Translations under genes and position numbers: made by a program | Shown: in pieces, positions 1-64,000 of the stretch | How positions within the stretch are numbered: position 1 is the first letter of the stretch | How the letters are laid out: the number at the start of each line of letters is the position of its first letter | DNA from: an uncultured Gammaproteobacteria bacterium | Lineage (GTDB): Bacteria; Patescibacteriota; Patescibacteriia; Magasanikbacterales; UBA922 | Assembly (NCBI GenBank): GCA_964597575.1 | Contig: CAZQXB010000001.1 | Span: 206,792 to 270,791, forward strand | DNA length: 64,000 nt | Direction of reading: 5' to 3' | The notes under the pieces: generated by a model | Seen by the model: only the letters and a program-made list of their open reading frames with translations | Told to the model about the DNA's origin: nothing | Database searches by the model: none

Positions 1-85
1 TGAGGATGAAGAGGAGAAATCTTTTGGTGAAGTATTTGGTGAAAAAGCAAATCAGATAAAGGCCTTTCTAAAAAGAGGTGTACGT

Positions 86-1303
86 TTGCTATTTTCAAAA
101 CGAGTTATAAGAAGCGAACAGATGAGTGATAAGTTTAAACTGACGGGGCGAAGCACTTTTGAAGTAGAACGTGAGCAACGTGCCCTTGATGTACTTCGAA
201 AAGGAAGAAACAAACGAGGGGTAGGGAAAGGAAGTTCTCGTTCAGAAGCTGCGGCGAGCACTGGTTCAAGACCCGCCTCTTCAGAGAGTCGCTCAAGTTC
301 AGTTGCGTCTGAAAGAGTATCAAGTAGCCGAAGCAAACCCGCGATAGCTGCATCACAAAAGTCTTCGGGGTTGAAAAATGCGTATTTGGCAGGGGGGATC
401 GCTCTCGGAGGTATTGGCGCAGGCGTAGGAGCTGTATATTTATCAACAGATTCACCCACACAAGAAGCAAGGGTGAATGAACCACCCAAACCAAATCCGA
501 CACCAGGTGGTGGGGTCGAGGTTGTAACTCCTCAAGATACAAAGCGAATCTCTCCTCAGGCAGAAGTGAAAACTTCTTCTCGTGCAGTAGAGAGAGAAAA
601 GGAAGAAAGATTGGCCGGTCAAATAGATATATTGAATACCTTTGATACCTGGGAGAAAGGGCTTACTTGGAATCAGTCCGCGGGCGCAGGCGAGGCACGT
701 ATTTTTTCTAAAGACGATGCTCCGAAGATAAAAAATGGTCTCCGAGAAGCCTTGCGAGCGACAGAAGCAGACCCGCGCACGAAGTATGCCTTTAGCGACG
801 AATCTCGCAAGGTGGTCAACGATAATATTGGAGAAGCTATTCAAAAGGTTGTTCGGGAAAAAGCACTGCCTGATCGATTTGTTTCTATTTTGAAATCATA
901 CATTGCCGTTGAGGCTGAAGAAAAAGCTCGTGGTGCTGTGGAGAAAAAATCCAAGTCAGGTTTGGCTGCTGAAAAACAAGCCCTTTTGTTGGAACAAGAA
1001 TTTGTTAAGGCGGTGGTAGCTTTAGGAAAAGAAGGTTCCTTAGAAAAAGTAGCCTCATCCTTCGAAAATTTCTTACCTGAACCAGAATACCATGGTGTTA
1101 TTGAGGCTGCGGTGTTCGCGAGGGTAGCAGGAAAAAATATCGATTCCTATTTACCGAAAAGACGCTTAAAAGAGGGGGCTGATGTGTATGGGGCTATTGC
1201 TAAGGTTATTGCAGAGGGTGTGAGTGATCCTAAAAAAGCAAAGGATACGGAGGTCTTGCGCAAAGTGCTCGTAGGGAGAGAGTTATTTGAAAAGAAAAAC
1301 TAA
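86..1303 (+). CDS. Hypothetical membrane-anchored protein with a Ser-rich low-complexity N-region and one predicted TM helix (AYLAGGIALGGIGAGVGAVYL). The reading frame is open back to window position 2, so the true start may lie upstream of the window.
   Basis: Long ORF. No stop between nt 2 and the first Met at 86. Hydrophobic helix. No recognisable catalytic motif. Translationally coupled to the next ORF (stop 1303, start 1312). Confidence 0.45.
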   Translation: MLFSKRVIRSEQMSDKFKLTGRSTFEVEREQRALDVLRKGRNKRGVGKGSSRSEAAASTGSRPASSESRSSSVASERVSSSRSKPAIAASQKSSGLKNAYLAGGIALGGIGAGVGAVYLSTDSPTQEARVNEPPKPNPTPGGGVEVVTPQDTKRISPQAEVKTSSRAVEREKEERLAGQIDILNTFDTWEKGLTWNQSAGAGEARIFSKDDAPKIKNGLREALRATEADPRTKYAFSDESRKVVNDNIGEAIQKVVREKALPDRFVSILKSYIAVEAEEKARGAVEKKSKSGLAAEKQALLLEQEFVKAVVALGKEGSLEKVASSFENFLPEPEYHGVIEAAVFARVAGKNIDSYLPKRRLKEGADVYGAIAKVIAEGVSDPKKAKDTEVLRKVLVGRELFEKKN

Positions 1304-1311
1304 GTTTATTT

Positions 1312-2628
1312 ATGGAAAAAGCCCAAAAAAAGAATCACCCGGATGACGATCTCTTTCTTCGGTATAAAGGAGAAATTATTCGACAAAATGGTGACGACAA
1401 GCTCCGTGATCCTGAATTTATTGATAAAATGGAAACAGAATATGGTCAGGTCGCCAAAGAACTTACTCACCGTATGGCCGGTGTTTTGGGGGAAGAATTT
1501 TTTATTCATTTGAAAATAAAATTCTCCGCCGAAGACACGGGAGAGATTAAAAAGTCCGTTATTGACTACCTTGCTGCTCGGTTTAGTGAAGAAAAACATT
1601 CGGGTGACCAGACGCCAGCGGAGTGGTTAGAGAAGGTGAAAAATTTTGAAGAGTTACGGAAGCGCGTGGCTGATAAAGAGGACAAAATTGCTGCTTCTGA
1701 AGACTACGAAGCTCTCAGTGTTATGTCGGGGGAAGAAAAAGAGAAGCGTATCGCGGTATACGAAACACTTGCTGGGTTAAAAACAGATAAATTTTTTTCC
1801 GGAGGAAAAAAGTTGAAGTTGCTTCGTGGGTTAGGGGCCAAATCTCACCCTACATCAGCGGTACGCAAATGGACCGACATTCTTCGCTCTAAGGAAGAGC
1901 GAGATGCGCTTGATATTTACTTCTCGAAGCATGATGAGGTGGAAGGGGGAATGGGGCGTGAAATTGCCGATTTAGATACGGTAGAAAGAGATCTAGAAAC
2001 ATTAAAAAATATTCACGATGTCGCAGAGCTTCGTGCGCTTCGTGCAGAAATTTTAAATACATTTTCTGTAATCACGAATGTTCATAATAAAGTTGCACTG
2101 TGGTTCGGAGAAACACTGAGTGGAATCGAAGCTCGGGGAGGAAAAGACCGAGAGCGCATAGTTAAGTATCAAGCCCAAATTGATGAGTTAAATAAAGTTC
2201 GATCTCTGCAAAAAAAAGGAGTCTTCTTTACGGGGAATCCTTTGGACCTAGAGGATCAAGTTGGGGCTATGCAGGTGATAGATGAGGGTATTAATGAGAC
2301 AACAGGAAAGATAAAAAAACTTCTCGAGAAAGAGGTGAAAGATGAAATTACCCAATTTAAGTATTATGAGAGTAGAGATGCATCAAAGACTTTCAAAGGT
2401 GAGATGTCTCGGGTGCTCAGTCATTATTTTAAGCCAGAAAGGAGAATTGGAAATTTAAATACCGAACAAAAGCTGGCTTTTTTTGCTGAACTTTTTAAAG
2501 ATTTGTCCAAAGATAAAGATGTCGTGAACTCCCAAAGTGGCAAGGAAAAAATAGCTCTTTTGCAGGAAGCATATGTGAGACTTGAGGATGACGTAGAGGC
2601 TATGCGAAGTAAAAAAGCCAAGAAATAA
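1312..2628 (+). CDS. Hypothetical soluble protein, highly charged and coiled-coil-like (Lys/Glu-rich), function unknown.
   Basis: 438-aa ORF tightly packed between the flanking ORFs (1303/1312 and 2628/2632), suggesting a 3-gene operon. No motif recognised. Confidence 0.5.
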   Translation: MEKAQKKNHPDDDLFLRYKGEIIRQNGDDKLRDPEFIDKMETEYGQVAKELTHRMAGVLGEEFFIHLKIKFSAEDTGEIKKSVIDYLAARFSEEKHSGDQTPAEWLEKVKNFEELRKRVADKEDKIAASEDYEALSVMSGEEKEKRIAVYETLAGLKTDKFFSGGKKLKLLRGLGAKSHPTSAVRKWTDILRSKEERDALDIYFSKHDEVEGGMGREIADLDTVERDLETLKNIHDVAELRALRAEILNTFSVITNVHNKVALWFGETLSGIEARGGKDRERIVKYQAQIDELNKVRSLQKKGVFFTGNPLDLEDQVGAMQVIDEGINETTGKIKKLLEKEVKDEITQFKYYESRDASKTFKGEMSRVLSHYFKPERRIGNLNTEQKLAFFAELFKDLSKDKDVVNSQSGKEKIALLQEAYVRLEDDVEAMRSKKAKK

Positions 2629-2631
2629 TTT

Positions 2632-2943
2632 ATGAAAACTCTTTCCGACGTTCGGCAAAAATTGTTTGCAAAGTTTACGGCCTGTCTTGATGCTGGAGAT
2701 CAAGTGGGAGCAAAACAGGCCATGAAAGAATTATTTTTAGAACCGCTCACTAGTGTTGAGCGTGGAGAGGTGTATTTTTCTCTCATGACCGCGTACATGA
2801 ACGTCATGGCGAAAGCTGATGGTGCGTATGAAAAGGTGCTCGATGGTATGATTGAGCGTTTGGATTTAATTGAGAAGCGCGAAGGGGAGATTGGAGAAGA
2901 AAATCAAAAAGCTGCCGCGCGGCAGACTATTTCTGAACAGTAG
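2632..2943 (+). CDS. Hypothetical small protein (103 aa).
   Basis: ORF follows the previous gene's stop within 4 nt. A terminator-like hairpin lies immediately downstream. Confidence 0.4.
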   Translation: MKTLSDVRQKLFAKFTACLDAGDQVGAKQAMKELFLEPLTSVERGEVYFSLMTAYMNVMAKADGAYEKVLDGMIERLDLIEKREGEIGEENQKAAARQTISEQ

Positions 2944-2971
2944 GTTTACTATATATTGCTTGTTGCATCGA

Positions 2972-2998
2972 AGCCGCCCCATGGGCGGTTTTCCTTTT
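2972..2998 (+). terminator. Rho-independent terminator candidate (GCCGCCCC-atg-GGGCGGTTTTCCTTTT).
   Basis: GC-rich 6-7 bp stem with a short loop, followed by a T-tract on the + strand directly after the 3-gene operon. Confidence 0.5.
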
Positions 2999-3122
2999 CG
3001 CCGTGCAAATGCAAGAGTTCGGCTCATCAGTTCCGATACACAATCGGAAGAAGGAAGTTCCAGCGTCTAGAGCACCGTGAAGGTGGTAGACGCTGGGGAG
3101 AAAGAAAGGTCAGGTTTCGCCA

Positions 3123-5330
3123 TTAGTGGCCGGTATCGGCAGTGTCGATGTCTTCCGTTTCGTCGGCGACGGTGCTTGAATCCACGCTGGGGGCATAAGC
3201 CGTTGTGGCCGTGCTTGAGGTGCCGATCGGCGCTGCCAATCGAACCTCATCAATCACGACGTGTTCAATCCCTTCCGGCACGTCGAAGGTCGGCTTCGAG
3301 TATTCCGGCAAGAGACTGGCTTCTGCCATGAAACGAACCCAGAGTACTCGAGGGAGGTCGCCACCGGTGGCGCCCTTTCCGTTGGCCATAACGATCGGGG
3401 TATTATCGTCATACCCCACCCACACGCTGCCTCCGAGACTCGGAGTGAACCCAACAAATCGTGTCGTCCTCGACTCGTTTGTAGTTCCGGTTTTTCCGGC
3501 GATGGCCACCGGTACCTTTTTGGCAACAGGCTCTGCTACTTTCATAAGCGCGTCCGTAACGAGGTATGCGACCTCTGGGGTGAGCACTTGGGCCGGAGGC
3601 GCGAGGTTGTTTTTGAAGACCACGCTTCCATCACTGGCAAGGATTTCCTTTACCCAGTGAAATTGGGCCAACTTGCCCTGGTTCCCAAATGCCAAATAGA
3701 TAGACAAGACGTTGGTATCGCTTGCCTCTATCGCACCAATCATCGCCGACGGTTGAAAGCGCTCAATGATCCCCTCGTAGCGGAATTTTTTTGCCACCTC
3801 GATTACTGGCTCAAGATGGATCGTTCCTGGTCCCGCTGTCTCCCATTCTTCGTCGGAGATCTCGTCTTCCGGATGCCGAGAGAAGCCGAGTTTCGCCACC
3901 GTATACATCGTGCATACGTTCGATGACTTTTTGAGCCACTTCCACAAAGGAATATATCCTCCTTCCGTTTTTCCCTCGTAGTTTCGTGGTGTGTAGTCTC
4001 GTGGCGGCTTCGACTCGGCGATACGATACGTTCGACTCTCGTCGAGGCAGGCCCCAGGGAATCCGAAGATTTCTGGGTGTTCCATGGCCGCCGCGTATAC
4101 GAGCGGCTTAAAGGTCGAGCCAATCTGTCGTCGCGACTGGATGGCACGATTCCATTTTCCTGCTGCTCGTGCGGAGCGGCCACCTACCATGGCGATCATT
4201 TCTCCGGAAGGGGACATAACGGCAAAACCTGTTTCAAGCATCTTGCCCGGAGTCGAACGGACTTTGGTATCGAGTTCTTGGAGGCCTTCTCGAACCACCT
4301 TTTCTGCTATGGCCTGAACCTTCAACCGAAAGGTGGTGTACACCTTTAGTCCGTGCGCCGTCGCCTGCTCTGACCCGAGCACCTCGATGATTTGATTGCG
4401 TACATGCGTACACAGCCATCCGGTTGCATCGCCATCTGCCTCTCCAGGCGCGGTCGCAATGACAAGCGGAAACTGCTTCAGCAACGCAACCGACGAAGTC
4501 GCAACCTCGCCCATCTCGGCCATTCCGCTTAGAACATAGTTCCGTCGTTCGAGAGCCCAGTTTGGCCGGGTGGCGTTGTTGAACAGGTTGCTCGGGGCCT
4601 TATAGAGGCTTCCCAAGAACGCTGCTTCGACCGTTGTGATCTGGTCGAGTGGTTTAGCAAACCACACACGCGCGGCTTCACGAACCCCCTGAACATTGCT
4701 TCGGCCTGCACCTGCTCCATAGTTCGCGAGGTTGTGGTACATCTCGAGAATGTCTTCCTTCGAGAATACCTTTTCAATCTCGCGCGCCATTTTCAGCTCA
4801 AATCCCTTTCTCATCCACTTGTCGCCTTTCGGAACAAGATTTTGGTACGGAGCATTTGGGGCGAAGAAAAGCATCTTCACTACCTGCATGGTGATGGTCG
4901 AAGCGCCGCGCAGCTTTTTGCCGGTGCCGAGCGTCTTCACGTTGTCGTAGATTGCGGCGCCGAGGCCACGGTAGTCTACGCCATTGTGCTCGTAGAAACG
5001 TCGGTCTTCGGCGGCTAACGTAGCCTGGACCATGACCTTCGGAATTTCCTTAAACAGGACCGGTACCAGGGTGGGGGCATAGTGGGGCTTCCCGTCCACC
5101 ATCTTTTCGATGTACGGGAGCCGACAGATGATTTCCCCATCGGCATCGTATACTGTGGCATTCCGCCGCAACTCACTGCGGTAGTCCTTGACCACCGAAA
5201 TGTCCGGCATGCGCTGGCTGAAGTAGTGATCAAAGTAAAGGTAGGCCGCACCGGCCCCTACGAGAGCGATAATCCCGAGAAGAAACAAAATCACGAGAAT
5301 CTTCCAGAGCTTCTTCATGGTCGTTACCAT
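3123..5330 (-). CDS. Class A penicillin-binding protein (bifunctional transglycosylase/transpeptidase, PBP1A-type). The likely start is the second Met (MKKLWKIL..., about 5318), which begins a signal-anchor.
   Basis: N-terminal TM anchor. Transglycosylase motif EDRRFYEHNGVD. Transpeptidase SxxK (STFKP) and KTGT(T) motifs. The gene is much more GC-rich than its neighbours (hand-counted sample lines about 53-58% versus about 40%). Confidence 0.9.
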   Translation of the reverse strand: MVTTMKKLWKILVILFLLGIIALVGAGAAYLYFDHYFSQRMPDISVVKDYRSELRRNATVYDADGEIICRLPYIEKMVDGKPHYAPTLVPVLFKEIPKVMVQATLAAEDRRFYEHNGVDYRGLGAAIYDNVKTLGTGKKLRGASTITMQVVKMLFFAPNAPYQNLVPKGDKWMRKGFELKMAREIEKVFSKEDILEMYHNLANYGAGAGRSNVQGVREAARVWFAKPLDQITTVEAAFLGSLYKAPSNLFNNATRPNWALERRNYVLSGMAEMGEVATSSVALLKQFPLVIATAPGEADGDATGWLCTHVRNQIIEVLGSEQATAHGLKVYTTFRLKVQAIAEKVVREGLQELDTKVRSTPGKMLETGFAVMSPSGEMIAMVGGRSARAAGKWNRAIQSRRQIGSTFKPLVYAAAMEHPEIFGFPGACLDESRTYRIAESKPPRDYTPRNYEGKTEGGYIPLWKWLKKSSNVCTMYTVAKLGFSRHPEDEISDEEWETAGPGTIHLEPVIEVAKKFRYEGIIERFQPSAMIGAIEASDTNVLSIYLAFGNQGKLAQFHWVKEILASDGSVVFKNNLAPPAQVLTPEVAYLVTDALMKVAEPVAKKVPVAIAGKTGTTNESRTTRFVGFTPSLGGSVWVGYDDNTPIVMANGKGATGGDLPRVLWVRFMAEASLLPEYSKPTFDVPEGIEHVVIDEVRLAAPIGTSSTATTAYAPSVDSSTVADETEDIDTADTGH

Positions 5331-5429
5331 TTCCTTTCTTTCAAAGAGACCTTACCGTCCCGATTGTAAATGAACTTGCAAATCATTCTTCGGGTAAGCG
5401 AAGTGATCGGTTACTGGTTGTAACGGCTT

Positions 5430-5458
5430 AGTATAGCATAAAAACGCCATTTTGTCAA
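5430..5458 (-). promoter_or_regulatory. Sigma70-like promoter for the PBP gene (minus strand: TTGACA - 17 nt - TATACT).
   Basis: Reverse complement of 5421-5460 reads tcTTGACAaaatggcgtttttatgcTATACTaagcc. A nearly identical cassette sits upstream of rnpB. Confidence 0.45.
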
Positions 5459-5506
5459 GAAGGGGAGTGCATATCTTATTGGCTAAAATAAGCTCAATTA
5501 TGAGTT

Positions 5507-5543
5507 TTTTTCGGAAAACAAAATCCCTTCAATGAAGAAGGGG
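5507..5543 (-). terminator. Hairpin terminator downstream of gyrB (minus strand), possibly bidirectional.
   Basis: CCCTTC-aatgaa-GAAGGG stem-loop, followed on the minus strand by ATTTTGTTTTCC. Confidence 0.45.
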
Positions 5544-5589
5544 TTTTGCTGTTTGAATCGAGTTGAGAAAACGACTGGAATCGATGCCG

Positions 5590-7689
<2,100 letters not shown>

Positions 7690-7766
7690 CTAATGGTAGC
7701 ATGGCGACTAGGCATCTGCCAAGTTCTTTTACCCTCCCTTTTTCGAAGATGTGTTTGTGTGCTAGA

Positions 7767-8687
7767 ATGAAGGAAGCTATGCCAACACCAGAAGAAAAAT
7801 TGTTCACCCGCTACGTTGATCCGACTGGCGAGTTAAGCAACCGAAAGCTACGGCTTGGGACATGGTATGTGCGCCATGAGGAGTTCATGTACAAAATTGT
7901 GGTCGGACTTTTGTTTGTCTGGTCTATCTTTGCTGTCGGAGGAAGTGCACTATATATTCTTTCCTATGCAGCCGAAGGGTATTGGGCTGATGAAGCGAGT
8001 TTAACGGCTGAACTGAATCGCCCGGCAGTGAATGTGGCTGCGCGCACAAGGCTTTCCGCAAAGCCATTGAATTTTGGAAATATCGGTGTTTATGATGCCG
8101 CTTTTGAGCGGTGGAATATTGTGGCTGAGGCGGTAAACCCAAATACAGAGTGGATTGCTGTGGTGACCTACAAATTCCGCTACGATGGGGGAGAGACGCG
8201 TTCCGAAACAAGTGTGGTGTATCCAGGTGAGACCCGGCCGCTGCCACTTTTTGGTGCTGTAGAGGGGGTATTTCCTACAAACGTGAATCTTCATGTAGAG
8301 CATGTAGCCTGGCGTCGGATTAGTGCGCGAACAGTGATCAACCCCGAGACATTTATGGCGGAACGCAAAGATTTTATTTTATCAGAAGTAGTCATCGGAG
8401 CCCCTCCAGGGACAGAAACTCTGAGTGTGTTACCGGTGAAGGTGGTGCTTCAGAACCGCACCGCATATGGATATTGGGAGGTTTCTGGAGTTCTTGAGCT
8501 TCGTCGTGCTGGAGCGGCAGTCGGATATGCTCCGGTATATATTCAGGAATTTCGATCGGGGGATACGGAGACTGTAGATGTGCGGGTAAATGGGGTAGAG
8601 CCGCCGATTGACGAAGTGGTATTTTTTCCTAATATTGATTTTGTTGATACGTCAGCGTATATTCCCCCGGAGGTTCTTACCCCGTAG
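7767..8687 (+). CDS. Hypothetical bitopic membrane protein with a short cytoplasmic N-term, one TM helix and an extracytoplasmic domain of about 270 aa. Its stop abuts the SEDS gene start (8687/8690).
   Basis: The ORF-track start at 7677 would overlap the gyrB start. The first plausible ATG (MKEAMPTPEEK) is at 7767 and overlaps a TAGAAT -10-like element, so a leaderless start at 7779 is also possible. TM helix IVVGLLFVWSIFAVGGSALYIL. Confidence 0.5.
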   Translation: MKEAMPTPEEKLFTRYVDPTGELSNRKLRLGTWYVRHEEFMYKIVVGLLFVWSIFAVGGSALYILSYAAEGYWADEASLTAELNRPAVNVAARTRLSAKPLNFGNIGVYDAAFERWNIVAEAVNPNTEWIAVVTYKFRYDGGETRSETSVVYPGETRPLPLFGAVEGVFPTNVNLHVEHVAWRRISARTVINPETFMAERKDFILSEVVIGAPPGTETLSVLPVKVVLQNRTAYGYWEVSGVLELRRAGAAVGYAPVYIQEFRSGDTETVDVRVNGVEPPIDEVVFFPNIDFVDTSAYIPPEVLTP

Positions 8688-8689
8688 GT

Positions 8690-9805
8690 ATGCGTACTAT
8701 TGCCAGGTTTTTTGAGACATTTCGCCATCACGATTGGGTTCTTACGATTACGACTGTTCTCCTGACCGCGATTGGTCTTTCAGCAATCTACAGTATTGAT
8801 TTATCTCGCGGTGGTCCTCTTGTTCTTACTCCGAGACAAGTGGTTGCAGCGAGCCTCGGTATCCTTCTTATTTTTTTATTTGGGTCAATTCATGTCAGTA
8901 TTTATCGGCGAAGTGCAAAATTGTGGTACGTTGTTGCTCTCATCCTCCTTGCCGCAGTCCTTATTTTTGGTACCACGATTCGTGGTACCACGGGTTGGTT
9001 TCGTGTGGCTGGGGTTTCCTTTCAGCCGGTAGAATTTGCTAAAATCGCTCTGATTCTTTTTTTGGCGTTTCTTATCCATCGTCATGCACGGCAATTTGAT
9101 CGTATCGAGTTTTTGCTCAGCACCTTACTTGCCATGGCCATTTTGGCAGGATTTGTTCTTTTGCAACCAGATACTGGTTCTGCCCTTATCCTCGCTGCGA
9201 TCTGGTTTGGTATGTTTGCTTTGACGAAGACGCGGCCGCGGTATCTTTTAGGGGTGATATTCGGTGGGGTAGCGCTGGCGGGTATTGCCTGGCTATTTGT
9301 TCTCGCTCCGTATCAGAAAGATCGAGTGTGGGCATTTCTACAACCCGGGGCGGAAACGACCAACGCAGGATATAATCTCGAGCAATCAATTATCGCGATT
9401 GGTTCAGGGCAATTTACTGGCCGCGGTCTTGGGTCTGGTTCACAGAGCCAGCTCCATTTTTTGCCAGAAGCCCAAACCGATTTTATTTTTGCTGCAATCG
9501 GTGAAGAATTGGGCTTTGTCGGCGCCTTTGCGGTGGTTATTCTTTTCGTTATTCTTATTGGACGTCTTTTTTTTATCGCAACTAAGGCAACTGACGACTT
9601 TGAGGCGTATGTGGTGATCGGTATCGCTATCCTTTTATTTGTCCACTGTTTTATAAATATCGGCGGAGTTCTCCGTCTGCTTCCTCTTACAGGAGTCACG
9701 TTGCCTTTTCTCAGTTACGGGGGTTCGTCTCTTCTTATGAATTTTCTTCTCCTTGGAATTGCCCAGAGTATTGCCAGCCGTCGCGAGAGGGGATCTTCGG
9801 TCTAA
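8690..9805 (+). CDS. SEDS-family peptidoglycan polymerase (FtsW/RodA/SpoVE family).
   Basis: Ten-TM topology and the characteristic QPVEFAKIALILFLA and C-terminal SYGGSS motifs. It lies adjacent to the class-A PBP and gyrB. Confidence 0.85.
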   Translation: MRTIARFFETFRHHDWVLTITTVLLTAIGLSAIYSIDLSRGGPLVLTPRQVVAASLGILLIFLFGSIHVSIYRRSAKLWYVVALILLAAVLIFGTTIRGTTGWFRVAGVSFQPVEFAKIALILFLAFLIHRHARQFDRIEFLLSTLLAMAILAGFVLLQPDTGSALILAAIWFGMFALTKTRPRYLLGVIFGGVALAGIAWLFVLAPYQKDRVWAFLQPGAETTNAGYNLEQSIIAIGSGQFTGRGLGSGSQSQLHFLPEAQTDFIFAAIGEELGFVGAFAVVILFVILIGRLFFIATKATDDFEAYVVIGIAILLFVHCFINIGGVLRLLPLTGVTLPFLSYGGSSLLMNFLLLGIAQSIASRRERGSSV

Positions 9806-9811
9806 GAAAAG

Positions 9812-9823
9812 TGTGTTATACTA
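9812..9823 (+). promoter_or_regulatory. Extended -10 promoter candidate (TGtTATACT) upstream of giant protein A.
   Basis: The motif tgTGtTATACTata lies about 55 nt upstream of the 9880 start. Similar TGnTATACT motifs recur upstream of 29132, 35519, 38939 and 52396. Confidence 0.3.
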
Positions 9824-9879
9824 TACGTAGCGTTGGTGTGGCATTTTTAGATTGAGCCATATCCGCTCTGTTTTTTGGT

Positions 9880-12800
9880 ATGCGTGTGTCATTTCGGCAA
9901 ATTATTATCGGTGTTGTGTTAGCTGTTTCTTTCTCTGGGGTAGTTCGGGTTGCAGCTCTTCCCACATGTCCGCTAACTGAACTTCAGCCCTATAAAACTC
10001 AGGAAAGTTCTGCAGTGTGGTACATTTCTTCCGACTGTACAAAGAAAATTATCTCTAGTTCTGATCTCTTTTTTTCACATTTTCCATCGTGGCAGAGCGT
10101 TCGTTTCACTTCAGCGAAAACATTGGAAAGGGTGCCGACCGACGAGCGTACCCCGTTGCCGTGGGGTCCAAGACGAGTGTTCGAGAGTGGCTCTCTTATC
10201 AAAACGGTAGACGACCGCCGTATATTTTTAGTGTTAGGCGGGGATGTATACCCCATTGCCTCAGAGGAGGTTTTTCTCGGTATGGGGTATCAGTTTAATT
10301 GGGTAGAGAGTGTTACCCCGGACACACTCACTCAATACCGCGCGCGCCCAACCATAACTTCTGCGTCCAACGTGCCAGCAGCGTTAGTGTTTAAGTATCC
10401 AGACGCGCCGGATGTGTTTCGTTTGACAAGAGACGCGAGTGGGCAGTTGACTACTCGATACTTAAACACCGTGGAAGAAGTGCGGTCAATTTATCGACTT
10501 GACCGGATTGCCACGCTCCACGAGCGTCCTTCATTTCCTGGGGCAGCATCTACCGTGGTGTCGCGTGAAACAGGGGCGATTGCCAAAGCAACAGAGCAGG
10601 AAGTAAATATTGTAGCGAATGATCCCACGTTCGGTGAACTCGTTGACCCATTTCGTGCCCCAAAGGAAAGTGATGTTCTCCTTCCTCTCACCTTGTTTTA
10701 TCCCGAATTATTCCCAGAGCTTCTTGCCTTTTTACCTCTTCCTGTTCTTCCTCCTCCTCTTCCACCCCCTCCTCCACCGCCAACCGCATTACAGTCCCGT
10801 GTGGTGCTTGCCAATGCCTCTTCGGCCGTTGGGACAAATGTCATGCCTTTTACCGATTATTCAAATAATTGGCCATATGCGAATTTTTTTAAAGCCGCAC
10901 GCCCTTGGATTTCTGGTGAACGAAATGGTTGTTGGGATTGTGTAACTGGTCTTGATCTCGACGAACATGGGTGGGTACGTTCGCTCCAAAGCGGGCGCTC
11001 AAATGGCGGTCATGTAGCCCGTACTCCAATCCTCACCGCGGATTTCGGTTTTCTGTATCCTGGAGGACGGTATACTATTTTATACGAGGGGGAAGGTGTG
11101 ATTCAGTATTCAGGGTCAGGTGTTCTTAATACTGGTTTGTCTCGCCCTGGTCGACATGTGGTTGATGTGACTCCTCGAGAACGAGTTAGTCTTTTTTTGA
11201 CTATTACAGAAACCAATCCGGCTAATTATATTCGAAATATTCGCGTTTTTCCTCCAGGAGGTGCGTGTGCCAATGATCGTACACAGCTCTGTTCGACAAA
11301 TAGTGATTGTGGCGGAACGAATCAGTGTCTTCTTTTCTCTGAACATGAGAATGAAGTGCTGTTTTATCCTCCCTTTTTAGCAAACTCTCGTCACTACAGT
11401 GTGATCCGTTTTATGCAGGCCATGCGTGTGAACGGAGGGGATGTGCAGCGAATAGTGAATGTCGGCGACTATACAGAAATGGAAGACGCGGTATGGTCGA
11501 GAGTTCCTCCAGAAATGATTGCCCGTCTTGGTAATACCCTCCACAGTGATGTGTGGATAAATATCCCAGTGAATGCGTCAGATGCGCTCGTACGTTGGTT
11601 TGCGACACGGCTTGAGGCAACACTTGATCCAGATCGCCGTGTGTATGTTGAATATTCAAACGAAGCTTGGAACCTGGCTTTGCCATATGTAGAAGAACAT
11701 ACCGTTTTAGCAATTCGAGGCTGTCAAAATAATGCGGCACTTCAGGCCGGATGCGATACAGATTCCATGCCCGGAAACGGAGTGTACTGTGAAGGGCACC
11801 CAAGAACGCTTTTTAATCAGTCCTGTCAGCTTGCGGAAAGAGTACAGTTTAGTCAGCGCACCGTCGAAATCGGGCGCATATTTCGTGATGTATTCCATGG
11901 AAGTCCTCGGGTTGTTCGTGTGATGGGATCTCAGGGGGGGAACTCGAGCCTCCACAGTCGTCTCCTTGTTTCAAATGATGCATTTCTTGAAGTAGATGCG
12001 CTAGCGACGAATCCGTATTTTGGAGGTTACTTAGGAAATAGCACGACGGTGGCAAGCTGGACTGTCGATCAGGTATTTCGTGAACTTGAAAGTGTGGCGG
12101 TTCCATTCGCCCTGAGTGAGGTTCAGCGAGATGTTGACTTTCTGCGACAAAACTATCCCCATCTTGACCTTCTGGCGTATGAGGGCGGACAACACTTAGT
12201 TGGGGTCGGGGCACTCCAAGGAAATGATTCACTCATTACTTTGTTTCGCGCGGTGAATCGAGATCCCCGTATGGGAACACTTTATACCCAGCTTCTTCAA
12301 GGGTGGCGGGAGCGAGGTGGAAAGACTTTTGTCCATTTTGCTGACGTGTCTCCATCCACTCAATATGGTCACTTCGGTGCGTTAGAATCACAAAATCAAT
12401 TGCAAATAAGCGCTCCAAAGTATCTTGCGTTGCAGGCGTTTAGTAATGATGTTGCATGCTGGTGGACGAACTGTCAAAACCCAACACTTATTGGTACTGT
12501 TACTGCTTTTGCTCCGCGTCCAGTCCCTACTCCTCCGGGGGTAACACCGCCACCTCTTACCCCGCCTCCGGTCCTTCCGCCTTCACCACCTCCCTCTCTG
12601 GTAGTGCCAAATACGGCTGCCCTTCAGAGGATTTCTGGGTTTGGTGATGAATTCACAAATCGTGACACCGTCTCTCATTGGGTAAACCGCACTATTGCGG
12701 AGGGGGTTCCGTCACAACTATCACGATTTGATGTAAATCAAACCACGCCAGGAAATTTGGTCATGATACCAAATTCCGGAGGAGGTATGGGTTGGAATAA

Positions 12801-14961
12801 TGCCCTTCGGGGTGCCTTTGTGCATAAACACATTACCGGGGACTTTGTGGTGTCGGCCAGACTAAATGTTCATAGTCTAGGTGGTGTGGCAACGGCTCCG
12901 ACAAGGGTATTTAACCTTGGTGGACTTTTGGTTCGAAATCCGAACAGTGCTACTTCGCGTGAAAATTGGATTTTCGTAAGTTCGGGAACCCAAGATTATA
13001 TTGGCTCTGTTGGCACGGCCACGCTAAATACTACGGATAATGTGTCGAGTAATTTTCGAGTAGTGGCAGGGCCTCAGGATGTGGCTTTGCGCATTTGTCG
13101 TCTGGGAAGTACTTTTCGTTTGTATCGTTCTACTGATGGAGAGACAACCTGGATTGAATTGGGCTCATTTGTCCGAACTGATCTTCCAAATGGGCTCCAG
13201 GTTGGACTTTTTAATGCTGCGGGAGAGGTTGGTGCTTCAGATGTGCAGGTTGATGTAGAGTATGTTCGTGCAGGTATTCCGAGAAATCAAGGTGATTGCA
13301 CAGGTCAGCTTGAGGCTGAAACATACCCTCAACCTGTTGGATTAGGAACTATCCTTCCGCCTCCGCCACCACCCCCTGCACCTCCAGGAACCCCACTATC
13401 TCCACCAGTTGCGCCACCACCCCCTGCGCCTACTCCAACGCCACCTCCTGCTGGGTTACCTCTTATTGCTGGTTTTGGTGATGAGTTTGGGAACCAAAGC
13501 ACGTTATCTCACTGGGCGGTTCGAAGTGTTGTGGAAGGAACAGTTTCACAAATGAGTCGTTTTGATATTAACCAGAGTGTTCCTGGTTCTCTTAGTATGG
13601 TTCCATTTGCCGGAACAGCGTGGGTGAATAGTGAGCGAGGGCCGTTTGTTTATAAACACATTACTGGAAATTTCGTTGTTTCGGCTCGAATTAACGCACA
13701 TAGTCTGTCAGGAACTACTGTGGCGCCCGGGCGTACGTTTAATATTGGTGGAATCATGGCAAGAAGCACTGCAAGTCCTTCAACTCGGGAAAATTGGATT
13801 GTGGGCGACACTGGAACGCAACAATCACTCGGTAGCGTTGGAATGGCAGCATTTCAAACAATTGATGGGGTCTCGTTTGGGTATGTTACGAACAGTTCAC
13901 CGCACGATCTGTTAATTCGAATGTGTCGTTTTGATGGTCAATTTCGCATCTATCGATCAATTAATAACGGACAAACATGGTCTCAGACGGCGGCATACCC
14001 AAGAAATGAGCTCGGCGATACGCTCCAGGTAGGTATCTTCGGTGCTGCGGCAGAATTTGGTGCTGCCGATCTTCAGATCGATGTCGACTATATTCGTGCC
14101 GGCATTCCTACAAGTGTAAACGATTGTACTGCTGAGCTTCGTGCCGAAACAAACCCACAACCGATCAGCGAAACATCAGGAGGAGGAACTTCACCACCAA
14201 CCCCAAGTCCGACACCAACCCCTTCTCCAAGTTCGACACCAACCCCTTCTCCAAGTCCGACACCAAGTCCATCACCGTCACCTGTGCCAAATTTTAGTGA
14301 CGAGTTTTCAAATTCTGCTACTATTGCTAACTGGTTCAGTCGTCAACAAACAGAGGGAACCCTCGGTCAGCTTTCAACGTGGACGGTAAATAGTACGGTA
14401 CCTGGAAACATGGTACTCATTCCGTCGCAAAATAATGTAGCGTGGTGGAGTACTTCGGTCGGGCCCCTTATCTATAAAGAGGTAACAGGTGACTTCGTTG
14501 TCTCAACCCGACTAAATGTCCATAGTGTTGGGAATCCATCAATACCTCCCACCCAGGCTATTAATGGTGGAGGGCTCATGATCCGAACACCATCTACCTC
14601 TGGGGGTGATCAAAACTGGGTGGCAGTAAACGTGGGAAATGGAAATGCGCTTGCGATGGTAAATACAACCAATTCTTTTACTCCGTACACCCCGCCACCA
14701 TATACTGTTACTAACCTCAGTCTTCGGATGTGCCGTATCGGGTCATCGGTGCGTCTTTATCGCTCTACTGATGGTGAGGCAAGCTGGGAGCAGGTGAATG
14801 AGTTTACGAGGGCTGACTTCCCTCAGACAGTTCAGGTGGGAATGATGATTTTTGCAGCCAACACCTCCGGAAATCCAGATTTGCAGGTAGATTATGACTA
14901 TATTCGGGCAATTGTCCCTCAGTCGGTGTCTGATTGTACCGCGACCATCGGTCCACAATAG
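9880..14961 (+). CDS. Giant secreted protein A (1693 aa) with a signal peptide and an N-terminal module shared with protein B. A Pro-rich linker is followed by a large beta-sandwich plus putative (beta/alpha)8 glycosidase-like module, then three tandem ConA-like (DUF1349/GH43-C-like) beta-jellyroll repeats separated by PPPP/PTPS linkers.
   Basis: Signal peptide MRVSFRQIIIGVVLAVSFSG. Three repeats start with (I)SGFGDEF / FSDEF and end with DxDYIRAG...SDCT. Poly-Pro linkers (LPPPLPPPPPPP, PPPPPPAPPGTP, TPSPTPTPSPSS). Confidence 0.85.
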   Translation: MRVSFRQIIIGVVLAVSFSGVVRVAALPTCPLTELQPYKTQESSAVWYISSDCTKKIISSSDLFFSHFPSWQSVRFTSAKTLERVPTDERTPLPWGPRRVFESGSLIKTVDDRRIFLVLGGDVYPIASEEVFLGMGYQFNWVESVTPDTLTQYRARPTITSASNVPAALVFKYPDAPDVFRLTRDASGQLTTRYLNTVEEVRSIYRLDRIATLHERPSFPGAASTVVSRETGAIAKATEQEVNIVANDPTFGELVDPFRAPKESDVLLPLTLFYPELFPELLAFLPLPVLPPPLPPPPPPPTALQSRVVLANASSAVGTNVMPFTDYSNNWPYANFFKAARPWISGERNGCWDCVTGLDLDEHGWVRSLQSGRSNGGHVARTPILTADFGFLYPGGRYTILYEGEGVIQYSGSGVLNTGLSRPGRHVVDVTPRERVSLFLTITETNPANYIRNIRVFPPGGACANDRTQLCSTNSDCGGTNQCLLFSEHENEVLFYPPFLANSRHYSVIRFMQAMRVNGGDVQRIVNVGDYTEMEDAVWSRVPPEMIARLGNTLHSDVWINIPVNASDALVRWFATRLEATLDPDRRVYVEYSNEAWNLALPYVEEHTVLAIRGCQNNAALQAGCDTDSMPGNGVYCEGHPRTLFNQSCQLAERVQFSQRTVEIGRIFRDVFHGSPRVVRVMGSQGGNSSLHSRLLVSNDAFLEVDALATNPYFGGYLGNSTTVASWTVDQVFRELESVAVPFALSEVQRDVDFLRQNYPHLDLLAYEGGQHLVGVGALQGNDSLITLFRAVNRDPRMGTLYTQLLQGWRERGGKTFVHFADVSPSTQYGHFGALESQNQLQISAPKYLALQAFSNDVACWWTNCQNPTLIGTVTAFAPRPVPTPPGVTPPPLTPPPVLPPSPPPSLVVPNTAALQRISGFGDEFTNRDTVSHWVNRTIAEGVPSQLSRFDVNQTTPGNLVMIPNSGGGMGWNNALRGAFVHKHITGDFVVSARLNVHSLGGVATAPTRVFNLGGLLVRNPNSATSRENWIFVSSGTQDYIGSVGTATLNTTDNVSSNFRVVAGPQDVALRICRLGSTFRLYRSTDGETTWIELGSFVRTDLPNGLQVGLFNAAGEVGASDVQVDVEYVRAGIPRNQGDCTGQLEAETYPQPVGLGTILPPPPPPPAPPGTPLSPPVAPPPPAPTPTPPPAGLPLIAGFGDEFGNQSTLSHWAVRSVVEGTVSQMSRFDINQSVPGSLSMVPFAGTAWVNSERGPFVYKHITGNFVVSARINAHSLSGTTVAPGRTFNIGGIMARSTASPSTRENWIVGDTGTQQSLGSVGMAAFQTIDGVSFGYVTNSSPHDLLIRMCRFDGQFRIYRSINNGQTWSQTAAYPRNELGDTLQVGIFGAAAEFGAADLQIDVDYIRAGIPTSVNDCTAELRAETNPQPISETSGGGTSPPTPSPTPTPSPSSTPTPSPSPTPSPSPSPVPNFSDEFSNSATIANWFSRQQTEGTLGQLSTWTVNSTVPGNMVLIPSQNNVAWWSTSVGPLIYKEVTGDFVVSTRLNVHSVGNPSIPPTQAINGGGLMIRTPSTSGGDQNWVAVNVGNGNALAMVNTTNSFTPYTPPPYTVTNLSLRMCRIGSSVRLYRSTDGEASWEQVNEFTRADFPQTVQVGMMIFAANTSGNPDLQVDYDYIRAIVPQSVSDCTATIGPQ
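14206..14275. repeat. Tandem roughly 30-bp DNA repeats encoding a (TPSPSP)n linker inside protein A.
   Basis: gacaccaaccccttctccaagt(t/c)c is repeated in tandem with near-identity. Confidence 0.6.
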
Positions 14962-14988
14962 GGCTAAAGAGGGGGGAGCAAGACACTC

Positions 14989-15016
14989 TTGACTTTTTCT
15001 CTTAGTATGGTATAGT
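14989..15016 (+). promoter_or_regulatory. Sigma70-like promoter (TTGACT - 16 nt - TATAGT) upstream of the zinc-ribbon ORF and rplY.
   Basis: ctcTTGACTttttctcttagtatggTATAGTtctg lies about 15 nt before the ATG at 15030. Confidence 0.4.
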
Positions 15017-15029
15017 TCTGCCACCCTTT

Positions 15030-15401
15030 ATGACGGAACAAGATGGCACTCCTCATTCTGAACGTGATGGAGAAAAACCTTCCAAGTTTCTAAAGGACTG
15101 TCCGGTGTGCCAGGCCAAGTTTTCGGAAAAGCATATTCGGATTCTTACAAATACGCCAAAACGAAGATTGCTTCACGCAACCTGCGATGTCTGCCATCAC
15201 GCGCTTCTGTTTGTTCAGATTACAACTGGTGGAGCGAGTGGGGTAATGGGAATCGTGACTGATTTATCCGTCACAGATGTTCGGCGCCTTATGTCGGCCC
15301 CGCCCATCTCCGAGGATGACGTACTTCGTTTTCATCAGGCACTTGAGCATACCGATTTTATCAGTCACATTATTCGCGCCAATCGCGAAACAAAAGTATA
15401 G
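15030..15401 (+). CDS. Hypothetical small protein with a CxxC...CxxC zinc-ribbon.
   Basis: CPVCQAKF ... CDVCHH pairs. No other recognisable motif. Confidence 0.45.
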   Translation: MTEQDGTPHSERDGEKPSKFLKDCPVCQAKFSEKHIRILTNTPKRRLLHATCDVCHHALLFVQITTGGASGVMGIVTDLSVTDVRRLMSAPPISEDDVLRFHQALEHTDFISHIIRANRETKV

Positions 15402-15415
15402 TTTTCACTTATTGT

Positions 15416-16123
15416 ATGTCGTTTTCCATCACACTAAATACCAGAGGGAAGGAATCAGCTGATACTGTTCGAGCTACTGGAAAAATTCCGGCTGTTATTT
15501 ATGGCGCTGGCGGGGATCCCGTTTCAGTGTCGGCACCACTTGTGGCATTTCAAAAATTATTTGATACTGCCGGCACAGCAACGCTGATCGATGTGTCTAT
15601 CGATGCCGGTGCACCAGTCAAAGCCCTTATCCAAGATGTACAGTATGATGCTGTGCGGGGGGTAGCGATCCATGCCGATTTTCGCCGCATTGATATGAAT
15701 AAGCCTATGGAAGCAGAAGTTGAGCTTCGCTTTGTGGGTGAATCTCCAGCGGTAAAAGGTTTGGGTGGTACGTTCGTTGCAGGTCTTGAATCGATCCGAA
15801 TCACCTGTTTGCCAAAGGATTTGGTAAGCCATATTGATGTTGATATTTCAAAAATTGCCACTTTTGACGACACGATTCGTGTGGCTGATCTTGCTCTTGG
15901 GGCTGGTATTACCATTGATCAGGGTACTGATACGGTGGTGGCCAAAGTATTGCCTCCTCTTACAGAGGAGCAGATTAAAGCCATGGAAGAAAGCCAAGTC
16001 GGCGATCTTTCGAAGATTGAAGTCGAGAAGAAGAAAGGTAAAGAGGAAGCAGCTGAAGGTGCTGAGGCTCCAGAAGGAGCAGAAAAAGCTGAGAAGGCTG
16101 ACAAGGGCAAAGAAAAAGCCTAG
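15416..16123 (+). CDS. rplY: Ribosomal protein L25/general stress protein Ctc family, with a Lys/Glu/Ala-rich C-terminal tail.
   Basis: N-terminal L25 fold motifs (RGKESADTVRATGKIPAVIYG ... TLIDVSID ... VQYDAV.G..IHADFRRI). Confidence 0.85.
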   Translation: MSFSITLNTRGKESADTVRATGKIPAVIYGAGGDPVSVSAPLVAFQKLFDTAGTATLIDVSIDAGAPVKALIQDVQYDAVRGVAIHADFRRIDMNKPMEAEVELRFVGESPAVKGLGGTFVAGLESIRITCLPKDLVSHIDVDISKIATFDDTIRVADLALGAGITIDQGTDTVVAKVLPPLTEEQIKAMEESQVGDLSKIEVEKKKGKEEAAEGAEAPEGAEKAEKADKGKEKA

Positions 16124-16150
16124 TCATCACTTCATCACTATACTTTTGCA

Positions 16151-16178
16151 CACTCTCCGGAAGGAGAGTGTTGTTTTT
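16151..16178 (+). terminator. Rho-independent terminator after rplY.
   Basis: CACTCTCC-ggaa-GGAGAGTG perfect hairpin followed by TTGTTTTT. Confidence 0.55.
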
Positions 16179-16217
16179 GAGAGGAAGAAATTTCGTGGTA
16201 TTCTATAGACATTCTCT

Positions 16218-17312
16218 ATGAAGAAAAAAATACCACGCGCAAAACAGGCTACCTATTTTTACGCGCTTTCACTCGTCGTGGGGTTTTGTACCCTGCTTTT
16301 AGCGATCTGGCTTGGGGTGCGATTTTTGGGAAATAAAAAAATAACCAGAACAATACCAGTCGAGCTTCCTTCTATCGTGGAACCAGGAGCTATTTACCCT
16401 CCCTGTGAATTTATGCGCTTACTTGATGGGGCGTGTGTTCAGACTGCTGAAGAAAAGAATCCTGCGCTTATCGGGGTTATGATTGAAAATGCCCGTGATG
16501 CCTGGCCCTTAAGAGGGCTTTCCTCGGCTTCGGTTGTCTATGAAGCGCCAGTTGAGTCGGATATTCCACGATTTTTTGCCCTCTATCCGGTAGCCACTGA
16601 AGTTCTTGCAGTAGGACCAGTACGAAGCGCGCGACCATACTTTGTCTCTTGGGCAAAAGAGTATCCAGGATCAGTGTATGCTCATGTTGGTGGGTCTCCT
16701 GAAGCACTTCAGCTCCTTGAAAATACAGATGAGCTTATTGATTTAAACGAAATGACCAGAGGGTGGTATTTTTGGCGCGACGAAGAGAGGTCTATGCCGC
16801 ATAATACCTATATTTCTTCAAAGCTTTGGCAAAAGGCAGCTCAAACGTATGAAGCAGAAGCTCCGAAAGAGATTGGTTTTGTGTTTGAGCGACGCGAGCC
16901 CTGTCAAAAAAGATGCACCAAAGAAATCTTCATTGATTGGGGGGCTTCAGTTTATGATGTGACGTGGAAGTATGTGACAAGTTCAGGGAAGTATGTGCGA
17001 GTGCAGGGGAGTGGTAGGGAAGCGCACCACCCTGAAGCAGATCTAGAAGCAGGAACTGTTATTATACAAACAGTACCGGTAGCCGTGCTTGATGCCGTCG
17101 GTAGAAAAGGGATTAGCACGGTTGGTACCGGGAGAGCCGAAATCTTTGCTTTTGGTGAGCGTATTGTCGGTACATGGAGAAAAGAAGCAGAGGGAGAACC
17201 GACAGTGTTTGAAGATGCTGGAGGTAAAATAATTTCTCTTGCCCCAGGGCCGGTGTGGGTCGAGGCGGTTTCATCGCGCGTTACGGTTACGTCCTCAATA
17301 AGTGGAGAGTGA
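16218..17312 (+). CDS. DUF3048-family secreted or lipoprotein-like protein (YerB-like).
   Basis: N-terminal TM/signal. The motif ...IENARDAWPLRGLSSASVVYEAPVE...RFFALY... matches my recollection of the DUF3048 core (ENHP..RPQSGL..ADIVYE..VEGGITRF). Confidence 0.6.
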   Translation: MKKKIPRAKQATYFYALSLVVGFCTLLLAIWLGVRFLGNKKITRTIPVELPSIVEPGAIYPPCEFMRLLDGACVQTAEEKNPALIGVMIENARDAWPLRGLSSASVVYEAPVESDIPRFFALYPVATEVLAVGPVRSARPYFVSWAKEYPGSVYAHVGGSPEALQLLENTDELIDLNEMTRGWYFWRDEERSMPHNTYISSKLWQKAAQTYEAEAPKEIGFVFERREPCQKRCTKEIFIDWGASVYDVTWKYVTSSGKYVRVQGSGREAHHPEADLEAGTVIIQTVPVAVLDAVGRKGISTVGTGRAEIFAFGERIVGTWRKEAEGEPTVFEDAGGKIISLAPGPVWVEAVSSRVTVTSSISGE

Positions 17313-18189
17313 TAATTGAAATGTTACCGCAGGAATCACGCCGTACTTGCGTATCTACGATTATTTTTTCTGCACCTGTCTTTTCCTGTTCTCTAACAAA
17401 TGTTACAAATGTATCTTCTTGGCTTTGAAGCATCTCTATAATGGCGGTAATAGAGTGGTGGGGAAAATCTTTGGATAGAGAAAAAAGGTTGGTGACAAAT
17501 GTTCGGTACAGATCGAGTCCATCTGCTCCGCTCACAAGAGCGAGAATAGGTTCGTGATGAATGGAAGCCTCTTCCTGCCAAAGTTGTTTTGGCACATAGG
17601 GTAAGTTGGCGGTGATGAGAATTTCCTGAGATGTTCTCTCTGAGAGAAGTATTTTTTTGACTGGACTCAATAAGTTTCCCCGAAGAAAGGGGAGGGAAAG
17701 GGAGTGTTTTTTTGCATTGATTCGAGCAATACGAATGGCCTTCAAAGAAATGTCCGTTCCCCAGATCTGCAGTCCGTGTGTTTCTTTCGCGAGGGTAATC
17801 GGAATACAGCCACTTCCTGAGCCCACGTCAAAAACAAGTGTGTTTGGGTGCTTCTTAAGGAAGGTGAGCGCCTGTTCAATAAGCAGTTCAGTTTCAGGGC
17901 GAGGAATCAGTACTGATTTGGTGACAAAAAAAGACCGTCCGTAAAATGCCTTTTCCTTTGTAAGGTAGGCGATGGGAACTCCTTGGAGGCGTTGTTTTTG
18001 AAGATACCAAAAATGAATTCTTTTTCGAAAAGCCACCTTTTTTTCCGGATGCGCAATAAGAGTCTCTCGTGAAACTTGAAGAATGTGCGCTAAGAGCATC
18101 TCACGTTCCCCGTAATCTGGAAGAGAGGAGGTAGAAAGTACCCTGAACACGTTATGTGGTCGAGTTAGCCACTTCTTCTTTGGCTGCAT
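17287..18189 (-). CDS. prmC: Release-factor glutamine N5-methyltransferase PrmC/HemK.
   Basis: SAM-binding [15 protein letters not shown] and the catalytic NLPY (NPPY-type) motif. It lies immediately downstream of prfA on the same strand, overlapping it by about 38 nt. The start was chosen at MQPKKKW, but the ORF-track Met at 18225 is also possible. Confidence 0.8.
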
Positions 18190-19261
18190 AGTCCGCAGTG
18201 CGGAGTGCTTCGAGCATGGGCTCAATCTCTCCGTTTAAAATACGTTCAATAGAATTCCAACTTTGGTTAATACGGTGATCCGTGATGCGGTCTTGGGGAA
18301 CGTTGTAGGTACGAATTTTTTCGCTACGATCTCCGGATCCGATCTGAGCTTTGCGCGCTGCATCCATAGCCCCTCGCTGTTTTTCTTGATCAAGTTCAAA
18401 AAGGCGTGCGCGAAGAACCTGCATGGCTTTGTTGCGGTTTTGAAGTTGAGATCGCTCATCTTGGCACTGAACAACAAGCCCTGTTGGAATGTGTGTAATA
18501 CGAACGGCACTCTTGGTAGTATTTACACTCTGACCCCCTTTTCCCCCTGCACAATAGGTGTCGATGCGTAAATCGTTTGTGTTTACCGTAAGCTCAGTTT
18601 CTTCAAGTTCTGGTAAGACGGCGACACTCGCGGTAGAGGTGTGGATACGACCCGCTTTTTCTGTTTCAGGGACACGTTGCACACGATGGACACCCATTTC
18701 ATATTTTAAATATCGGTAGACGTCCTTTCCATCGATCGAGATAACCACTTCCTTGTAGCCGCCAATACCGATTTGGTGCTCATCCAGAAGCGATACTTTC
18801 CAATTTTTCTTTTCCGCGTACCGCATATACATGCGCAGGAGGTCTCCAGCAAAAAGGGCGGCTTCGTCGCCACCTACCCCTGCTCGAATTTCCATAATAA
18901 CGTTTTTGCTATCCATGGGGTCCTTCGGTTCAGTTGCTTTTTGGAGTGCATCGAACGATATAGCATGTGCCGATTCGAGTTCAGCGAGTTCAGCCTCGAT
19001 CATGGCGACGAGTTCCGGGTTGGTTTCTTCAGTGCGAAGTTTTTTTGTGGCCTCAAGGTTTTTTTCAAGTAACGCAAATTCCCGCACTTGTTCTGCGAGT
19101 GGGCGAAGGTCGGCATATTCCCGGGAGACTTTAGCAAATTGCTCATTATTATTGGCTGCCCCGGGTTTTGCAAGAGCCTCTTCAAGCGCTTCAAATTCTT
19201 TGAGAATGTGGGAGAATTTTTCGAGCATAGGAGTAAGAGTAGTATACCTGAATTCAGACAA
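18152..19261 (-). CDS. prfA: Peptide chain release factor 1.
   Basis: GGQ motif ([24 protein letters not shown]) and the RF1-type domain order. Classic prfA-prmC arrangement. Confidence 0.95.
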
Positions 19262-19279
19262 AGATGTTTACAATAGAAA

Positions 19280-19308
19280 AAGCAGACCCCAAACGGGAGG
19301 TCTGCCTT
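19280..19308 (-). terminator. Hairpin terminator between rpmE and prfA (minus strand).
   Basis: GCAGACC-tcccgtttgg-GGTCTGC stem followed by TTTTTCTATTG on the minus strand. Confidence 0.45.
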
Positions 19309-19322
19309 CATCTGCGGCGTAG

Positions 19323-19640
19323 CTACGCGGCCTGCTTCTTTTTGGTTGCACGGACCGCTTGTTTGGCTTTTTTACCTTTACGAGCATTCGCTGCGTCTTT
19401 CACCTGAGTAAGCTTTTCTTGGAACTTCTCAACGCGGCGAGCTGTGTCTACAAGCATTTGTTTCCCGGTATAAAACGGATGAGATGCTGAAGAGATTTCG
19501 ATGCGGTAGACATAATGCTTTACCCCATTTACCTCACGAGTTTCGTCAGAGGTAAGTGTTGAGGTGGTCACAAATTCGACCCCACATGAAGAGTCTACGA
19601 AGATAATTGGGTTGGTTTTTGGATGAATCCCATCTTTCAT
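19323..19640 (-). CDS. rpmE: Ribosomal protein L31.
   Basis: MKDGIHPKTNP...VCSS...HPFYTGKQ, a typical L31 sequence. The start was set at MKDGIHPK (an upstream in-frame Met in the ORF track is unlikely). Confidence 0.85.
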   Translation of the reverse strand: MKDGIHPKTNPIIFVDSSCGVEFVTTSTLTSDETREVNGVKHYVYRIEISSASHPFYTGKQMLVDTARRVEKFQEKLTQVKDAANARKGKKAKQAVRATKKKQAA

Positions 19641-19661
19641 ATATAAAAAGCTAGTGGGCAC

Positions 19662-19690
19662 ACTATAGCACAGGGTTTTTCTCCTGTCAA
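19662..19690 (-). promoter_or_regulatory. Sigma70-like promoter for rpmE (minus strand: TTGACA - 17 nt - TATAGT).
   Basis: Reverse complement reads aTTGACAggagaaaaaccctgtgcTATAGTgtgc. Confidence 0.4.
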
Positions 19691-19715
19691 TACGCCCTTC
19701 CCTAGAGAGGGGGGC

Positions 19716-19744
19716 TTGCCAAAAACCGCTTCCCATGGTACAAT
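19716..19744 (+). promoter_or_regulatory. Sigma70-like promoter for secG (TTGCCA - 17 nt - TACAAT), divergent from the rpmE promoter.
   Basis: cTTGCCAaaaaccgcttcccatggTACAATtcg lies about 20 nt upstream of the secG ATG. Confidence 0.4.
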
Positions 19745-19766
19745 TCGTTCATATCAATTTTCTTCT

Positions 19767-19988
19767 ATGATTCCGAAAGTACTCACGATTATCCAGGTTC
19801 TCCTCGGCCTTATCCTCATTGTAGCTATTCTTTTGCAACAAAAAGGAGCTGGTCTTGGTTTAGCGTTTGGTGATTCCAGTAATGTTTATTCCACAAAACG
19901 CGGTATTGATAAAGTCATTTATTTTGTAACGATTATTGTGGCCGTTCTCTTTTTCGGCCTTGGTTTGCTCAATGTTTTTTTAGGCTAA
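19767..19988 (+). CDS. secG: Preprotein translocase subunit SecG.
   Basis: MIPKVLTIIQVLLGLILIVAILLQQ-KGAGLG...S... has the typical SecG two-TM layout and conserved LLQ..KG motif. Confidence 0.8.
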   Translation: MIPKVLTIIQVLLGLILIVAILLQQKGAGLGLAFGDSSNVYSTKRGIDKVIYFVTIIVAVLFFGLGLLNVFLG

Positions 19989-20060
19989 TATTTTCTTAGC
20001 CGACACTAAAAAAACTCTGCAACCTTAATTTCGTAGCGAGTCACCCTCGCACGCTCTCTT

Positions 20061-22049
20061 GTGCGCTTACGTCTTCCACGCTTCGGGCGTCGGAACCGTC
20101 CGTCTGAACGCCTGTTGCCTCAGACCGACAAAGACCTTCAACTCATTCAAAAAGTGAATGGTCAAAAAGTTCCACGTTTGAAACAACTCCTTCATATTGA
20201 AAAAATTTTACCGCGCGGTGAGGCTCGTATTTTTCGTGGCGCTCTTTTTGGTCTTTTGATTGGGTTGGTATGGCTTGGAATAACGTTTGTTCTCTCTGGT
20301 CGAGAGCAAGGTCCAGCGGTTGGCGGAAGATATACGGAGGCGGTTATCGGGACGCCATCAGTAATTAATCCGCTCTATGCACCACTCAATGATGTTGATG
20401 CGGATATCTCTCGTCTCGTCTTTTCGGGCTTAATGCGATATAGCGAAGCGCAGGTGCTTGAGCCAGATTTAGCTGAAAGCTACACCCTCAGTCCCGATGG
20501 GAAGACCTATACGTTTACCCTTCGAGATGGTGTGGTCTGGCATGATGAAAAACCGTTTACCTCTCGCGATGTGGTGTTTACCTTTGACATGATTCAAAAT
20601 ACTGCAGCCGGAAGCCCGCTTATTGTTTCATTCCAAGGGGTGTCAGTAACAGCTCCTGATGAAAAAACCGTCGTGTTTACCCTGCCCGAACCGTTTGCTC
20701 CTTTTTTGGGAACACTCACTGCCGGGATATTACCTGAGCACCTTCTTTTTGATGTCTCGGCTGATCGACTTCGTTTGCATCGATTTAATACTCAACCGAT
20801 TGGCACTGGCCCTTTTCAGTTTAGTACGCTTACGAAAGCGGAAACCGGTTTTATTTCTCGCGTTGCCCTACATCGTTTCAGTAAATATTATCTCACCCCA
20901 GCCTTTTTAGAAGAAATTATCTTGGAATTTTTTGATGGGGACGATGCGTACGACCGAGCGATTCAAGCTCTTCGTGAGCAGAAAGTGGATGGGGTAAGTT
21001 TTGTTCCGACCACGCTCCGAAGTCGGGTAGAGAGAAAATACTTAACTATACACACGCTTCAGCTTCCGCAATATACCGGACTGTTCTTTAACAGCCGTCG
21101 AGCAAAAATTCTTGCGAGCGCCCCTCTTCGTCAAGCCCTTACCGAATCGCTTGATAAGGATCGTATCATCCGCGATGCCTTAAAAGGCGAAGGCGAAGTT
21201 ATCCATGGGCCAATTTTGCAAGGTTTTCCTGGGTTTGATAAAGAGCGAGGTAAGGTGGCATACGATCCGTCAGCTGCAAATAAACGGCTTGATGAGGTGT
21301 TTGCCCCTATCTCTCGTGAGGAGTTTGCTTCTACTAGAATTAACGCGCTTTTGGCAGCCTATGACGTAGCGAATCCAGGGGCGGCTTCCTCGACACCGAG
21401 TGGAAGTACGAGCTCCTCAGATATTCTTCTCGCTACTTCGACTCCTCGTGATATCGCCAAGGCAGAAATATCTACAAAAGTGTTTAGTGAAATGCAACCA
21501 GCGCAAACATTTTTTCGTCGGGATGCAAAAACAAAAGAATTGTTGACGCTTCGCCTCGTGACTGCCGACACAGAAGAGTATCGAAAGGCAGCGGAAACCG
21601 TGGCCGGATTTTGGCAGGAAATTGGCGTACACACCACGATTGTAACGGTCCCTCCAAAAGATATTGCAAGAACGGTCCTCAAAGATCGTGATTACGATGT
21701 CCTTCTCTATAGTGTCATTGTGGGGAGTGATCCTGATCAGTATCCATTCTGGCATTCAAGCCAGGGAACATACCCCGGCTTAAACTTATCGATGTACAGT
21801 AGTCGCAAAGCGGATGAATATCTTGTCTCTATGCGTACCGCGACAACGACAGAAACAGTGGCGAGTACTTCTCTCGCGTTTCAAGAGCAACTCTCCCTCG
21901 ATCGACCAGCAATTTTTCTTTATAGCCCAACATATACCTATGCCACGAATGTGGTTTTAAAAGGGGTAACGGTTAAAAGAATTTTTGAACCGTCAGACCG
22001 ATTTTCAGGTATTACTGGTTGGTATGTAAAAACAAAAGGTTCGTGGTAA
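20061..22049 (+). CDS. ABC transporter substrate-binding protein, family 5 (OppA/DppA/NikA-like), with an N-terminal membrane anchor. The start is uncertain because there is a 55-aa Arg-rich leader before the TM helix.
   Basis: SBP_bac_5-type motifs (YTFTLRDGVVWHDEKPFTSRDVVFTF ...). No cognate permease or ATPase genes are adjacent in this window. Confidence 0.75.
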   Translation: MRLRLPRFGRRNRPSERLLPQTDKDLQLIQKVNGQKVPRLKQLLHIEKILPRGEARIFRGALFGLLIGLVWLGITFVLSGREQGPAVGGRYTEAVIGTPSVINPLYAPLNDVDADISRLVFSGLMRYSEAQVLEPDLAESYTLSPDGKTYTFTLRDGVVWHDEKPFTSRDVVFTFDMIQNTAAGSPLIVSFQGVSVTAPDEKTVVFTLPEPFAPFLGTLTAGILPEHLLFDVSADRLRLHRFNTQPIGTGPFQFSTLTKAETGFISRVALHRFSKYYLTPAFLEEIILEFFDGDDAYDRAIQALREQKVDGVSFVPTTLRSRVERKYLTIHTLQLPQYTGLFFNSRRAKILASAPLRQALTESLDKDRIIRDALKGEGEVIHGPILQGFPGFDKERGKVAYDPSAANKRLDEVFAPISREEFASTRINALLAAYDVANPGAASSTPSGSTSSSDILLATSTPRDIAKAEISTKVFSEMQPAQTFFRRDAKTKELLTLRLVTADTEEYRKAAETVAGFWQEIGVHTTIVTVPPKDIARTVLKDRDYDVLLYSVIVGSDPDQYPFWHSSQGTYPGLNLSMYSSRKADEYLVSMRTATTTETVASTSLAFQEQLSLDRPAIFLYSPTYTYATNVVLKGVTVKRIFEPSDRFSGITGWYVKTKGSW

Positions 22050-22057
22050 AAACAAAA

Positions 22058-22141
22058 GGGCAAGTGGCGGAACTGGCAGACGCACTAGCTTCAGGTGCTA
22101 GCGGCCGCAAGGTCATGAGGGTTCAAGTCCCTCCTTGCCCA
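22058..22141 (+). tRNA. tRNA-Leu (anticodon CAG) with a long variable arm.
   Basis: Acceptor stem GGGCAAG/CTTGCCC. Anticodon stem CTAGC/GCTAG with loop TTCAGGT. T-arm GGGTTCAAGTCCC. Discriminator A. CCA is not encoded. Confidence 0.85.
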
Positions 22142-22217
22142 CACAAGATTATTTATATCTTTATTTTAATGTGAGAAGTACCACCGAGGTACCTCTTGCT
22201 CTGTATTTATTATTGGT

Positions 22218-24140
22218 ATGGTTACTGGACAAACAGAAGGAAACGCTGGAACAGCAGGTGTCAGTGTTCCCCAAAATACGCGAGGAGAATTTCCTCGTCA
22301 CGTGCGACGGAATTCCGGTCGTCCTGGAGGTGCTGAACGTCGTCCGTCATTTGGATCACGAAACGATTCTATGCGCCCGCGTACTGGCGGAGCTCCTCGT
22401 GGAGGTCGTGCTTCACAACACGGAGAAGGGCGCCCATTTGAGTTCGCTCAGGGGAGAGCGGTTGCTCCATTGAATGGCGGTACACTTCGCATTATCCCTA
22501 TTGGCGGGTGTGAAGAAGTGGGCCGCAACATGACGATTTACGAGTATGAAAATGACATCGTCATTTTAGATATGGGTTTGCAATTCCCAGAAGATAACAT
22601 GCCTGGAATCGATTACATCATTCCAAACATTAAGTATCTTCAAGGGAAAGAAAAGAAAGTGCGAGGGGTTGTATTTAGTCACGGACACCTCGATCATATT
22701 GGAGCTGCTCCAATTCTTCTTGAAAAATTAGGATATCCACCAGTCATTGGTATGCCGCTCACGGTTGCGATGATTAAGCACCGTGTAGAAGATTATAAAA
22801 AAGGATCAGGAAAAAACGTGAAGACAATCATGATTAAAAGCATTGGTGACACGATTGCTCTTGGTGCATTTCGTTTGCGATTTTTTCAAGTGGAGCACTC
22901 GATCATGGATTCCATGGGAACTATTCTCGAAACTCCAGCGGGAAGTGCCATTCATTTGGGCGACTGGACAATGGAGCGAGAAATTGATGGTGAAACCCAC
23001 ATTAAATACGATCATTTGGCTACGGCGAAGCGCCCGAGTGTGCTCATGCTTGAAAGTTTGGGAGCGTTAAAAGAGGGGCGCCACGCAACACATGATGAAA
23101 TGTATAAAAACTTGCATGACCTTTTATCGAATGCCCCAGGGCGGGTGATTTTGGCAACGTTTGCTTCTCAGGTTGAACGGGTGAAATGGGTGATTGAGGC
23201 AGCCGGAGAGCTCGGAAAGAAAGTTGCTTTGGGTGGGTTTAGTATGAAAAAGAATATTGAAATTGCGAAAGAACTCGGCTATGTGAAGCCGGCCAAAGAT
23301 ACGCTTATCGATATTCGCCAAATTGATGATTATCCAGAGAAGAATGTGGTGGTTGTATGCACGGGCGGACAAGGAGAGGAAAATGCAGTTCTGAACCGGA
23401 TTGTGATGGGGGAACATCGCGAAATTAAGTTTCGTAAATCAGATACCGTGATTTTTTCTTCATCGGTTATTCCAGGAAACGAACGCTCTGTTCAGCGTCT
23501 CAAAGATAATATTTATCGCCAGTGTGACCATGTCATTCACGGAGATCTCATGGATGTGCATGTTTCTGGGCATGGAACACGTCGTGATATTCTCGACATG
23601 CTTGATCAGTCAAAGCCGGACTACTTCATGCCAGTCTACGGAAACCACTTCTTCTTGAAAGAAGCGCAACAGTTGGCTATTCGTCATGGCTTTCCAGTAG
23701 AAAAAACAATTGTACCAGACAACGGACATGTGATTGACCTTACCCCTGAAAAATTAATTGTTCAGAAAGAAAAAGCCCCTGCAGACTATGTGTTTGTCGA
23801 TGGGCTTGGTATTAGTGATTCGCAACACGTGGTACTCCGTGACCGTCAAGTGCTTGCCGAAGACGGAATGCTCGTTATCATTGCGACCGTGGATACGCAC
23901 AAAGGAATTCTAACCCAAAATCCAGACATTATTTCTCGTGGGTTTGTCTTTATGAAAGATAATAAAAAACTCATTGAGGATATTCGTGCCCGTGTGAAGA
24001 AGTTGGTGACTGAATCAGATCCAAAATCATGGGCTGATAGCAATCAGATTCGAAACGATATTCGTGATAAAATTGGTCAGTTTGTCTTTACCAAAACAGA
24101 AAAACGACCAATGGTGTTGCCCGTTGTAATTGAAGTATAA
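22218..24140 (+). CDS. rnj: Ribonuclease J (metallo-beta-lactamase / beta-CASP RNase). An Arg/Gly-rich low-complexity N-terminal extension of about 85 aa precedes the conserved core (alternatively, a TTG start near 22462).
   Basis: LRIIPIGGCEEVGRNMTIYEYENDIVILDMG, the HxHxDH motif (FSHGHLDHIGA), and the beta-CASP and C-terminal domains. Confidence 0.9.
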   Translation: MVTGQTEGNAGTAGVSVPQNTRGEFPRHVRRNSGRPGGAERRPSFGSRNDSMRPRTGGAPRGGRASQHGEGRPFEFAQGRAVAPLNGGTLRIIPIGGCEEVGRNMTIYEYENDIVILDMGLQFPEDNMPGIDYIIPNIKYLQGKEKKVRGVVFSHGHLDHIGAAPILLEKLGYPPVIGMPLTVAMIKHRVEDYKKGSGKNVKTIMIKSIGDTIALGAFRLRFFQVEHSIMDSMGTILETPAGSAIHLGDWTMEREIDGETHIKYDHLATAKRPSVLMLESLGALKEGRHATHDEMYKNLHDLLSNAPGRVILATFASQVERVKWVIEAAGELGKKVALGGFSMKKNIEIAKELGYVKPAKDTLIDIRQIDDYPEKNVVVVCTGGQGEENAVLNRIVMGEHREIKFRKSDTVIFSSSVIPGNERSVQRLKDNIYRQCDHVIHGDLMDVHVSGHGTRRDILDMLDQSKPDYFMPVYGNHFFLKEAQQLAIRHGFPVEKTIVPDNGHVIDLTPEKLIVQKEKAPADYVFVDGLGISDSQHVVLRDRQVLAEDGMLVIIATVDTHKGILTQNPDIISRGFVFMKDNKKLIEDIRARVKKLVTESDPKSWADSNQIRNDIRDKIGQFVFTKTEKRPMVLPVVIEV

Positions 24141-24172
24141 TAGAGGTCGTTCTCAGTATTAGAACTCTTTTT

Positions 24173-24391
24173 ATGAAGCGTTTCTCTCGTATCAAACAGG
24201 GCGCCATTCTTGGGGGTGTGTGCACAGGACTTGCCGAGTACACAGGCATTGATGTGATGATTATTCGCATTATTACCGTGATCTTGCTTTTGGGAACAGG
24301 ATTTTTTCCGGTTGGTCTTGCGTACATTCTTGTCATCCTTCTTGTGCCGTACGAATCAGATAAAGACAGAAATGTAGTGTCTGATCAGTAA
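24173..24391 (+). CDS. PspC-domain membrane protein.
   Basis: L.R....IGGVCGGLAEY.G.D...IR has the PspC N-terminal consensus, followed by a TM helix. Confidence 0.65.
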   Translation: MKRFSRIKQGAILGGVCTGLAEYTGIDVMIIRIITVILLLGTGFFPVGLAYILVILLVPYESDKDRNVVSDQ

Positions 24392-24414
24392 AGAGGTAGA
24401 ATGAAAGATATCCA

Positions 24415-24446
24415 AAACGCCCCAAAGAGGGGTGTTTTGTTTTTTA
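24415..24446 (+). terminator. Rho-independent terminator after the PspC-domain gene.
   Basis: ACGCCCC-aaaga-GGGGTGT hairpin followed by TTTGTTTTTT. Confidence 0.5.
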
Positions 24447-24447
24447 C

Positions 24448-24476
24448 TTGCTTCAGAAAATAGAGTGTACTACAAT
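24448..24476 (+). promoter_or_regulatory. Sigma70-like promoter for trpS (TTGCTT - 17 nt - TACAAT).
   Basis: aCTTGCTTcagaaaatagagtgtacTACAATagg lies about 20 nt before the trpS ATG. Confidence 0.4.
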
Positions 24477-24495
24477 AGGCCTACATTCTTTATTT

Positions 24496-25479
24496 ATGCC
24501 GAAACCAGTCATTTTGTCCGGAATTCAGCCAACGGGAAATTTCCATATTGGAAATTATTTAGGTGCGGTTAAAAATTGGGTAGAACTTCAAAATAGCGGA
24601 ACATACGAGATGTTTATCTTTATTCCTGATCTCCACTCTCTCACAGGGGATCTTGGTGTAGAAGACCGTCGGAAGTATGTACAGACAGCTGCGGTTGAAC
24701 TCCTCGCCGCAGGAATTGATCCGCAAAAAACAACTCTTTTTGTACAATCCCATGTTCCAGAACATGCTGAACTCGGCTGGATTTTAGGGTGTACAACTCC
24801 GGTTGCTGAACTTGAACGCATGACACAGTTTAAAGATAAGTCAGAGCGTCAAGATAAAAACATTAACACCGGACTTTTAACGTACCCTGTGCTTCAAGCA
24901 GCCGATATTTTGCTGTATCACGGTACGGTTGTGCCGGTTGGGCAAGATCAGGTGCAGCACGTAGAGCTTACCCGAGATATTGCGCGGTGGTTTAATAATC
25001 GATTTGGAGAATATTTCGTTGAACCGAAACATCTTTTGTCTGAAGTACCAAAGGTGATGAGCTTACTTGAGCCCGAGAAAAAGATGAGTAAGAGTAAAGG
25101 GGAGGGGCATGTTATTAATTTAGTTGATACCCCAGAGATTATTCAGGCGAAATTGAAAAAAGCGGTTACGGCGACAACGGGTGGCGGTGAAGCTCCAGGG
25201 GTGATAAATTTACTATCATTACTTCATCATTTTGGAAAAGAAACCGTGTACACAGAATTTGTTCAAGCAGAATCGGATGGTTCAATTCGTTACGGGGATT
25301 TAAAAGCTGCAGTTGGGGAGGCCATTGCTGATTCGTTTGAAGCGTTCCGTACTCGTCGGGCAGAGCTTTTGGCAGATGAGAAAAAAGTCATTCAAATTTT
25401 AGAAGAAGGAAGAGTAAAAGCGAGTGCTGTGGCACAGAAAACAATACAAGAAGTGCGGCAAAGGGTAGGGTTACGGTAG
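24496..25479 (+). CDS. trpS: Tryptophanyl-tRNA synthetase.
   Basis: ILSGIQPTGNFHIGNYLGA (HIGH region, TrpRS-type) and KMSKS (KMSKSKGE). The start was set at MPKPVIL. Confidence 0.9.
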   Translation: MPKPVILSGIQPTGNFHIGNYLGAVKNWVELQNSGTYEMFIFIPDLHSLTGDLGVEDRRKYVQTAAVELLAAGIDPQKTTLFVQSHVPEHAELGWILGCTTPVAELERMTQFKDKSERQDKNINTGLLTYPVLQAADILLYHGTVVPVGQDQVQHVELTRDIARWFNNRFGEYFVEPKHLLSEVPKVMSLLEPEKKMSKSKGEGHVINLVDTPEIIQAKLKKAVTATTGGGEAPGVINLLSLLHHFGKETVYTEFVQAESDGSIRYGDLKAAVGEAIADSFEAFRTRRAELLADEKKVIQILEEGRVKASAVAQKTIQEVRQRVGLR

Positions 25480-25482
25480 GAT

Positions 25483-25510
25483 TAAAAAACGGCATTCATG
25501 CCGTTTTTTA
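25483..25510 (+). terminator. Rho-independent terminator after trpS.
   Basis: AAAACGGCA-ttca-TGCCGTTTTTT perfect hairpin with a T-tract. Confidence 0.6.
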
Positions 25511-25537
25511 ATCCCGAACCTTCTTTAGGGGAGGTTC

Positions 25538-25567
25538 TTGACAAATGCAATTAAGTTGCACTATAAT
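25538..25567 (+). promoter_or_regulatory. Sigma70-like promoter (TTGACA - 18 nt - TATAAT) upstream of the YibE/F-like gene and gap.
   Basis: tcTTGACAaatgcaattaagttgcacTATAATaga is followed by a leader of about 120 nt containing a CAAACG/CGTTTG hairpin. Confidence 0.45.
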
Positions 25568-25691
25568 AGACAGGCAAACGATATCTGTCGTTTGGGTATG
25601 TACACCAGGTACTGAGGTGCCGCAAAAAAAGTCTAGGGATAGGCTTTTTTTGTTTGGCTTGGTACTATGGAAGTATCAACCTATCGTATAT

Positions 25692-26825
25692 ATGCTCCAC
25701 TTTATTTCCCGTTTTTTCCTTCTTTTGGCAATTTTTCTTTCTGGATTTTCTTTTTTCCTCACTCCTTCAGTCTTGGCTGAGGAAGAAAGTTCGCTTGAAC
25801 CCATTCCGCTTAAAGACGAATTTTTTCGTGCCCGGGTGAGTGAGGTGATAGGTGAAAATACAGGAAATGATGGAGTAGGGGAAATAACGGTTCAAGAGGT
25901 TCGAATTGTGATAACCAAAGGGGAAGAAAATGGGAAAGAGGTGATTTTATCCTACGAAGTACCTCAAACCCAAAGTTCAAAGCTTCTGAAAAAAGGATCA
26001 GAGCTTATTTTGGGAAAAGCGATTATCGGTGGGGAGACAACGTACTATATCAGCGATGTTTATCGACTACATGCAGTCTATTGGTTTTTACTTTTGTTTG
26101 CTCTCCTTACCTTTGTGGCGGCGCGAGGTCGGGGAATGATGGCATTTGTCGGTCTACTTCTTAGCATTGCCGCGATTCTTTTCGTCATGATTCCTCTTCT
26201 GGTGCGAGGGTATAACCCGCTTCTCGTGTGTTTCGGGGTATCTGCACTTATTTCGTTTGCTACTATTTTTGTGGCACATGGATTTAAAAAACAAACACGG
26301 GTGGCAGCCCTCGCTACTATGATGACAGTCGGGCTTTCTCTTGGCCTTTCGTATCTTGCGGTCATTGGCACAAAGTTAGCAGGTCTTGGTACAGAAGAAG
26401 CATTTTTTTTAGGGGCGGCGGGCACTGGTCTTACCGATTTGCGAGGTCTTCTTATGGGGGCACTGGTTATCGGAACCCTTGGCGTGCTTGATGACGTCAC
26501 CACTGCTCAGGCAGCCACCGTGCATGAAATTGCAGAAGCGAATTCAACCTATTCTTGGAAGGAATTATATACGCGCGGTCTCCGGGTTGGCAGAGAGCAT
26601 ATTATTTCGCTCGTCAACACGCTGGTTTTGGCGTATACTGGAACAGCCTTGCCACTTCTTCTTTTGTTTCATGTGTACGAGCGCCCGTTGTGGGTAGTCG
26701 TCAATAGTGAGCTTGTGACGGAAGAAGTGATTCGGATGCTCGTCGGAAGCGCGACCCTTATGGTTGCCGTTCCACTGACAACCCTCCTTGCGGCTTTTGT
26801 TTTTGGAAGAAAACCTTCTGTTTAA
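25692..26825 (+). CDS. YibE/F-family integral membrane protein (N-terminal signal plus soluble domain, then a multi-TM domain).
   Basis: The start was set at MLHFISRFFLLLAIFLSG (a signal-like segment downstream of the predicted promoter). The multi-TM core and GLRGLLMGALVIGTLGVLDDV motif match my recollection of the YibE/F fold. Confidence 0.6.
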   Translation: MLHFISRFFLLLAIFLSGFSFFLTPSVLAEEESSLEPIPLKDEFFRARVSEVIGENTGNDGVGEITVQEVRIVITKGEENGKEVILSYEVPQTQSSKLLKKGSELILGKAIIGGETTYYISDVYRLHAVYWFLLLFALLTFVAARGRGMMAFVGLLLSIAAILFVMIPLLVRGYNPLLVCFGVSALISFATIFVAHGFKKQTRVAALATMMTVGLSLGLSYLAVIGTKLAGLGTEEAFFLGAAGTGLTDLRGLLMGALVIGTLGVLDDVTTAQAATVHEIAEANSTYSWKELYTRGLRVGREHIISLVNTLVLAYTGTALPLLLLFHVYERPLWVVVNSELVTEEVIRMLVGSATLMVAVPLTTLLAAFVFGRKPSV

Positions 26826-26829
26826 TTCT

Positions 26830-27834
26830 ATGTTTCGTATGAAAAAAATTCGCATCGCAATTAACGGATTTGGCCGTATTGGTCGTCATGCGCTTCGGGC
26901 AAGTCGATCGCATAAGGGGCTTGAGGTTGTGGCAATTAACGATCTGACGGACACCAAGACGTTGGCGCATCTTTTAGAATTTGATACGGCTTATCCCCCT
27001 ATGGGAGAAGCAATTTCCTTTGATGATCATGCTATTATCGTTGGTAAGCAAAAAATAAAAGCCTTTGCAGAAAAAGATCCAGCGAAGCTTCCGTGGAAAG
27101 AGTTGAAGGTTGATGTCGTGCTTGAGTGCACGGGTCGATTTACCGATACCGTCGGCGCCGGCCTTCATATACAAGCAGGAGCCAAAAAGGTACTCCTATC
27201 GGCACCAGGAAAGGATGATATGCAAACCTTGGTCTTAGGGGTAAATGATGTGGGATACAAGGGGGATGGGGTGGTAAACAACGCTTCGTGTACGACAAAC
27301 TGTGCGGCACCCATTATGCGTGTGCTTGAATCAGCTTTTGGTGTAGAAAAGGCAATGCTCACAACGGTACACTCGTATACGGCCGATCAAAATTTACAAG
27401 ACGGTCCGCATCGTGATTTGCGACGCGCTCGGGCGGCTGCACAAAATATTGTACCAACGTCGACCGGTGCTGCTGTCGCAGTCACGGAAACGATCCCTTC
27501 TCTCAAAGAGAAGTTTGACGGTTTGGCAATTCGTGTGCCAACAATTACGGTTTCGCTTACAGACATTACCGCCGTTTTAAAAAAGTCCGTCACGATTGAG
27601 CAGATTAATGAAGCATTTACTAAAGCATCAAAGACAAGTTTGAAAGGAATTCTTGCTGTGACTGAAAAAGAGCTTGTCTCGAGTGATTTTATCGGTTCTT
27701 CGTACTCTGTTACGGTAGACCTTCCTCTCACCATGGTTGTGGGGGGTAATTTAGTAAAAGTTGTGGGCTGGTATGATAACGAGTGGGGATATGCCAATCG
27801 TTTGATCGAGATGGCTGAGGTGGTGGGGAAATAA
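26830..27834 (+). CDS. gap: Glyceraldehyde-3-phosphate dehydrogenase.
   Basis: IAINGFGRIGR (NAD-binding) and the active-site ASCTTNCAAP. Confidence 0.95.
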   Translation: MFRMKKIRIAINGFGRIGRHALRASRSHKGLEVVAINDLTDTKTLAHLLEFDTAYPPMGEAISFDDHAIIVGKQKIKAFAEKDPAKLPWKELKVDVVLECTGRFTDTVGAGLHIQAGAKKVLLSAPGKDDMQTLVLGVNDVGYKGDGVVNNASCTTNCAAPIMRVLESAFGVEKAMLTTVHSYTADQNLQDGPHRDLRRARAAAQNIVPTSTGAAVAVTETIPSLKEKFDGLAIRVPTITVSLTDITAVLKKSVTIEQINEAFTKASKTSLKGILAVTEKELVSSDFIGSSYSVTVDLPLTMVVGGNLVKVVGWYDNEWGYANRLIEMAEVVGK

Positions 27835-27836
27835 GT

Positions 27837-29075
27837 ATGAACAAAAAGGTTCTGCCTCAATCGATTCGTTCGGTTAAACATCTTCGTGGAAAGCGAATAT
27901 TTTTTCGCGTCGATGTTAATGTCCCTCTTTTATCGGGAAAAGTGGCTGACGATACTCGTCTCAGAGCCATACTTCCGACTCTCACCTGGCTTCAAAAAAA
28001 AGGTGCCATTATTTTTATTATCTCTCACCTTGGTCGCCCCGAAGGGCGTGCCGTCCCTTCCTTATCGCTTCGACCGGTAGCAATTCATCTTGAGATGCTT
28101 TTAGGAAAGCCAGTTAATTTCCTTAATACCAAAGATTGGTCAAAAGAAAATTTTGATTCAGCTGTAACAGAGGAAGATGTTCAATCGGCAAAGCCTGGGG
28201 ATATATTTTTGGCTGAAAATATTCGTTTTTCGAAAGAAGAAGAAAAGGGTGAGATAAATTTTGCCAAAAGAATAGCAAAGTTAGCTGATGTATATGTAAC
28301 AGACGCATTTGCCGCTGTCCATCGAAAAGATGTAAGTGTGGCGAAAGTTCCATTATACCTTCCTGCATACGCTGGTTTTCTTTTAGAAAAAGAAATAGTC
28401 GGACTTGAAACCTTGAACCAAAGCACAGCAGCTCCGTATGTGGCTTTGGTCGGAGGGATAAAGCTCGAAACAAAAATTCCTCTCATAAAAAAACTTCTTC
28501 GAGAAGCCGATGGGGTTCTTTTAGGGGGTGGCATTGTGAATACATGCCTCGTTGCTTTGGGATACAGTGTCGGTACTTCACTTTACGATAAAAATTTTGT
28601 TTCAGTCGCTAAAACTATTGCGCGCCATAAAAAAGTATTTCTCCCGATTGATCTTATCGTGGGCGATAAAAAGGGGGATAGGGTGCGCCATATTGATGTA
28701 CCTATGGAACCCACACGCCTTTGCTCCAAAAACGAGGCTATATTTGATATTGGTCCGAAAACCATCGCTGCGTATTCCACGCTTCTAAAAGATGCAAAGA
28801 GGGTGGTTTGGAATGGCGCAATGGGGTATTTCGAAATGCCGGTTTACGCACAAGGGACGCGTATGATCGCGCGCACTATTGGCCTTCTTCGAAAAAAACG
28901 TACATATACTGTTGTTGGTGGCGGGGAAACTGCGCAAGCGCTTGAACAAGTAGGGCACGCGAACGATGTGCGACTACTCTCAACCGGCGGAGGAGCCATG
29001 CTTTCGTATATTGCAGGTGAGAAACTTCCCGGCATTGAAGTGCTTCAGAAAAGAAAAAAAGAAACAAACAAGTAA
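27837..29075 (+). CDS. pgk: Phosphoglycerate kinase.
   Basis: RVDVNVPL N-terminal motif and full-length PGK domain order. The start lies 3 nt after the gap stop. Confidence 0.95.
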   Translation: MNKKVLPQSIRSVKHLRGKRIFFRVDVNVPLLSGKVADDTRLRAILPTLTWLQKKGAIIFIISHLGRPEGRAVPSLSLRPVAIHLEMLLGKPVNFLNTKDWSKENFDSAVTEEDVQSAKPGDIFLAENIRFSKEEEKGEINFAKRIAKLADVYVTDAFAAVHRKDVSVAKVPLYLPAYAGFLLEKEIVGLETLNQSTAAPYVALVGGIKLETKIPLIKKLLREADGVLLGGGIVNTCLVALGYSVGTSLYDKNFVSVAKTIARHKKVFLPIDLIVGDKKGDRVRHIDVPMEPTRLCSKNEAIFDIGPKTIAAYSTLLKDAKRVVWNGAMGYFEMPVYAQGTRMIARTIGLLRKKRTYTVVGGGETAQALEQVGHANDVRLLSTGGGAMLSYIAGEKLPGIEVLQKRKKETNK

Positions 29076-29131
29076 AAAGGTGCGTGTTGTGGTATACTGT
29101 AGGTACTTGTTTTCAACTTTATTTTTTTCGT

Positions 29132-29974
29132 ATGCCTGTCACACGTCCGGGAGGTCAAGGAGCTCCACTGCTCCACCATGTTCACCATGGAATTGTGGGT
29201 CATAATTTTGGTCGAAAAATTATTCTAACGTTAGTCGGTGTTCTACTTGCATACGGCATTGTTTTGTTTGGAACAATGATTCGTAACAACCTCCGTCAGT
29301 TTGAGGTGATTGGGTACGCTCCCCGACAAGAAAGAAGCATTCGAATCGAGTCTGAGGGTAAGGTGACGGTAAAGCCAGATATTGGTTTAACAACCATTGG
29401 CATGGTGGCTGAGGGTAAGACTGTGGCTGAAGCCCAAGAAAAGAATAGTAAAGTTATTACTGATTTAGTGACTAAAGCAAAGGCTTTGGGAATTGCTGAA
29501 GCGGATATCCAGACCGCAAATTATAATATTTATCCAAAATATCGCTATTCAGAAAAAGAAGGCCAGGTACTTGATGGATATCAGGTGAATCAAAGTGTCG
29601 CCGTAAAAATTCGTGATTTAACTAAGGCAAATAGCGTCATTGCCCTTGCTGGAGAAGTGGGAGCGAACACCGTAAGTGGGCTTGATTTTACAATTGATGA
29701 CCGTGATGCGTATGTCGATGCAGCTCGGAGGGTGGCCATGGAAAAATTAGGTGAAAAAGCCGCCATGCTTTCGGAAACCCTTGGGGTAGACTTAGTGAGC
29801 GTGGTATCCTATGATGAATATGAGCAGGGTCAAAACAACCCCTCACCCTTTTATCGTGCGTCAAACATTGCCGTTGAGATGGATGCTGCTGGCGGAATGA
29901 AGGCGTCAACTGGGGTTGAAACGGGAAGTACGGACGTTATTCTTCATATTGCTGTCGTATTCGAAATTCGCTAA
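29132..29974 (+). CDS. SIMPL/DUF541-domain protein (26-kDa periplasmic immunogenic protein family) with an N-terminal TM anchor.
   Basis: The domain layout and conserved stretches (GYQVNQSVAVKIRDL ... VSGLDFTIDD) fit SIMPL. The start was chosen at MPVTRPGG, downstream of a TGnTATACT element at 29088-29099. Confidence 0.65.
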   Translation: MPVTRPGGQGAPLLHHVHHGIVGHNFGRKIILTLVGVLLAYGIVLFGTMIRNNLRQFEVIGYAPRQERSIRIESEGKVTVKPDIGLTTIGMVAEGKTVAEAQEKNSKVITDLVTKAKALGIAEADIQTANYNIYPKYRYSEKEGQVLDGYQVNQSVAVKIRDLTKANSVIALAGEVGANTVSGLDFTIDDRDAYVDAARRVAMEKLGEKAAMLSETLGVDLVSVVSYDEYEQGQNNPSPFYRASNIAVEMDAAGGMKASTGVETGSTDVILHIAVVFEIR

Positions 29975-30004
29975 AAACAGTTTAAATTTTGATGTTTCGA
30001 TTGT

Positions 30005-33000
30005 ATGAGAGGTGAGTTTTTTGAGAAAGTTTTGGTGGGGTGCGCTATTGTCGTTTTCGGCAGCGTCTTTGCGTTCGGGGTAAACTCAACCCTTCGTGCT
30101 CAAACCGCATCATGCCCACTACAAACCTTACTTCCTTATAAAACCCCTCAAAGTTCCGCTGTCTACTACGTCTCAAAAGATTGTAAAAAAAGGCCAATTC
30201 GAAATCCTGCAGTTTACTTTTCTCACTTTTCCTCTTGGAGAGACGTTCGTGTAACGAGTCAAACCGTTTTGAATCGTATTCCCGATCATGAATTATCCTT
30301 TTTGCCCTGGGGACCGAGACGGGTTTATGAAAATGGATCCTTAGTAAAAACTGTCGACGACTCCCGAGTGTTTATTATTCTCGATGGAATTCGTCTGTAT
30401 CCGATTGAATCAGAATTCGCTTTTCGTTCTGTTTTGGGATACTCATTTGATCAGGTGGAGGATGTGACACGTAATGTCATTGACCGGTATATTGTTCAAT
30501 CGACCCCGATTGAATCTCTGGAGACCATCCCTCCTTTTCTGGTATTTAAGTACCCAAATGATGCGAAAGTGTACGCTCTTGAAAGAGATGGTGAGGATTT
30601 GGCGAAGCGGTATGTATCTTCTTTTGCTCAGATTCGTCAGAATAATTTTCGTGCAGATCGTATCGCTACAATCCCAACAACACGGACTTTTGTTGATTCG
30701 GTTGGGTCGGCGCCACCGGCGCGACCATTGCCGCAGCCAGCACCAGTACCTACACCAACACCTGTCCCTCCGCCTTCTCCTCTTGTTCAAATTGTACCTG
30801 TACCGGTCCCAGTACCAGTTCCCGTACCAGTTCCAACACCGGTACCGGGAGTCGTTCCTCCAGTCGTGCCACCGCCTGCAACTCCGCCACCTGTGGTTCC
30901 TCCTCCTGCAACCCCAACCCCAACTCCGGTACCCATCACGCCAAATCCACCACCACCTGCGCCAACTCCAAGCCCTTCGTCGGCCCTGTCAGCAGATCCA
31001 TCCCTTAGTGATGAATTTAATTCTGCCTCAACGCTCGGTAATTGGACGATGATGAACAACGACCTTCTTTCATCTGTAAATATTGGAACTACTGTTGCGG
31101 GGAGACTGACCATGGTTTCTGCGCCTATTGATCAAAATGGGTGGTATTCCGATCGGCAGGGCGCGTACATGTATAAAACTGTCTCTGGAAATTTTGTGGT
31201 GGAAATGTCTGGACGTGTGGGGAGAAACAGCGACATGAATTCGGTGCCTTCTGGAACATTTAAGGAGGCGGGTATCATTGTCCGAAACCCCTCTGGCCCA
31301 GTTCGTCAAAGCGGAAGTTTGACTACCGCTGTTGCTCCGGCAGGGCAGCAGAATTGGGTCATGTATAATATTGGAAAACAAATTTTTCAGTATGGACGTC
31401 AGGCGAAAAGTACCCGATCAGGAAGCCCAGATACGCTTTCCACGCTTTACTACACCGACACTCCTTCTGGAGTGCGAAACGGGAGAATTCGGGTTTGTCG
31501 CGTTGGAACAACGATATATTTCTACCACATGATGGAGAACGAGTCGACGTGGGTAGAGGAGGCGTTTGAGAGCACGACTGGGGTTGATGGTAACGGTCGT
31601 AATTTAGCAACACCTGGAATTAGTGGTAATGCAGTAGGGACTCCGATCCGTTTTGTTCGGAGTGATTTTCCAACGACACTTCAAGTAGGGCTCATTGCTG
31701 GAAACTGGGATAGTCCGTATGACGGGAGGTCCGAGTTTGATTATGTGCGCATTGCACCAGTAAGCACTCAAAGTGATTGTACCCGAGATATGCCCGCTGC
31801 TGGAACGACCACCCCACCCCCTCCACCACCAGCACCAACATCCCTCCCTGCGATTAGTGGCTTTGGTGACGAGTTTGCAGACGCAGCGACCTTATCACAG
31901 TGGTCAAACAGACAAACTGTTGAAGGGGGAGCTTCGCAAATTTCTACTTGGAATATTAATACCACAGCAGCTGGTGCCATGGTGCTTACTCCATCTGCTA
32001 ATGTTGGGTGGTTTAATTCTTTGGTCGGTCCATTTATTTATAAACAAATTTCCGGTGATTTCGTTGTTACAACGCAAGTTTTAGCAAGAAGTGTCGCTTC
32101 TGCCAACCAGGCTCCATCGCAAGTTTCGAATGCGGCTGGGCTTTTGGTTCGAAATCCAGCGAGCGCAAGCGGGATTCAGAACTGGGTGACGAATAATGTG
32201 GGAACACACAATGGGGCGGTAGTCGGAACGACAAATCTGAGTACTGTTAATAGCTTAACGAATTCAGTGACAGCGACGGCCGGTCAATTTTCCGTTGCTC
32301 TCCGTATTTGTCGCATCGGTTCAACTATTAGAACCTACATCTCTCAGGATAATGAGCAAAGCTGGACACTCACAAACACTATTACCCGATCTGATTTTCC
32401 GACCACCCTTCAGGTGGGTATGATGGCTGTGGCTGCAAGTTCGGTTGCAGACATTCGCGCAGAATTTGCCTATATTCGTTCCGCTGTTCCTTCATCTGTA
32501 AGTGACTGTACAGAAACAATTGATCCTGCGATTTCAACTGGCGGTACGACACCAACCCCGCCACCTCCGCCACCTGCTCCACCTACAACCCCGCCACCTC
32601 CGCCACCTGCTTCAGTTTCTGCGATTAGTGGTTTTGGCGATGAGTTTGCAGACGCTGGTACCTTGTCCCAGTGGTCGAACAGACAAACCGTAGAAGGTTC
32701 AGTGTCTCAACTTACCACATGGGACATCAACAACAGTGCCTCGGGTGCGATGGCGCTCACTCCTTCACAAGGGAATATTCCTTGGTATAACTCTTCTGTT
32801 GGTCCATTTATCTACAAACAAATTTCTGGAGATTTCGTGGTATCAACACAGGTATTGGCGCGAAGTTTGAATTCACCAAGTCAGGGGCCAACCCAGCAGT
32901 ACAATGCAGCTGGTTTGTTGGTGCGTACTCCTGCAAGTGCTGCAGGTGTTCAGAACTGGGTGACGAATAATGTGGGTAATGTGAATGGTGTTATTGGAGT

Positions 33001-34105
33001 CGTAAATATTAACACATCAAATTCCGTATCAGGGGCAATTGTAAGTCAAGACTCTTCATTCTCTGCTGCTCTCCGTATTTGTCGCATCGGTTCAACTATT
33101 AGAACCTACATCTCTCAGGATAATGAGCAAAGCTGGACACTCACAAACACTATTACCCGATCTGATTTTCCGACCACCCTTCAGGTGGGTATGATGGCTG
33201 TGGCTGCAAGCAGCGGAAATGATTTGCGCGCTGAATTTTCCTATATTCGAGCCGGCTCCCCGACATCTGTAACAGACTGTACCGGAACTTTAGGTACTGC
33301 TGTGGCTTCCTCTCCATCGCCTGCGCCTACACCTCCTCCACCGGCACCCCCACCTCCACCACCAGCCAACCCACCACCTCCACCCCCACCACCTCCATCA
33401 GGTCCAGCCGCAATTTCTGGGTTTAGTGATGAGTTTAATAGCAATAGTACGATTGGGAATTGGACAAGCCGTCAAGTAGCTGAGGGTAGTGCAAATCAGA
33501 TTGCAACCTGGAACATCAATTCAACGGTTTCGGGCAACATGGTACTCATACCGGCAACAAATAACATCGCTTGGTATAATGCGCTCGTGGGGCCATTTAT
33601 CTATAAAAATGTTACAGGAAACTTTGTCGTGTCTCTTCGGCTCAATGCGCATAGTTTGAGTAACTCCGCAGCAAGTCCCGGTCAGATATACAATGCCGGG
33701 GGGCTTTTAGTGAGAAATCCATCTTCGGCCGGAAGTGCTACACAAAATTGGATAGAAATGGCTATTGGAAATCACGAGACAGCAAACGGTTTGGTAACAG
33801 TAAACACGACAAATTCAGCTACGCCGAATCTTAGTCCCATCGCCGGAGCAACGAACACAAGTGTTCGCATATGTCGTATTGGTTCAACATTTACTTTGTA
33901 CACCTCAACAGATAACGATCAGACGTGGAATTTGAGCGCAACGTATAACCGGTTCGATCTTCCGACAACGCTTCAGGTGGGTATGGTTGTTGTGGCGGCA
34001 AATGCTTCTGGAAGTCCAGATGTGCAGGTTGATTTTGATTATATCCGAGGGGTTGTGCCAACCTCATCTTCCGACTGTACGGCAGTCATTGGAGTCCAAT
34101 CATAA
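30005..34105 (+). CDS. Giant secreted protein B (1366 aa), paralogue of A. It has a signal peptide, the shared N-terminal module (about 230 aa) and a (PV)n/Pro-rich linker, then four tandem ConA-like (DUF1349/GH43-C-like) beta-jellyroll repeats each ending in ...SDCT.
   Basis: The N-terminal region aligns by eye with protein A (CPLxxLxPYKTxxSSAVxYxSxDC ... LPWGPRRVxExGSLxKTVDDxRxF ... LVFKYP ... ADRIAT). The repeats begin (L/I)SxFxDEF and end (E/D)FxYIRxxxPxSxSDCT. Confidence 0.85.
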   Translation: MRGEFFEKVLVGCAIVVFGSVFAFGVNSTLRAQTASCPLQTLLPYKTPQSSAVYYVSKDCKKRPIRNPAVYFSHFSSWRDVRVTSQTVLNRIPDHELSFLPWGPRRVYENGSLVKTVDDSRVFIILDGIRLYPIESEFAFRSVLGYSFDQVEDVTRNVIDRYIVQSTPIESLETIPPFLVFKYPNDAKVYALERDGEDLAKRYVSSFAQIRQNNFRADRIATIPTTRTFVDSVGSAPPARPLPQPAPVPTPTPVPPPSPLVQIVPVPVPVPVPVPVPTPVPGVVPPVVPPPATPPPVVPPPATPTPTPVPITPNPPPPAPTPSPSSALSADPSLSDEFNSASTLGNWTMMNNDLLSSVNIGTTVAGRLTMVSAPIDQNGWYSDRQGAYMYKTVSGNFVVEMSGRVGRNSDMNSVPSGTFKEAGIIVRNPSGPVRQSGSLTTAVAPAGQQNWVMYNIGKQIFQYGRQAKSTRSGSPDTLSTLYYTDTPSGVRNGRIRVCRVGTTIYFYHMMENESTWVEEAFESTTGVDGNGRNLATPGISGNAVGTPIRFVRSDFPTTLQVGLIAGNWDSPYDGRSEFDYVRIAPVSTQSDCTRDMPAAGTTTPPPPPPAPTSLPAISGFGDEFADAATLSQWSNRQTVEGGASQISTWNINTTAAGAMVLTPSANVGWFNSLVGPFIYKQISGDFVVTTQVLARSVASANQAPSQVSNAAGLLVRNPASASGIQNWVTNNVGTHNGAVVGTTNLSTVNSLTNSVTATAGQFSVALRICRIGSTIRTYISQDNEQSWTLTNTITRSDFPTTLQVGMMAVAASSVADIRAEFAYIRSAVPSSVSDCTETIDPAISTGGTTPTPPPPPPAPPTTPPPPPPASVSAISGFGDEFADAGTLSQWSNRQTVEGSVSQLTTWDINNSASGAMALTPSQGNIPWYNSSVGPFIYKQISGDFVVSTQVLARSLNSPSQGPTQQYNAAGLLVRTPASAAGVQNWVTNNVGNVNGVIGVVNINTSNSVSGAIVSQDSSFSAALRICRIGSTIRTYISQDNEQSWTLTNTITRSDFPTTLQVGMMAVAASSGNDLRAEFSYIRAGSPTSVTDCTGTLGTAVASSPSPAPTPPPPAPPPPPPANPPPPPPPPPSGPAAISGFSDEFNSNSTIGNWTSRQVAEGSANQIATWNINSTVSGNMVLIPATNNIAWYNALVGPFIYKNVTGNFVVSLRLNAHSLSNSAASPGQIYNAGGLLVRNPSSAGSATQNWIEMAIGNHETANGLVTVNTTNSATPNLSPIAGATNTSVRICRIGSTFTLYTSTDNDQTWNLSATYNRFDLPTTLQVGMVVVAANASGSPDVQVDFDYIRGVVPTSSSDCTAVIGVQS
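32299..32440. repeat. First copy of a perfect 142-bp direct repeat inside protein B (repeat units 2 and 3 of the jellyroll array).
   Basis: ctccgtatttgtcgcatcggttcaactattagaacctacatctctcagg...atgatggctgtggctgcaag is identical to 33071-33212. Confidence 0.8.
33071..33212. repeat. Second copy of the perfect 142-bp direct repeat inside protein B.
   Basis: Identical to 32299-32440. The flanks are about 85% identical. Confidence 0.8.
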
Positions 34106-34130
34106 AAGACAGAAGATAAAGATAAGAAAA

Positions 34131-34158
34131 AAGGTGTTTCCCACCTTTTTTCTTTTTA
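34131..34158 (+). terminator. Rho-independent terminator after giant protein B.
   Basis: AAGGTG-tttcc-CACCTT hairpin followed by TTTTTCTTTTT. Confidence 0.5.
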
Positions 34159-34189
34159 TGTTATGATATGTTCAATAATATTCATATCT

Positions 34190-35434
34190 ATGGAAAAAAT
34201 AAAACGCATTGCAGCTCGTGAAATTCTTGATTCTCGTGGAAATCCAACCCTCGAAACAACTCTTTTTTTGGAAAACGGAGGTCGGGTTGCAGCCTCAGTG
34301 CCAAGTGGAGCGTCGACCGGTTCCTATGAAGCGCACGAGTTGCGTGATGGGGGTAAACGATATGGGGGAAAAGGGGTGCAAAAGGCAGTAGATCATGTGA
34401 ATCGGGTGATCGGACCAAAAATTATTGGTTTTTCTGTAACCGACCAGGCAGGTATTGATCAGGAACTACTCCACCTTGACGGGACGAAGGAAAAGAAGAG
34501 GCTCGGTGCCAATGCGCTTTTGTCGGTATCTCTTGCTGCGGCTCGGGGCGGAGCTCTTGCTGAAGGGCTACCACTGTATCGGTATTTACGCGATAAATCT
34601 GGTTTAAGGGAGCGAGGGTGGCGCATGCCACAGCCCATGATGAATGTGATTAATGGTGGCCGACACGCGACGAATGGTCTTTCGGTTCAAGAATTTATGA
34701 TTCTGCCAAAACATCGGAATGTGGTGGAGCAGGTGAGAATTGGTTCAGAAGTATTCCATGCGTTGTCGCGTCTGCTTGAGAAAAAACGATATGCTACTGG
34801 GGTTGGTGATGAAGGAGGGTTTGCGCCGGCATTTCCCGAAAATGAATCTGCGTTAAAGTTTCTCATGACTGCAGTGAAGGAGGCCGGCTATACTCCTGGT
34901 GTGCATGTGGTTTTTGCTCTTGATGTGGCGGCGTCTGAGTTCCATAGCCGACGCGGATATTTGTTTGAAGGGAAGCGTCCTATCTCTTCCGAAAAAATGC
35001 TTCAGGCCTTTTCTGTTTGGATGAAGAAATATCCTTTGGTTTCCATTGAAGATCCGTTTGCTGAGGATGATTGGTCTCCGTGGGTCGAAATGACGAAAAA
35101 ATATGGTTCGCGCCTTGCGATTGTTGGGGATGACCTGTTTGTTACGAATATCGATCGTTTAGGGGAGGGAATAAAACAAGGTGCTGCAAATACTATTTTA
35201 ATCAAACCAAATCAAATTGGAACATTAAGCGAAACATTTGCGACGATTCGACAGGCAAAATCGGCAGGGTATCGTGTCATTGTATCTCATCGTTCTGGGG
35301 AGACTGCTGATACGTTTATTGCGGATTTGGCGGTAGCGGTGCATGCGGACGGCTTAAAAGCCGGTTCACTGTCTCGGAGTGAGCGGGTAGAAAAGTATAA
35401 CCGACTGATGCAAATCTCCCTCGAAGTAGGTTAA
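34190..35434 (+). CDS. eno: Enolase (phosphopyruvate hydratase).
   Basis: MEKIKRIAAREILDSRGNPTLE... is a canonical enolase N-terminus, and the protein is full-length. The start was set at MEKIK. Confidence 0.95.
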   Translation: MEKIKRIAAREILDSRGNPTLETTLFLENGGRVAASVPSGASTGSYEAHELRDGGKRYGGKGVQKAVDHVNRVIGPKIIGFSVTDQAGIDQELLHLDGTKEKKRLGANALLSVSLAAARGGALAEGLPLYRYLRDKSGLRERGWRMPQPMMNVINGGRHATNGLSVQEFMILPKHRNVVEQVRIGSEVFHALSRLLEKKRYATGVGDEGGFAPAFPENESALKFLMTAVKEAGYTPGVHVVFALDVAASEFHSRRGYLFEGKRPISSEKMLQAFSVWMKKYPLVSIEDPFAEDDWSPWVEMTKKYGSRLAIVGDDLFVTNIDRLGEGIKQGAANTILIKPNQIGTLSETFATIRQAKSAGYRVIVSHRSGETADTFIADLAVAVHADGLKAGSLSRSERVEKYNRLMQISLEVG

Positions 35435-35518
35435 GAGGGTTTATGCACATACCTGTTAGGGGTATGTGTGCTATACTATATAAGCATTAGCTTCTTGATT
35501 TTTTTAGTAGATTTTTCT

Positions 35519-38500
35519 ATGGTTTTATTTCGGAAACCTTTTTTGCATATTTCATGGAGTCGTGTTGCGGCTCTGATATTTTTTCTTTCTATAGCGGGGG
35601 TTCTTTTTTTTGCACGCACTCTCCCTGCACTTGTTGCTGTAAATACATGGCCATTTGATACTGCTGGGGATTATACATACAATACTTCCCTTGTCGATGT
35701 AACCGGTGGAGTTGCTACACTTGTAGCAATAACCGGGGGTACCACGACCACAAATCATAATGATAACGGAAGCACAGAATTTGGTGGGGGGACTTCAACA
35801 AGCATCCAGTGGGTGAGTGCCTCAAGTTCACTCCGGATATCGTCGGGAGTAAGTGGTACTTTTACTTCGGTTGTTATTGATGCCGGAGTAACAACCACCT
35901 GGCAAACATTGGCGTGGACACCTTTTGCCCCTTACGGAAAAGAACTTGTTACAAGTACTGCGGAAACTCAGTATAGTTTTGGTAACTTTACAAATACCGG
36001 CGCGATAGCAGCATACTGGCGTTTGAATGAATCGAGTTGGAATGGTACGACAAACGAAGTTCAAAACGCTGTTTCAACGACCTTGCATGGCTCGCGTCGT
36101 GGGGGTGCGACGACAAGCGGTACGGCCCAATTTGGGCGTTCCGGGTCCTTTCCTTTAGCAAATACGTCGTATGTTCATGTAACAACTACAAACTTTTTGG
36201 CAGATTCTCAGTCGGGTACGATTATGGCGTGGATTTTTCCAACAAGTACCGGTGGGGGAACATTCCGTCATTTTTTTGCCTCAACTGATGAGTCGACATC
36301 CGATGGTAACGGCAATCGCGTTGTTTTGGGAATGCTTGATTCTGCAAATCAGTTATTATTCTACCATGCAGATGGTTCTGGTTTTGATTCAAATATCGGA
36401 AATACGGTGATGGCAGCAAATGAGTGGCATCATGTTGCTATTACTAATAGCGGGGCAGCAAACGGCTATCGTATGTATGTTGATGGGGTTCTGCAAACAC
36501 TAACTACTTTCGGTGGGGGAAATTCCGGTGATTGGTTTGCTGATGCAAATGGTTCTGGGGCCACAAATAGAGATAACATCACAATTGGTGGTATACGTCA
36601 TATTACACCTGACCTTTTGTTTGATGGTCTTGTTGATGAGTTGGTGATATTTTCACAAGAATTATCCACCTCAACGATTCGTGACCTTTACCGCCGTGGA
36701 GCACAGCGCTTGAGTTTTCAGGTTCGTTCCTGTGATGATAGTGCATGCAGCGGGGAAACGTTTACAGGCCCAGATGGCACGGCTGCGAGTTACTATACAG
36801 AATCTACCACCACAACGGTTGGCCTACCGTCGAAGAGTTTAATCACTCTCCCAGCTAATCGATATTTTCAGTATCAGACACTATTTAACACAACTTCAAC
36901 CGAACTTTCTCCTGGACTTCTTAGTGTTACAACTACAGGTTTTGCCACAACAACCTACTCCACAACAAGTCCAACGATTATAAATAATACGGGTTTCAGT
37001 TTTAGAAATATTTCTGCGTTTACACATTCACTCGGCGCTGGGAATGCTGGTACGGTGGAGTATCAGGTAGCTGTTGGGAACACCTCTACATTCTATTACT
37101 GGAATGGGAGCAATTGGGTTACAGCAAGCGCCGGATATCCAACGCACACCAATACGGTTTCAGAAGTAAATTCAAACATTATTCAGCTTGATACTGATGT
37201 CGGTGTTGGCACCTTCTACTTTCGCGCCTTTCTCGCTTCGAACGGAGCGCAGCAGGTTCAGCTTTCAGAGGTTGCGATCATGACAACGTCAACCATTTCT
37301 TTCGCGGCAAGCAGTGGTTCAGCAAGTGAAGGAAGTGGTACGAGTACGATTGTTGTTCAGCTTGATGAAGTTTCTTCGAGTACGATGACGGTTAATTATG
37401 CGGTTACCGGAGGAACAGCAACTGCGACAAGTGATTATGTTCTTGCAAGTGGTACTTCTACTATTGCGGCTGGAAGCACAACAACAAGTATTAGTATTCA
37501 GCTTGTCGATGACTCTGTTATCGACGGGAGTGAGACTGTCATCCTCACACTTACAAATGCGATCGGAGGGCTTCTTGGGTCAACCACAACATTTACCTTA
37601 ACCATTACCGATAATGATACTGCAGGGGTGACACTCAATCCTTCTTCTGTTTCTGTAACAGAAGGTGGTTCGGATACTTCGTATACTATTGTTTTGAATA
37701 CTCAGCCATCGAGTACTGTAAGTATTACACTTGCCACCTCAACAGGCGATATTTCTTTGTCGACTACCTCAATTACATTTACTACAAGTACTTGGAATTC
37801 TGCGCAGACGATTACGGTTACTCCTGTAAATGATAGTGATGTTGAGGGTACACACTCTGATACTATCACCCATACCGCAAGTTCAACCGATTCGAATTAT
37901 CATGCCATTTCGATTTCTAATATGTCGGTGAGTGTTACTGATGATGATGCATCATCTTCTTCTGGAGGCGGAGGCGGAGGCGGAGGTGGTGGTTCATTTA
38001 TTCCTACGACACCAGCACCTCAGGGCTTTGGCGGAACTGGTAATGGGGAAATTCGAGCAGGGGAGGGAGCGGCGACAAACCTCCCTGTTTCCGAAGGTTC
38101 CTTCATTGATGCTACTAATCGAGCGGTAACAATATCGTTTGCTGTGGAAGGTGCGACTCGCATGGCGCTTTCAAACCAACCTGATTTTGCGCTGGCTACT
38201 CAAGAGCCGTATCGTCCGAGCGTCATTTGGGACGTGTGTGGGAATTCGACCGTATGTCCTGAGGGTATTTATACTCTGTATGCACGATTTTATAACAGCT
38301 ACGGAGTTTCTGGAAATGTTATTTCCCGCCAAATTCGATATCGACCAACTTCAAGCTCGGTTACCCTATCACCTAGCTTAGTTCGACTTTTGAAGTCTGC
38401 TGATGACCCTAAAGTGTTCGAGGTTATTAATGGTGAAAAGCGCTGGCTTGTAAACGAACAGGCGTTTCTTTCGCGAGGGTATTCATGGGGGGCGATTGAG

Positions 38501-38836
38501 GTGGTTCCCTCAAGTGTTCTTCGGGCGTTGCCAGATGCGGGCCAAATTTCAACTCCTGCATTATTACCACCTACAAATAGGTCAATTTCACCCGCGTTCC
38601 GTTTCTCTTCATATCTTTCGTTTGGCTCGCAGGGAGCGGCCGTTCGAAGCTTGCAGGTTCTTCTTGTGGATTTAGGGTACTTCCCTAGAACCGTTCAGCC
38701 AAATGGTGTATTTGGTCCAACTACCCGTGGGGCCGTACAGGCGTTTCAGCGTGCTAACGGTCTTACTCCAATTGGTGTTGTTGGTCCGCAGACTCGCGCG
38801 CTCCTCAACGGAATTTTAAGTGCAAGAGGGGAATAG
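35519..38836 (+). CDS. Giant cell-envelope protein C with an N-terminal TM anchor and a LamG-like (ConA-like) jellyroll domain. Calx-beta domains, a poly-Gly linker, a domain of unknown fold and a C-terminal peptidoglycan-binding (PG_binding_1-like) domain follow.
   Basis: LamG_3 signature ...WHHVAITNSGAANGYRMYVDGVLQ...DELVIFSQELS. Calx-beta signatures (TISFAASSGSASEGSGTSTIVVQLDEVSSSTMTVNYAVTGGTATATSDYVLASGT...; ITDNDTAGV...). G(n) run. C-terminal ...GAAVRSLQVLLVDLGYFP...GVFGPTTRGAVQAFQRANGLTPIGVVGPQTRALL. Confidence 0.8.
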   Translation: MVLFRKPFLHISWSRVAALIFFLSIAGVLFFARTLPALVAVNTWPFDTAGDYTYNTSLVDVTGGVATLVAITGGTTTTNHNDNGSTEFGGGTSTSIQWVSASSSLRISSGVSGTFTSVVIDAGVTTTWQTLAWTPFAPYGKELVTSTAETQYSFGNFTNTGAIAAYWRLNESSWNGTTNEVQNAVSTTLHGSRRGGATTSGTAQFGRSGSFPLANTSYVHVTTTNFLADSQSGTIMAWIFPTSTGGGTFRHFFASTDESTSDGNGNRVVLGMLDSANQLLFYHADGSGFDSNIGNTVMAANEWHHVAITNSGAANGYRMYVDGVLQTLTTFGGGNSGDWFADANGSGATNRDNITIGGIRHITPDLLFDGLVDELVIFSQELSTSTIRDLYRRGAQRLSFQVRSCDDSACSGETFTGPDGTAASYYTESTTTTVGLPSKSLITLPANRYFQYQTLFNTTSTELSPGLLSVTTTGFATTTYSTTSPTIINNTGFSFRNISAFTHSLGAGNAGTVEYQVAVGNTSTFYYWNGSNWVTASAGYPTHTNTVSEVNSNIIQLDTDVGVGTFYFRAFLASNGAQQVQLSEVAIMTTSTISFAASSGSASEGSGTSTIVVQLDEVSSSTMTVNYAVTGGTATATSDYVLASGTSTIAAGSTTTSISIQLVDDSVIDGSETVILTLTNAIGGLLGSTTTFTLTITDNDTAGVTLNPSSVSVTEGGSDTSYTIVLNTQPSSTVSITLATSTGDISLSTTSITFTTSTWNSAQTITVTPVNDSDVEGTHSDTITHTASSTDSNYHAISISNMSVSVTDDDASSSSGGGGGGGGGGSFIPTTPAPQGFGGTGNGEIRAGEGAATNLPVSEGSFIDATNRAVTISFAVEGATRMALSNQPDFALATQEPYRPSVIWDVCGNSTVCPEGIYTLYARFYNSYGVSGNVISRQIRYRPTSSSVTLSPSLVRLLKSADDPKVFEVINGEKRWLVNEQAFLSRGYSWGAIEVVPSSVLRALPDAGQISTPALLPPTNRSISPAFRFSSYLSFGSQGAAVRSLQVLLVDLGYFPRTVQPNGVFGPTTRGAVQAFQRANGLTPIGVVGPQTRALLNGILSARGE

Positions 38837-38852
38837 CTGAATGTTTTATCGC

Positions 38853-38888
38853 AACAGAAAAGAACTCTATATAGAGTTCTTTTCTGTT
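38853..38888. terminator. Long perfect palindrome / bidirectional terminator candidate after protein C.
   Basis: AACAGAAAAGAACTCTAT|ATAGAGTTCTTTTCTGTT (18-bp arms). Confidence 0.5.
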
Positions 38889-38938
38889 GCCGGATGATAT
38901 GCTTGTACGTTATACTGTGGCATAGTCCCTATAAAATT

Positions 38939-40507
38939 ATGAATACCCTTTTTCCTCGAAAAACTGCCCTCCTTATTTTGGATGGTTTTGGTCTTGCCCC
39001 ATTTGATCGCCCAGGAAATGCTATTCGCCCGGATACTGCTCCTCATATTTTTGAGTATAAGAAAAAGTACACGGCCACGGAATTAAATACCACTGGGGCA
39101 ACAGTGGGTCTCTTTCCAAATCAAAAGGGAAATTCCGAGGCCGGACATTTAACTATCGGGACTGGTCGAATTGTAAAACAAGATTTGGTACGAATTTCTG
39201 AAGCGATTAGTAATGGTACTTTTTTTAAGAATGAAGCCTTTAAACAGGCTACTCATCACGCCAAAAAATATCATACGGCGGCACACATTTTCGCCCTCCT
39301 TACTGATGGAAACAGTGCTCATGCATACCCAGAACATATTTTTGCCACACTTGAGTATCTTCGCCGCGAAGAAATTCGTGAAGTGTACCTGCATCTTTTT
39401 ACCGATGGTCGAGACAGCTCTCCGCATAATGCTCTGGTGTTTCTTCAGGCGCTTCGGGGTCATATGGTTGGGGGGGAGAAAATCGCGACAATGATGGGTC
39501 GCTACTATGGTATGGATCGAAATAAGACATGGTCGCGTACGAAAGAAGCTTATGAAGCTATTGTTTTTGGTAAAGGGGGTCATGTTGCCAAAAGTGCCGA
39601 GGAGGCGATAACTCTTGCCTACAGTCGAGGTGAGACCGACGAGTATATTACCCCAACCGTTATTGTTGATGACGAATCAAAACCTATCGGAACCGTAGAT
39701 GATAACGATGTTATTTTTTTTACAAATGCACGCAGCGATCGGGCAAGACAATTGACTAAAGCCTTTGTGCAAGAGGATTTTCAGAAACTAAATCCAGGAG
39801 CTTTTCGACGCTCTCGGGTACCAAAAAATATCCGTTTTGTTGCCATGACTGATTTCGGACCGGATTTGCCAGGAGTGTTCACTGCTTTTCCAAGTCCAGA
39901 TGTACCAAATGCTTTGGCTAAAGCAATTGGAGAGAGCTATCGCCAATTATTTATTTCTGAAACAGAAAAGTATGCTCATGTAACATACTTTATTAATGGT
40001 GGGTACGCTGAACCAATAAACGGGGAAAAACGAGAATTGGTTGCCTCGTCTCCAATTTTATCGTATGCAGATTTACCGGAAATGAATGCGGCAGTGCTTG
40101 CTGATCGAATTGCAAGTGCATTTAAAGAAGATGAATATGATTTTGTGTGTACTAATTTTCCTAATGCTGATATGGTGGGGCATACGGGAAATCTTTCAGC
40201 AGCCGAAACTGCGGTTCGGGCCTTGGATAACGCCGTGGCTTTGGTGGTTGAAACGACTCTCTCGCTCGGTGGTCAAGTAATGATTGTTGCCGACCATGGA
40301 AATGCTGAAGAGATGATTAATCTGGCCACTGGGGATATTATGACTGAACACACCAGAAACCTGGTTCCTTGTATTATTATCGGGAAAGGGTTTGAGAAGA
40401 TGCCGATAAAACCCGCAGGAACATTGGCTGATGTTGCTCCAACCTTGCTTCACATGATGGGACTTCCTCAACCCGAGGAAATGACAGGAAAATCATTATT
40501 ATTGTAA
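38939..40507 (+). CDS. gpmI: 2,3-bisphosphoglycerate-independent phosphoglycerate mutase (iPGM), copy 1.
   Basis: ALLILDGFG ... NSEAGHLTIGTGRIV ... iPGM phosphatase and transferase domain motifs. The start was set at MNTLFPRK. Confidence 0.9.
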   Translation: MNTLFPRKTALLILDGFGLAPFDRPGNAIRPDTAPHIFEYKKKYTATELNTTGATVGLFPNQKGNSEAGHLTIGTGRIVKQDLVRISEAISNGTFFKNEAFKQATHHAKKYHTAAHIFALLTDGNSAHAYPEHIFATLEYLRREEIREVYLHLFTDGRDSSPHNALVFLQALRGHMVGGEKIATMMGRYYGMDRNKTWSRTKEAYEAIVFGKGGHVAKSAEEAITLAYSRGETDEYITPTVIVDDESKPIGTVDDNDVIFFTNARSDRARQLTKAFVQEDFQKLNPGAFRRSRVPKNIRFVAMTDFGPDLPGVFTAFPSPDVPNALAKAIGESYRQLFISETEKYAHVTYFINGGYAEPINGEKRELVASSPILSYADLPEMNAAVLADRIASAFKEDEYDFVCTNFPNADMVGHTGNLSAAETAVRALDNAVALVVETTLSLGGQVMIVADHGNAEEMINLATGDIMTEHTRNLVPCIIIGKGFEKMPIKPAGTLADVAPTLLHMMGLPQPEEMTGKSLLL

Positions 40508-40511
40508 TGAT

Positions 40512-42083
40512 ATGGCTCGACCAAAACCAGTGGTGCTCGCAATTCTGGATGGCTGGGGAGTTGCGCCTGACGCTGAAGGTAACGCCATTACTCGTGCGCG
40601 ATTACCACATATTAGTCAGTTTATCCGCGAATACCCAGTCATGACCCTCTTTGCTTCTGGTACAGAGGTCGGTCTTTCTTTTGGAGAGATGGGAAATTCT
40701 GAGGTGGGACATTTAAATATCGGTGCTGGTCGTGTGTACTACCAAACATTTCCGCGCATTCAAAAAAGTATCTTAGACGATTCTTTTTTTACCAATAAGG
40801 CTTTTCTTGAAACGATCGAGCAAGTGAAGGCAAAAAAAACAGCACTTCATATCATGGGACTTGTTTCTCCTGGAAATGTGCATGCAAGCGATAAACATTG
40901 TTTAGCTCTTTTGAAATTGGCCAAACAGCACCGAATCAAAAATGTCTTCGTTCATGTATTTCTTGATGGGCGCGATACGGTATATAACGGGGGCAAAGAA
41001 TTTGTGGCCGCTCTTGAAACAGAAATGCGTCGCATGGGGGTCGGAAAAATTGCCAGCATCTCTGGACGATTTTATGCGATGGATCGCGATAATCGATGGG
41101 AGCGTATCGAGCAGGCCTACCGAGCTATTGCTGAAGGGAAGGGGCCTCTTATGCCAAGTGCGGCTTTGGCCATTGAATCTTCTTATGAGCGCGGAGTATA
41201 CGACGAAGAATTTGTTCCTGTTGTTATTGGCAAAGACGGTCCTACTGGCAAGGTTTCTTCTGGGGATGGCATTATTTTTTTCAATTTTCGCCCTGATCGT
41301 GCGCGAGAACTCACCAAAGCTTTCGTATTGCCGAGTTTTGCAAAATTTGAACGAACGTATATTGAAAATTTGGCTTTTGTAACCATGACCGAGTATGAAA
41401 AAGAAATTCCGGTCTCGGTGGCATATCCGCCACAAATCATTCATGGGTGTTTAGCCGAAGTGATCAGTGCTGCTGGTTTGAAACAGCTTCATGTCGCTGA
41501 AACAGAAAAGTATGCTCACGTTACTTTCTTTTTAAATGGAACGGTTGAAGAACCATTTCCTGGAGAAACGCGTCAAATTGTTCCGTCGCCCAGAGTAGCC
41601 TCGTACGACCAGGCACCAGAAATGGCCGCGGCTGACATTACGAAAATGGTCGTTGCGGCAATTGAGGGAGGAGAGTACGATGTTATTATTTGTAATTTCG
41701 CGAATGCAGACATGGTTGGGCATACGGGAAATTTTGAAGCCTCAGTAAAAGCGTGTGAGGCGATTGATCGATCGCTCGGTCTCATTGCCGATCATGTGCT
41801 TGCCAAAGACGGTGTGTTATTGATTACAGCAGACCACGGAAATGCGGAAGAAACGGTGAATTTGCACACAGGGACGATGGATAAAGAACACAGTAATAAC
41901 CCTGTTCCATTCATGATTATTGGGCACCGTTTTCGAGGCGAGGTAGGGCCGGCAGGTGATCCAATTAATGGTGACATCAGTTTACTTTCACCCGTTGGTA
42001 TTTTGTCTGATGTCGCGCCAACCATGTTGTCTATTTTGGGAATCAACCAACCTCCGGAAATGACGGGTCGGCCACTTATTTAG
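40512..42083 (+). CDS. gpmI: 2,3-bisphosphoglycerate-independent phosphoglycerate mutase (iPGM), copy 2, a diverged tandem paralogue.
   Basis: VVLAILDGWGVAP ... NSEVGHLNIGAGRVYYQ ... SETEKYAHVTFF ... ADMVGHTGN. It lies 5 nt after copy 1. Confidence 0.9.
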   Translation: MARPKPVVLAILDGWGVAPDAEGNAITRARLPHISQFIREYPVMTLFASGTEVGLSFGEMGNSEVGHLNIGAGRVYYQTFPRIQKSILDDSFFTNKAFLETIEQVKAKKTALHIMGLVSPGNVHASDKHCLALLKLAKQHRIKNVFVHVFLDGRDTVYNGGKEFVAALETEMRRMGVGKIASISGRFYAMDRDNRWERIEQAYRAIAEGKGPLMPSAALAIESSYERGVYDEEFVPVVIGKDGPTGKVSSGDGIIFFNFRPDRARELTKAFVLPSFAKFERTYIENLAFVTMTEYEKEIPVSVAYPPQIIHGCLAEVISAAGLKQLHVAETEKYAHVTFFLNGTVEEPFPGETRQIVPSPRVASYDQAPEMAAADITKMVVAAIEGGEYDVIICNFANADMVGHTGNFEASVKACEAIDRSLGLIADHVLAKDGVLLITADHGNAEETVNLHTGTMDKEHSNNPVPFMIIGHRFRGEVGPAGDPINGDISLLSPVGILSDVAPTMLSILGINQPPEMTGRPLI

Positions 42084-43209
42084 CGAGAAGGGGGAGTACC
42101 AATGCTTCCGCATCTTTTAAGTTGGTGTGCGATAAAAGCAGTCGCGCCTGGTGGGCATTGCCCTCTGGGTGAAGGCTCTGTAAAAGTTGTTTTGCATCAT
42201 CAGTCGAGCGAGTTGTTCGAAGAATAACATGAACCAATTGCGGAGTATTTGGGTCCTCAATAAAAAGAAGGATCTTTTTTGCTTCTGGCGCATTGGTAAT
42301 AAGCTCATCAATACTCTCAAGAGCATCAGCGACATTGGAACCACTGCGAGTTAATTCATCCCGCGTAACCGTGCTCGTAACGGTTTGGGTGCTGGGGTCG
42401 TGAGCCAGGTGTGAGAGGATACTTCCCCACAATTTAAGCGTGCTAATACGTTTGGTGTAAAAAAGCTGACGCACAATATGCCCTCGATCCGCTCCGTTTT
42501 CAATAAGTTCGCTCGCGGTGCGCAACGTAGCCGGAGCCAGGGTTCCCGATTTAAAACTGCGGGTGGCGGCAATAATACCTGTAAGGAGCATGGTGGCTGT
42601 TGTTTCGTGAATTGGTTCTTTGCTTATATGTTTAAATAATTCGTAGCACACCTCAGCGATTGTCGTTTTTGTAATATCAATAATATTGATGTGTCCGTAG
42701 CGGGTATGTTCGGTATTTCGGTCAATCGCGATGACCGGAGTTTCCTGAAACAGCGAAGTGTTGTTTTTGTAGGTATCATGAAGACTGTCAAGCGTTGGGG
42801 CGCCAAGCACAAACACCACATCGTAGAGAAATGGAGATTGCGCAGTTGTTACCAGGTGATGATCAATCGTACCTTGTTTTGGTGTAACCATGATCCGAAG
42901 CTGGTCATCTTTGACGTCGTAGCTTAAATCCTTTACTCCGTGGTCGCGCACATTGATCGTGATGACAAATTTTTGCTGAGGGGGGAGAAAAGGTTTGATG
43001 GTGTCACTTTGGGGTAAAAAGTGATAGGGATGATCTTTCGGAAGATCGGTTCCAACAATGTCAATTTGTCGACCTGGACGAGCAAAAAAGCGCGCACAGG
43101 CTAAGGCGCTACCAAGGCCGTCCCCACCACTTTCCCCAGGAAAAACAATCAGCACTCTTGCGGCAGAGGCCATTAGGTGGGCAACTTGTTCATATGCGGA
43201 AATGGCCAT
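42076..43209 (-). CDS. DHH-superfamily phosphoesterase (NrnA-like oligoribonuclease / pAp phosphatase family).
   Basis: The N-terminal VLIVFPGESGGDGLGSALA resembles the NrnA hhhxHxxPDxDxxGS motif, with a DHH motif (GTIDHH) and a C-terminal DHHA1-like region. The 3' end overlaps the gpmI copy 2 stop by 8 nt. Confidence 0.6.
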   Translation of the reverse strand: MAISAYEQVAHLMASAARVLIVFPGESGGDGLGSALACARFFARPGRQIDIVGTDLPKDHPYHFLPQSDTIKPFLPPQQKFVITINVRDHGVKDLSYDVKDDQLRIMVTPKQGTIDHHLVTTAQSPFLYDVVFVLGAPTLDSLHDTYKNNTSLFQETPVIAIDRNTEHTRYGHINIIDITKTTIAEVCYELFKHISKEPIHETTATMLLTGIIAATRSFKSGTLAPATLRTASELIENGADRGHIVRQLFYTKRISTLKLWGSILSHLAHDPSTQTVTSTVTRDELTRSGSNVADALESIDELITNAPEAKKILLFIEDPNTPQLVHVILRTTRSTDDAKQLLQSLHPEGNAHQARLLLSHTNLKDAEALVLPLLAK

Positions 43210-43284
43210 ATATTCAGCTCATAAGCGAATTTTTTAATTCGCTGATCGGATGAACACCTCCTTCCCACAGGTGGCGTGGGGGTG

Positions 43285-43650
43285 TTACTTATATCGCATA
43301 TCTGGGAATTCTGCGGAACCATGCTTGGTTTTTGGGCTTTCCTCTTCTTGAATTTGCCAGAGCCATGCCAGTGTAAACAAAGTGCCGGCTAGGCCAAGGA
43401 TACTGAACCAGTACCCTTCAAAATCCTTGAACCACTCCCAGGACAAAATGGCATAGAAACCCGTAGCGTATACCCAGGGCATGAGTTTTTTCGGGGTGAG
43501 AACAAATGCCGCGAGTGTCGTTACCGCCAAGAAGCACTCGCCAGAACCTAGTTGGTCCTGATAGTAGCTCACGAATTCGATGAACCATTTGCCCGTTACG
43601 GCAATAAAGAAAAGAGCAATAAGGAGTTTAGGGAAGAGTTTTTTCTTCAC
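43285..43650 (-). CDS. Hypothetical small membrane protein (about 4 TM helices).
   Basis: 121-aa ORF with four hydrophobic segments. No motif recognised. Confidence 0.4.
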   Translation of the reverse strand: MKKKLFPKLLIALFFIAVTGKWFIEFVSYYQDQLGSGECFLAVTTLAAFVLTPKKLMPWVYATGFYAILSWEWFKDFEGYWFSILGLAGTLFTLAWLWQIQEEESPKTKHGSAEFPDMRYK

Positions 43651-43759
43651 GGACTACCTACCTTTCTTATTTCTTTTATAGGTTGAAAAAACGAAGAAAG
43701 AGTGGTGCAGCGGTCGGGGATGAAATACCGACCGCTGCAGCGTGTTGTCTCGGCCTGCT

Positions 43760-43867
43760 TCATTTAGCCTTCCTTCGCTCCCGCTTGTTCTTCACGCGGC
43801 CGGTCATGGCCACCTGTCCGGTCGGGAAGAGAAGACCCATGCCAACATCGAAGATCACGTTTTGCAT
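43760..43867 (-). CDS. Candidate 35-aa small protein (MQNVIFDVGMGLLFPTGQVAMTGRVKNKRERRKAK) with a hydrophobic N-half and a highly basic C-tail.
   Basis: Not in the ORF track (below the length cut-off). Strong SD aGGAGGG 8 nt upstream of the ATG. A hairpin sits immediately upstream (43876-43900) and a 13-bp-stem terminator hairpin with a T-tract downstream (43705-43742). The local sequence is GC-rich relative to the flanks. Confidence 0.3.
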   Translation of the reverse strand: MQNVIFDVGMGLLFPTGQVAMTGRVKNKRERRKAK

Positions 43868-44082
43868 TAACGCACCCTCCTAAAGACGCGTTTCGCGTCT
43901 TTACCCGCACCTGCCCGAATTGGCCGGTGAAGGTAGAAAACGCCAAACCCTAACTCGAGAGTATAGAAGATTATTCTTTTTTTGTCAATAGAGCCAAATA
44001 TACCGCTTTGTGTATTAAAAAAGTGCTGAATAAAGCAAAAAACTTGCCTTTTATCGCTCTTTTTTATACAATAATAAATACT

Positions 44083-47000
44083 ATGAAAGAATTGTCAAAA
44101 GCCTTTGAGGCAAAACAGTACGAAGACTCTATCTATAAGCGCTGGGAAGAAAGCGGGTTTTTTAACCCTGATGTTTGTGTAGAAAAGGGGGTTACTGACG
44201 CTCGTGCTGAGGCGTTTACGGTTATTCTTCCGCCTCCAAATGTTACCGGAACTCTTCATATGGGTCACGCGTCCATGCTTGCCATTGAAGATCTTATGGT
44301 TCGGTACCACCGTATGAAAGGAGAGAAGACTCTTTGGCTTCCAGGAACCGATCATGCCGCCATTGCAACACAATCAAAGGTAGAAAAAATGATTAAAGAA
44401 AAAGAAGGAAAATCGCGCTACGATTTAGGCCGCGACCCTTTTCTGGCCCGAGTTCACCAGTTTGCGAAGGAATCCCATGATACGATTGTGAATCAGTGTA
44501 AAAAAATGGGCTCTTCGCTTGATTGGTCACGAGAAGCGTTCACGCTCGATGAGCCACGGAATCGGGCGGTACGAACCATGTTTAAAAAGATGTACGATGA
44601 TGGTCTGATTTATCGTGGGTCTCGTATTGTGAACTGGGATCCAAAAGGACAAACGACCATTTCAGACGATGAGCTTGTGTATGTTGAAGAAAAAACAACG
44701 TTTTATTATTTCAAATATGGGCCGTTTGTTATTGGAACTGCCCGTCCTGAAACAAAATTCGGCGATAAGTATGTGGTAATGCATCCAGACGATGAACGGT
44801 ATGCTGCGTATAAGCATGGTGATACCATTTCGGTCGAATGGATTAATGGGCCGATTACCGCCACAATTATTAAGGATACTGCCATTGATATGGCATTTGG
44901 AACAGGTGTCATGACGATTACCCCCTGGCACAGCGTGGTCGATTTTGAGATTGCTGAGCGCCACGGGCTCGAGAAAGAACAGATTATTGATGAGGCGGGG
45001 AAGCTTCTGCCGATTGCGGGAGAGTTTTCTGGTCTCCCCATATCAAAGGCGCGTGCCGGTATTGTGGAAAAATTGCGCACTAAGGGCCTTCTTGTAAGAG
45101 AAGAAGACTATGCTCACCAGGTAGCTACGGCTGAACGCACCGGTGCTTTGGTTGAACCACAAATTAAATTGCAGTGGTTTGTGAATGTAAATAAAGAATT
45201 TGAGCGCGATGGAAAAAAGACGACGCTTAAATCTCTTATGCAGGAGGCAGTAAAGAGTAAAAATATAGAAATTCTGCCCGATCGTTTTGAAAAGATCTAT
45301 TTTAGTTGGATTAATAATTTGCGTGACTGGTGTATTAGTCGCCAAATTTGGTACGGCCATCAAATTCCTGTGTGGTATCGCGGAAGCGAAATATATTGTG
45401 GCATCACTCCGCCTGCAGGAGAGGGGTGGGTGCAGGATTCAGATAGCCTCGACACCTGGTTTTCTTCAGGGCTCTGGACGTTCTCTACTTTAGGTTGGCC
45501 AGAAACGACGATTCATTTCGTGCGCCATGGGGAAGCAGAAAATAACGCTGCGAATATTGTTGACGACGGCACTGGTCCACGATCTTTTCCTCTTACAAAA
45601 AAGGGGCGAGAGCAGGTGAAAAAAACCGCCAAAGCGCTTGCGAAACAATCGATCGGTGTTATTATTTCTTCTCCCGTTCCCCGCGCTAAAGAAACCGCGG
45701 AAATTATTGCTTCAGAAGTTGGCGTGGAAATTATGTATGACGAAGCTCTCCGAGAAATTGGAATGGGCGATCTTCTCTACACTTCTCAAGATGAATTTCA
45801 TGCCAAACGTGGAGATTTTGATCGCTGGCACCACGATTCACCACACGGTGTCGAATCCTACGATGCACTTAAAGCACGTACTGCGGCATGTTTAGAAAAA
45901 ATTCTCGAAACGTACCGAGGTAAAACCGTTGTCATTGTGTCGCACGGAGACCCTATTGCTACCATGAAAAAACTCGGCACAAAATTACCTGATGGTGTGT
46001 ACGATTTGCCAGACACCGGTTCCGCCACGACCTGCACGTTTAATAATGCAAATACCCAGTCGACCGACTTCTCGGTATTTCACCCAACCTCAGTACTCGA
46101 GACCGGATATGACATCATCTTTTTTTGGGTGGCCCGCATGATTCTCATGGCAACATATGCGTTAGATCAAATTCCGTTTCGTACGGTGTACCTCCATGGA
46201 CTTGTGCGTGATGCTGAAGGGAAAAAAATGAGCAAATCCCTTGGAAATATTATTGACCCGCTCGACATGATCGAGAAGTATGGAACCGACGCTACACGTT
46301 TGTCGCTTCTTGTGGGGAATACTCCTGGAAACGACCTAAAACTTTCCGAAGAAAAAATTGCTGGATTTAGAAATTTTACCAATAAAATCTGGAACATTTC
46401 TCGCTTCATGCTTTTGAACATCGAAACGCCGCAGGCAGCAGTTACATGTCCAGAGCCAGAAACAGCGACCGATGCTTGGATTCTCTCTGAACTTTCAGCT
46501 ACGATTGAAGCGTACAGCGGACACCTTGATCAATTTGAGTACTCACAAGCAGGGGAGTTGCTTCGTGCGTTTACGTATGATACGCTGGCTGATTGGTATC
46601 TTGAACTTGCAAAACTTGAAGGGAGAAAAGATGTGTTACTCAATTATATTTTGAACACCCTCCTTACGCTGTGGCATCCGTTTATGCCATTTGTGACAGA
46701 AACAATCTGGCAAGAAATGTACGGCAAGGATGCGTTTCTTATGGTGCAGCGTTGGCCGGAGATAAAAAAAGTGAAGAAGTCAAAAAAAGAAAATCCGGTC
46801 ATGTCCGTACAAAAGGTGGTTTTAGCACTCCGTCAGTTAAAATCCGATTATCGTATTTCAAAAGCAGAAGAGGCCAGTATTGTGGCTGATAAAGGTGTGA
46901 AAAAAGAACTTGAATCGTTCCTTCCGCATATAGCGAAACTTGCCGGTGTAGTTACCATGACGTTTGCCTCAGAAATTCCAGATGGTGCCGTACATACGTT

Positions 47001-47244
47001 GGTACAGGGGGTGGGTAAAGTTACACTAACAGTAAAAGGACAGGTGGATACCGCAAAGGAAAAGATTCGTATTCAAAAAGAAATAGACTCAGTTGCGCCG
47101 TACCTCCAGGCCCTTAAAGGAAAACTTTCAAATGAAAGCTTTGTGTCGAAGGCACCGCCGCAAGTGATTGAGATTGAAAAGAAAAAACTTGCTGACGCGG
47201 AAGAAAAATTAATAAAACTTACGGAGCAACTCGCTTCACTATAA
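44083..47244 (+). CDS. valS: Valyl-tRNA synthetase carrying an in-frame insertion of about 190 aa: a histidine-phosphatase (phosphoglycerate-mutase superfamily) domain.
   Basis: HMGH (HIGH), KMSKS, tRNA-binding and the C-terminal coiled-coil are all present. Between the conserved ...WFSSGLWTFSTLGWPE and FHPTSVLETGYDIIFFWVARM blocks (normally about 7 aa apart) lies HFVRHGEAENN...SSPVPRAKETAEII...VVIVSHGDPI. The start was set at MKELSKAFEAKQYE. Confidence 0.9.
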   Translation: MKELSKAFEAKQYEDSIYKRWEESGFFNPDVCVEKGVTDARAEAFTVILPPPNVTGTLHMGHASMLAIEDLMVRYHRMKGEKTLWLPGTDHAAIATQSKVEKMIKEKEGKSRYDLGRDPFLARVHQFAKESHDTIVNQCKKMGSSLDWSREAFTLDEPRNRAVRTMFKKMYDDGLIYRGSRIVNWDPKGQTTISDDELVYVEEKTTFYYFKYGPFVIGTARPETKFGDKYVVMHPDDERYAAYKHGDTISVEWINGPITATIIKDTAIDMAFGTGVMTITPWHSVVDFEIAERHGLEKEQIIDEAGKLLPIAGEFSGLPISKARAGIVEKLRTKGLLVREEDYAHQVATAERTGALVEPQIKLQWFVNVNKEFERDGKKTTLKSLMQEAVKSKNIEILPDRFEKIYFSWINNLRDWCISRQIWYGHQIPVWYRGSEIYCGITPPAGEGWVQDSDSLDTWFSSGLWTFSTLGWPETTIHFVRHGEAENNAANIVDDGTGPRSFPLTKKGREQVKKTAKALAKQSIGVIISSPVPRAKETAEIIASEVGVEIMYDEALREIGMGDLLYTSQDEFHAKRGDFDRWHHDSPHGVESYDALKARTAACLEKILETYRGKTVVIVSHGDPIATMKKLGTKLPDGVYDLPDTGSATTCTFNNANTQSTDFSVFHPTSVLETGYDIIFFWVARMILMATYALDQIPFRTVYLHGLVRDAEGKKMSKSLGNIIDPLDMIEKYGTDATRLSLLVGNTPGNDLKLSEEKIAGFRNFTNKIWNISRFMLLNIETPQAAVTCPEPETATDAWILSELSATIEAYSGHLDQFEYSQAGELLRAFTYDTLADWYLELAKLEGRKDVLLNYILNTLLTLWHPFMPFVTETIWQEMYGKDAFLMVQRWPEIKKVKKSKKENPVMSVQKVVLALRQLKSDYRISKAEEASIVADKGVKKELESFLPHIAKLAGVVTMTFASEIPDGAVHTLVQGVGKVTLTVKGQVDTAKEKIRIQKEIDSVAPYLQALKGKLSNESFVSKAPPQVIEIEKKKLADAEEKLIKLTEQLASL
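45504..46077 (+). other. Histidine-phosphatase-superfamily domain inserted into ValS (RHG...R...SHG catalytic signature).
   Basis: RHGE(A)ENN, LTKKGREQ, ISSPVPRAKETA and VSHG motifs in the order expected for PF00300-type phosphatases. Confidence 0.75.
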
Positions 47245-47249
47245 TCACT

Positions 47250-48413
47250 ATGACAGATGCAATTACAGAACTTCTCACTCGAGGAGTGGGGGAGGTTATT
47301 GATGGAAGACATTTGGAAAAGCGTCTCCGTTCCGGAGAAAAACTTCGGGTAAAATTAGGAATTGATCCAACAAGCCCTCATTTGCACCTTGGTCGTTCTA
47401 TCCCACTACTGAAACTAAGGGATTTTCAGGAACTCGGGCATCATATTGTGTTCATTATCGGAGATTTTACGGGTGTTATTGGGGATACCTCAGATAAAGA
47501 TTCAGAGCGCCCGATGCTTACTCGAGAAACCGTGGAGGCGAATATGAAAACATACGCTGCGCAGGCGGGGAAGATTCTTGATATGGATAAGTGTGAAGTC
47601 CACTATAATAGCTCGGGTCTTGCTGCTCTTACCTACGCCGACATTTGTCGCCAAGCAGACGCTTTTTCTGTCGCCGAATTTATTGCGCGAGATAATATTT
47701 TTCGTCGTCTCGAGGCAAATAAACGTGTGTCTCTTCGTGAAATGCTGTACCCGTTAATGCAGGGGTATGATTCTGTGGTCGTAAAGGCAGATGTAGAGGT
47801 AGGGGGAACCGACCAGCGTTTTAATTTGCTCGCGGGGCGAACGCTTCAGGCCGCGTATGGGCAAGAACCGCAAGATATTATTACCAACCCTCTTATTTTG
47901 GGCACAGACGGAAGAAAGATGAGCTCAAGTTGGGGGAATACCATCACTTTGTCGGATACTTCCAATGATATGTATGGGAAGGTCATGTCGATTCCCGATA
48001 GTTTGATCATTTCTTACGCCACGATGACAACACGTCTGCCTATGGTTCAGGTAGAGGAGTGGAGGGTTTCCATGGACGGAGGAGAAAATCCACGGAATTT
48101 TAAAATGAAACTCGCGAAAGAACTTGTGCGAATGTATCATGGTGAGGAACAGGCGGTACAGGCGGAACAGTTTTTTATCGATACGTTTGCCAAAAAACAA
48201 ATCCCTACAGATATGGTAGAACTCACTCCGAGTGCATTCGACATTCTAACCATTCTTGTAGAAGCAGGTTTTGCCAAAAGTCGCGGAGAGGCTCGCCGTG
48301 ATATCGAGGGCGGAGGTGTGAAGATTAATGAAGAAAAAGTAGGGCTTGAGGCGGTTGCAAAAACAGGAGATATTGTGCAAAAAGGAAAACGATTTTTTGT
48401 TCGTATCCGATAA
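47250..48413 (+). CDS. tyrS: Tyrosyl-tRNA synthetase (with a C-terminal S4-like domain).
   Basis: GIDPTSPHLHLG (HIGH region) and KMSSS (KMSKS variant: KMSSSWGN). Confidence 0.9.
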   Translation: MTDAITELLTRGVGEVIDGRHLEKRLRSGEKLRVKLGIDPTSPHLHLGRSIPLLKLRDFQELGHHIVFIIGDFTGVIGDTSDKDSERPMLTRETVEANMKTYAAQAGKILDMDKCEVHYNSSGLAALTYADICRQADAFSVAEFIARDNIFRRLEANKRVSLREMLYPLMQGYDSVVVKADVEVGGTDQRFNLLAGRTLQAAYGQEPQDIITNPLILGTDGRKMSSSWGNTITLSDTSNDMYGKVMSIPDSLIISYATMTTRLPMVQVEEWRVSMDGGENPRNFKMKLAKELVRMYHGEEQAVQAEQFFIDTFAKKQIPTDMVELTPSAFDILTILVEAGFAKSRGEARRDIEGGGVKINEEKVGLEAVAKTGDIVQKGKRFFVRIR

Positions 48414-48438
48414 ATAAACTAAGGGAAATCGCACTTCT

Positions 48439-50166
48439 ATGAATCCCATTGAACAATATCTCAAAGAGGTCTTTAAAAGCGCTGGTATTTCTGAGCCAAT
48501 TGAATTTTCACGCCCACCAAAACCAGACATGGGTGATTTTGCTTTTCCTTGTTTTGCTCTTGCAAAAGCGTCGCAAAAAAATCCGGCTCTTGTGGCAAAA
48601 GAAGTTGCGTTACTGCTTTCAACAGGAGAATACGAGGGTATTGTTTCGGCCACACCTTTTGGTCCGTATGTGAACGTGACAATCGAAGCCGCGGTGATTG
48701 CAAGGCTCGTCCTTGAAAAGGCGACAACGAATACTTTTGGTATTCACGAAACAGGAAAGGGAAAATATATTTTTGTGGAATATGGCTGTTTGAACGTTTT
48801 GAAAGCCATGCATCTTGGTCACTTAAAAAATTTGATAACCGGAGAAGCGGTTGCGCGTTTACTCGAAAACAGTGGTTACCAAGTAAAACGTATTACCTAC
48901 CAAGGAGATGTGGGGATGCATATCGGCAAGGCACTTTGGGGGATTTTTGATTGGAAAGAAAAATTCGATGCGGTCGGTAATGGCTCAGTAGATGCGCGTG
49001 TCGAATTTTTAGGCAAAGCCTATGCCCATGGCGCACAACATTTTGAAAAAGGGGAGAAAGAAAAAGAAGAGGTTGTTCAATATAATGATGCAGTATACGA
49101 AGGCAAAAATAAGGAAATTATGGGGGTATACCTTCAGGCCCGAAGTTGGAGTTTAGAGTATTTTGAAGAAATGTATAAGAAACTCGGGACCAAATATGAC
49201 GCGTATTATTTTGAGTCTGAAATGTATAAGCGCGGCATAGAAATCGTTGATGAGTTTCTTCTCAAAGGAGTCTTTGAAAAAAGTGAAGGCGCTGTTATTT
49301 TTCCCGGAAGCCGTTTTGGTTTGCACGACCGTGTGTTTGTAAACAGTAAAGGACACCCAACGTACGAAGCGAAGGATTTGGCTCGATCTGAAGTGTACTT
49401 CAAAGAAAAGCCAACACCAGATGAGGTGATTCATGTCGTTGGTAAAGAACAGTCGGAATACTTCAAAGTTGTTTTTGCAGCCATGGAAAAAATGGGAGTA
49501 GCCGGGGCGGGGAAGGAAAAACATCTTATTGGAGGTTTTCTGCAGTTGAAGGGGGATCAAAAAATGAGTTCTCGAACGGGGCACATTATTACCGGGGATC
49601 AGCTTATTACTGAGGTGCAAGAAGAATTACGAGATAAAGTGTACCAAGTAACACTAGATGAAAAAATAAAAAGCTCTCCATTAGTACATGATGTGTTACC
49701 AAAAGTAGCCATGGCCGCGCTCAAATACGGCATGCTTCGTGCCAATGTATCTCAAGATGTGGCATTTGATATGGAAGAATCAGTCAGTGTGTCGGGGGAT
49801 AGTGGCCCGTATCTTCTGTATATTGTGGCTCGTATCAAAAGTATTCAGAAAAAGGCGGGTGTTAAGAATGCCGAAATTGTAACCGTTCCTCAAAAACCCA
49901 TGGTACCAACAGAGAAACAGCTTCTCCTTCTGCTTGCAAAATACCAAACGGTGACAGCGCAGGCACTGGAAGACCTCGACCCTTCGCATATCGCAAAATA
50001 CCTCTTTACCTTAGCGCAGGCCTTTAATTCGTTCTACCATGAGGCACAGGTGATCGATGAAAATGGCGAGGCTGACTCGTTTCGTTTGTCGATTATTCGA
50101 GCGGTTGAGACGGTCATGACGAGTGGACTTGGAATTTTAGGAATCGATACCGTTGATGCCATGTAG
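48439..50166 (+). CDS. argS: Arginyl-tRNA synthetase.
   Basis: N-terminal Arg_tRNA_synt_N-like region, an HLGH (HIGH) motif and the C-terminal DALK anticodon-binding domain. Full length. Confidence 0.9.
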   Translation: MNPIEQYLKEVFKSAGISEPIEFSRPPKPDMGDFAFPCFALAKASQKNPALVAKEVALLLSTGEYEGIVSATPFGPYVNVTIEAAVIARLVLEKATTNTFGIHETGKGKYIFVEYGCLNVLKAMHLGHLKNLITGEAVARLLENSGYQVKRITYQGDVGMHIGKALWGIFDWKEKFDAVGNGSVDARVEFLGKAYAHGAQHFEKGEKEKEEVVQYNDAVYEGKNKEIMGVYLQARSWSLEYFEEMYKKLGTKYDAYYFESEMYKRGIEIVDEFLLKGVFEKSEGAVIFPGSRFGLHDRVFVNSKGHPTYEAKDLARSEVYFKEKPTPDEVIHVVGKEQSEYFKVVFAAMEKMGVAGAGKEKHLIGGFLQLKGDQKMSSRTGHIITGDQLITEVQEELRDKVYQVTLDEKIKSSPLVHDVLPKVAMAALKYGMLRANVSQDVAFDMEESVSVSGDSGPYLLYIVARIKSIQKKAGVKNAEIVTVPQKPMVPTEKQLLLLLAKYQTVTAQALEDLDPSHIAKYLFTLAQAFNSFYHEAQVIDENGEADSFRLSIIRAVETVMTSGLGILGIDTVDAM

Positions 50167-50234
50167 GTTCCGTTATCCCCATAGTCCTTTACGAGACACC
50201 TAAAAAGGTGTATAGTGTACCCAATTGAAATTCT

Positions 50235-50432
50235 ATGCCACGAGCTAAAAAAGAGCCCGTTGAACGGGTCACAATTAAGCTTCCGAAGAGTGTTGCTGCG
50301 TATTTTCGCAAAGCATTTCCCCATGGTCGGCGAAGTGATTTTGTGCAGGATTGCATTTTGCAGTACCGGCATAACCAGGAAGTTACAGAAATGGAAGAAG
50401 CCCTTCGGACGGTTACTAAAAAAAGACAATAA
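50235..50432 (+). CDS. Small ribbon-helix-helix (CopG/ParD-like) DNA-binding protein, possibly an antitoxin or regulator.
   Basis: ERVTIKLPKSVAAYFRK has a beta-strand-then-helix pattern typical of RHH proteins. It is the first gene of a compact 3-gene AT-rich cassette after argS. Confidence 0.45.
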   Translation: MPRAKKEPVERVTIKLPKSVAAYFRKAFPHGRRSDFVQDCILQYRHNQEVTEMEEALRTVTKKRQ

Positions 50433-50445
50433 ATTTTAAAGGGGT

Positions 50446-50685
50446 ATGCAAGAAACTCTACCCAAGGAGGTGGAGGAACGGATTCGCGAAGCGTGTAAAG
50501 AAACAGATGAAAATACAAAAAAACTGTACGATTTTCTGGTGGGTCGGCTAGGGAAAGAAGCGGTGAGCGAAATCCCCCTTCTTTCAAAAGAAGATCAAAT
50601 CCAGGCGTGCCTTGATCATATCATTATTGGTTTCGAGGTAGGGGATATCGTAAAAGAAGATATTGAGCACATTATTAGTACATGA
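50446..50685 (+). CDS. Hypothetical acidic 79-aa protein immediately upstream of the MazF-like toxin, a candidate unconventional antitoxin.
   Basis: Its position and spacing are the only evidence (13 nt after the RHH gene, 12 nt before the toxin gene). No AbrB/MazE-like motif recognised. Confidence 0.35.
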   Translation: MQETLPKEVEERIREACKETDENTKKLYDFLVGRLGKEAVSEIPLLSKEDQIQACLDHIIIGFEVGDIVKEDIEHIIST

Positions 50686-50697
50686 CCTTAAGGAGGT

Positions 50698-51078
50698 ATG
50701 AACCCAATGATAGTAGATTGCGATAACATGTATTGCGGAATCATTCGGCGAGGGGATGTTTTTATGTATGAAAAACACGCGGATGAATTCCTGCCTGTTG
50801 TGGTACTCCAAGATAGTATCCTGAATGAAGGGTTGCCAACCGTAGTTTGTGCCTTGATTGATCTTGGTAAAAAAACGAACGATGGGTTGGTAAATGAAGT
50901 ATTTTTACAAAAAAAAGAAACTGGCTTGCCTAAAGATGGCGTGTGCATGCTTCATAAAATTGAAACGGTTGATCGACGACGCATGGTTGCAAAAAAAGGG
51001 GAGCTGCCACGAGAGCAATTAAAAAACTTATATAAAGCGCTCGATATTACGTTCGGGCGTTTTCGGGATATTGAATAA
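50698..51078 (+). CDS. PemK/MazF-family endoribonuclease toxin.
   Basis: N-terminal RRGDVFMY (RGDI/V motif), LPVVVLQDSILN (the hhVLS block) and PTVVCALID (the vvvPiTs block) are in MazF/PemK order and spacing. The protein is 126 aa. Confidence 0.6.
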   Translation: MNPMIVDCDNMYCGIIRRGDVFMYEKHADEFLPVVVLQDSILNEGLPTVVCALIDLGKKTNDGLVNEVFLQKKETGLPKDGVCMLHKIETVDRRRMVAKKGELPREQLKNLYKALDITFGRFRDIE

Positions 51079-51174
51079 ACAGTTGCGTTTCTCACAAAGT
51101 GAGGATGAGAAACGCAAAGACATGAGGATGGTCTTCGTGTCTTTATTCAACCTTGAGAACAGAGGAGGCGAACA

Positions 51175-52299
51175 ATGGCTTCGAAGAGCGTGGAGCTTGC
51201 GAGGCCGGAAGCCTCTCGAGCGCTTGTGCATAAGGGCCAGGGACGGAGTTTCTTTGGTCGTCACGCGCGTATTCTGTTTATCATCCTGAAATGGTGGTTA
51301 CTCAGGCGACCTGTCGATTTTCTCTTTCTGGTGTACGGAACAGAGAGTGATCGTAGGAAGATGCTCCCAGGCTTCCTCGGTCCACGCGTCGGGGACAGGG
51401 TGTTCCCTGGTGGCGTTATTTCGATGGGAACCCATCGCGGTTATATCGCGGTAACGTTCAAGGACCATAACCTGATTCGGGATGATCCGAAAATTGCCTT
51501 GGATATTTTGGAGCGGACCAAGCGTGTGTTCCGCCTTTCGCCCAAAGGAACCGTGGCATTGGCGGGTCAGCTACCTGGGTTTGTTTTGCGCCAAAGCAAG
51601 ATCGAGGCTCCGTTTGTCGTGGGAAACAGGGGAACGCGCTACGCCATGGTGCGATCAACTGAACTTCTTGCGAATACGGAATTTCGTGGCATTGCGCGCG
51701 AGGAACTTACCGTGGCCGTTCTCGGTGGCGCTGGGTTCACGGGCGGAAGTGTTGTTCGGGACCTTGCCCAGGTGTTCGGCGCCGTGATTGCGTTTGATAC
51801 GCGACATGGCGAAGGGGTACCTCCTTCAAGAAGTACTGGAGATATGCCTCGGAATGTGGAGTGTCGGAGTAACCCCGAAGCTTTGCGGAAGGCGGATATC
51901 GTACTGAACTTCCTCCCCAAAGGAGACGATGTTCAATCCCTTGTTCCGTACTTCCGAAATGGCGCCGTGTTCGGTGATGACACTCATCCGATGATGTCGA
52001 GAAAGGTACGGGCCGAACTTCGAAGCAAGGGAATCTATTTCTGGAAGCTCGTCATGGAGCGCCCGGAGACCCCGCTAGAGTACGACCCTCTCCTGCCTGG
52101 TTTTTCAAGAGGGAACATTCCTGGGTGCCTCGTTGAGGCGATTGTCACCTTGGAAACTGGTCGTCGGTTCGATGTTGACTCGCATGCGACTTCATACAGC
52201 CTCAAAGAGTTTGAGGCGCAAGCGGTGTTCTCAGACATTGCTGACCAGCTTGGTTTCCGCGCTCGCTTGGTTGACCCAGACCAAGAAATGATCGGTTGA
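51175..52299 (+). CDS. GC-rich, probably horizontally acquired gene encoding an NAD(P)-binding Rossmann-fold protein of unknown specificity.
   Basis: GxGxxG (VAVLGGAGFTGGSV). Strong SD AGGAGG 6 nt before the ATG. The local GC is markedly higher than the flanks. Confidence 0.45.
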   Translation: MASKSVELARPEASRALVHKGQGRSFFGRHARILFIILKWWLLRRPVDFLFLVYGTESDRRKMLPGFLGPRVGDRVFPGGVISMGTHRGYIAVTFKDHNLIRDDPKIALDILERTKRVFRLSPKGTVALAGQLPGFVLRQSKIEAPFVVGNRGTRYAMVRSTELLANTEFRGIAREELTVAVLGGAGFTGGSVVRDLAQVFGAVIAFDTRHGEGVPPSRSTGDMPRNVECRSNPEALRKADIVLNFLPKGDDVQSLVPYFRNGAVFGDDTHPMMSRKVRAELRSKGIYFWKLVMERPETPLEYDPLLPGFSRGNIPGCLVEAIVTLETGRRFDVDSHATSYSLKEFEAQAVFSDIADQLGFRARLVDPDQEMIG

Positions 52300-52395
52300 T
52301 CCCACCTCTGAACCTTTTTTCTCTCAGCGCGAGAAGGAGGGTTCGTTTTTTTTCTTCGGAAAATAAGGTATACTACAGGGCATCTGGTACACTCT

Positions 52396-54063
52396 ATGTT
52401 TGAGTTAGATTTTCGCAATTTTATCGTGGTCATTTCTCTCATTATTCACGCATCATTGCTGTGGATATTGTATCGGTATGGCCGGAGCACTCCGGGAGGA
52501 AAAGCATACTCAGTGGCAATTTTAGCTATTGCGGGATGGGTATTCCCCATGATTCTTTATCGGAGTCATGTATTTGATGCCACGATTGTTTGGGCACAGC
52601 TTCTCTATATCATGGCTTCCTTTACGTCGACGAGCTTTTTTTATTTTACGCTTACATTTACCCAAGCAAAGCGAGTGAAATGGTGGGGAGAGGTTCTTCT
52701 TTTTTTGGAAAATTTGGCCATTGTTTTTTTGTGTATCCACCCAACCGCCATGATTCAAGGAATCATGTTTTTAGAAGGACGGGAAACAGTTATTATTTGG
52801 GGTCCCTGGTATTGGGTGTATGTGCTCCATATTTCTGCTTTTTTTCTTGCGGGTTTTGTGGTGTTGCGTCGTTACATGCGACACGCAACGGGGTTGGCGT
52901 ATAATCAAGCCAGAAGTGTTTTTGTCGGGTATTTTTGGGCTTCGAACTTGGCCATGGCAACCAACCTTCTTTTGCCCTGGGCTGGTTATTTTGAACTGAA
53001 TTGGCTCGGGCAGTTTTTTTCTACCCTTGTCGCGGTGTCTACCACTTATGCTATTTTGCGCCATCAACTGCTCAACATAAAGGTGATTACCACCGAGTTC
53101 TTTCTTCTTCTCATTAACTCCATCCTCATTATTCAGTTTGCTGCCTCCAGTTCTTTTGCCCGCTTCGTGGTGAATGGGACCATTTTAGGTATGGTCATGT
53201 TTGTATCATATTTGCTTATTCAGAGTGTAAAAAAGGAGGTCGAGCAGAAGGAACAGATGGCATCATTGGCTGATTCATTGCAAAAAGCCAATGTTCGTCT
53301 GCAGGAACTCGATCGACAAAAGACCGAATTTTTATCAATTGCTTCGCATCAATTGCGTACTCCACTTTCGATTATTAAAGGGTATATCGAGCTTATTCAA
53401 GATGGGGCATATGGAAAAATCACCAAGAAAACCAATGAAATTTTGGTTAATATGGATGAGAGTAATGAACGACTCGTAAAGTTGGTCGATGACTTTTTGG
53501 ATGTTTCCCGTATTGAGCAAGGTCGGACAAAATTTGTGTTCATACAAGAAGATTTAAATGCAGTTATTACACCTATTGTGGCTGAACTTCGACAGCGGGC
53601 TGAATCACGGGGACTGAGCTTAGAGTGGAGTCCCTTACAAAAACCCGTTCTTGCAATTATCGATAAAGAAAAGATTTACCATGTGGTCTTCAATTATATC
53701 GATAATGCTATTAAATATACCGAAAAAGGGACTATTACCGTTTCTTTAAGTGAAGAAAAAGAGGGGGTAACTGTTCAGGTTATTGATACGGGTCTTGGTT
53801 TTGATCAAGAAGATTTACCAAACTTTTTTAACAAGTTTTACCGTGGAAATAATGTACGAGGCACCAATGTGAATGGTACGGGTTTAGGGATTTATGTATG
53901 TCGCCAATTTATTGAAGGGCACCAAGGCAAGGTGTGGGCAAAAAGTGATGGGTTAGGGAAGGGGAGCGAATTTGGCTTCTGGATTCCTTTTGACGCAAAG
54001 GGTCGGGAGAACATTCAACCTGCTCCTGAAGATGCACGTTTTATCGTGAATCAATACGGCTAG
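52396..54063 (+). CDS. Sensor histidine kinase (multi-TM N-terminal sensor, HisKA and HATPase_c). No response regulator is adjacent.
   Basis: About 7 TM helices. H-box FLSIASHQLRTPL. N/G boxes (VFNYIDNAIKYT ... DTGLGF ... GTGLGIY). Confidence 0.85.
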   Translation: MFELDFRNFIVVISLIIHASLLWILYRYGRSTPGGKAYSVAILAIAGWVFPMILYRSHVFDATIVWAQLLYIMASFTSTSFFYFTLTFTQAKRVKWWGEVLLFLENLAIVFLCIHPTAMIQGIMFLEGRETVIIWGPWYWVYVLHISAFFLAGFVVLRRYMRHATGLAYNQARSVFVGYFWASNLAMATNLLLPWAGYFELNWLGQFFSTLVAVSTTYAILRHQLLNIKVITTEFFLLLINSILIIQFAASSSFARFVVNGTILGMVMFVSYLLIQSVKKEVEQKEQMASLADSLQKANVRLQELDRQKTEFLSIASHQLRTPLSIIKGYIELIQDGAYGKITKKTNEILVNMDESNERLVKLVDDFLDVSRIEQGRTKFVFIQEDLNAVITPIVAELRQRAESRGLSLEWSPLQKPVLAIIDKEKIYHVVFNYIDNAIKYTEKGTITVSLSEEKEGVTVQVIDTGLGFDQEDLPNFFNKFYRGNNVRGTNVNGTGLGIYVCRQFIEGHQGKVWAKSDGLGKGSEFGFWIPFDAKGRENIQPAPEDARFIVNQYG

Positions 54064-54131
54064 TTTTGGTTGGTTATCCCCACATTTTCATTTTCGACTG
54101 CGTGTGATATGATAAGATCATACTCTGATGT

Positions 54132-54644
54132 TTGATTATGTTTCAAAAATCTTCAAGCAATTTCTCTCTTTCGTCCGAAGTCGATAGCCGTTCTCAAGCG
54201 CTCGGTAATCATAGTCATGATGAGGTTGAAACCGTTGTCGGCCCATCAGTTCATGTTGAGGGTGATTTTGTGTCTGAGGGGCATATCGTGGTTAAAGGAA
54301 TTGTGTCTGGGAGCGTGCTTACAAGTAAGCATCTTCAGGTCGAACAAGGTGCTAAAATTTTTGCGAATGTGAAGGCAGGAAGCGCGACGATTTCTGGAGA
54401 AGTAAAGGGAAATATTAAAGTACAAGATAAACTTGAATTAACCTCAACTGCGCAAGTGGCAGGAGATATTGACTGTCAGGTGCTTGTGGTTGAAGCCGGA
54501 GCCCTCCTTCTTGGAAAAGTGAGTATGAAAGGGGTTGAGATTCAGGGGGTAAAAAATTCACGCAAATTAGGTTTACGAAAAAGCCGAAGTGAAGAAGAAG
54601 GTGAAGATTCGGCCATGATCATGGAGCCAGCTCACGCTCTCTAA
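54132..54644 (+). CDS. Bactofilin-family cytoskeletal protein.
   Basis: Repeating beta-helical windings (VEGDFVSEGHIVVKGIVSGSV ... KIFANVKAGSATISGEVKGNIKV ... AQVAGDIDCQVLVVEAGALLLGKVSM) and a charged C-tail. Confidence 0.7.
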   Translation: MIMFQKSSSNFSLSSEVDSRSQALGNHSHDEVETVVGPSVHVEGDFVSEGHIVVKGIVSGSVLTSKHLQVEQGAKIFANVKAGSATISGEVKGNIKVQDKLELTSTAQVAGDIDCQVLVVEAGALLLGKVSMKGVEIQGVKNSRKLGLRKSRSEEEGEDSAMIMEPAHAL

Positions 54645-54676
54645 TGTGAGTCTCTTTTTTTGGGAGGAACACGACT

Positions 54677-55438
54677 ATGTACGTGTATCTTTACGATAAT
54701 ATACTCAAATCCCGACGGTTTGATAGTCAGGTGAAAGCCATGGAGGCTCGTCTCACTGATTTTGGTATTGCGGGAAAAATTATTCGCCTCCAACACTTTA
54801 CAAGTGCTCAGGCGGTGATAGAAGAAGAGGTGAAGCGGGGAGCAAGTACGATCGTTATTGTGGGCAATGACACCACCTTTGGAAATGTTTTATCGCGCGC
54901 TGCAGCTATTCCGACCGTGTTCGGTTTTCTTCCTCTTGGAACTGATAATGCCATTGCTGAAGTTCTTGGGATCCCTCTTGGGGTTGAGGCGTGCGATGTC
55001 TTATCGCGCCGGCGAAAAATTAATTTGGATGTGGGTTGGTTTAACAACCGATACTTCATTTCTGAATTGCATATTCCACCGAGCGATATCACCATTCGCT
55101 ACGATGATACTTTTCAGGTTTCTTCAAATAAAGGAAAGATGGAGCTCGTGGTGTGCAACCTAAAGCCATTTATTTGGCGCGAGCGTGGTTCGAAAGAATA
55201 TGTAGTTCACCCTCAGGATGGAAAGCTCGAGGCGTTTGTTCGCCCTATGGTTGGGCGTACCATGTTTAAAGAAATCTATGAAGAACCGAGCATTTTCCCA
55301 TTTGAAGAGATGGTCGTTACCGGACGGAAACCATTTGAAGTGGTGGCTGATGAAAAACACTCAAAAGAAACCGAAATTACTATTCGTTTAGCAAAAAAAA
55401 GAATAGAGATGATTGTTGGAAAAGGGCGAAAGTTTTAG
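54677..55438 (+). CDS. Diacylglycerol/lipid kinase catalytic-domain protein (DAGK_cat, YegS-like).
   Basis: IVIVGNDTTFGNV (GGDG-type) and LPLGTDNAIA (GTGN-type) motifs. Confidence 0.65.
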   Translation: MYVYLYDNILKSRRFDSQVKAMEARLTDFGIAGKIIRLQHFTSAQAVIEEEVKRGASTIVIVGNDTTFGNVLSRAAAIPTVFGFLPLGTDNAIAEVLGIPLGVEACDVLSRRRKINLDVGWFNNRYFISELHIPPSDITIRYDDTFQVSSNKGKMELVVCNLKPFIWRERGSKEYVVHPQDGKLEAFVRPMVGRTMFKEIYEEPSIFPFEEMVVTGRKPFEVVADEKHSKETEITIRLAKKRIEMIVGKGRKF

Positions 55439-55485
55439 GGTTGACACCTCAAGAAAATTAAGATATAATGGCGACACAAAAATAG

Positions 55486-55569
55486 GCTCAGGTGGCGTAA
55501 TTGGTAGCCGCACTACCTTGAGGTGGTAGCGCTCGCAAGGGCATGGAGGTTCGAGTCCTCTCCTGAGCA
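55486..55569 (+). tRNA. tRNA-Leu (anticodon GAG) with a long variable arm.
   Basis: Acceptor GCTCAGG/CCTGAGC. Anticodon stem CTACC/GGTAG with loop TTGAGGT. T-loop GTTCGAGTC. Discriminator A. Confidence 0.8.
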
Positions 55570-55644
55570 CATACTATAAAAACCCCATTTACTGGGGTTT
55601 TTATAAAACGTTTTTTGGTAAAAACAGGGAGTGAGTAGGAATCG

Positions 55645-55893
55645 TTATTTTCTAATTGCTTTTACAATCGCAATGAGAATCACGGCTCCAAGAAGTGCGA
55701 CGAGGAAGCTGTACAAATTAAATCCGTTTATATCACTTCCGCCAAGTATCGTCATGATCCATCCCCCAAGGAGAGCTCCGACGATCCCGACAATAATATT
55801 CATGACTCCACCTTGAGCTGCGTCAGTGTGCATGATTTTTGATGCGACCCAGCCTACGAGTGCCCCGAAAATGATCCAGAGAATAATTCCCAT
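55645..55893 (-). CDS. GlsB/YeaQ/YmgE-family (transglycosylase-associated) small membrane protein.
   Basis: GIILWIIFGALVGWVASKIM...GG...NIIVGIVGALLGGWI is a classic Transgly_assoc sequence. Confidence 0.7.
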   Translation of the reverse strand: MGIILWIIFGALVGWVASKIMHTDAAQGGVMNIIVGIVGALLGGWIMTILGGSDINGFNLYSFLVALLGAVILIAIVKAIRK

Positions 55894-55997
55894 AGCTTAT
55901 TCGGTTAGATGAATACTTTTTTAGTATACTCCTTTGTAAAAAGAAAAAGTAGAGAAGGTTTTTCAACAACAAACATCTCCTTTAGGGAGATGTTTGT

Positions 55998-56431
55998 GGT
56001 TTTTCTTCGATAAGCCGAATTCTGTTTTTGCTCTTACGAGCAAATGACGATCATTTCTCTGAGTTTCGATGTTACCATCGAAATCAAACGAGCGAACTTT
56101 TCCAAGCCTTCGCGACGGGCCTGCACCACCATTGTGTTGCGGGTTCGTCGCGAAGACAAGGCTGCTCTTTCTCCAGGTAGGGTTTACCACTCCGATACCT
56201 TGCGGGTCGGAGAGTCTGGTGGCCGTAAAGCCCCAGACACTTTTCACCTTTCTCTCCTCATATAAATATGAGGGGGTAGTATTGTCTCTGTGGCACTTTC
56301 CCGCTTCTCTCTTTTGCAAGAGAGAAGGGTGGGTGTTACCCACTGCCTTTGTCGGTAACCCTTGCGGGCTAACGGGAGTTCGGACTTTCCTCTCTAGCGT
56401 GACTGATAGAGCGATCATCTGAAGATAAAAC
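55998..56431 (-). ncRNA. rnpB: RNase P RNA (bacterial type A-like).
   Basis: The minus strand contains GAGGAAAGTCCGAACTCC (P4 5' strand, consensus GGAAAGUCCGGGCUCC) and AACAGAATTCGGCTTATCG (P4 3' strand, consensus ACAGAAcCCGGCUUA). A terminator hairpin (CAAACATCTCC-ctaa-GGAGATGTTTG) lies at the 3' end and a perfect TTGACA-17-TATAAT promoter at the 5' end. The overlapping ORFs are spurious. Confidence 0.75.
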
Positions 56432-56437
56432 AGGCTT

Positions 56438-56466
56438 ATTATAGCATATTTTTGCCATTTTGTCAA
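56438..56466 (-). promoter_or_regulatory. Sigma70 consensus promoter for rnpB (minus strand: TTGACA - 17 nt - TATAAT).
   Basis: Reverse complement reads ctcTTGACAaaatggcaaaaatatgcTATAATaagcc, a near-copy of the PBP promoter cassette. Confidence 0.55.
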
Positions 56467-56527
56467 GAGTACAGAAGCATACTTTCCGGTTGTCAATTCA
56501 GCCTTCTTGGGTTATGATACGGGGCAT

Positions 56528-57937
56528 ATGAAACGACTTGAACTTCTTCTTCTTATCATTCGTATTCCACTTGATATCCTCATGCTCCTTATGGCAGGAG
56601 TAGCAGCATATCTTGCTCGACATAGTGAGGCGATTACAGTGCTTCGTCCCGTCGTGTTTAGTCTGAGTAAAGAGGAATATCTCACCCGTCTTTTTCCTGT
56701 TATTCTTGTGACGGTTTTGCTTTTTGCGACACTCGGGTTGTATCGACCACGTCCAAGCAGGCTCATGGCCGATATCGGCCATATCGTTGCTGGACTTTCC
56801 ATGAGTTTAAGCGGAGTGGCGCTCGTACTTCTTTTTACGCAGAGTGTTTTTGATTCTCGGTTTTTGGTTGCGGCCACCTTCGGATTCGCCCTTATCACAG
56901 TAAGTTTTGGACGTTTGGTTTTGCATATCGTTCGGCTTTTTTTGTATCGGAATGGGTACGGAGTACGGCGGGTCATTCTTGTTGGGGAGGGTACCAGGGC
57001 CGATGCTCTTTCGAAACTCTTAACAGAGCGCTCTAGCTTGGGGTATCGCATTGTCGCCCACATCCCATTTTGGGTGCAACAGGAATTTTCTCACCCCTCA
57101 CCATTTGATCAGATCCTTTTTGTGGAGGGAACGGTCGCACGCGAAGGCGCACTTCAGGCAATGGAGTATGCGGCGAAGCACCACGTTATTTTTTCCTATG
57201 TCGCTGATATCTTCGATACCTTCAATTTAAACATGAGTATCCACCCGATTGGTGGTTTGCCTGTGGTTGAGCTTCGTTCCACGCCTCTTGAGGGTTGGGG
57301 AAGAGTAGTGAAACGGATTATTGATATAGCGGTGAGCGTGTTTTTCTTGATTATCTTTTCACCATTTTTTCTTCTTTTTTCTGCTTTGGTTTTTTTTGAA
57401 ACTGGTCGTCCGGTTATTTATAAGAACGAACGCATCGGGCTTCGGGCAAAGCACTTTTTCATTCTGAAGTTTCGTTCCATGTACCAGAAAGATTCGACTG
57501 GTCCGCAGTTTGGCGCAGCAGGGGAAGCAGCCCTTCTTCGTGAGGCCGACCTTATTCAGAAGAAAAATACTAAGACTGGGCCTATTTATAAAATAGGAGA
57601 TGATCCACGTGTAACCCCCATAGGTCGATTTCTTCGACGGTTTAGCTTCGATGAGCTCCCACAATTTTTCAATGTTCTCAAAGGGGAGATGAGTTTGGTT
57701 GGTCCTCGACCTCACCAACCTCGAGAAGTGGCGCAGTACGGCGATTCGTATCCTCATATTTTTGCCATTAAGCCCGGTATTACAGGTCTCGCTCAAATTT
57801 CAGGTCGAAGTGATTTGTCGTTTGAAGAAGAGATGCGGCTTGATACATATTATGTCGAGCGGTGGAGTATTTGGCTCGATTTTTTGGTCATGCTTAAAAC
57901 CCCCTTTGTCATTCTCCGTCGTCGTCGCGCTCTGTAA
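56528..57937 (+). CDS. Polyprenyl-phosphate sugar phosphotransferase (WbaP/bacterial sugar transferase family).
   Basis: N-terminal multi-TM domain. The C-terminal Bac_transf domain has KRIIDIAVS...[20 protein letters not shown] and SLVGPRPH motifs. The start was set at MKRLELL. Confidence 0.85.
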
Positions 57938-57944
57938 GTTTCTT

Positions 57945-59048
57945 ATGAAGATTGCTCTAGTCCACGACTATTTGGCCCAGGACGGGGGAGCAGAACGAGT
58001 GCTCGGCGTCCTTCATCGGCTGTATCCAGAAGCTCCTATTTTTGTTTTATTTCATAAGAAAGGTTCTGTTGCTGGTTTAGAGAAGGCAATAATTCGTGAG
58101 TCATTTTTAGCGAAGCTCCCCTTTGGTCGACGATTATATCAGTGGTACTTACCCCTCATGCCGCTTGCAACTGAACATCATAATTTGCGCGGGTTTGATG
58201 TGGTTATCTCTTCTGCCTCAGGGCTAGCTAAGGGAGTTCTCACGCGCCCTGAAACACTCCATATTTCCTATTGCCACACTCCAACACGCTATCTTTGGAC
58301 AGACACGCATGAATACGTGGCCGATTTAAAGCAAAATAAGCTCGTAAAGGTGTTTTTACCAGGATTGATCCATCGTTTGCGTTTATGGGATCGTCTCAGT
58401 GTTGATCGGGTCGATCGTATTGTGGCCAATTCCGAAACGGTGAAGCGGCGTATTGCGAAGTACTACCGACGTTCAAGTGAAGTGTTGTATCCGCCGGTTG
58501 ATGTAGAAAATTTTACTCCTGCAAAAACAATCGGTAATTATTTTGTGGCTGGGGGGCGCCTCGTTCCGTATAAACGAATTGATATTGTTGTTCAGGTGTT
58601 TAACCGTCTTCAGCTCCCACTGTTTATTTTCGGTGTCGGCCCAGAACTTGCTCGGCTAAAGGCTATGGCCCGAAAGAACATCACTTTTTTAGGAAGAGTA
58701 AGTGATGCCGAAAAGGCAAAAATACTTGCTGAAGCGAAAGCATATATTCATCCGCAAATTGAAGATTTTGGTATTACCGCTGTCGAATCGATGGCGGCGG
58801 GGCGACCAGTGATTGCGTATCATGGCGGCGGGGCGAAAGAAACAGTCGTGCCCGGAAAAACCGGCATTTTTTTTGAAGAACAAACTTGGGAATCTCTTCT
58901 TCATGCCGTGATTCATTTTGATCACACCATATGGAACCAAGAGGTACTTACCACTCATGCCACCTCTTTTTCTGAAGAGCGTTTTCAAAAAGCTTTTCAC
59001 GCTCTGGTCGCAAAAGAGTACCAGGCGCATCTTACGGAACAAGGTTGA
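57945..59048 (+). CDS. Glycosyltransferase family 4 (GT-B, retaining).
   Basis: MKIALVHDYLAQDGGAERV N-terminus and a C-terminal E..xxxxxxE-type region (VESMAAGRPVIAYHGGGAKE). The start was set at MKIAL, 8 nt after the WbaP stop. Confidence 0.8.
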   Translation: MKIALVHDYLAQDGGAERVLGVLHRLYPEAPIFVLFHKKGSVAGLEKAIIRESFLAKLPFGRRLYQWYLPLMPLATEHHNLRGFDVVISSASGLAKGVLTRPETLHISYCHTPTRYLWTDTHEYVADLKQNKLVKVFLPGLIHRLRLWDRLSVDRVDRIVANSETVKRRIAKYYRRSSEVLYPPVDVENFTPAKTIGNYFVAGGRLVPYKRIDIVVQVFNRLQLPLFIFGVGPELARLKAMARKNITFLGRVSDAEKAKILAEAKAYIHPQIEDFGITAVESMAAGRPVIAYHGGGAKETVVPGKTGIFFEEQTWESLLHAVIHFDHTIWNQEVLTTHATSFSEERFQKAFHALVAKEYQAHLTEQG

Positions 59049-62000
59049 TGTTGGGAAGAGTACTTGCAGAAGCATCTTCACCACTTGATTCTCCGCGCGA
59101 GAGGGTGATATTTTTGGTGATTGCACCTGCTTCAATGGAGGTAGGAAGGTTGAGAGGTATGCTTACTGAGAGGTAGCCTCGTTTTTCGACGATGAGGCGA
59201 TAGCTGCCACCCCCGACCAAAAAGACGTATTCGCCTTTTTCATTTGTGATTTTTGTGTCTACTAATTTTTTCAGAGATTCATTGTAGAGGCGGACCACTG
59301 CGCCGGCAACTGCCTCGTGGGTGTGTGCGTCGATAATAGCCCCAGAACGTTTTGGTGTTTTTACCTTCGCATATCGGTAGAAGAGAATGCCGAGTCCAAC
59401 GTGAACCAAGACAAAACCAAATGTCTTGAGGTTCGGGGTTACGGTAAATGAGACGCCGGTGGCTACTGCACCTGCCATGGCCATACCCTGTTGAAGTGCG
59501 CGAAGCGGTTGGTTAAAGTTAAACCGACTGCGAATCACCTTGTGGGACCCCGCACGATCAAGAGCAATGCTTTTTGCAATTGGTTCTCCGTCAGCTGTTG
59601 TTACGATCGGGGTGCCGTAGTAGAGGTCGGTATGCCGACCATCTGCTTCGCGGCCATCAAGCAAAGAAGAGGGGAATACAAAACCGTCTTTTACCACCTC
59701 AAGACGGTAAGTGCCGGCTTTTGGTGTAAACAAATAGCGACCATGCATATCCGTAACACGCGTTTGGATTACTTTCCCGTTACCCTCATCAATTAATCGA
59801 ACAATGGCCAGGTCAACCGGAAGTTTTTTGTCGGTATCGTAGACCTCTCCCCAAACTTCTTTTTTGCGAAGTCCTAAAAACATGAGTGGTTGGAGGAAGA
59901 GGAAGCGGAGAAGCGGAGTAATAATAGTCCATAGTGACGAGGTGACTGCAATGGTCGAGATTGTTGTTGCAACCGGAGCGGTTACCCGTGCGACCTGGCG
60001 CACCTCTTCAGTTTCTCGAACTTCCGTTACCACACTCACGATTTCACTGTATGTTTCTTCAGCTCGAAATACGACCGCTTCAGCGATGTTTTGAGGAATT
60101 CTTTGAGGTCGTGCTTCTTGAGGCTGTGGGGATTGAGATGGTGGTGGGGTAGGAGCAGGGGGTGGCGTGGATTCTAAACCAAGAGGAAGCTCTGGAAGAG
60201 GGGTTTCCTCCTCAGGCTCTGTGGTTTCTCCTGGAACTTCCGGAGTGGATGGAGGAGGGGTTGGTGCTATTCCGCCTGCTGGTGGAGGAGGGGTTGGATT
60301 TGTGGAGCCACCGCCAGTTGATCCGCCCCCTGAAGGGGTTGGTGTTGGGGCGGGTGCTGGTGGGGTTGCGCCTGGGCCAGGAGAAGGAGGTGGAGGATTT
60401 GGCGTGGTTGGTGTTGGGGTAGGTGTCGGAGGTGGTGGGTTAGGTGTTACCGGATTTGGGGTCGGATTCGGTGTTGGTGGTGGAGGATTTGGCGTGGTTG
60501 GTGTTGGGGTAGGTGTCGGAGGTGGTGGGTTAGGTGTTGGCGGTGGAGGGGCAGCGCTATCAATGTATTCAATGGTGTCAGAAGCATCTGACTGGCCTCC
60601 AACATTGGTGCGGAAGCGTGCGAACACAGTTTTCATGCCAAAACCAGGCGTAAGAACCCACGGCATGTTGTTTACATATGGTTCGTATGAGGCATCTGCC
60701 AAATCTGGAAGATTTGAAACTGCGATTTGGTCTGCGCTTGGAACATCAAACGTGAGTGTTACGTTTCGAGAAGGTGTGGTGGGGTCTCCATCATTAATGG
60801 TAATTGCCGGACCGTTGGAGTTTGCACCGCCACCTCCCCCCCCGGATGGACTTGGGTTAATAGGAGGAGGGGGTGTTGGGGTAAAGCCACCAACGGAAAG
60901 GGTAGAAAATGGTCCACCAGAAATGCTTGCTTCTTGGTTGTTCACATCACGTGCTACGATGGTAAAGGAGTAGGATTGGCCATTGTTTAATCCTGTAAAA
61001 CGGAATGAAGTAGCTCCGGTCCACCCCGACGTTCGACTTGGGTCGTCGGTATCATATACCTGGTATTGAGTGGTTTGATCGTTGCCATTTGTACCCCAAC
61101 TTACGGTCATTTCAGTTGGTGTGATATTTGACACGCCGGCATCGCTTACGGGGTTTGGAAGAGTGTAAAAGGCAGTGGGTGTTCCTGAAGCGTAATTACC
61201 ATATTCGTCGTACGCCCAAATATTAACCGTATATACTGAAGAGCGTGCAAGACCGCTAAGAACGATTCCTGTTGCTCCGCCGTAGGTGCTTGTGGCCAGT
61301 GCGCTTTCTGTGGAAGAGGTGACTCGTGAATCTGTTGTGGTTGGAGGTGTGAGGTCTGGGCGGTAAAAAATACGATAATCAGAAAAATTTGCATCAGAAG
61401 AGGGTGTGCCAAAAACGAGCCGTGCACTTGTTTGAGATCGTTCAGCTACCGTCAGGTCCCCCGGGGTAGTTGGGTCTGTAAGATCAATCATACCAAACCA
61501 TCCGTCTACACGGCCGCGATCAATCGCATACTGGCCAGATGCATCAATAAGTGTTGGGTGGATATTTCTATTTTGTATCACTTGCAAGAATCGAATGTCC
61601 CGAGTTCCTATGGGGTTAATAGATGCCTGAACAACATCATGCGCGCTTGCAGCACTGCTGTTGAGCGATGAGCGAATAGAAAGAAGCGCTGTTGATGATG
61701 TACCTTGAAGGGTAAGGGCTCCGTTGATCGTAGTTGTTACTCCGGCTGGAAAGAAGAATTCTTGACTATTGGTGGCTATTTTTGTTATTCCGCCGAACGT
61801 AAGGTCGTGGGACGAGAGAATTGCCTGACTTCCATTTCGGGTCAATAAAAGAGTGGTCGATGCAGCGTCGACGGTACCGATAATGCTCGTCGTCCGATAG
61901 TCAAAAACGATTGGAATGGGAGGGAGGCGAATAATACTACCCGTATTTACACTAAGAACGGTTAATGTAGAGGCTGCCGAGTATTGTCGGAGGGTAAGGC

Positions 62001-63357
62001 TTCGGGCCTGTGAAAAATCAATCAAACTTCCGGTTGTTCCGGAAAGCCGAACAAAAACTCCGACTTGGATATCTCCGGAACCAAAAGTAAGCTGGGCTCC
62101 ATTCGTAGCTTCAACAGCTTCGGTTTGGACATTTCCTGGACCCCCGTTAAAAAATGCAACAGCACTTTGCCCACTAATAGCATTAGTGACACGAAGATTC
62201 GCATCATTTTGATTAAATGTTCCCGCAAATATACCCATTGTGTTAATGGTAGTCGTACCTGTGCCATTAAAGTTTGCAACAGTACCTGTGGAAAACAGGT
62301 CGATACGAGAAAGGTTCGCATCGGGTGGAAATTCAAGAACTCGAGCAGGTCCAAAGACACGGATGATACTCTGACCTCCTCCCCAGGTAGAATCGTGAAT
62401 AACGGGTCCGTGGGCATCGAGAAAGATGTAGGTTGATAGTCCTGATCCTGGTGGAAGATATGCGCGTAATACGCCTCGGGCGAAGTGGGCTGTACCACTA
62501 ACGACGATGCGAGCGGCGCTATCGCTCAGATCCTCGTACTGGATACCGTCTGAGGAGAGGGTGCGGTTCACCGTAAGATTATTTAAATAAAGAACGCTCG
62601 CCGAGCTTGTCGCAAAGTTGATGAACGAGTCCCCAGTACCGTCAAAGAGGATTGTTCCGTCGTTGTGGGCAAATGTTCCCCCGGTCGGTCGAAAGTGGGT
62701 GGAAAAACTTGTGGTAGCGCTTGAGGCTCGAAATGTACCAGCAGTTTGAGTAAAAACATCATTAATATCAATAATGTCGCTGTTGCCTAAAAAAGTGCCC
62801 GCATCCATAGTAAATGGGCCGTTAACCGTTAAACTTCTACTTTGGGTGATTGTTCCGCTATATGTAGCCTCAATCGTTACTCCGGCCACTGTTCCTTGGA
62901 AAGCAGGATCAATCGTTGCGTTTGTGACGCTGGTGTCGTTAAAAAGAACAACATCGGTGCTGCCTGGTACCGTGTCGGTGCTCCAGTTTGTAGCCGTGCT
63001 CCATAGTCCGTCACCACTTGAATTATCCCAGGTTATGGTAATGGCCTGCACTCCGCTCGCGAAGTAAAAATATATCGCGATAAAAGCCATCGTGGGCATG
63101 GCAACCGAAACAGTAACTCGTTTTCGGAGTCGGTAAAGGGAATACGCGCATCCTGTTTGGTTAAAAAAAGAAGGTGGGGTTTTCGCTGTATCGTAAAAAA
63201 AATAGAGTGGCAGCGCAATGATTGCGAGACACAACTCTAAAACAAGAATTGAAATTGTTTTTCCAATACCTCGGAAAGGGGAGGTAGAAACAAATTCTTG
63301 TTTTTGACGATGAATTTCTTCAGAAAGATTCGCGAGAATCTCAAACCACGCGTTCAT
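59032..63357 (-). CDS. Giant cell-surface protein D (1441 aa) with N-terminal TM segments, autotransporter-like beta-helix repeats (PATR-type) and two FN3-like domains. A poly-Gly run, a PT-rich linker and two transthyretin/CarboxypepD_reg-like domains placed between C-terminal TM helices complete the protein.
   Basis: ITWDNSSGDGLWSTATNWSTDTVPGSTDVVLFND (PATR-like). FN3-like blocks (YRIFYRP...VYTVNIWAYDEYGN; YQVYDT...SYSFTIVARD). (PPPPTPNPT)n. GEVYDTDKKLPVDLAIVRL...GRYLF and AGAVVRLYNE...GEYVF beta-sandwich signatures flanked by hydrophobic helices. Confidence 0.8.
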   Translation of the reverse strand: MNAWFEILANLSEEIHRQKQEFVSTSPFRGIGKTISILVLELCLAIIALPLYFFYDTAKTPPSFFNQTGCAYSLYRLRKRVTVSVAMPTMAFIAIYFYFASGVQAITITWDNSSGDGLWSTATNWSTDTVPGSTDVVLFNDTSVTNATIDPAFQGTVAGVTIEATYSGTITQSRSLTVNGPFTMDAGTFLGNSDIIDINDVFTQTAGTFRASSATTSFSTHFRPTGGTFAHNDGTILFDGTGDSFINFATSSASVLYLNNLTVNRTLSSDGIQYEDLSDSAARIVVSGTAHFARGVLRAYLPPGSGLSTYIFLDAHGPVIHDSTWGGGQSIIRVFGPARVLEFPPDANLSRIDLFSTGTVANFNGTGTTTINTMGIFAGTFNQNDANLRVTNAISGQSAVAFFNGGPGNVQTEAVEATNGAQLTFGSGDIQVGVFVRLSGTTGSLIDFSQARSLTLRQYSAASTLTVLSVNTGSIIRLPPIPIVFDYRTTSIIGTVDAASTTLLLTRNGSQAILSSHDLTFGGITKIATNSQEFFFPAGVTTTINGALTLQGTSSTALLSIRSSLNSSAASAHDVVQASINPIGTRDIRFLQVIQNRNIHPTLIDASGQYAIDRGRVDGWFGMIDLTDPTTPGDLTVAERSQTSARLVFGTPSSDANFSDYRIFYRPDLTPPTTTDSRVTSSTESALATSTYGGATGIVLSGLARSSVYTVNIWAYDEYGNYASGTPTAFYTLPNPVSDAGVSNITPTEMTVSWGTNGNDQTTQYQVYDTDDPSRTSGWTGATSFRFTGLNNGQSYSFTIVARDVNNQEASISGGPFSTLSVGGFTPTPPPPINPSPSGGGGGGANSNGPAITINDGDPTTPSRNVTLTFDVPSADQIAVSNLPDLADASYEPYVNNMPWVLTPGFGMKTVFARFRTNVGGQSDASDTIEYIDSAAPPPPTPNPPPPTPTPTPTTPNPPPPTPNPTPNPVTPNPPPPTPTPTPTTPNPPPPSPGPGATPPAPAPTPTPSGGGSTGGGSTNPTPPPPAGGIAPTPPPSTPEVPGETTEPEEETPLPELPLGLESTPPPAPTPPPSQSPQPQEARPQRIPQNIAEAVVFRAEETYSEIVSVVTEVRETEEVRQVARVTAPVATTISTIAVTSSLWTIITPLLRFLFLQPLMFLGLRKKEVWGEVYDTDKKLPVDLAIVRLIDEGNGKVIQTRVTDMHGRYLFTPKAGTYRLEVVKDGFVFPSSLLDGREADGRHTDLYYGTPIVTTADGEPIAKSIALDRAGSHKVIRSRFNFNQPLRALQQGMAMAGAVATGVSFTVTPNLKTFGFVLVHVGLGILFYRYAKVKTPKRSGAIIDAHTHEAVAGAVVRLYNESLKKLVDTKITNEKGEYVFLVGGGSYRLIVEKRGYLSVSIPLNLPTSIEAGAITKNITLSRGESSGEDASASTLPNINLVP
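60391..60540. repeat. Tandem DNA repeat inside protein D: a unit of about 58 bp present twice with about 92-bp period, encoding the PPPPTPNPTP linker.
   Basis: ggaggatttggcgtggttggtgttggggtaggtgtcggaggtggtgggttaggtgtt occurs at 60391 and again at 60483. Confidence 0.75.
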
Positions 63358-63529
63358 AGAATGGTCAAAGCGTTGGGTGGATTTTATTCCAGTATAGCAT
63401 GGAGATTACTGATTGACAAAAGAGGTAAAATGAGTTATGCTTCTGCCCACTTAAGGTGGTCAACCAGCCTTAAGTTTTGTAAAGGTCGATTGTGTTGAAT
63501 GTACTTTTAAACAGAAACTTTGGCGTGAT

Positions 63530-63832
63530 ATGCTTCTTTTTATCATTGGTATAATCGAAATGGTGATTATTGCTAGTTGGACCAAGGCTGTGTCTGACAC
63601 CAAAGTGCTCGCAAGCGGGGTTATAACCCTCATGAACGTTCTTGTGTGGTACTATGTGCTTCAAACAATCCTCGAAGATGTGACCAATTGGCGCATGGTC
63701 GTAGGGTATGCGCTTGGATGTGCAATCGGAACCATGATAACGACTATGTGGCACCGTTTTCGAGATACTCCCTCGTCAAAATCTTCAGTAACTGAAGAGA
63801 ATGGCGTAACTGCCGATAAGGCATTACTATGA
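63530..63832 (+). CDS. Hypothetical small membrane protein (3 hydrophobic segments).
   Basis: 100-aa ORF with TM-like segments. No motif recognised. Confidence 0.35.
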   Translation: MLLFIIGIIEMVIIASWTKAVSDTKVLASGVITLMNVLVWYYVLQTILEDVTNWRMVVGYALGCAIGTMITTMWHRFRDTPSSKSSVTEENGVTADKALL

Positions 63833-64000
63833 GCGTAGCGCTCCTTTTATCTCTCCCGTCACAAGATGACGGTGATGGATCTAGATAAACCACCTGAGTG
63901 TTTCAGAAACAGCAGGTGGTTTTTTAGTTTTGTAATGTGTGTATAGATATATCTTTTTCCTTCTATACGTCTGTGGTATACTACGATTGCTTTTCCTTGT

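Follow-up and report, generated by a model that had tools for sequence, protein, structure and literature searches.

The 64-kb window, i.e., the whole stretch of DNA that was analysed, carries on its plus strand a valS gene (44083–47244) that encodes a 1053-residue valyl-tRNA synthetase (ValRS) with an embedded phosphatase domain. The reading frame is uninterrupted at 44008–47244 and open from a TTG codon at 44008, with the ATG at 44083 (MKELSKAF...) as the likely start of the gene. The promoter-like sequence TTGCCT-17-TACAAT is located 5′ of valS at 44044–44072, and is of a kind that does not occur above chance. The product exceeds the cut-offs of two curated valS equivalog models, NF004349 (945.8 bits, cut-off 704) and TIGR00422 (851.5 bits, cut-off 612), and each model matches in two stretches that flank the insert on either side. 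The gene order enolase–iPGM–iPGM–DHH–valS–tyrS–argS is shared by relatives with an insert at the same position (site B, see below) and is also found around an insert-free Magasanikbacteria valS. The initial annotation drew a connection between the insert and the two iPGM genes through the PGM superfamily. This connection is spurious, because the iPGM genes belong to the Metalloenzyme superfamily (PF01676/PF06415), which is unrelated to the histidine phosphatases (His_Phos), and because the same synteny is found beside insert-free valS. The open reading frames that follow argS look like a toxin–antitoxin pair. The small one was compared with the 49–51-residue reading frame that precedes free-standing His_Phos genes in Moranbacteria, and is unrelated to it. 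There is no second His_Phos gene, and no gene for isoleucyl-tRNA synthetase (IleRS), in the window.

The synthetase parts of the protein are readily recognized, and are intact, as had been claimed from the translation. The HIGH signature of the class I catalytic site reads HMGH (44257–44268), and its residues His59, Gly61, and His62 are invariant in a 79-sequence alignment. The CP1 editing domain (about residues 181–400; 44623–45282) contains the motifs GTARPET (44734–44754) and TPWH..DF (44920–44946), the residues of which are also invariant in this alignment. Two loops follow, one of which, the site A loop (45364–45450; IPVWY...QDSDSL), is uninterrupted in this gene; in many other ValRS and IleRS it is the place of His_Phos insertion. 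The final host residues ahead of the insert are GWPE (45493–45504), here denoted site B, which are equivalent to Glu471 in Thermus thermophilus ValRS (PDB code 1GAX). Beyond the insert, the C-terminal ValRS part (46078–47244) starts with FHPTSVLETGYDIIFFWVARM, modelled by AF2 as a strand (residues 669–675) followed by a helix (residues 676–693), and continues with KMSKS (46225–46239), the anticodon-binding domain (about 46471–46884; Pfam Anticodon_1), and the C-terminal coiled-coil tRNA-binding arm (about 47047–47241; Pfam Val_tRNA-synt_C). The full-length AF2 model has a pLDDT of 88.9 and a pTM of 0.82, and its host part superposes on 1GAX_A with a TM score of 0.84, normalised to the 1GAX chain. 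Equivalog scores, signature motifs and domains, and an orthologous genomic position all identify the host as a ValRS, with the nearest relatives in Magasanikbacteria, Moranbacteria, and Uhrbacteria. The gene is the housekeeping orthologue of a small Patescibacteria genome of Magasanikbacteria/Moranbacteria-like type. The nearest-relative pattern of the CP1 segment differs from that of the remaining protein, and recombination of N- and C-terminal parts at the insertion point was considered as an explanation. It was rejected because a sliding-window comparison confines the discordance to CP1 (host residues 181–390). A first neighbor-joining (NJ) tree of the hosts was distorted by this mosaic domain.

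The insert occupies 191 codons in frame (45505–46077; residues 475–665), and comprises a histidine-phosphatase (branch 1) domain and a remnant of the native loop (..DFSV), such that the net insertion relative to insert-free ValRS is about 183 residues (GWPE|TT...QST|DFSVFHPT). The initial annotation gave the length correctly as about 190 residues, but placed the start at 45504, which is one base out of frame. It also read the insert as a histidine phosphatase from motifs such as RHG and SHG, all of which are present in the translation, and proposed a profile search, which bears this reading out. Pfam His_Phos_1 (PF00300) matches the isolated insert with 133.4 bits (E = 1e-38, cut-off 21.7), and the same domain scores 128.5 bits inside the full protein, with the match spanning 45511–45975. 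Alignment with the phosphatase PhoE (PDB codes 1EBB and 1H2E) positions the phosphate-binding Arg7 and nucleophilic His8 in the RHG motif (45523–45531), Arg60 as the second arginine of the phosphate pocket in the SPxxRAxET motif (SSPVPRAKETA; codon at 45682–45684), Glu84 (REI; 45754–45756) as the predicted general acid/base, and His147, the second active-site histidine, with Gly148 in the SHG motif (45943–45948). Arg7, His8, Gly9, Arg60, Glu84, His147, and Gly148 are conserved in 21 of 21 inserts at site B, and are nearly invariant among 99 inserts at site A.

The AF2 model of the insert alone (pLDDT 90.4, pTM 0.88) shows a phosphatase fold that accounts for the entire inserted segment, and in the full-length model the N-terminal junction is made without a flexible linker. 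The top Foldseek matches are phosphomonoesterases of about 200 residues (PhoE, iPSP, and CobC), with TM scores of 0.84–0.89 and a probability of 1.00 against 1H2E, 4IJ6, 6E4B, and 6NRU. Hence, the Pfam score, the catalytic core residues, and the alpha/beta fold agree on a branch 1 histidine phosphatase, which is complete with respect to catalytic residues and, judged by its sequence, apparently active.

The cofactor-dependent phosphoglycerate mutases (dPGM) of the same superfamily are about 230–250 residues long, with extra substrate-binding segments and a C-terminal tail. With 191 residues, the insert has neither the length nor the additional segments of a mutase, and belongs to the short phosphatase type. 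It also falls below the curated dPGM cut-offs (NF038349, 104.6 versus 225 bits; TIGR01258, 28.3 versus 81.7 bits; the remaining dPGM models far below their own cut-offs), and in Foldseek the dPGM chains rank below the phosphatases of about 200 residues, with target-normalised TM scores of only 0.60–0.69. A dPGM identity is therefore ruled out. The insert likewise scores below the cut-offs for CobC (TIGR03162, 84.4 versus 162.9 bits), the phosphoserine phosphatase PspA (NF045917, 71.1 versus 350 bits), and SixA (TIGR00249, a partial match of 37.3 versus 74.5 bits). Because no curated equivalog is reached among these families, the substrate is not inferable from homology. An intein was considered and dismissed, as the insert begins with TTIHF and ends with ..DFSV followed by Phe, and Pfam returns no Hint or intein match.

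The flanks of the insert are canonical. In insert-free relatives, only 9–12 residues separate GWP from HPT, in keeping with the short spacing that had been claimed, and of 80 ValRS loci from reference genomes, nearly all have contiguous flanks (matches of about 165–234 nt). The latter scan was made with a junction query, which contains the GYDIIFFW pattern and was for this reason saturated with canonical ValRS; it returned no insert-bearing genome, and serves as a control of flank contiguity. The initial annotation proposed alignment with relatives to see if the insertion is lineage-specific. The same insertion point is used by members of about 20 separate clusters (defined at 90% identity), which are 50–63% identical to the ValRS in the window, and other relatives are insert-free. 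The shared junctions and synteny, together with the presence of the exact 1053-residue product in independent NCBI and Logan assemblies, agree with the initial judgement that this is not a fusion artefact or pseudogene. The uninterrupted reading frame, the orthologous position, the intact motifs and valS scores, and the confident AF2 model also speak against a chimera made in assembly, a fusion created by a frameshift, or a valS paralogue in decay, and this explanation is effectively refuted.

The initial annotation placed the insert in a conserved loop of the catalytic core, which does not hold. The loop lies at the surface of the catalytic domain, connects the helix after DTWFSS...GWPE with the strand FHPTSVLETG (Glu471–Phe479 in T. 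thermophilus ValRS), and is a variable helix-to-strand connection and an insertion hotspot: a close relative (P0325) carries an ASCH domain at site B, and site A accommodates other segments of 125–149 residues without assigned identity. A mobile insertion, suggested earlier, also finds no backing. Neither boundary repeats nor a target-site duplication were found at the insert ends, no shift in composition was found at the insert, and the identity of the inserts co-varies with that of their hosts over 171 pairs (from 0.39 to 0.73). Since the intein signature is missing as well, and divergence tracks the host, there is no sign that the insert is a currently mobile element. NJ trees of the inserted domains and of the hosts suffer from saturated distances and have deep nodes without resolution, and do not separate a single origin with losses from several gains for the site B inserts.

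These properties of the loops raise the possibility that the phosphatase is only a passenger, i.e., a housekeeping enzyme that is tolerated in permissive class Ia loops of CPR bacteria, is mechanistically unconnected with ValRS and tRNA, and perhaps has constitutive expression as its sole benefit. Because the same loops take unrelated inserts, permissiveness could explain part of the pattern without coupling. The insert also evolves faster than its host (e.g., 44% versus 68% identity to P0274), and the solved structures closest to it are those of phosphatases with broad specificity or a metabolic role. Furthermore, the topology of the fold suggests that the insert leaves the N-terminal edge of the parallel Rossmann sheet, on the side opposite the aminoacylation site, which makes a direct part in the synthetic or editing chemistry unlikely. 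The initial annotation put forward an editing module or an action on aminoacyl-adenylate or on the tRNA 3′ end, and these roles are conjectural. A passenger would, however, sit less well with the distribution of the subfamily, and we consider it a serious but unlikely explanation.

About four sites in ValRS and type-2 IleRS hold in-frame members of the same His_Phos subfamily, sometimes in two to four copies. In the samples searched, insert-bearing ValRS and IleRS amount to more than 100 cluster representatives and 30 metagenome loci, and these two synthetases are the only hosts; no other multi-domain host appeared among the closest relatives of the insert. Many of the IleRS carry one or two His_Phos copies, and none of six large multi-insert IleRS and ValRS includes a Nudix domain. 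One orthologue is labelled "valyl-tRNA synthetase/broad specificity phosphatase PhoE" by JGI. Interruption by a phosphatase is therefore a genuine feature of this ValRS and is shared by numerous related genes for ValRS and IleRS, although it is barely described.

The insert aligns end to end with free-standing His_Phos proteins of about 188 residues. Of five such relatives, four are encoded between argS and ileS, and in two loci a HIT or NUDIX gene is next to them. The cluster has the order argS–small ORF–His_Phos–ileS–recO, at times with adjoining genes for HIT or Nudix hydrolases. The free-standing P0058 and a tandem form, P0171, reside in contexts other than argS–ileS. Adequate flanks are available for 47 metagenome loci, in 29 of which the domain is inside or just upstream of ileS. 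The 16 metagenome argS–ileS loci have it either free-standing (four loci) or inside ileS (12 loci), and never both. A likewise exclusive pattern of free-standing and inserted forms is seen in the locus L095. From the repeated capture and the mutually exclusive states at argS–ileS, we think that the phosphatase is functionally coupled to the class Ia synthetases rather than being a random passenger. Synteny that is conserved inside a single clade may, however, reflect inheritance instead of selection.

The explanation that we favour as probable is that of a bifunctional ValRS with an autonomous and active PhoE-type phosphatase, captured from an aminoacyl-tRNA synthetase (aaRS) gene cluster and tied to the class Ia synthetases. 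The insert would derive from a free-standing gene residing in the synthetase cluster of related lineages, and members of the same subfamily would have entered ValRS and type-2 IleRS on repeated occasions, in about four loops. Insertion would keep the phosphatase at the same place as the synthetase and ensure that both are made in a 1:1 ratio. Going by the conserved residues, the ValRS part should charge tRNA-Val, and the insert should hydrolyse a phosphomonoester by the standard mechanism of the family, in which a phospho-histidine intermediate would arise from the attack of His8 on the phosphoryl group, and Glu84 would protonate the leaving group and activate a water molecule. As for the substrate, we can only speculate that it belongs to the small phosphorylated metabolites or nucleotides that are made or used around aminoacylation and editing.

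In a stronger version of this coupling, the protein would be a bifunctional class Ia synthetase of a new type, with the phosphatase domain as an integral working part that acts on a terminal phosphate, which in turn controls charging or goes along with it. The domain could remove a 3′-phosphate or 2′,3′-cyclic phosphate, or handle a 5′-phosphate, on damaged tRNA, by which repair and aminoacylation would be coupled on one enzyme; alternatively, it could destroy a phosphorylated by-product or inhibitor of the ValRS or IleRS reaction. We regard this version as doubtful. If correct, the phosphatase and the Nudix, HIT, and ASCH partners at these loci and loops would together make up a "clean-up" system for nucleotides and tRNA in ultra-small bacteria, which would be centred on the aaRS and hitherto unrecognised.

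Even less probable is a module directed at tRNA as such, which would bind or remove a 3′-phosphate, a 2′,3′-cyclic phosphate made by ribotoxins, or a 5′-phosphate, and thereby couple end-healing or tRNA capture to charging. The association is specific for two tRNA-handling enzymes, the chemistry of the histidine-phosphatase family targets terminal phosphoryl groups, and the AF2 junctions are rigid and confidently modelled. A PemK/MazF-type toxin module is located nearby both in the window and in the locus L092, which is weak and circumstantial support. We know of no branch 1 enzyme that acts on RNA ends, however, and the nearest structures are small-molecule phosphatases. The free-standing form is moreover an independent protein of about 188 residues, and the insertion loops would be placed on the side of the Rossmann sheet that faces away from the entry of the acceptor end.

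A role as protein phosphatase, in analogy to SixA, PGAM5, or the C-terminal domain of MutT1, is highly improbable. The target would be ValRS itself, once phosphorylated by a HipA-like kinase toxin, or else a nearby sensor histidine kinase, and a HisKA_7TM kinase is indeed encoded 3′ of valS in all three site B loci examined. The partial SixA match fits this role, as does the phospho-histidine phosphatase activity described for the His_Phos domain of mycobacterial MutT1 (PMC12407098). Nevertheless, SixA and other equivalog cut-offs are missed, no kinase is in view at the ileS loci to which most relatives are linked, and metabolite phosphatases give the best structural matches.

Few enzymes are as strongly conserved as the synthetases, and it is rare for them to hold a further catalytic domain within the active-site fold. 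In ValRS and IleRS of CPR bacteria, a catalytically intact phosphatase has been built in many times, in several loops, and sometimes in multiple copies. The inserted forms and the free-standing gene in the same cluster provide "Rosetta-stone" evidence for an unexplained functional partnership, and a possible way to learn how translation, nucleotide by-products, or the integrity of tRNA are managed in bacteria that are ultra-small and metabolically dependent. The protein is also a natural example of whole-domain insertion tolerated by loops of a class I catalytic domain, which could be of use in synthetase engineering. Should the phosphatase be a passenger only, the locus would still offer a clean case of a neighbouring gene captured as an internal domain.

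The initial annotation knew of no synthetase with an embedded PGM-like domain, but besides the cluster representatives noted above there is a published precedent, the only one found in the literature on ValRS or IleRS with a histidine-phosphatase or PGM domain. [quoted passage not shown] 2013, mBio; PMC3812714). The SR1 enzyme and the protein in the window are both class Ia synthetases of CPR bacteria with in-frame His_Phos inside the catalytic region. Unlike the SR1 case, the host in the window is ValRS, with a single copy and no Nudix domain, and the insert is at site B after GWPE, rather than in the IPVWY/DTWF loop or after KMSKS. The IleRS described by NF040702 is another housekeeping class Ia synthetase with an extra enzymatic domain, but this is an N-acetyltransferase (GNAT) and not a His_Phos domain, and the protein in the window scores 149 bits against a cut-off of 1999.

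In MutT1 (Nudix and His_Phos) and the Rv2228c type (RNase H and acid phosphatase), a branch 1 phosphatase is likewise joined to a nucleotide or nucleic-acid enzyme, and the Rv2228c-type model NF005567 is the second-best NCBIfam match of the insert (90 bits, below its cut-off). These are, however, end-to-end fusions with other partner enzymes, and the present case is an insertion into a catalytic domain. The pairing of Nudix and His_Phos, as in MutT1, recurs around ileS.

Among structurally characterized proteins, Geobacillus stearothermophilus PhoE (YhfR) shares the fold, the size class of about 200 residues, and the catalytic residues with the insert, and by analogy with PhoE-type enzymes the mechanism presumably proceeds through phospho-histidine. 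Other short branch 1 matches are iPSP (PDB codes 4IJ5 and 4IJ6), CobC (6E4B and 6NRU), and GpgP (4PZ9). The identity to PhoE and its kin is 19–26% over the structural alignments, and PhoE is a free protein whereas the domain in the window is embedded. The closest relatives outside ValRS are the free-standing Moranbacteria proteins P0014, P0027, P0042, and P0043, with 40–43% identity and the same catalytic residues. They differ from the insert in being encoded by separate genes that are linked to ileS rather than valS, two of the loci having HIT or Nudix flanks, and by sequence comparison they probably represent its ancestral form.

The valS gene of the window encodes a valyl-tRNA synthetase (ValRS) with a histidine-phosphatase (His_Phos) domain embedded in it, as the initial annotation had observed. 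The open reading frame is uninterrupted from 44008 to 47244 on the plus strand, and the ATG at 44083 (MKELSKAF...) is the likely start. The resulting 1053-residue product is on record verbatim in NCBI and Logan assemblies, in the former on a 913,817-bp contig and in the latter on a second, independent contig of 14.5 kb with identical neighbours. The insert stands as first described, except that the proposed start at 45504 is one base off frame; the in-frame segment is 45505–46077 (191 codons). Its translation matches Pfam His_Phos_1 over residues 3–160 (133.4 bits, E = 1e-38, cut-off 21.7), and contains the reported phosphatase motifs, i.e., RHG, Arg60, Glu84, and His147-Gly148, counted from the insert start. 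The flanking ValRS sequence retains HMGH, KMSKS, GTARPET, and TPWH..DF, as well as the Pfam domains tRNA-synt_1, Anticodon_1, and Val_tRNA-synt_C. The protein exceeds the cut-offs of the NCBIfam valS equivalogs NF004349 (945.8 versus 704) and TIGR00422 (851.5 versus 612), each match being broken off at the insert and resumed after it.

The canonical spacing is indeed short, with only 9–12 residues between GWP and HPT in insert-free relatives, and the flanks of the insertion point are contiguous in nearly all of 80 ValRS loci from reference genomes. About 20 distinct clusters at 90% identity, 50–63% identical to the window protein, hold a His_Phos domain at exactly the same point, entered as GWPx followed by TT(V/I)xF(V/I)RHGEAENN and left as Q..DL..(F/Y)HPT. 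These clusters and the independent assemblies identify a domain insertion, and make an artefact or pseudogene a practically negligible explanation. The GC content of the insert (0.46–0.48) matches the rest of valS; no boundary repeats were found at its ends, and neither the junction sequence nor Pfam revealed intein features.

Gene order in the window is enolase–iPGM–iPGM–x–DHH(-)–valS–tyrS–argS. The order from enolase to argS is common to the window, its relatives with the same insertion, and a Magasanikbacteria genome with an insert-free valS, so that the gene with the insert is orthologous to the usual housekeeping valS: a real and intact ValRS gene. Taxonomic placement was based on named relatives and this shared synteny. 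The PGM-superfamily connection first proposed between the insert and the two iPGM genes does not survive, since iPGM belongs to the Metalloenzyme superfamily, unrelated to His_Phos, and the twin genes are present with or without the valS insert. These tandem paralogues (38894–40507, 537 residues, and 40512–42083, 523 residues) lie downstream of enolase (34163–35434), from which a large surface-protein gene separates them, and the arrangement is kept in the related loci L093 and L094, with and without the insert. The gene divergently upstream of valS (42076–43209, minus strand) encodes a 377-residue protein whose match to the DHH family is weak and below threshold, and it keeps this position in both loci.

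The insert aligns end to end with free-standing histidine phosphatases of about 188 residues annotated from Moranbacteria (40–43% identity), which indicates that a whole protein rather than a fragment was inserted. The nearest solved sequence relative is PhoE from Geobacillus stearothermophilus (1EBB/1H2E, E = 4e-15), with the R-H-G, R, E, and H positions aligned. In a Foldseek search with an AF2 model of the insert alone (pLDDT 90.4, pTM 0.88), the top matches were all short phosphomonoesterases (TM 0.84–0.89), namely PhoE, a novel-type phosphoserine phosphatase, CobC, glucosyl-3-phosphoglycerate phosphatase, and a riboflavin-pathway phosphatase, with the longer dPGM mutases ranked below. The insert falls short of the cut-offs of the curated functional models for dPGM, CobC, PspA, and SixA, which together with the Foldseek ranking places it in the superfamily as a phosphatase-type, not a mutase-type, member. 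The domain is complete, and its catalytic residues (Arg7, His8, Gly9, Arg60, Glu84, His147, and Gly148) are conserved in all 21 inserts compared at the window's site, and nearly invariant in 50 ValRS and 49 isoleucyl-tRNA synthetase (IleRS) inserts at a second site, site A.

To map the wider distribution, 1.84 billion cluster representatives were searched exhaustively with HMMER, using a query that spans the insert junction; dozens of proteins of 900–1500 residues were returned. In the numbering of the window ValRS minus its insert (862 residues), a single His_Phos subfamily occupies about four host positions: site A, the commonest, at 433–449 between IPVWY and QDxDTLDTWF; site B, that of the window, at 474; site C at about 375; and site D at about 590. 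Both ValRS and type-2 IleRS serve as hosts, the latter matching the ileS equivalog and containing DUF5915, and recurrence in both enzymes is clear. NJ trees, poorly resolved, are compatible with one gain at site B or with several. Two copies per host are common, and P0122, a truncated ValRS, has at least 3–4. Of the proteins most closely related to the domain, ValRS and IleRS are the only multi-domain hosts; the others are free proteins, single (about 190 residues) or tandem (about 420 residues). Tandem-double proteins of about 400–450 residues in the same subfamily include P0136, P0161, P0171, and about 18 others, one of which is located in locus L090 between fmt (methionyl-tRNA formyltransferase) and a ketopantoate-reductase-like gene. 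Other material also occupies these sites: P0325, a ValRS from a close CPR relative, has an ASCH domain (residues 619–717) exactly at site B and a 149-residue segment at site A, where the ValRS proteins P0319, P0322, and P0371 have segments of 125–149 residues without a Pfam match. Across 171 site-B pairs, insert identity climbs with host identity (0.39, 0.51, 0.59, and 0.73 for host bins from 0.5–0.6 to 0.8–0.9), so that the insert has been co-inherited under real, though weaker, constraint. A tolerated passenger insertion is a rather unlikely reading.

Four of the five free-standing relatives examined share the order argS, an ORF of about 50 residues, His_Phos, one or two small genes, type-2 ileS, and recO; at one locus where ileS contains His_Phos, the order argS ... 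ileS–recO is retained and no free-standing copy is present. In an independent sample, JGI metagenomes were scanned with an alignment restricted to the domain, and 80 loci were classified by tblastn. The domain was inside IleRS in 28, inside ValRS in 2, and 97–886 nt upstream of ileS on the same strand in 6, while 44, mostly short contigs, had no class Ia gene in view; ileS linkage holds for 29 of the 47 loci with adequate flanks (62%). Where both argS and ileS are visible (16 loci), a separate gene between them encodes the domain in 4 and ileS itself contains it in 12; the two states never coincide. The embedded form is thus linked to, and mutually exclusive with, the free-standing gene, which suggests that a neighbouring gene was captured as an internal domain. 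In the window lineage the cluster is valS–tyrS–argS, with the domain located in valS. By the Rosetta-stone argument, this pattern of fusion and neighbourhood is evidence for a functional tie between the domain and class Ia synthetases.

Directly upstream of the free-standing gene is a conserved ORF of 48–51 residues (L084, 4845–4994; L086, 4841–4996; L082, 4845–4991), preceded by argS in L084 and L086. The N-terminus of its product is basic and leads into a hydrophobic stretch, so a small membrane peptide is probable; the ORF is unrelated to the small ones that follow argS in the window. In L084, His_Phos and ileS flank a HIT-family gene (5611–6063), and in L089 a NUDIX gene (9426–9962) overlaps the ileS stop codon.

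In the AF2 model of the full-length window ValRS (pLDDT 88.9, pTM 0.82), the first phosphatase strand starts directly after GWPE, and the chain re-enters the host via the strand SVLETGY (669–675) and a helix (676–693). The host part resembles T. thermophilus ValRS (TM 0.84, normalised to the 1GAX chain), in which site B corresponds by sequence alignment to the loop Glu471–Phe479, a helix-to-strand connection in the second half of the Rossmann fold. From the general topology of such folds, site B is expected at the N-terminal edge of the parallel sheet, on the side away from the substrate-binding edge. We propose that the window ValRS is bifunctional, and that the phosphatase would work by the phospho-histidine mechanism of its family as an autonomous module facing away from the aminoacylation site, in a presumed functional connection with class Ia synthetases. 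A nucleotide-type substrate is a speculative suggestion drawn from the Nudix and HIT neighbours, with no curated model matched. A phosphatase for the tRNA end, or an aid to tRNA binding, is improbable, and a protein phosphatase even more so.

The valS gene also has a mosaic structure. Apart from CP1, the window ValRS most resembles the site-B proteins P0274 and P0275 (85–93% in conserved blocks), but its CP1 editing domain (44623–45282) is just 31–56% identical to theirs, and 75–93% identical to that of the insert-free ValRS proteins P0292 and P0325. Separate NJ trees place CP1 and the remainder differently. This reflects either a recombinational exchange of CP1 or a very strong divergence of the editing domain in the P0274/P0275 lineage.

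Downstream of argS, three small ORFs (50235–50432, 65 residues; 50446–50685, 79 residues; 50698–51078, 126 residues) together look like a toxin-antitoxin module; the 65-residue product is conserved in the site-B locus L092, where a PemK-toxin-family gene occupies the spot of the 126-residue ORF. A sensor histidine kinase (52396–54063) with an N-terminal 7TM region (HisKA_7TM, HisKA, HATPase_c) follows valS–tyrS–argS in all three site-B loci examined (window, L092, and L093), and is not evident in the insert-free L094. The class A bacterial RNase P RNA (55995–56430, minus strand, 146 bits) overlaps a 177-residue ORF (55963–56496, minus strand), which is for that reason probably spurious. Two tRNA-Leu genes are found, CAG at 22058–22142 and GAG at 55486–55570. 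Four very large predicted proteins of 1122–1693 residues (9880–14961, 30005–34105, 35468–38836, and 59032–63357, the last on the minus strand) contain DUF1349, Laminin_G_3, Calx-beta, fn3, SdrD_B, and peptidoglycan-binding domains; they probably serve at the cell surface or in adhesion, as is typical of CPR epibionts.

The window gene is the ValRS, site-B form of a CPR trait that is widespread but has hardly been described: class Ia synthetases with embedded, catalytically intact histidine phosphatases. An embedded phosphatase is surprising for a synthetase specialist and clearly testable, yet visible in databases: JGI lists P0274 as "valyl-tRNA synthetase/broad specificity phosphatase PhoE", and the NCBI entry for P0391 reads [quoted passage not shown]. 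In the published literature we found no account of such a ValRS or of the function of the domain, the sole relevant statement being that of Kantor et al. [quoted passage not shown]

Follow-up and report, generated by a model that had tools for sequence, protein, structure and literature searches.

Patescibacteria, or CPR, have tiny genomes in which few defence or stress systems are recognised. The closest described counterparts of the locus presented here are the MazEF modules of Gram-positive bacteria, namely EndoAI/EndoA (MazE/MazF; PDB 4ME7) of Bacillus subtilis and MazEF of Staphylococcus aureus, which gave the best matches to our toxin profile (about 1e-14 to 6e-12). They are bicistronic, autoregulated pairs that within a lineage keep a fixed chromosomal site and are not carried on mobile DNA, and in which the toxin is preceded by a small partner with a C-terminal helix. 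The canonical catalytic residues of MazF are Arg25 and Thr48 (B. subtilis MazF), and MazF paralogues vary in their catalytic residues.

Toxin-antitoxin (TA) operons with three components provide a further point of reference. In omega-epsilon-zeta and paaR-paaA-parE, a DNA-binding protein, a small helical protein and a toxin follow one another within one operon, and the middle gene encodes an indispensable antitoxin. Omega belongs to the RHH proteins and recognises short repeats in direct and inverted orientation. Another kind of third component is known from the plasmids pTF-FC2 and pTC-F14, where comparison of pasABC with pasAB indicates that the third small protein is optional and required neither for neutralisation nor for regulation (PMC4803016). 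Bacterial death-like domains, in turn, have been described as fusions to, or partners of, STAND NTPases, proteases and other effectors, not of MazEF (Kaur et al., 2021, PMC8195603; Wein et al., PMC10312443). Our literature search found no papers on TA systems of Magasanikbacteria or on MazF proteins with a death-like domain.

Here we describe a cassette of three co-oriented ORFs lying directly 3' of argS within the window, the 64-kb stretch of DNA that was analysed as a whole. The cassette is a real, self-promoted MazE/MazF-type TA-like operon that is vertically inherited across Candidatus Magasanikbacteria (Patescibacteria/CPR). We favour, with moderate confidence, the reading that it is a chromosomally fixed and autoregulated operon of this type with an optional third gene. 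Within this model, ORF1 would repress the operon via GTRCACCT repeats straddling the -35 and -10 elements, and its conserved C-terminal helix would neutralise ORF3 in the manner of the RHH-type MazE of Bacillus. ORF3, a divergent protein of the PemK/MazF fold, would act as a sequence-specific RNase without the canonical Arg and Thr. ORF2, which is lineage-specific and evolves faster, would most likely associate with the MazE-MazF complex and modulate it in an accessory capacity. It might serve as an auxiliary neutraliser comparable to PasC, or else as an adaptor through which activation is tuned.

Gene order and control elements downstream of argS

The three ORFs lie where the preliminary description had placed them, at 50235-50432, 50446-50685 and 50698/50707-51078, and encode proteins of 65, 79 and 126 or 123 aa. 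That description had also suggested comparing the locus among relatives, and this comparison shows that the three-gene arrangement is conserved, with ORF2 present in 11 of 31 species. The order argS–ORF1–(ORF2 optional)–toxin–histidine kinase is common to dozens of Ca. Magasanikbacteria genomes, the module follows argS in 33 of 36 loci, and the gene order is maintained between species whose ArgRS identity amounts to just 32-74%. All three ORFs are under purifying selection, and in the related loci the conservation of ORF1 and of the toxin exceeds that of ArgRS itself. A MazEF-like pair stays at one chromosomal position throughout the class and changes more slowly than an aminoacyl-tRNA synthetase. 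Such slow evolution at a fixed position speaks for a housekeeping regulatory function and not for selfish addiction.

The layout is that of type II TA systems, with a small gene directly upstream of the toxin, one promoter 5' and one hairpin 3'. ORF1 adjoins the toxin or ORF2 in all 31 species, usually with gaps of up to 10 nt or 4-nt overlaps; the gaps range from -4 to +71 nt among the 31 species representatives and are mostly 10 nt or less. A consensus scan of the + strand placed a sigma-70-like promoter at 50188-50216, with TTTACG as the -35 element (50188-50193), a 17-nt spacer and TATAGT as the -10 element (50211-50216). This is the element formerly given as TTACGA-16-TATAGT. Matches to the promoter consensus are no more frequent than chance predicts (3 found against 3.0 expected); we consider the operon promoter validated because the position of the -35 (TTTACA) and -10 elements is kept across the family, at about 30 related loci.

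Between the two promoter elements lies a perfect palindrome, ACACCT-AAAA-AGGTGT (50196-50211, + strand), which is conserved in most related loci and occurs a single time in the window, where 0.02 chance matches are expected. In the relatives there are three GTRCACCT repeats, two of them direct and the third inverted, and the palindrome corresponds to the last two; the repeats are conserved across the family and lie between and around the -35 and -10 elements. The combination of two direct copies and one inverted copy resembles the operator of omega. The palindrome is probably the operator of the putative ORF1 repressor.

Directly 5' of the promoter, at 50173-50181 on the + strand, we found TTATCCCCA, which differs by one mismatch from the DnaA-box consensus TTATCCACA. 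In 23 of 36 related loci the exact TTATCCACA is present on the + strand, 54-105 nt 5' of the start codon of ORF1, and just 8 further copies occur elsewhere in 219 kb. A DnaA-related function of this site is conjectural, and a literature search yielded no papers describing TA promoters with a DnaA box. At its other end the operon is probably closed by a terminator-like stem-loop just 3' of the toxin stop codon (51083-51117, + strand), which has perfect 12-bp arms, a dG of -16.4 kcal/mol (z -4.5) and no U tract. Three related loci (L003, L007 and L010) have a comparable stem-loop after the toxin gene.

The PemK/MazF-family protein and its upstream partner

ORF3 (50707-51078, + strand) encodes a protein of 123 aa, and this start agrees with the spacing to a GGAGG motif and with the family N-terminus M-x-F-D-x-D-x-MYCG; if translation began instead at the ATG at 50698, the protein would have 126 aa. 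The peptides that had first suggested a PemK/MazF toxin are present, and the assignment is borne out by the match to Pfam PF02452 PemK_toxin (E 2.8e-14; 53.7 bits, with the cutoff at 23.1) as well as to the PHROG 'MazF-like growth inhibitor' (3.8e-10). When the family profile was compared with the PDB, the alignment covered positions 12-117 and retrieved S. aureus MazF (4of1 and 4mzm, about 1.1e-14 to 1.2e-14) and B. subtilis EndoA (4mdx/4me7, about 6e-12). By sequence, ORF3 is a member of the PemK/MazF family that stands nearest to the Gram-positive MazF/EndoA clade.

Unlike in the Gram-positive proteins, the equivalents of Arg25 and Thr48 are not conserved. The two columns hold Leu and Asp in the window, and across the family (36 members) K, Q, L, E and other residues occur in the Arg column and mostly Glu in the Thr column. 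Compared with the Gram-positive proteins, the loop between beta1 and beta2 has lost 6-8 residues, and the family carries invariant extensions of its own, FDLDKMYCG at the N-terminus and GRFRD at the C-terminus. We presume that ORF3 is a sequence-specific RNase, yet this RNase or toxic activity is only putative because the catalytic dyad is absent and the beta1-beta2 loop is shortened.

ORF1 (50235-50432, + strand) encodes a basic protein of 65 aa (pI 10.1) and is the upstream neighbour of the toxin throughout the species representatives. Its dN/dS lies between 0.04 and 0.14, and its invariant residues H30, G31, R33 and S34 form an H-G-x-R-S loop between helices. An AlphaFold model, computed for a single sequence as a monomer (pLDDT 68.6), shows an extended segment at residues 1-17 followed by helices at 18-27 and 33-63. 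The designation of this protein as RHH in the preliminary description is plausible, although the profile evidence is weak. The NCBIfam MazE model NF050104 matched 6 of 34 family members (E 0.053 for ORF1 of the window; 0.0076 at best), with scores far below its cutoff of 65 bits, so that in this respect ORF1 differs from the Gram-positive MazE proteins. With hhalign against approximate reference sequences, ORF1 aligned in register with CopG (P 0.005) and with B. subtilis MazE (P 0.037), as against P 0.4-0.6 for non-RHH controls. Pfam returned no match for ORF1, no RHH family scored above threshold in Pfam, NCBIfam, PADLOC or PHROGs, and comparison of the profile with the PDB gave only a spurious 22-residue match to GFP.

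From these data we suggest that ORF1 is probably an RHH MazE-like antitoxin and autorepressor. That it would neutralise ORF3 is suggested by the co-occurrence of the two genes and by the conserved tail of ORF1. Counting against this reading, the charges of the pair are the reverse of the textbook TA pattern, with a strongly basic ORF1 and a mostly acidic to neutral toxin.

The loss of canonical residues also invites a different explanation, namely that the PemK-fold nuclease activity has been lost altogether and that the protein was domesticated into a regulatory module of the core genome, pairing with the RHH protein either as transcription factor plus co-repressor or as a housekeeping RNA-binding pair, with a possible tie to DnaA, to the GC-rich neighbour or to the histidine kinase. 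The replaced Arg and Thr, the shortened substrate loop and the invariant N- and C-terminal extensions would all fit such a module, as would the single fixed position after argS, a conservation exceeding that of ArgRS and the fact that none of the plasmid relatives surpasses 32% identity. The conserved DnaA-box-like motif upstream and the GC-rich neighbour in nearly every locus would fit as well. However, the mazEF genes of Bacillus and Staphylococcus are likewise fixed in their order and nevertheless constitute an active RNase system, and variation in catalytic residues is generally known among MazF paralogues. Moreover, type II TA systems typically show the pairing of genes, the translational coupling and the kind of putative autoregulatory operator seen here. 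We judge domestication with loss of nuclease activity to be unlikely. Further oddities that can be put to the test are the constantly GC-rich downstream gene, the DnaA-box-like site that is conserved among relatives, and the lost canonical residues of MazF.

The optional middle gene

ORF2 (50446-50685, + strand) encodes a protein of 79 aa that belongs to a family of small helical proteins with the motif LS.E.K.QAC[LI][DE]H..IG...GDI...[DE]I; some members have a length of 89-92 aa. About one third of the species carry it; in the other 20 of the 31, ORF1 and the toxin are intact and adjoin one another. On the tree of ORF1 and toxin its presence switches at least 7 times, and the sister loci L021, with two genes, and L022, with three, differ by a clean deletion of ORF2. 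Species with and without the gene, such as this pair, offer a natural contrast for probing the contribution of third components to TA modules. Because many species without ORF2 retain an intact ORF1 and ORF3, it is not an essential antitoxin, and we read it best as a dispensable component, probably an accessory part of the system and not the antitoxin.

The closest functional analogy is pasABC, in which the third component is likewise found in some relatives only. The analogy has its bounds, as pasC is situated downstream of the toxin, is plasmid-borne and accompanies another toxin family, and ORF2 shows no kinship in sequence with any known protein. The Gram-positive MazEF systems, for their part, differ from this locus in lacking the third gene that is found here.

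ORF2 had been described as an acidic protein with no known antitoxin fold. The protein of the window is indeed acidic (pI 4.6) and has no match in Pfam, NCBIfam, PADLOC or PHROG, but acidity does not extend to the family, in which pI values range from 4.5 to 9.7. None of 23 members matched Pfam, and the family profile retrieved only alpha-repeat noise from the PDB. Comparison by hhalign with the C-terminal regions of MazE, with epsilon, with PaaA2 and with CARD/DD domains revealed no relation (P at or above 0.08 for CARD/DD). The AlphaFold model comprises five helices, as opposed to the six of the death folds (CARD/DD/PYD), and Foldseek comparison with death folds gave E values of at least 2.6 and a TM score of about 0.45. 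ORF2 represents an unannotated family whose structure is possibly death-fold-like.

This possible resemblance allows for a more far-reaching proposal, in which ORF2 would be a CPR-specific death-fold-like sensor or adaptor that times the release of the RNase from a core MazEF-type module. In its wider form, the whole module would be a domesticated regulatory RNase tied to DnaA via the TTATCCACA box, and the GC-rich lipid-enzyme genes constantly found downstream would be kept poor in AU-rich cleavage sites and would in this way escape the RNase. We hold this reading, in its narrow and wide forms taken jointly, to be quite improbable; the role of ORF2 is in any case conjecture. If true, the adaptor reading would give type II TA systems a third component of a new class.

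A further alternative would assign the antitoxin function to ORF2 after the model of omega-epsilon-zeta, with ORF1 serving as regulator only and ORF2 blocking the MazF-like ORF3 toxin; the preliminary description had similarly envisaged a novel antitoxin partner for MazF. The order of regulator, small acidic protein and toxin does agree with omega-epsilon-zeta and paaR-paaA-parE, and the low pI of the protein in the window is in keeping with it. ORF2 is also tightly packed against the toxin gene: in many loci 1-4 nt separate the two, in L033 they overlap by 4 nt, and ORF2 was never found apart from the toxin. Against this, an indispensable middle gene is hard to reconcile with its absence from 20 species that keep a conserved toxin and ORF1, or with its repeated gain and loss. 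The family as a whole is not acidic, and ORF2 resembles neither epsilon nor PaaA2 nor the toxin-binding regions of MazE; the toxin, in turn, is of the PemK/MazF type and neither a zeta kinase nor ParE. In addition, the C-terminal tail of ORF1 is not relaxed where ORF2 exists (mean pairwise identity 0.53 with ORF2 and 0.43 without), which counts against ORF2 as the antitoxin. An essential antitoxin role for ORF2 is accordingly disfavoured, and we rate it as having a slender chance at best. A MazE split between ORF1 and ORF2 was considered too and set aside, as the length and tail of ORF1 are the same with or without ORF2 and ORF2 is unlike MazE tails.

The GC-rich neighbour, vertical inheritance and the coding status of ORF2

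Outside the operon but as its constant companion, a gene of 374 aa follows at 51175-52299 on the + strand (GC 0.55, GC3 0.57). Its high GC content was correctly perceived from the start; its presumed foreign origin is not confirmed, given that 29 of 33 related loci have a GC-rich gene in this slot. Because so many loci share it, GC richness is a conserved feature of the locus. The genes themselves fall into at least 8 blastp clusters of several unrelated families, so the slot may turn over. When the GC-rich downstream genes were compared with synonymous shuffles, TTA-containing k-mers were the most depleted (z about -9); depletion of MazF cleavage motifs was considered in this context and dropped, the signal not being specific enough.

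The deviant composition of this gene, the several unrelated families found in the slot, and the cassette's own promoter and terminator-like hairpin could bring to mind a mobile addiction island that was recently inserted after the aminoacyl-tRNA synthetase genes together with a foreign gene, as had been proposed. Yet the cassette is not AT-rich, as was supposed, but has a GC content of 0.40-0.45, compared with 0.42-0.48 in the flanking synthetase genes and a mean of 0.46 in the window. The search for flanking repeats or att sites around the cassette returned short chance matches only, and the nearest tRNA gene lies about 4.4 kb downstream, at 55486. Plasmids contained no homologues of ORF1 and only distant relatives of the toxin (identity up to 32%), and relatives with strongly diverged ArgRS keep the gene order. 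The mobile or patchy distribution typical of TA modules is not seen for this module, whose position is fixed. Recent insertion as an island is, in our view, very improbable.

Even less credence attaches to dismissing ORF2 as a spurious reading frame within an intergenic spacer, a notion that is in effect already refuted, as might be surmised from the absence of any domain-library match and from the single close homologue retrieved by a word-indexed search, since a profile search recovered 22 relatives of similar length with a common C-terminal motif. Every homologue, whether from the 11 species representatives or from metagenome loci, of which a scan with a narrower alignment gave 4, lies in frame with ORF1 on one side and the toxin on the other, and the same context was seen for each of at least 21 distinct homologues examined. 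The conservation of the middle ORF, on which the preliminary description had made its case depend, is thus confirmed. On this comparative evidence ORF2 is a genuine gene of a previously unannotated family confined to this context; its dN/dS is below 0.5, a Shine-Dalgarno-like AAAGGGG lies 5' of it, and its model reaches a pLDDT of 85.

The toxin and its partner

Directly downstream of the argS stop codon (50164-50166) lie three co-oriented ORFs on the plus strand: ORF1 (50235-50432, 65 aa), ORF2 (50446-50685, 79 aa) and ORF3, the toxin gene (50698-51078, 126 aa), with a hairpin of 12-bp arms 3' of its stop codon (51083-51117; dG -16.4, z -4.5). We consider it rather likely that they form an autoregulated operon of the MazE/MazF type, in which ORF1 would be repressor of its own operon as well as antitoxin, ORF3 would be a divergent MazF-fold effector, and ORF2 would be a dispensable accessory, probably binding the complex. 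The preliminary description correctly recognised three genes with a PemK/MazF toxin at this position, as ORF3 matches Pfam PemK_toxin with 53.7 bits (cutoff 23.1; E 2.8e-14). A second ATG at 50707, giving 123 aa, is the likelier start, because it lies 10 nt past a GGAGG and yields the N-terminal pattern of the family, M-x-F-D-x-D-x-MYCG.

By profile, the toxin family comes nearest to Gram-positive MazF/EndoA (S. aureus 4mzm, 1.2e-14; B. subtilis 4mdx/4me7, about 6e-12; B. anthracis PemK 4hke), whose antitoxins are of the RHH type, which fits ORF1. The family departs from these proteins, however, in a beta1-beta2 loop that is 6-8 residues shorter, in a catalytic Arg column (B. subtilis R25) that holds K, Q, L, E and others (Leu in the window), and in a Thr48 column that is mostly Glu (Asp in the window). 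Because of this atypical loop and these catalytic columns, ORF3 is only presumed to be a ribonuclease. Unlike canonical MazF, the family also carries an invariant N-terminal FDLDKMYCG, an invariant C-terminal GRFRD and conserved Cys residues (near-invariant C13, C51 and C83 in the toxin-family alignment A2, window numbering). The missing catalytic residues, together with the core-gene behaviour of the locus, speak for a domesticated, non-toxic regulatory pair, a reading that we hold to be unlikely but deserving of some weight.

Several consistent lines, each weak, suggest that ORF1 is probably an RHH MazE-like protein. The window ORF1 weakly matches the NCBIfam MazE antitoxin model (E 0.053), and NF050104 'MazE family antitoxin' (NCBIfam) is the only recurring library match (6/34 ORF1 members, best E 0.0076). 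In hhalign comparisons against reference sequences entered by hand, the ORF1 profile aligned in register with the whole CopG RHH (P 0.005) and also with B. subtilis MazE (P 0.037) and Arc (P 0.043); AbrB-type MazE, Phd and XRE antitoxin gave nothing. A low-confidence, single-sequence AlphaFold model predicts helices at 18-27 and 33-63 after an extended N-terminus; the loop between the helices, H-G-x-R-S, is invariant and presumably corresponds to the G-x-S/T/N loop of RHH proteins. Searches of Pfam, PADLOC and PHROG with ORF1 and ORF2 returned no match, and Pfam and PDB profile searches returned nothing meaningful for ORF1. ORF1 is strongly basic (pI about 10) and the toxin mostly acidic to neutral, the opposite of the usual TA charge pattern.

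The promoter-like element upstream of ORF1 (TTTACG-17-TATAGT, 50188-50216) matches the consensus no better than chance. Within it, ACACCT-AAAA-AGGTGT (50196-50211) forms a perfect palindrome that occurs nowhere else in the window (0.02 expected). In the family as a whole, the region 5' of ORF1 runs TTATCCACA, GTRCACYT, TTTACA (-35), GTRCACCT, N4-6 and AGGTGTA overlapping the -10, with one 8-mer present twice in direct and once in inverted orientation; the window retains the palindromic pair and both hexamers. This layout is typical of a predicted operator for a small dimeric repressor, and such cis evidence for ORF1 as a putative repressor is stronger than the lines of evidence for RHH given above. 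The first of these elements, TTATCCACA, matches the DnaA-box consensus exactly; in 23/36 loci (L010, L018-L044) it lies shortly before the operator repeats, 54-105 nt 5' of ORF1, and in the window and its close relatives the site reads TTATCCCCA instead (50173-50181, plus strand). The 219 kb of locus sequences contain only eight more copies of TTATCCACA. The element could mediate DnaA-dependent control of the operon or be a site for another factor. In the GC-rich relative L045, the stretch 5' of ORF1 lacks the usual operator and promoter and has instead a tandem 8-mer array (2650-2752; TCCTACTA TCCTACTA TCCTACTT ACCTACTA TCCTA), which could be an alternative operator.

Conservation of the locus across species

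Scanning one genome per GTDB species gave 31 loci, almost all labelled Ca. Magasanikbacteria or Patescibacteria, and the six-frame translations of each locus were searched with HMMs for ORF1, ORF2 and the toxin. An ORF1 homologue (62-69 aa) adjoins the toxin upstream, directly or with ORF2 in between, in 31/31 species representatives; gene gaps are mostly 1-14 nt, with 4-nt ATGA-type overlaps in several loci. ORF2 is present in 11/31 species and absent from 20/31, and on a neighbour-joining tree built from ORF1 and toxin its distribution requires 7 or more changes of state. L022 carries ORF2 and its sister locus L021 does not; the difference is a clean excision, which leaves ORF1 and the toxin gene of L021 with a 4-nt overlap. 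ORF2 is probably a dispensable component, and an omega-epsilon-zeta-like division of labour, contradicted by the many species without it, appears improbable. The ORF1 tail (E-[IV]-x-x-[MI]-E-x-x-L-R-x-x-x-K-x-R-Q) and length are alike with and without ORF2. As this tail is no less conserved where ORF2 is present (mean pairwise identity 0.53 versus 0.43), a takeover of the antitoxin role by ORF2 is disfavoured; the earlier proposal of a middle-gene antitoxin with ORF1 as regulator only is at odds with both observations.

The window belongs to a metagenomic contig, and its proteins are found on a 913,817-bp NCBI contig as well. Loci with toxin homologues of 63-76% identity share the gene order of the window, namely valS, tyrS, argS, ORF1, ORF2 if present, toxin, GC-rich gene, 7TM histidine kinase, bactofilin and DAGK. 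In 33/36 distinct loci argS precedes the cassette in the same orientation. ArgRS, over its C-terminal 300 residues, is less well conserved (32-74%) than ORF1 (50-83% identity to the window across loci) and the toxin (42-74%). We found no repeats flanking the cassette; among plasmids, ORF1 has no homologue, and a MazF turns up in only eight records, never above 32% identity. Given the conserved order and the lack of flanking repeats and of plasmid homologues of ORF1, the mobile or addiction island suggested earlier is unsupported and highly improbable; this is a conserved core locus rather than an insertion. Nor is the cassette AT-rich, as had been stated (GC 0.40-0.45, flanks 0.42-0.48). The TPA titles of 12 species-representative MAGs (L017, L019, L021, L022, L026, L028, L032, L036, L039, L041, L043, L044) read 'uncultured Gammaproteobacteria bacterium'; gene order and protein similarity suggest that on such Magasanikbacteria-type loci these titles are placeholders or errors.

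The optional middle gene

ORF2 has a 61% identical homologue on an independent contig in the same gene order, and a two-sequence profile run against 1.84 billion representative proteins recovered 22 relatives of 79-95 aa with a shared C-terminal motif, LS.E.K.QAC[LI][DE]H..IG...GDI...[DE]I. Its dN/dS of 0.17-0.48 exceeds that of ORF1 (0.04-0.14) and toxin (0.06-0.16), values that are qualitative given saturated dS. The middle ORF of the preliminary description is a real gene, and a spurious ORF2 is scarcely credible. All homologues with visible context have an ORF1 homologue on one side and the toxin on the other, even where the flanks are rearranged (the further loci P0053, P0052 and P0040), a placement also seen in 11 species representatives and 4 metagenome loci. 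The acidity noted earlier holds in the window but not as a family trait (pI 4.5-9.7).

The predicted structure of ORF2 aligns with the death domains of RIPK1 and FADD and several pyrin domains over 67-75 residues, and a CARD ranks first or second in every Foldseek list (E 2.6 or worse, TM about 0.45); Foldseek gave nothing significant in PDB and BFVD, and sequence comparisons tied ORF2 neither to death-fold domains nor to known antitoxins. This predicted resemblance is a lead, not membership. The closest analogy for ORF2 is PasC, in pasABC versus pasAB (PMC4803016). Literature searches turned up no paper about Magasanikbacteria TA systems, MazF accompanied by such a third component, or TA operons that contain a death-like domain. 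Altogether, the toxin fold and operon logic are known here; unusual are the new optional third-component family, the core-genome fixation and the non-canonical catalytic positions.

The GC-rich downstream gene and other features

The gene just after the toxin (51175-52299, plus strand) is GC-rich as described (GC 0.55; GC3 0.57 versus about 0.39 in neighbours), but its foreign origin does not follow: in 29/33 loci the gene in this slot has a GC content 0.08-0.27 above the preceding 3 kb, and GC-richness alone is no proof, because the core gene for the class A penicillin-binding protein PBP1 (Transgly + Transpeptidase; 3123-5330, minus strand) is equally GC-rich. Across L003-L047 the slot genes form at least 8 unrelated blastp clusters, including NAD-binding Rossmann/acyl-ACP-reductase-like, CER1-like_C, KAS III-like and methyltransferase-like proteins and one Cys-rich protein. 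The slot could reflect selection, such as RNase-motif avoidance, or repeated acquisition. In a motif-avoidance test, TTA-containing k-mers were the most depleted in these genes versus synonymous shuffles, which is suggestive of MazF-type avoidance, not specific. Further GC-rich stretches lie at 3001-5100, which is PBP1, and 60001-60600 (0.53-0.57 versus a window mean of 0.46).

ValRS (44008-47244, plus strand, 1078 aa) carries a phosphoglycerate-mutase-like histidine-phosphatase domain, PF00300 His_Phos_1 ('TIHFVRHGEAENN...'), inserted inside the catalytic tRNA-synt_1; the insertion is also found in the close relative L003 (1074 aa), and the ValRS of the distant L004 (891 aa) is without it. 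The window also holds a class A bacterial RNase P RNA (55995-56430, minus strand, 146 bits) and two long (84-nt) tRNA genes (22058-22141 and 55486-55569, both plus strand).

Follow-up and report, generated by a model that had tools for sequence, protein, structure and literature searches.

Protein D, encoded in the 64,000-nt stretch of DNA analysed here (the window), is a large cell-surface protein of Candidatus Magasanikbacteria (Patescibacteria/CPR), an ultrasmall bacterium. Taken by itself the gene encodes an ordinary-looking adhesin, and the novelty is the uncharacterised anchor cassette at its C-terminus, which recurs in an order of a thousand or more protein clusters. The explanation favoured here as a whole, held with moderate confidence, is an adhesin whose beta-helix and FN3 head stands on a proline-rich stalk and is kept in the membrane by this shared cassette. 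Its domain architecture and its membership of the cassette family are very likely correct. The role of D in binding a host or substrate, which is suggested by fold neighbours and architecture, is probable at a clearly lower level. Patescibacteria make up a large share of bacterial diversity and seem to live attached to other cells; to our knowledge, how they hold and organise their surface proteins is poorly understood.

Gene, lineage and exported part of protein D

The preliminary description had placed a giant protein at 59032-63357, and one uninterrupted frame encoding 1441 aa is indeed present. A search of public assemblies for the exact sequence of D found no record. A syntenic orthologue of equal length (L077, 793-5118) is 52% identical across residues 1-1440, and the gene order at that locus is kept (histidine kinase, DAG kinase, sugar transferase, GT4, D), so that D is a real gene and not a chance ORF. 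Identity between the two proteins falls from 83% in TM1, 76% in sandwich 1 and 70% in sandwich 2 to about 50% in the head and 35% in the linker, as a conserved anchor that carries a rapidly evolving exposed part should show. The lineage is indicated by GyrB of the window. It is 100% identical to a protein encoded on a contig of 913,817 bp, and at 75-79% identity every relative that bears a name belongs to Magasanikbacteria, a few others being labelled only 'Patescibacteria group bacterium' or 'bacterium'. The gene and the features of its exported part are as follows.

59032..63357, minus strand: protein D gene, 1441 aa plus stop codon (single ORF; full-length syntenic orthologue)
63391..63419, minus strand: promoter-like site TTGTCA-17-TATACT with TG, about 34 nt upstream of the ATG (consensus scan)
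63193..63255, minus strand: hydrophobic segment A, aa 35-55 (Kyte-Doolittle peak 2.46; 57% identity to the orthologue)
63118..63192, minus strand: conserved basic loop, aa 56-80, ...PSFFNQxGCAYSLYRLRKR, predicted cytoplasmic (5 K/R, 1 D)
63043..63117, minus strand: hydrophobic segment B, aa 81-105, a signal-peptide-like export/anchor segment ending ...SGVQA (hydropathy)
61489..63042, minus strand: right-handed beta-helix head, aa 106-623, with N-cap W..G..W....NW and C-cap ...DxGxxxGWF
61174..61467, minus strand: FN3 domain 1, aa 631-728 (PF00041, 28.5 bits)
60943..61155, minus strand: FN3 domain 2, aa 735-805 (PF00041, 37.7 bits)
60553..60810, minus strand: third domain, aa 850-935, ITINDGDPTTPSRNVTLTF... 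(35% identity to aa 844-946 of window ORF 35468-38836)
60118..60552, minus strand: Pro/Thr-rich linker or stalk, aa 936-1080 (66 Pro and 27 Thr in 145 residues)
60389..60448, unstranded: perfect 60-bp direct repeat, copy 1 (longest exact repeat search)
60479..60538, unstranded: perfect 60-bp direct repeat, copy 2 (longest exact repeat search; 90 bp from copy 1, in frame)

The promoter-like site is weak evidence, because such sites are no more numerous in the region than expected from shuffled sequence.

The N-terminus carries a conserved extension that was absent from the preliminary description, with segments A and B flanking the basic loop. This loop keeps 76% identity to that of the orthologue, whereas the head keeps about 50%. 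D has an N-terminal hairpin where most cassette relatives have a plain signal peptide. Segment B lies at the position of the classical signal peptide in homologue P0017, immediately N-terminal to the W-D-G-G...NW motif. A later start that would leave a plain signal peptide was also considered and rejected: the only candidates are M1, L42, M87, M90 and V103, no alternative start has a basic n-region, and M87 and M90 are both missing in the orthologue while the extension is conserved. These hydrophobic segments would export the ectodomain through the membrane and, if segment B is uncleaved, the ectodomain would be tethered at both ends.

The ectodomain (aa ~106-1125) consists of the beta-helix head, two FN3 domains, the third domain and the stalk of about 145 residues. 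Its head is modelled as a beta-solenoid in the predicted structure and contains the motif W110..G..W119....N124-W125....P131...D135.V137.F139.D141; it is acidic and low in charged residues (37 K/R and 67 D/E in 832 aa). Head homologues are few and keep the W..G..W....NW motif. One is labelled Candidatus Omnitrophota and annotated 'beta strand repeat-containing', the others being unnamed metagenome proteins. A PDB sequence-profile search with the head gave no match.

The head had previously been called autotransporter-like. The right-handed beta-helix holds, while the proposed membership of the PATR or autotransporter families does not. No PATR (PF12951) or autotransporter Pfam match was found at E<=1 with the whole protein or at E<=5 with aa 104-623, and there is no beta-barrel, the C-terminus being modelled by AF2 as helices with two sandwiches of about 100 aa. 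The few homologues of the head also have no barrel. In addition, the organism belongs to Magasanikbacteria; Patescibacteria are usually described as having no outer membrane. As the defining translocator is absent, membership of the type V autotransporters is refuted, and a related protein with a PATR passenger whose barrel was lost or replaced has next to no likelihood. Nor is a beta-helix unusual in a probable monoderm, as had been suggested: beta-helix adhesins occur in monoderms too, so the fold is no anomaly in D. The head might instead be a surface-displayed enzyme, for instance a polysaccharide lyase or depolymerase that degrades the host wall or capsule, and no passive adhesin; this is considered unlikely. 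As an adhesin, the beta-helix would bind a ligand on the host cell or substrate.

The FN3 modules placed after the beta-helix in the preliminary description were recovered as two PF00041 domains which, scanned separately, both exceed the Pfam gathering cut-off of 25 bits. The third domain (aa 850-935) has no Pfam match and is called Ig-like by size and position only, its fold being assumed. Elsewhere in the window there is no second copy of the cassette or the head; only the third domain has a counterpart, in ORF 35468-38836. Together with the stalk, the FN3 and third domains would keep the head off the membrane, across a wall or S-layer.

The stalk is the part of D least conserved relative to the orthologue, with 41 gaps in the alignment. 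It had been described as a PT-rich linker encoded by a tandem repeat of about 58 bp. The Pro/Thr linker and an in-frame DNA repeat are both present, although as two 60-bp copies 90 bp apart and not as a 58-bp unit arranged head to tail. The start-to-start distance of 90 bp corresponds to 30 codons, and the repeat as a whole amounts to ~1.67 copies of this period. Both 60-bp copies encode TPNPPPPTPTPTPTTPNPPP and use identical codons; TRF found only degenerate 21/42/48-bp periodicity. An exact duplicate of 60 nt is beyond chance, which points to a recent duplication. In the orthologues found, all only about 52% identical, the linker cannot be aligned to that of D and has no such repeat. At this distance, the comparison of sequences shows fast evolution and not population-level copy-number variation. 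Slipped or unequal recombination may alter the length of the stalk, with one recent in-frame duplication of 90-bp period visible.

The C-terminal cassette and its family

The cassette follows the stalk and runs, in order, through TM1, a basic cluster, transthyretin-like sandwich 1, the TM2/TM3 hairpin, a second basic cluster and sandwich 2.

59869..59976, minus strand: anchor TM1 region, aa 1128-1163, conserved AP...hydrophobic...QP followed by the basic cluster LRKKE (helical in AF2; invariant P1128 and P1157)
59554..59862, minus strand: transthyretin-like / CarboxypepD_reg beta-sandwich 1, aa 1166-1268 (Pfam SdrD_B, CarbopepD_reg_2 and bMG3; pLDDT >90; Foldseek)
59371..59496, minus strand: TM2/TM3 helical hairpin, aa 1288-1329 (AF2 helices; family hydropathy, uncharged connecting loop, K/R-rich flanks)
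59098..59349, minus strand: transthyretin-like / CarboxypepD_reg beta-sandwich 2, aa 1337-1420 (Pfam CarbopepD_reg_2 at 1338-1407; pLDDT ~90)

Three C-terminal helices interleaved with two transthyretin-like sandwiches had been proposed from the sequence, and Pfam matches, AF2 and Foldseek agree with this. In the sandwiches, CarbopepD_reg_2 (PF13715) matches two stretches with 36.5 bits (cut-off 32.2) and SdrD_B (PF17210) scores 33.3 bits (cut-off 29.7), the matched regions being about aa 1166-1265 and 1338-1410. Foldseek with the sandwiches returned SdrD B, CnaB and the transthyretin-like domain of carboxypeptidase D, with a target TM-score of 0.82 for 5aq0. The PDB sequence-profile search with the cassette gave matches at the level of single domains only (NOMO2, SdrD). 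For the hydrophobic segments of the C-terminal 360 aa, AF2 gives helices and no strands, at aa ~1117-1160, 1275-1306 and 1310-1330, with a pLDDT of only 50-65 and a pTM of 0.37 for the cassette, compared with a pLDDT of about 90 or above for both sandwiches. The first hydrophobic block, of about 34 residues, could also comprise more than one segment.

The spread of this cassette beyond D is an observation that the preliminary description did not contain. An initial set of 16 homologues, many with prepilin N_methyl heads, shares 29-38% identity with D in alignment and 31-42% by local BLASTP (E 2e-64 to 1e-32). The cassette alignment has 23 invariant columns and the conserved motifs AP, QP, RRKR-WGxVY, PxDLAxVRLI, VTDxxGRY and PKxPKxWG; D scores 385 bits against the local family HMM. 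The cassette was found at 75 genome loci, belonging to Patescibacteria wherever labels could be checked. For most records labelled 'Gammaproteobacteria', the flanking genes match those of Patescibacteria-labelled loci at 45-85% identity. It is C-terminal at essentially all 75 loci. An exhaustive profile search retrieved 2408 clusters (50% identity) at E<=1e-30, and ~145 of the 150 best matches cover the whole 319-position profile, again at the C-terminus, in proteins of ~300-2200 aa. On these sequence grounds, the cassette is apparently a widespread, conserved and so far unnamed module of Patescibacteria and no peculiarity of D; a literature search found no description of it in this group.

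The heads vary considerably. Among 49 members, fn3 occurs in 26, Pur_ac_phosph_N in 24, and DUF4215 and N_methyl in eight each. D itself has no N_methyl match in Pfam (PF07963, prepilin cleavage/methylation motif G-F-T-L-x-E), and it is one of very few cassette proteins with a beta-helix head. This head occurs at none of the 75 loci, and only L051 has the part comprising FN3 and the third domain. Genomic context differs too. A four-gene cluster is conserved at ~32-34 of the 75 cassette loci, and D is located outside such a cluster. In other members of the family, two upstream partners are conserved, and neither has a Pfam match. For the pilin-headed homologue P0011, no pilus-operon context was found, its neighbours being housekeeping genes.

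Placement of the cassette in the membrane

Most of the 49 members begin with a classical signal peptide, which places their heads outside the cell. Charge distribution across 73 members follows a positive-inside pattern: the stretch before TM1 is net acidic, K/R reach 4.7 per 10 residues immediately behind it, K/R are also abundant on both outer flanks of the TM2/TM3 hairpin, and the loop that joins its two helices carries no charge. From the positive-inside rule and the exported heads, we infer that both sandwiches probably lie on the cytoplasmic side. TM1 would act as a stop-transfer anchor, which would leave both sandwiches on the cytoplasmic face, near the membrane.

Domains of the transthyretin-like, CnaB and SdrD-B types usually lie outside the cytoplasm. 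It is therefore conceivable, although rather doubtful, that both sandwiches lie flat on the outer face of the membrane and form a pedestal between passes, like the CnaB/SdrD-B stalks of Gram-positive adhesins. The fold is nearly always extracellular where known (SdrD, SpaA, CnaB, carboxypeptidase D, NOMO), and the first block of about 34 residues, with a variable A/S/T-rich insertion in some members, could have room for two passes. However, this arrangement would put the strongest K/R clusters (RRKR after TM1, R..PKxPK after TM3) outside and the acidic stretch before TM1 inside, and two passes in the first block would make signal-peptide-bearing or pilin-like heads cytoplasmic. Furthermore, in L040 sandwich 2 is followed by a TM, another domain, a second TM and a terminus rich in K, consistent with an in-out-in course.

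The same region could also be taken for a sorting signal analogous to LPXTG or PEP-CTERM, in which AP...hydrophobic...RRKR would be cleaved, the head passing to the wall and the cassette being left behind. A motif followed by a hydrophobic stretch and a basic cluster does resemble known C-terminal sorting signals, and the Pro of AP is invariant. Nevertheless, a regular-expression search for LPXTG, PEP and PGF-type motifs ahead of TM1 found none, no gene adjoining D was recognised as a dedicated sortase-like gene, and some 280 well-conserved residues follow the basic cluster. We know of no sorting signal with such a conserved extension. Cleavage of this kind is thus very improbable.

With the sandwiches in the cytoplasm, as preferred here, they could fix D in position, oligomerise it or connect it with a partner inside the cell. 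A broader and more speculative proposal, to which we give little weight, is that the cassette is a transmembrane coupling module used throughout Patescibacteria, with membrane-apposed cytoplasmic sandwiches linking diverse external heads to an internal partner. These heads would include adhesins as well as type IV pilin-like proteins which, being tethered to the membrane, could not be drawn out into a filament. Such coupling could serve localisation, oligomerisation or signalling while the bacterium attaches to its host cell. If the predicted cytoplasmic position is true, this would be an unusual use of the transthyretin-like fold, and the cassette would be a candidate link between the surface and the interior of the cell. 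At minimum, the cassette could serve as a marker for cataloguing which surface proteins a CPR genome displays.

Comparison with known systems

D shares its cassette with the proteins of the unnamed family described above. For example, P0003, P0011 and P0015 share its conserved cassette motifs, differ from it in their heads, and are annotated only as 'prepilin-type N-terminal cleavage/methylation domain-containing protein' or 'hypothetical'.

With the passengers of type V autotransporters and two-partner secretion (Vag8, Pet, IgA1 protease, VacA p55, pertactin, EtpA), D has the right-handed beta-helix in common. Unlike these, it has no barrel and no PATR/Pertactin Pfam match, and identity is 9-14%. 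Monoderm adhesins and receptor-binding proteins of phages that have a beta-helix, such as the Caldicellulosiruptor tapirins, L. reuteri SRRP and gp15 of phage Andhra, are anchored otherwise, being pilus-associated, LPXTG-linked or virion-borne, and a PDB profile search detected no sequence relationship between them and D.

MSCRAMM-type adhesins of Gram-positive bacteria (SdrD, Cna) combine a signal peptide, a binding head, CnaB/SdrD-B sandwiches, a repeat-rich wall-spanning region and an LPXTG motif with a TM and basic tail. D resembles them in its exported, putatively binding head, Ig/FN3-type spacers, low-complexity stalk and hydrophobic segment followed by a basic cluster, and the sandwich fold is also common to both. 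The two differ in how they are anchored, as D has no LPXTG and instead has an integral membrane anchor of three helices. Its sandwiches, which in MSCRAMMs lie within the stalk, come after the first membrane helix and between helices, and are predicted, unlike those of MSCRAMMs, to be cytoplasmic.

Gene D, its neighbours and its host

Gene D is a single unbroken ORF, listed here with other features of the window.

9880-14961, plus strand: very large protein, probably a surface protein
22058-22141: tRNA
30005-34105, plus strand: very large protein, probably a surface protein
35468-38836, plus strand: very large protein, probably a surface protein
44008-47244, plus strand: valyl-tRNA synthetase, 1078 aa
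55486-55569: tRNA
55995-56430, minus strand: bacterial class A RNase P RNA (146 bits); the ORFs listed mechanically here are not genes
59032-63357, minus strand: gene D, 1441 aa

The valyl-tRNA synthetase carries an unusual insertion, a His_Phos_1 histidine-phosphatase domain (aa 502-656) between its catalytic-core and anticodon-binding matches.

A metagenome scan recovered two relatives. The orthologue at locus L077 (793-5118) is equal in length, ~52% identical across residues 1-1440, and flanked by genes in the same order: a histidine kinase, a DAG-kinase-like gene, a sugar transferase, a GT4 glycosyltransferase, then a convergent large gene. This full-length, syntenic orthologue shows that D is a real, maintained gene. 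A promoter-like TTGTCA-17-TATACT lies ~34 nt upstream of its ATG; in a scan of the region around D, such sites were no more frequent than in shuffles. D and GT4 are convergent and share 17 bp at their 3' ends (59032-59048). The listed start of the GT4 ORF, 57699, runs into the sugar-transferase gene (overlap 57699-57937), which puts the probable true start further downstream, near MKIALVHDYL.

The window's GyrB matches a protein encoded on a 913,817-bp contig at 100% identity. Among its relatives at 75-79% identity, every named one is from Magasanikbacteria, a few rows reading only 'Patescibacteria group bacterium' or 'bacterium'. This places the window, by homology, in a Candidatus Magasanikbacteria (Patescibacteria/CPR) genome.

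The C-terminal cassette and its family

The C-terminus of D was proposed to interleave transmembrane (TM) helices with two transthyretin-like sandwiches; three helices and both sandwiches are borne out. Pfam matches CarbopepD_reg_2 and SdrD_B twice, and AlphaFold2 (16 homologues in the alignment) models two beta-sandwiches at pLDDT >90. Foldseek pairs these with SdrD B domains, CnaB, the transthyretin-like domain of carboxypeptidase D and transthyretin/HIUase. As AlphaFold2 models helices at aa ~1117-1160, 1275-1306 and 1310-1330, the hydrophobic stretches are not buried strands. The whole arrangement was found in no solved structure by Foldseek and PDB profile search, and the window holds one copy.

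Searching with aa 1081-1441 returned 16 proteins that share 31-42% identity with it; a prepilin N-terminal methylation motif is present in nine. The module alignment has 23 invariant columns. When 185,579 species genomes were scanned with a degenerate pattern, 75 module loci emerged, in which the module follows heads of 400-2300 aa at the C-terminal end. HMMER, run exhaustively against 1.84 billion cluster representatives, scored 11,775 of them at E<=1e-3, including 2,408 at E<=1e-30. Among the best 150, ~145 span the full 319-position profile at the C-terminal end of proteins some 300-2200 aa long; the few others are long sandwich-domain arrays. A classical signal peptide opens most of the heads, and Pfam matches in those of 49 members include fn3 (26/49), Pur_ac_phosph_N (24/49), DUF4215 (8/49) and N_methyl (8/49). 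D's beta-helix head occurs at no other genome locus, and L051 alone shares its FN3 and third-domain part. The module is absent as a unit from Pfam and NCBIfam, and no description of it was found in the searchable literature. D belongs to a large, uncharacterised family of Patescibacteria proteins, within which its head is unusual.

Most of the 75 loci carry a Magasanik-, Uhr-, Parcu- or Patescibacteria label. Many others, from third-party assemblies, are labelled 'uncultured Gammaproteobacteria' (e.g. L004, L008, L023, L044, L045, L052, L071, L074), and single records Udaeobacter, Binatia or Burkholderiaceae. In most of these records the flanking genes match flanks of Patescibacteria-labelled loci at 45-85% identity, suggesting that the labels are unreliable.

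Column charge counts over 73 members bear on topology. The 20-residue stretch leading into the first hydrophobic block is net acidic and the 10 residues after it average 4.7 K/R; the 20 before TM2 hold 4.75 K/R vs 1.66 D/E, the TM2-TM3 loop is essentially uncharged, and 3.9 K/R fall in the 20 after TM3. Since the heads must be outside, given their extracellular-type domains and their signal peptides or pilin-like starts, this pattern favours head out, TM1 out to in, sandwich 1 in, a TM2/TM3 hairpin and sandwich 2 in, both sandwiches thus probably being cytoplasmic. Consistent with this, D's head is acidic and charge-poor, its sandwiches are ~15% K/R, and in member L040 sandwich 2 is followed by a TM, another domain, a second TM and a K-rich end. 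The main structural rival, extracytoplasmic sandwiches, would suit the usual location of the transthyretin-like fold and the long first hydrophobic block (~34 residues), but is rather unlikely given the family charge pattern and exported heads, which favour an inside position of the sandwiches.

At ~32-34 of the 75 loci the module gene lies in a conserved same-strand cluster (within L002-L076, e.g. L002:2017-3111, L067:238-1356, L016:7072-13053, L009:203-2524). It is third, after a ~365-aa protein whose N-terminus has a hydrophobic segment and a ~370-aa protein that starts with a signal peptide and closes with a TM and basic tail at its C-terminus (median gap 18 nt), neither matching Pfam; a giant LVIVD-repeat protein follows (median 108 nt downstream). 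Fifteen loci add a multi-TM plus TPR protein. D is not part of such a four-gene cluster in the window. Other members, of ~520-580 aa, join a type IV prepilin N-terminus and pilin-like globular head to the three-helix/two-sandwich cassette (P0003, P0005-P0008, P0011, P0012, P0015; L014, L021, L029, L031, L034, L046, L052, L066). A pilin so tethered could not be drawn into a filament by the usual route, and the single context checked (L001) showed no pilus operon. Some long members with Uhrbacteria, Parcubacteria or other labels (L057, L058, L065, L067, L075) have Pro/Ala-rich disordered tails past sandwich 2 sharing a recurring motif, KVPWE[LVM]Q.L, which could dock a partner.

Head, spacers and stalk

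Hydropathy places two hydrophobic segments at D's N-terminus (aa 35-55 and 81-105), separated by a basic loop, PSFFNQxGCAYSLYRLRKR, with 76% identity to the orthologue vs ~50% for the head. The second ends ...SGVQA directly before the W-D-G-G...NW motif, where the head homologue P0017 has a classical signal peptide. An alternative start giving D a plain signal peptide was rejected: there is no suitable codon, and M87 and M90 are absent in L077. The N-terminal extension is therefore real.

The head (aa 106-623) has no Pfam or NCBIfam match even at E<=5, and only six homologues among 5.8 billion proteins. From a shallow alignment AlphaFold2 models it as an all-beta solenoid (pTM 0.65), with pLDDT ~90 or more over the first ~120 residues (block means 88-95) and the last ~60 uncertain. 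The W..G..W....NW motif of the preliminary description was located at W110...D141 and recurs in head homologues. The assignment of the head to PATR/autotransporter passengers fails: there is no PATR match and no barrel, and the host belongs to the Patescibacteria.

The predicted FN3-like modules are present as two domains (aa 631-728 and aa 735-805), each over the Pfam threshold when scanned separately. The third spacer domain (aa 850-935, ~85 aa) matches no family and resembles a domain of ORF 35468-38836; calling it 'Ig-like' is an assumption. Two of the three large probable surface proteins carry DUF1349 (LamG-like) domains, and one has Laminin_G_3, Calx-beta, a C-terminal PG_binding_1 and, in common with D, the unassigned ~85-aa domain. 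Anchoring solutions thus differ within this one genome.

Of the linker's 145 residues (aa 936-1080), 66 are Pro and 27 Thr. Two perfect 60-bp copies lie in frame at 60389-60448 and 60479-60538, offset by 90 bp; each specifies TPNPPPPTPTPTPTTPNPPP through the same codons. TRF finds only degenerate 21/42/48-bp periodicity. The 58-bp tandem repeat described at 60391-60540 is thus a genuine repeat of a different unit, ~1.67 copies of 90 bp. It is a recent duplication; the L077 linker, of similar length, is unalignable with D's and lacks it. Glycosylation of the stalk is a speculation prompted by the neighbouring sugar transferase and GT4 genes and their conserved synteny.

Identity of D regions to the orthologue L077
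TM1: 83%
Sandwich 1: 76%
N-terminal loop: 76%
Sandwich 2: 70%
TM2/TM3 region: 68%
FN3 domains: 55-62%
Beta-helix: 51%
Linker: 35%

Conservation of the chassis near the membrane, combined with faster evolution of the exposed part, would be expected of a displayed surface protein.

Proposed function and known systems

D is most likely a displayed adhesin. The beta-helix would be the binding head and the FN3 and third domains a spacer; the Pro/Thr stalk would cross the wall or S-layer, and the family cassette would retain the protein. The main functional rival, an enzymatic (depolymerase) head, seems improbable. More broadly, the cassette might, tentatively, be a transmembrane coupling device common to adhesins and membrane-tethered pilin-like proteins.

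The proposed working principle of D resembles that of Gram-positive MSCRAMM adhesins, which combine a head, Ig-like spacers, a wall-spanning repeat region and a hydrophobic segment with a basic tail. A sortase-like sorting signal at D's anchor is unlikely, as an LPXTG motif is lacking and the basic cluster is followed by ~280 conserved residues. In its anchor, D is unlike the MSCRAMM adhesins.
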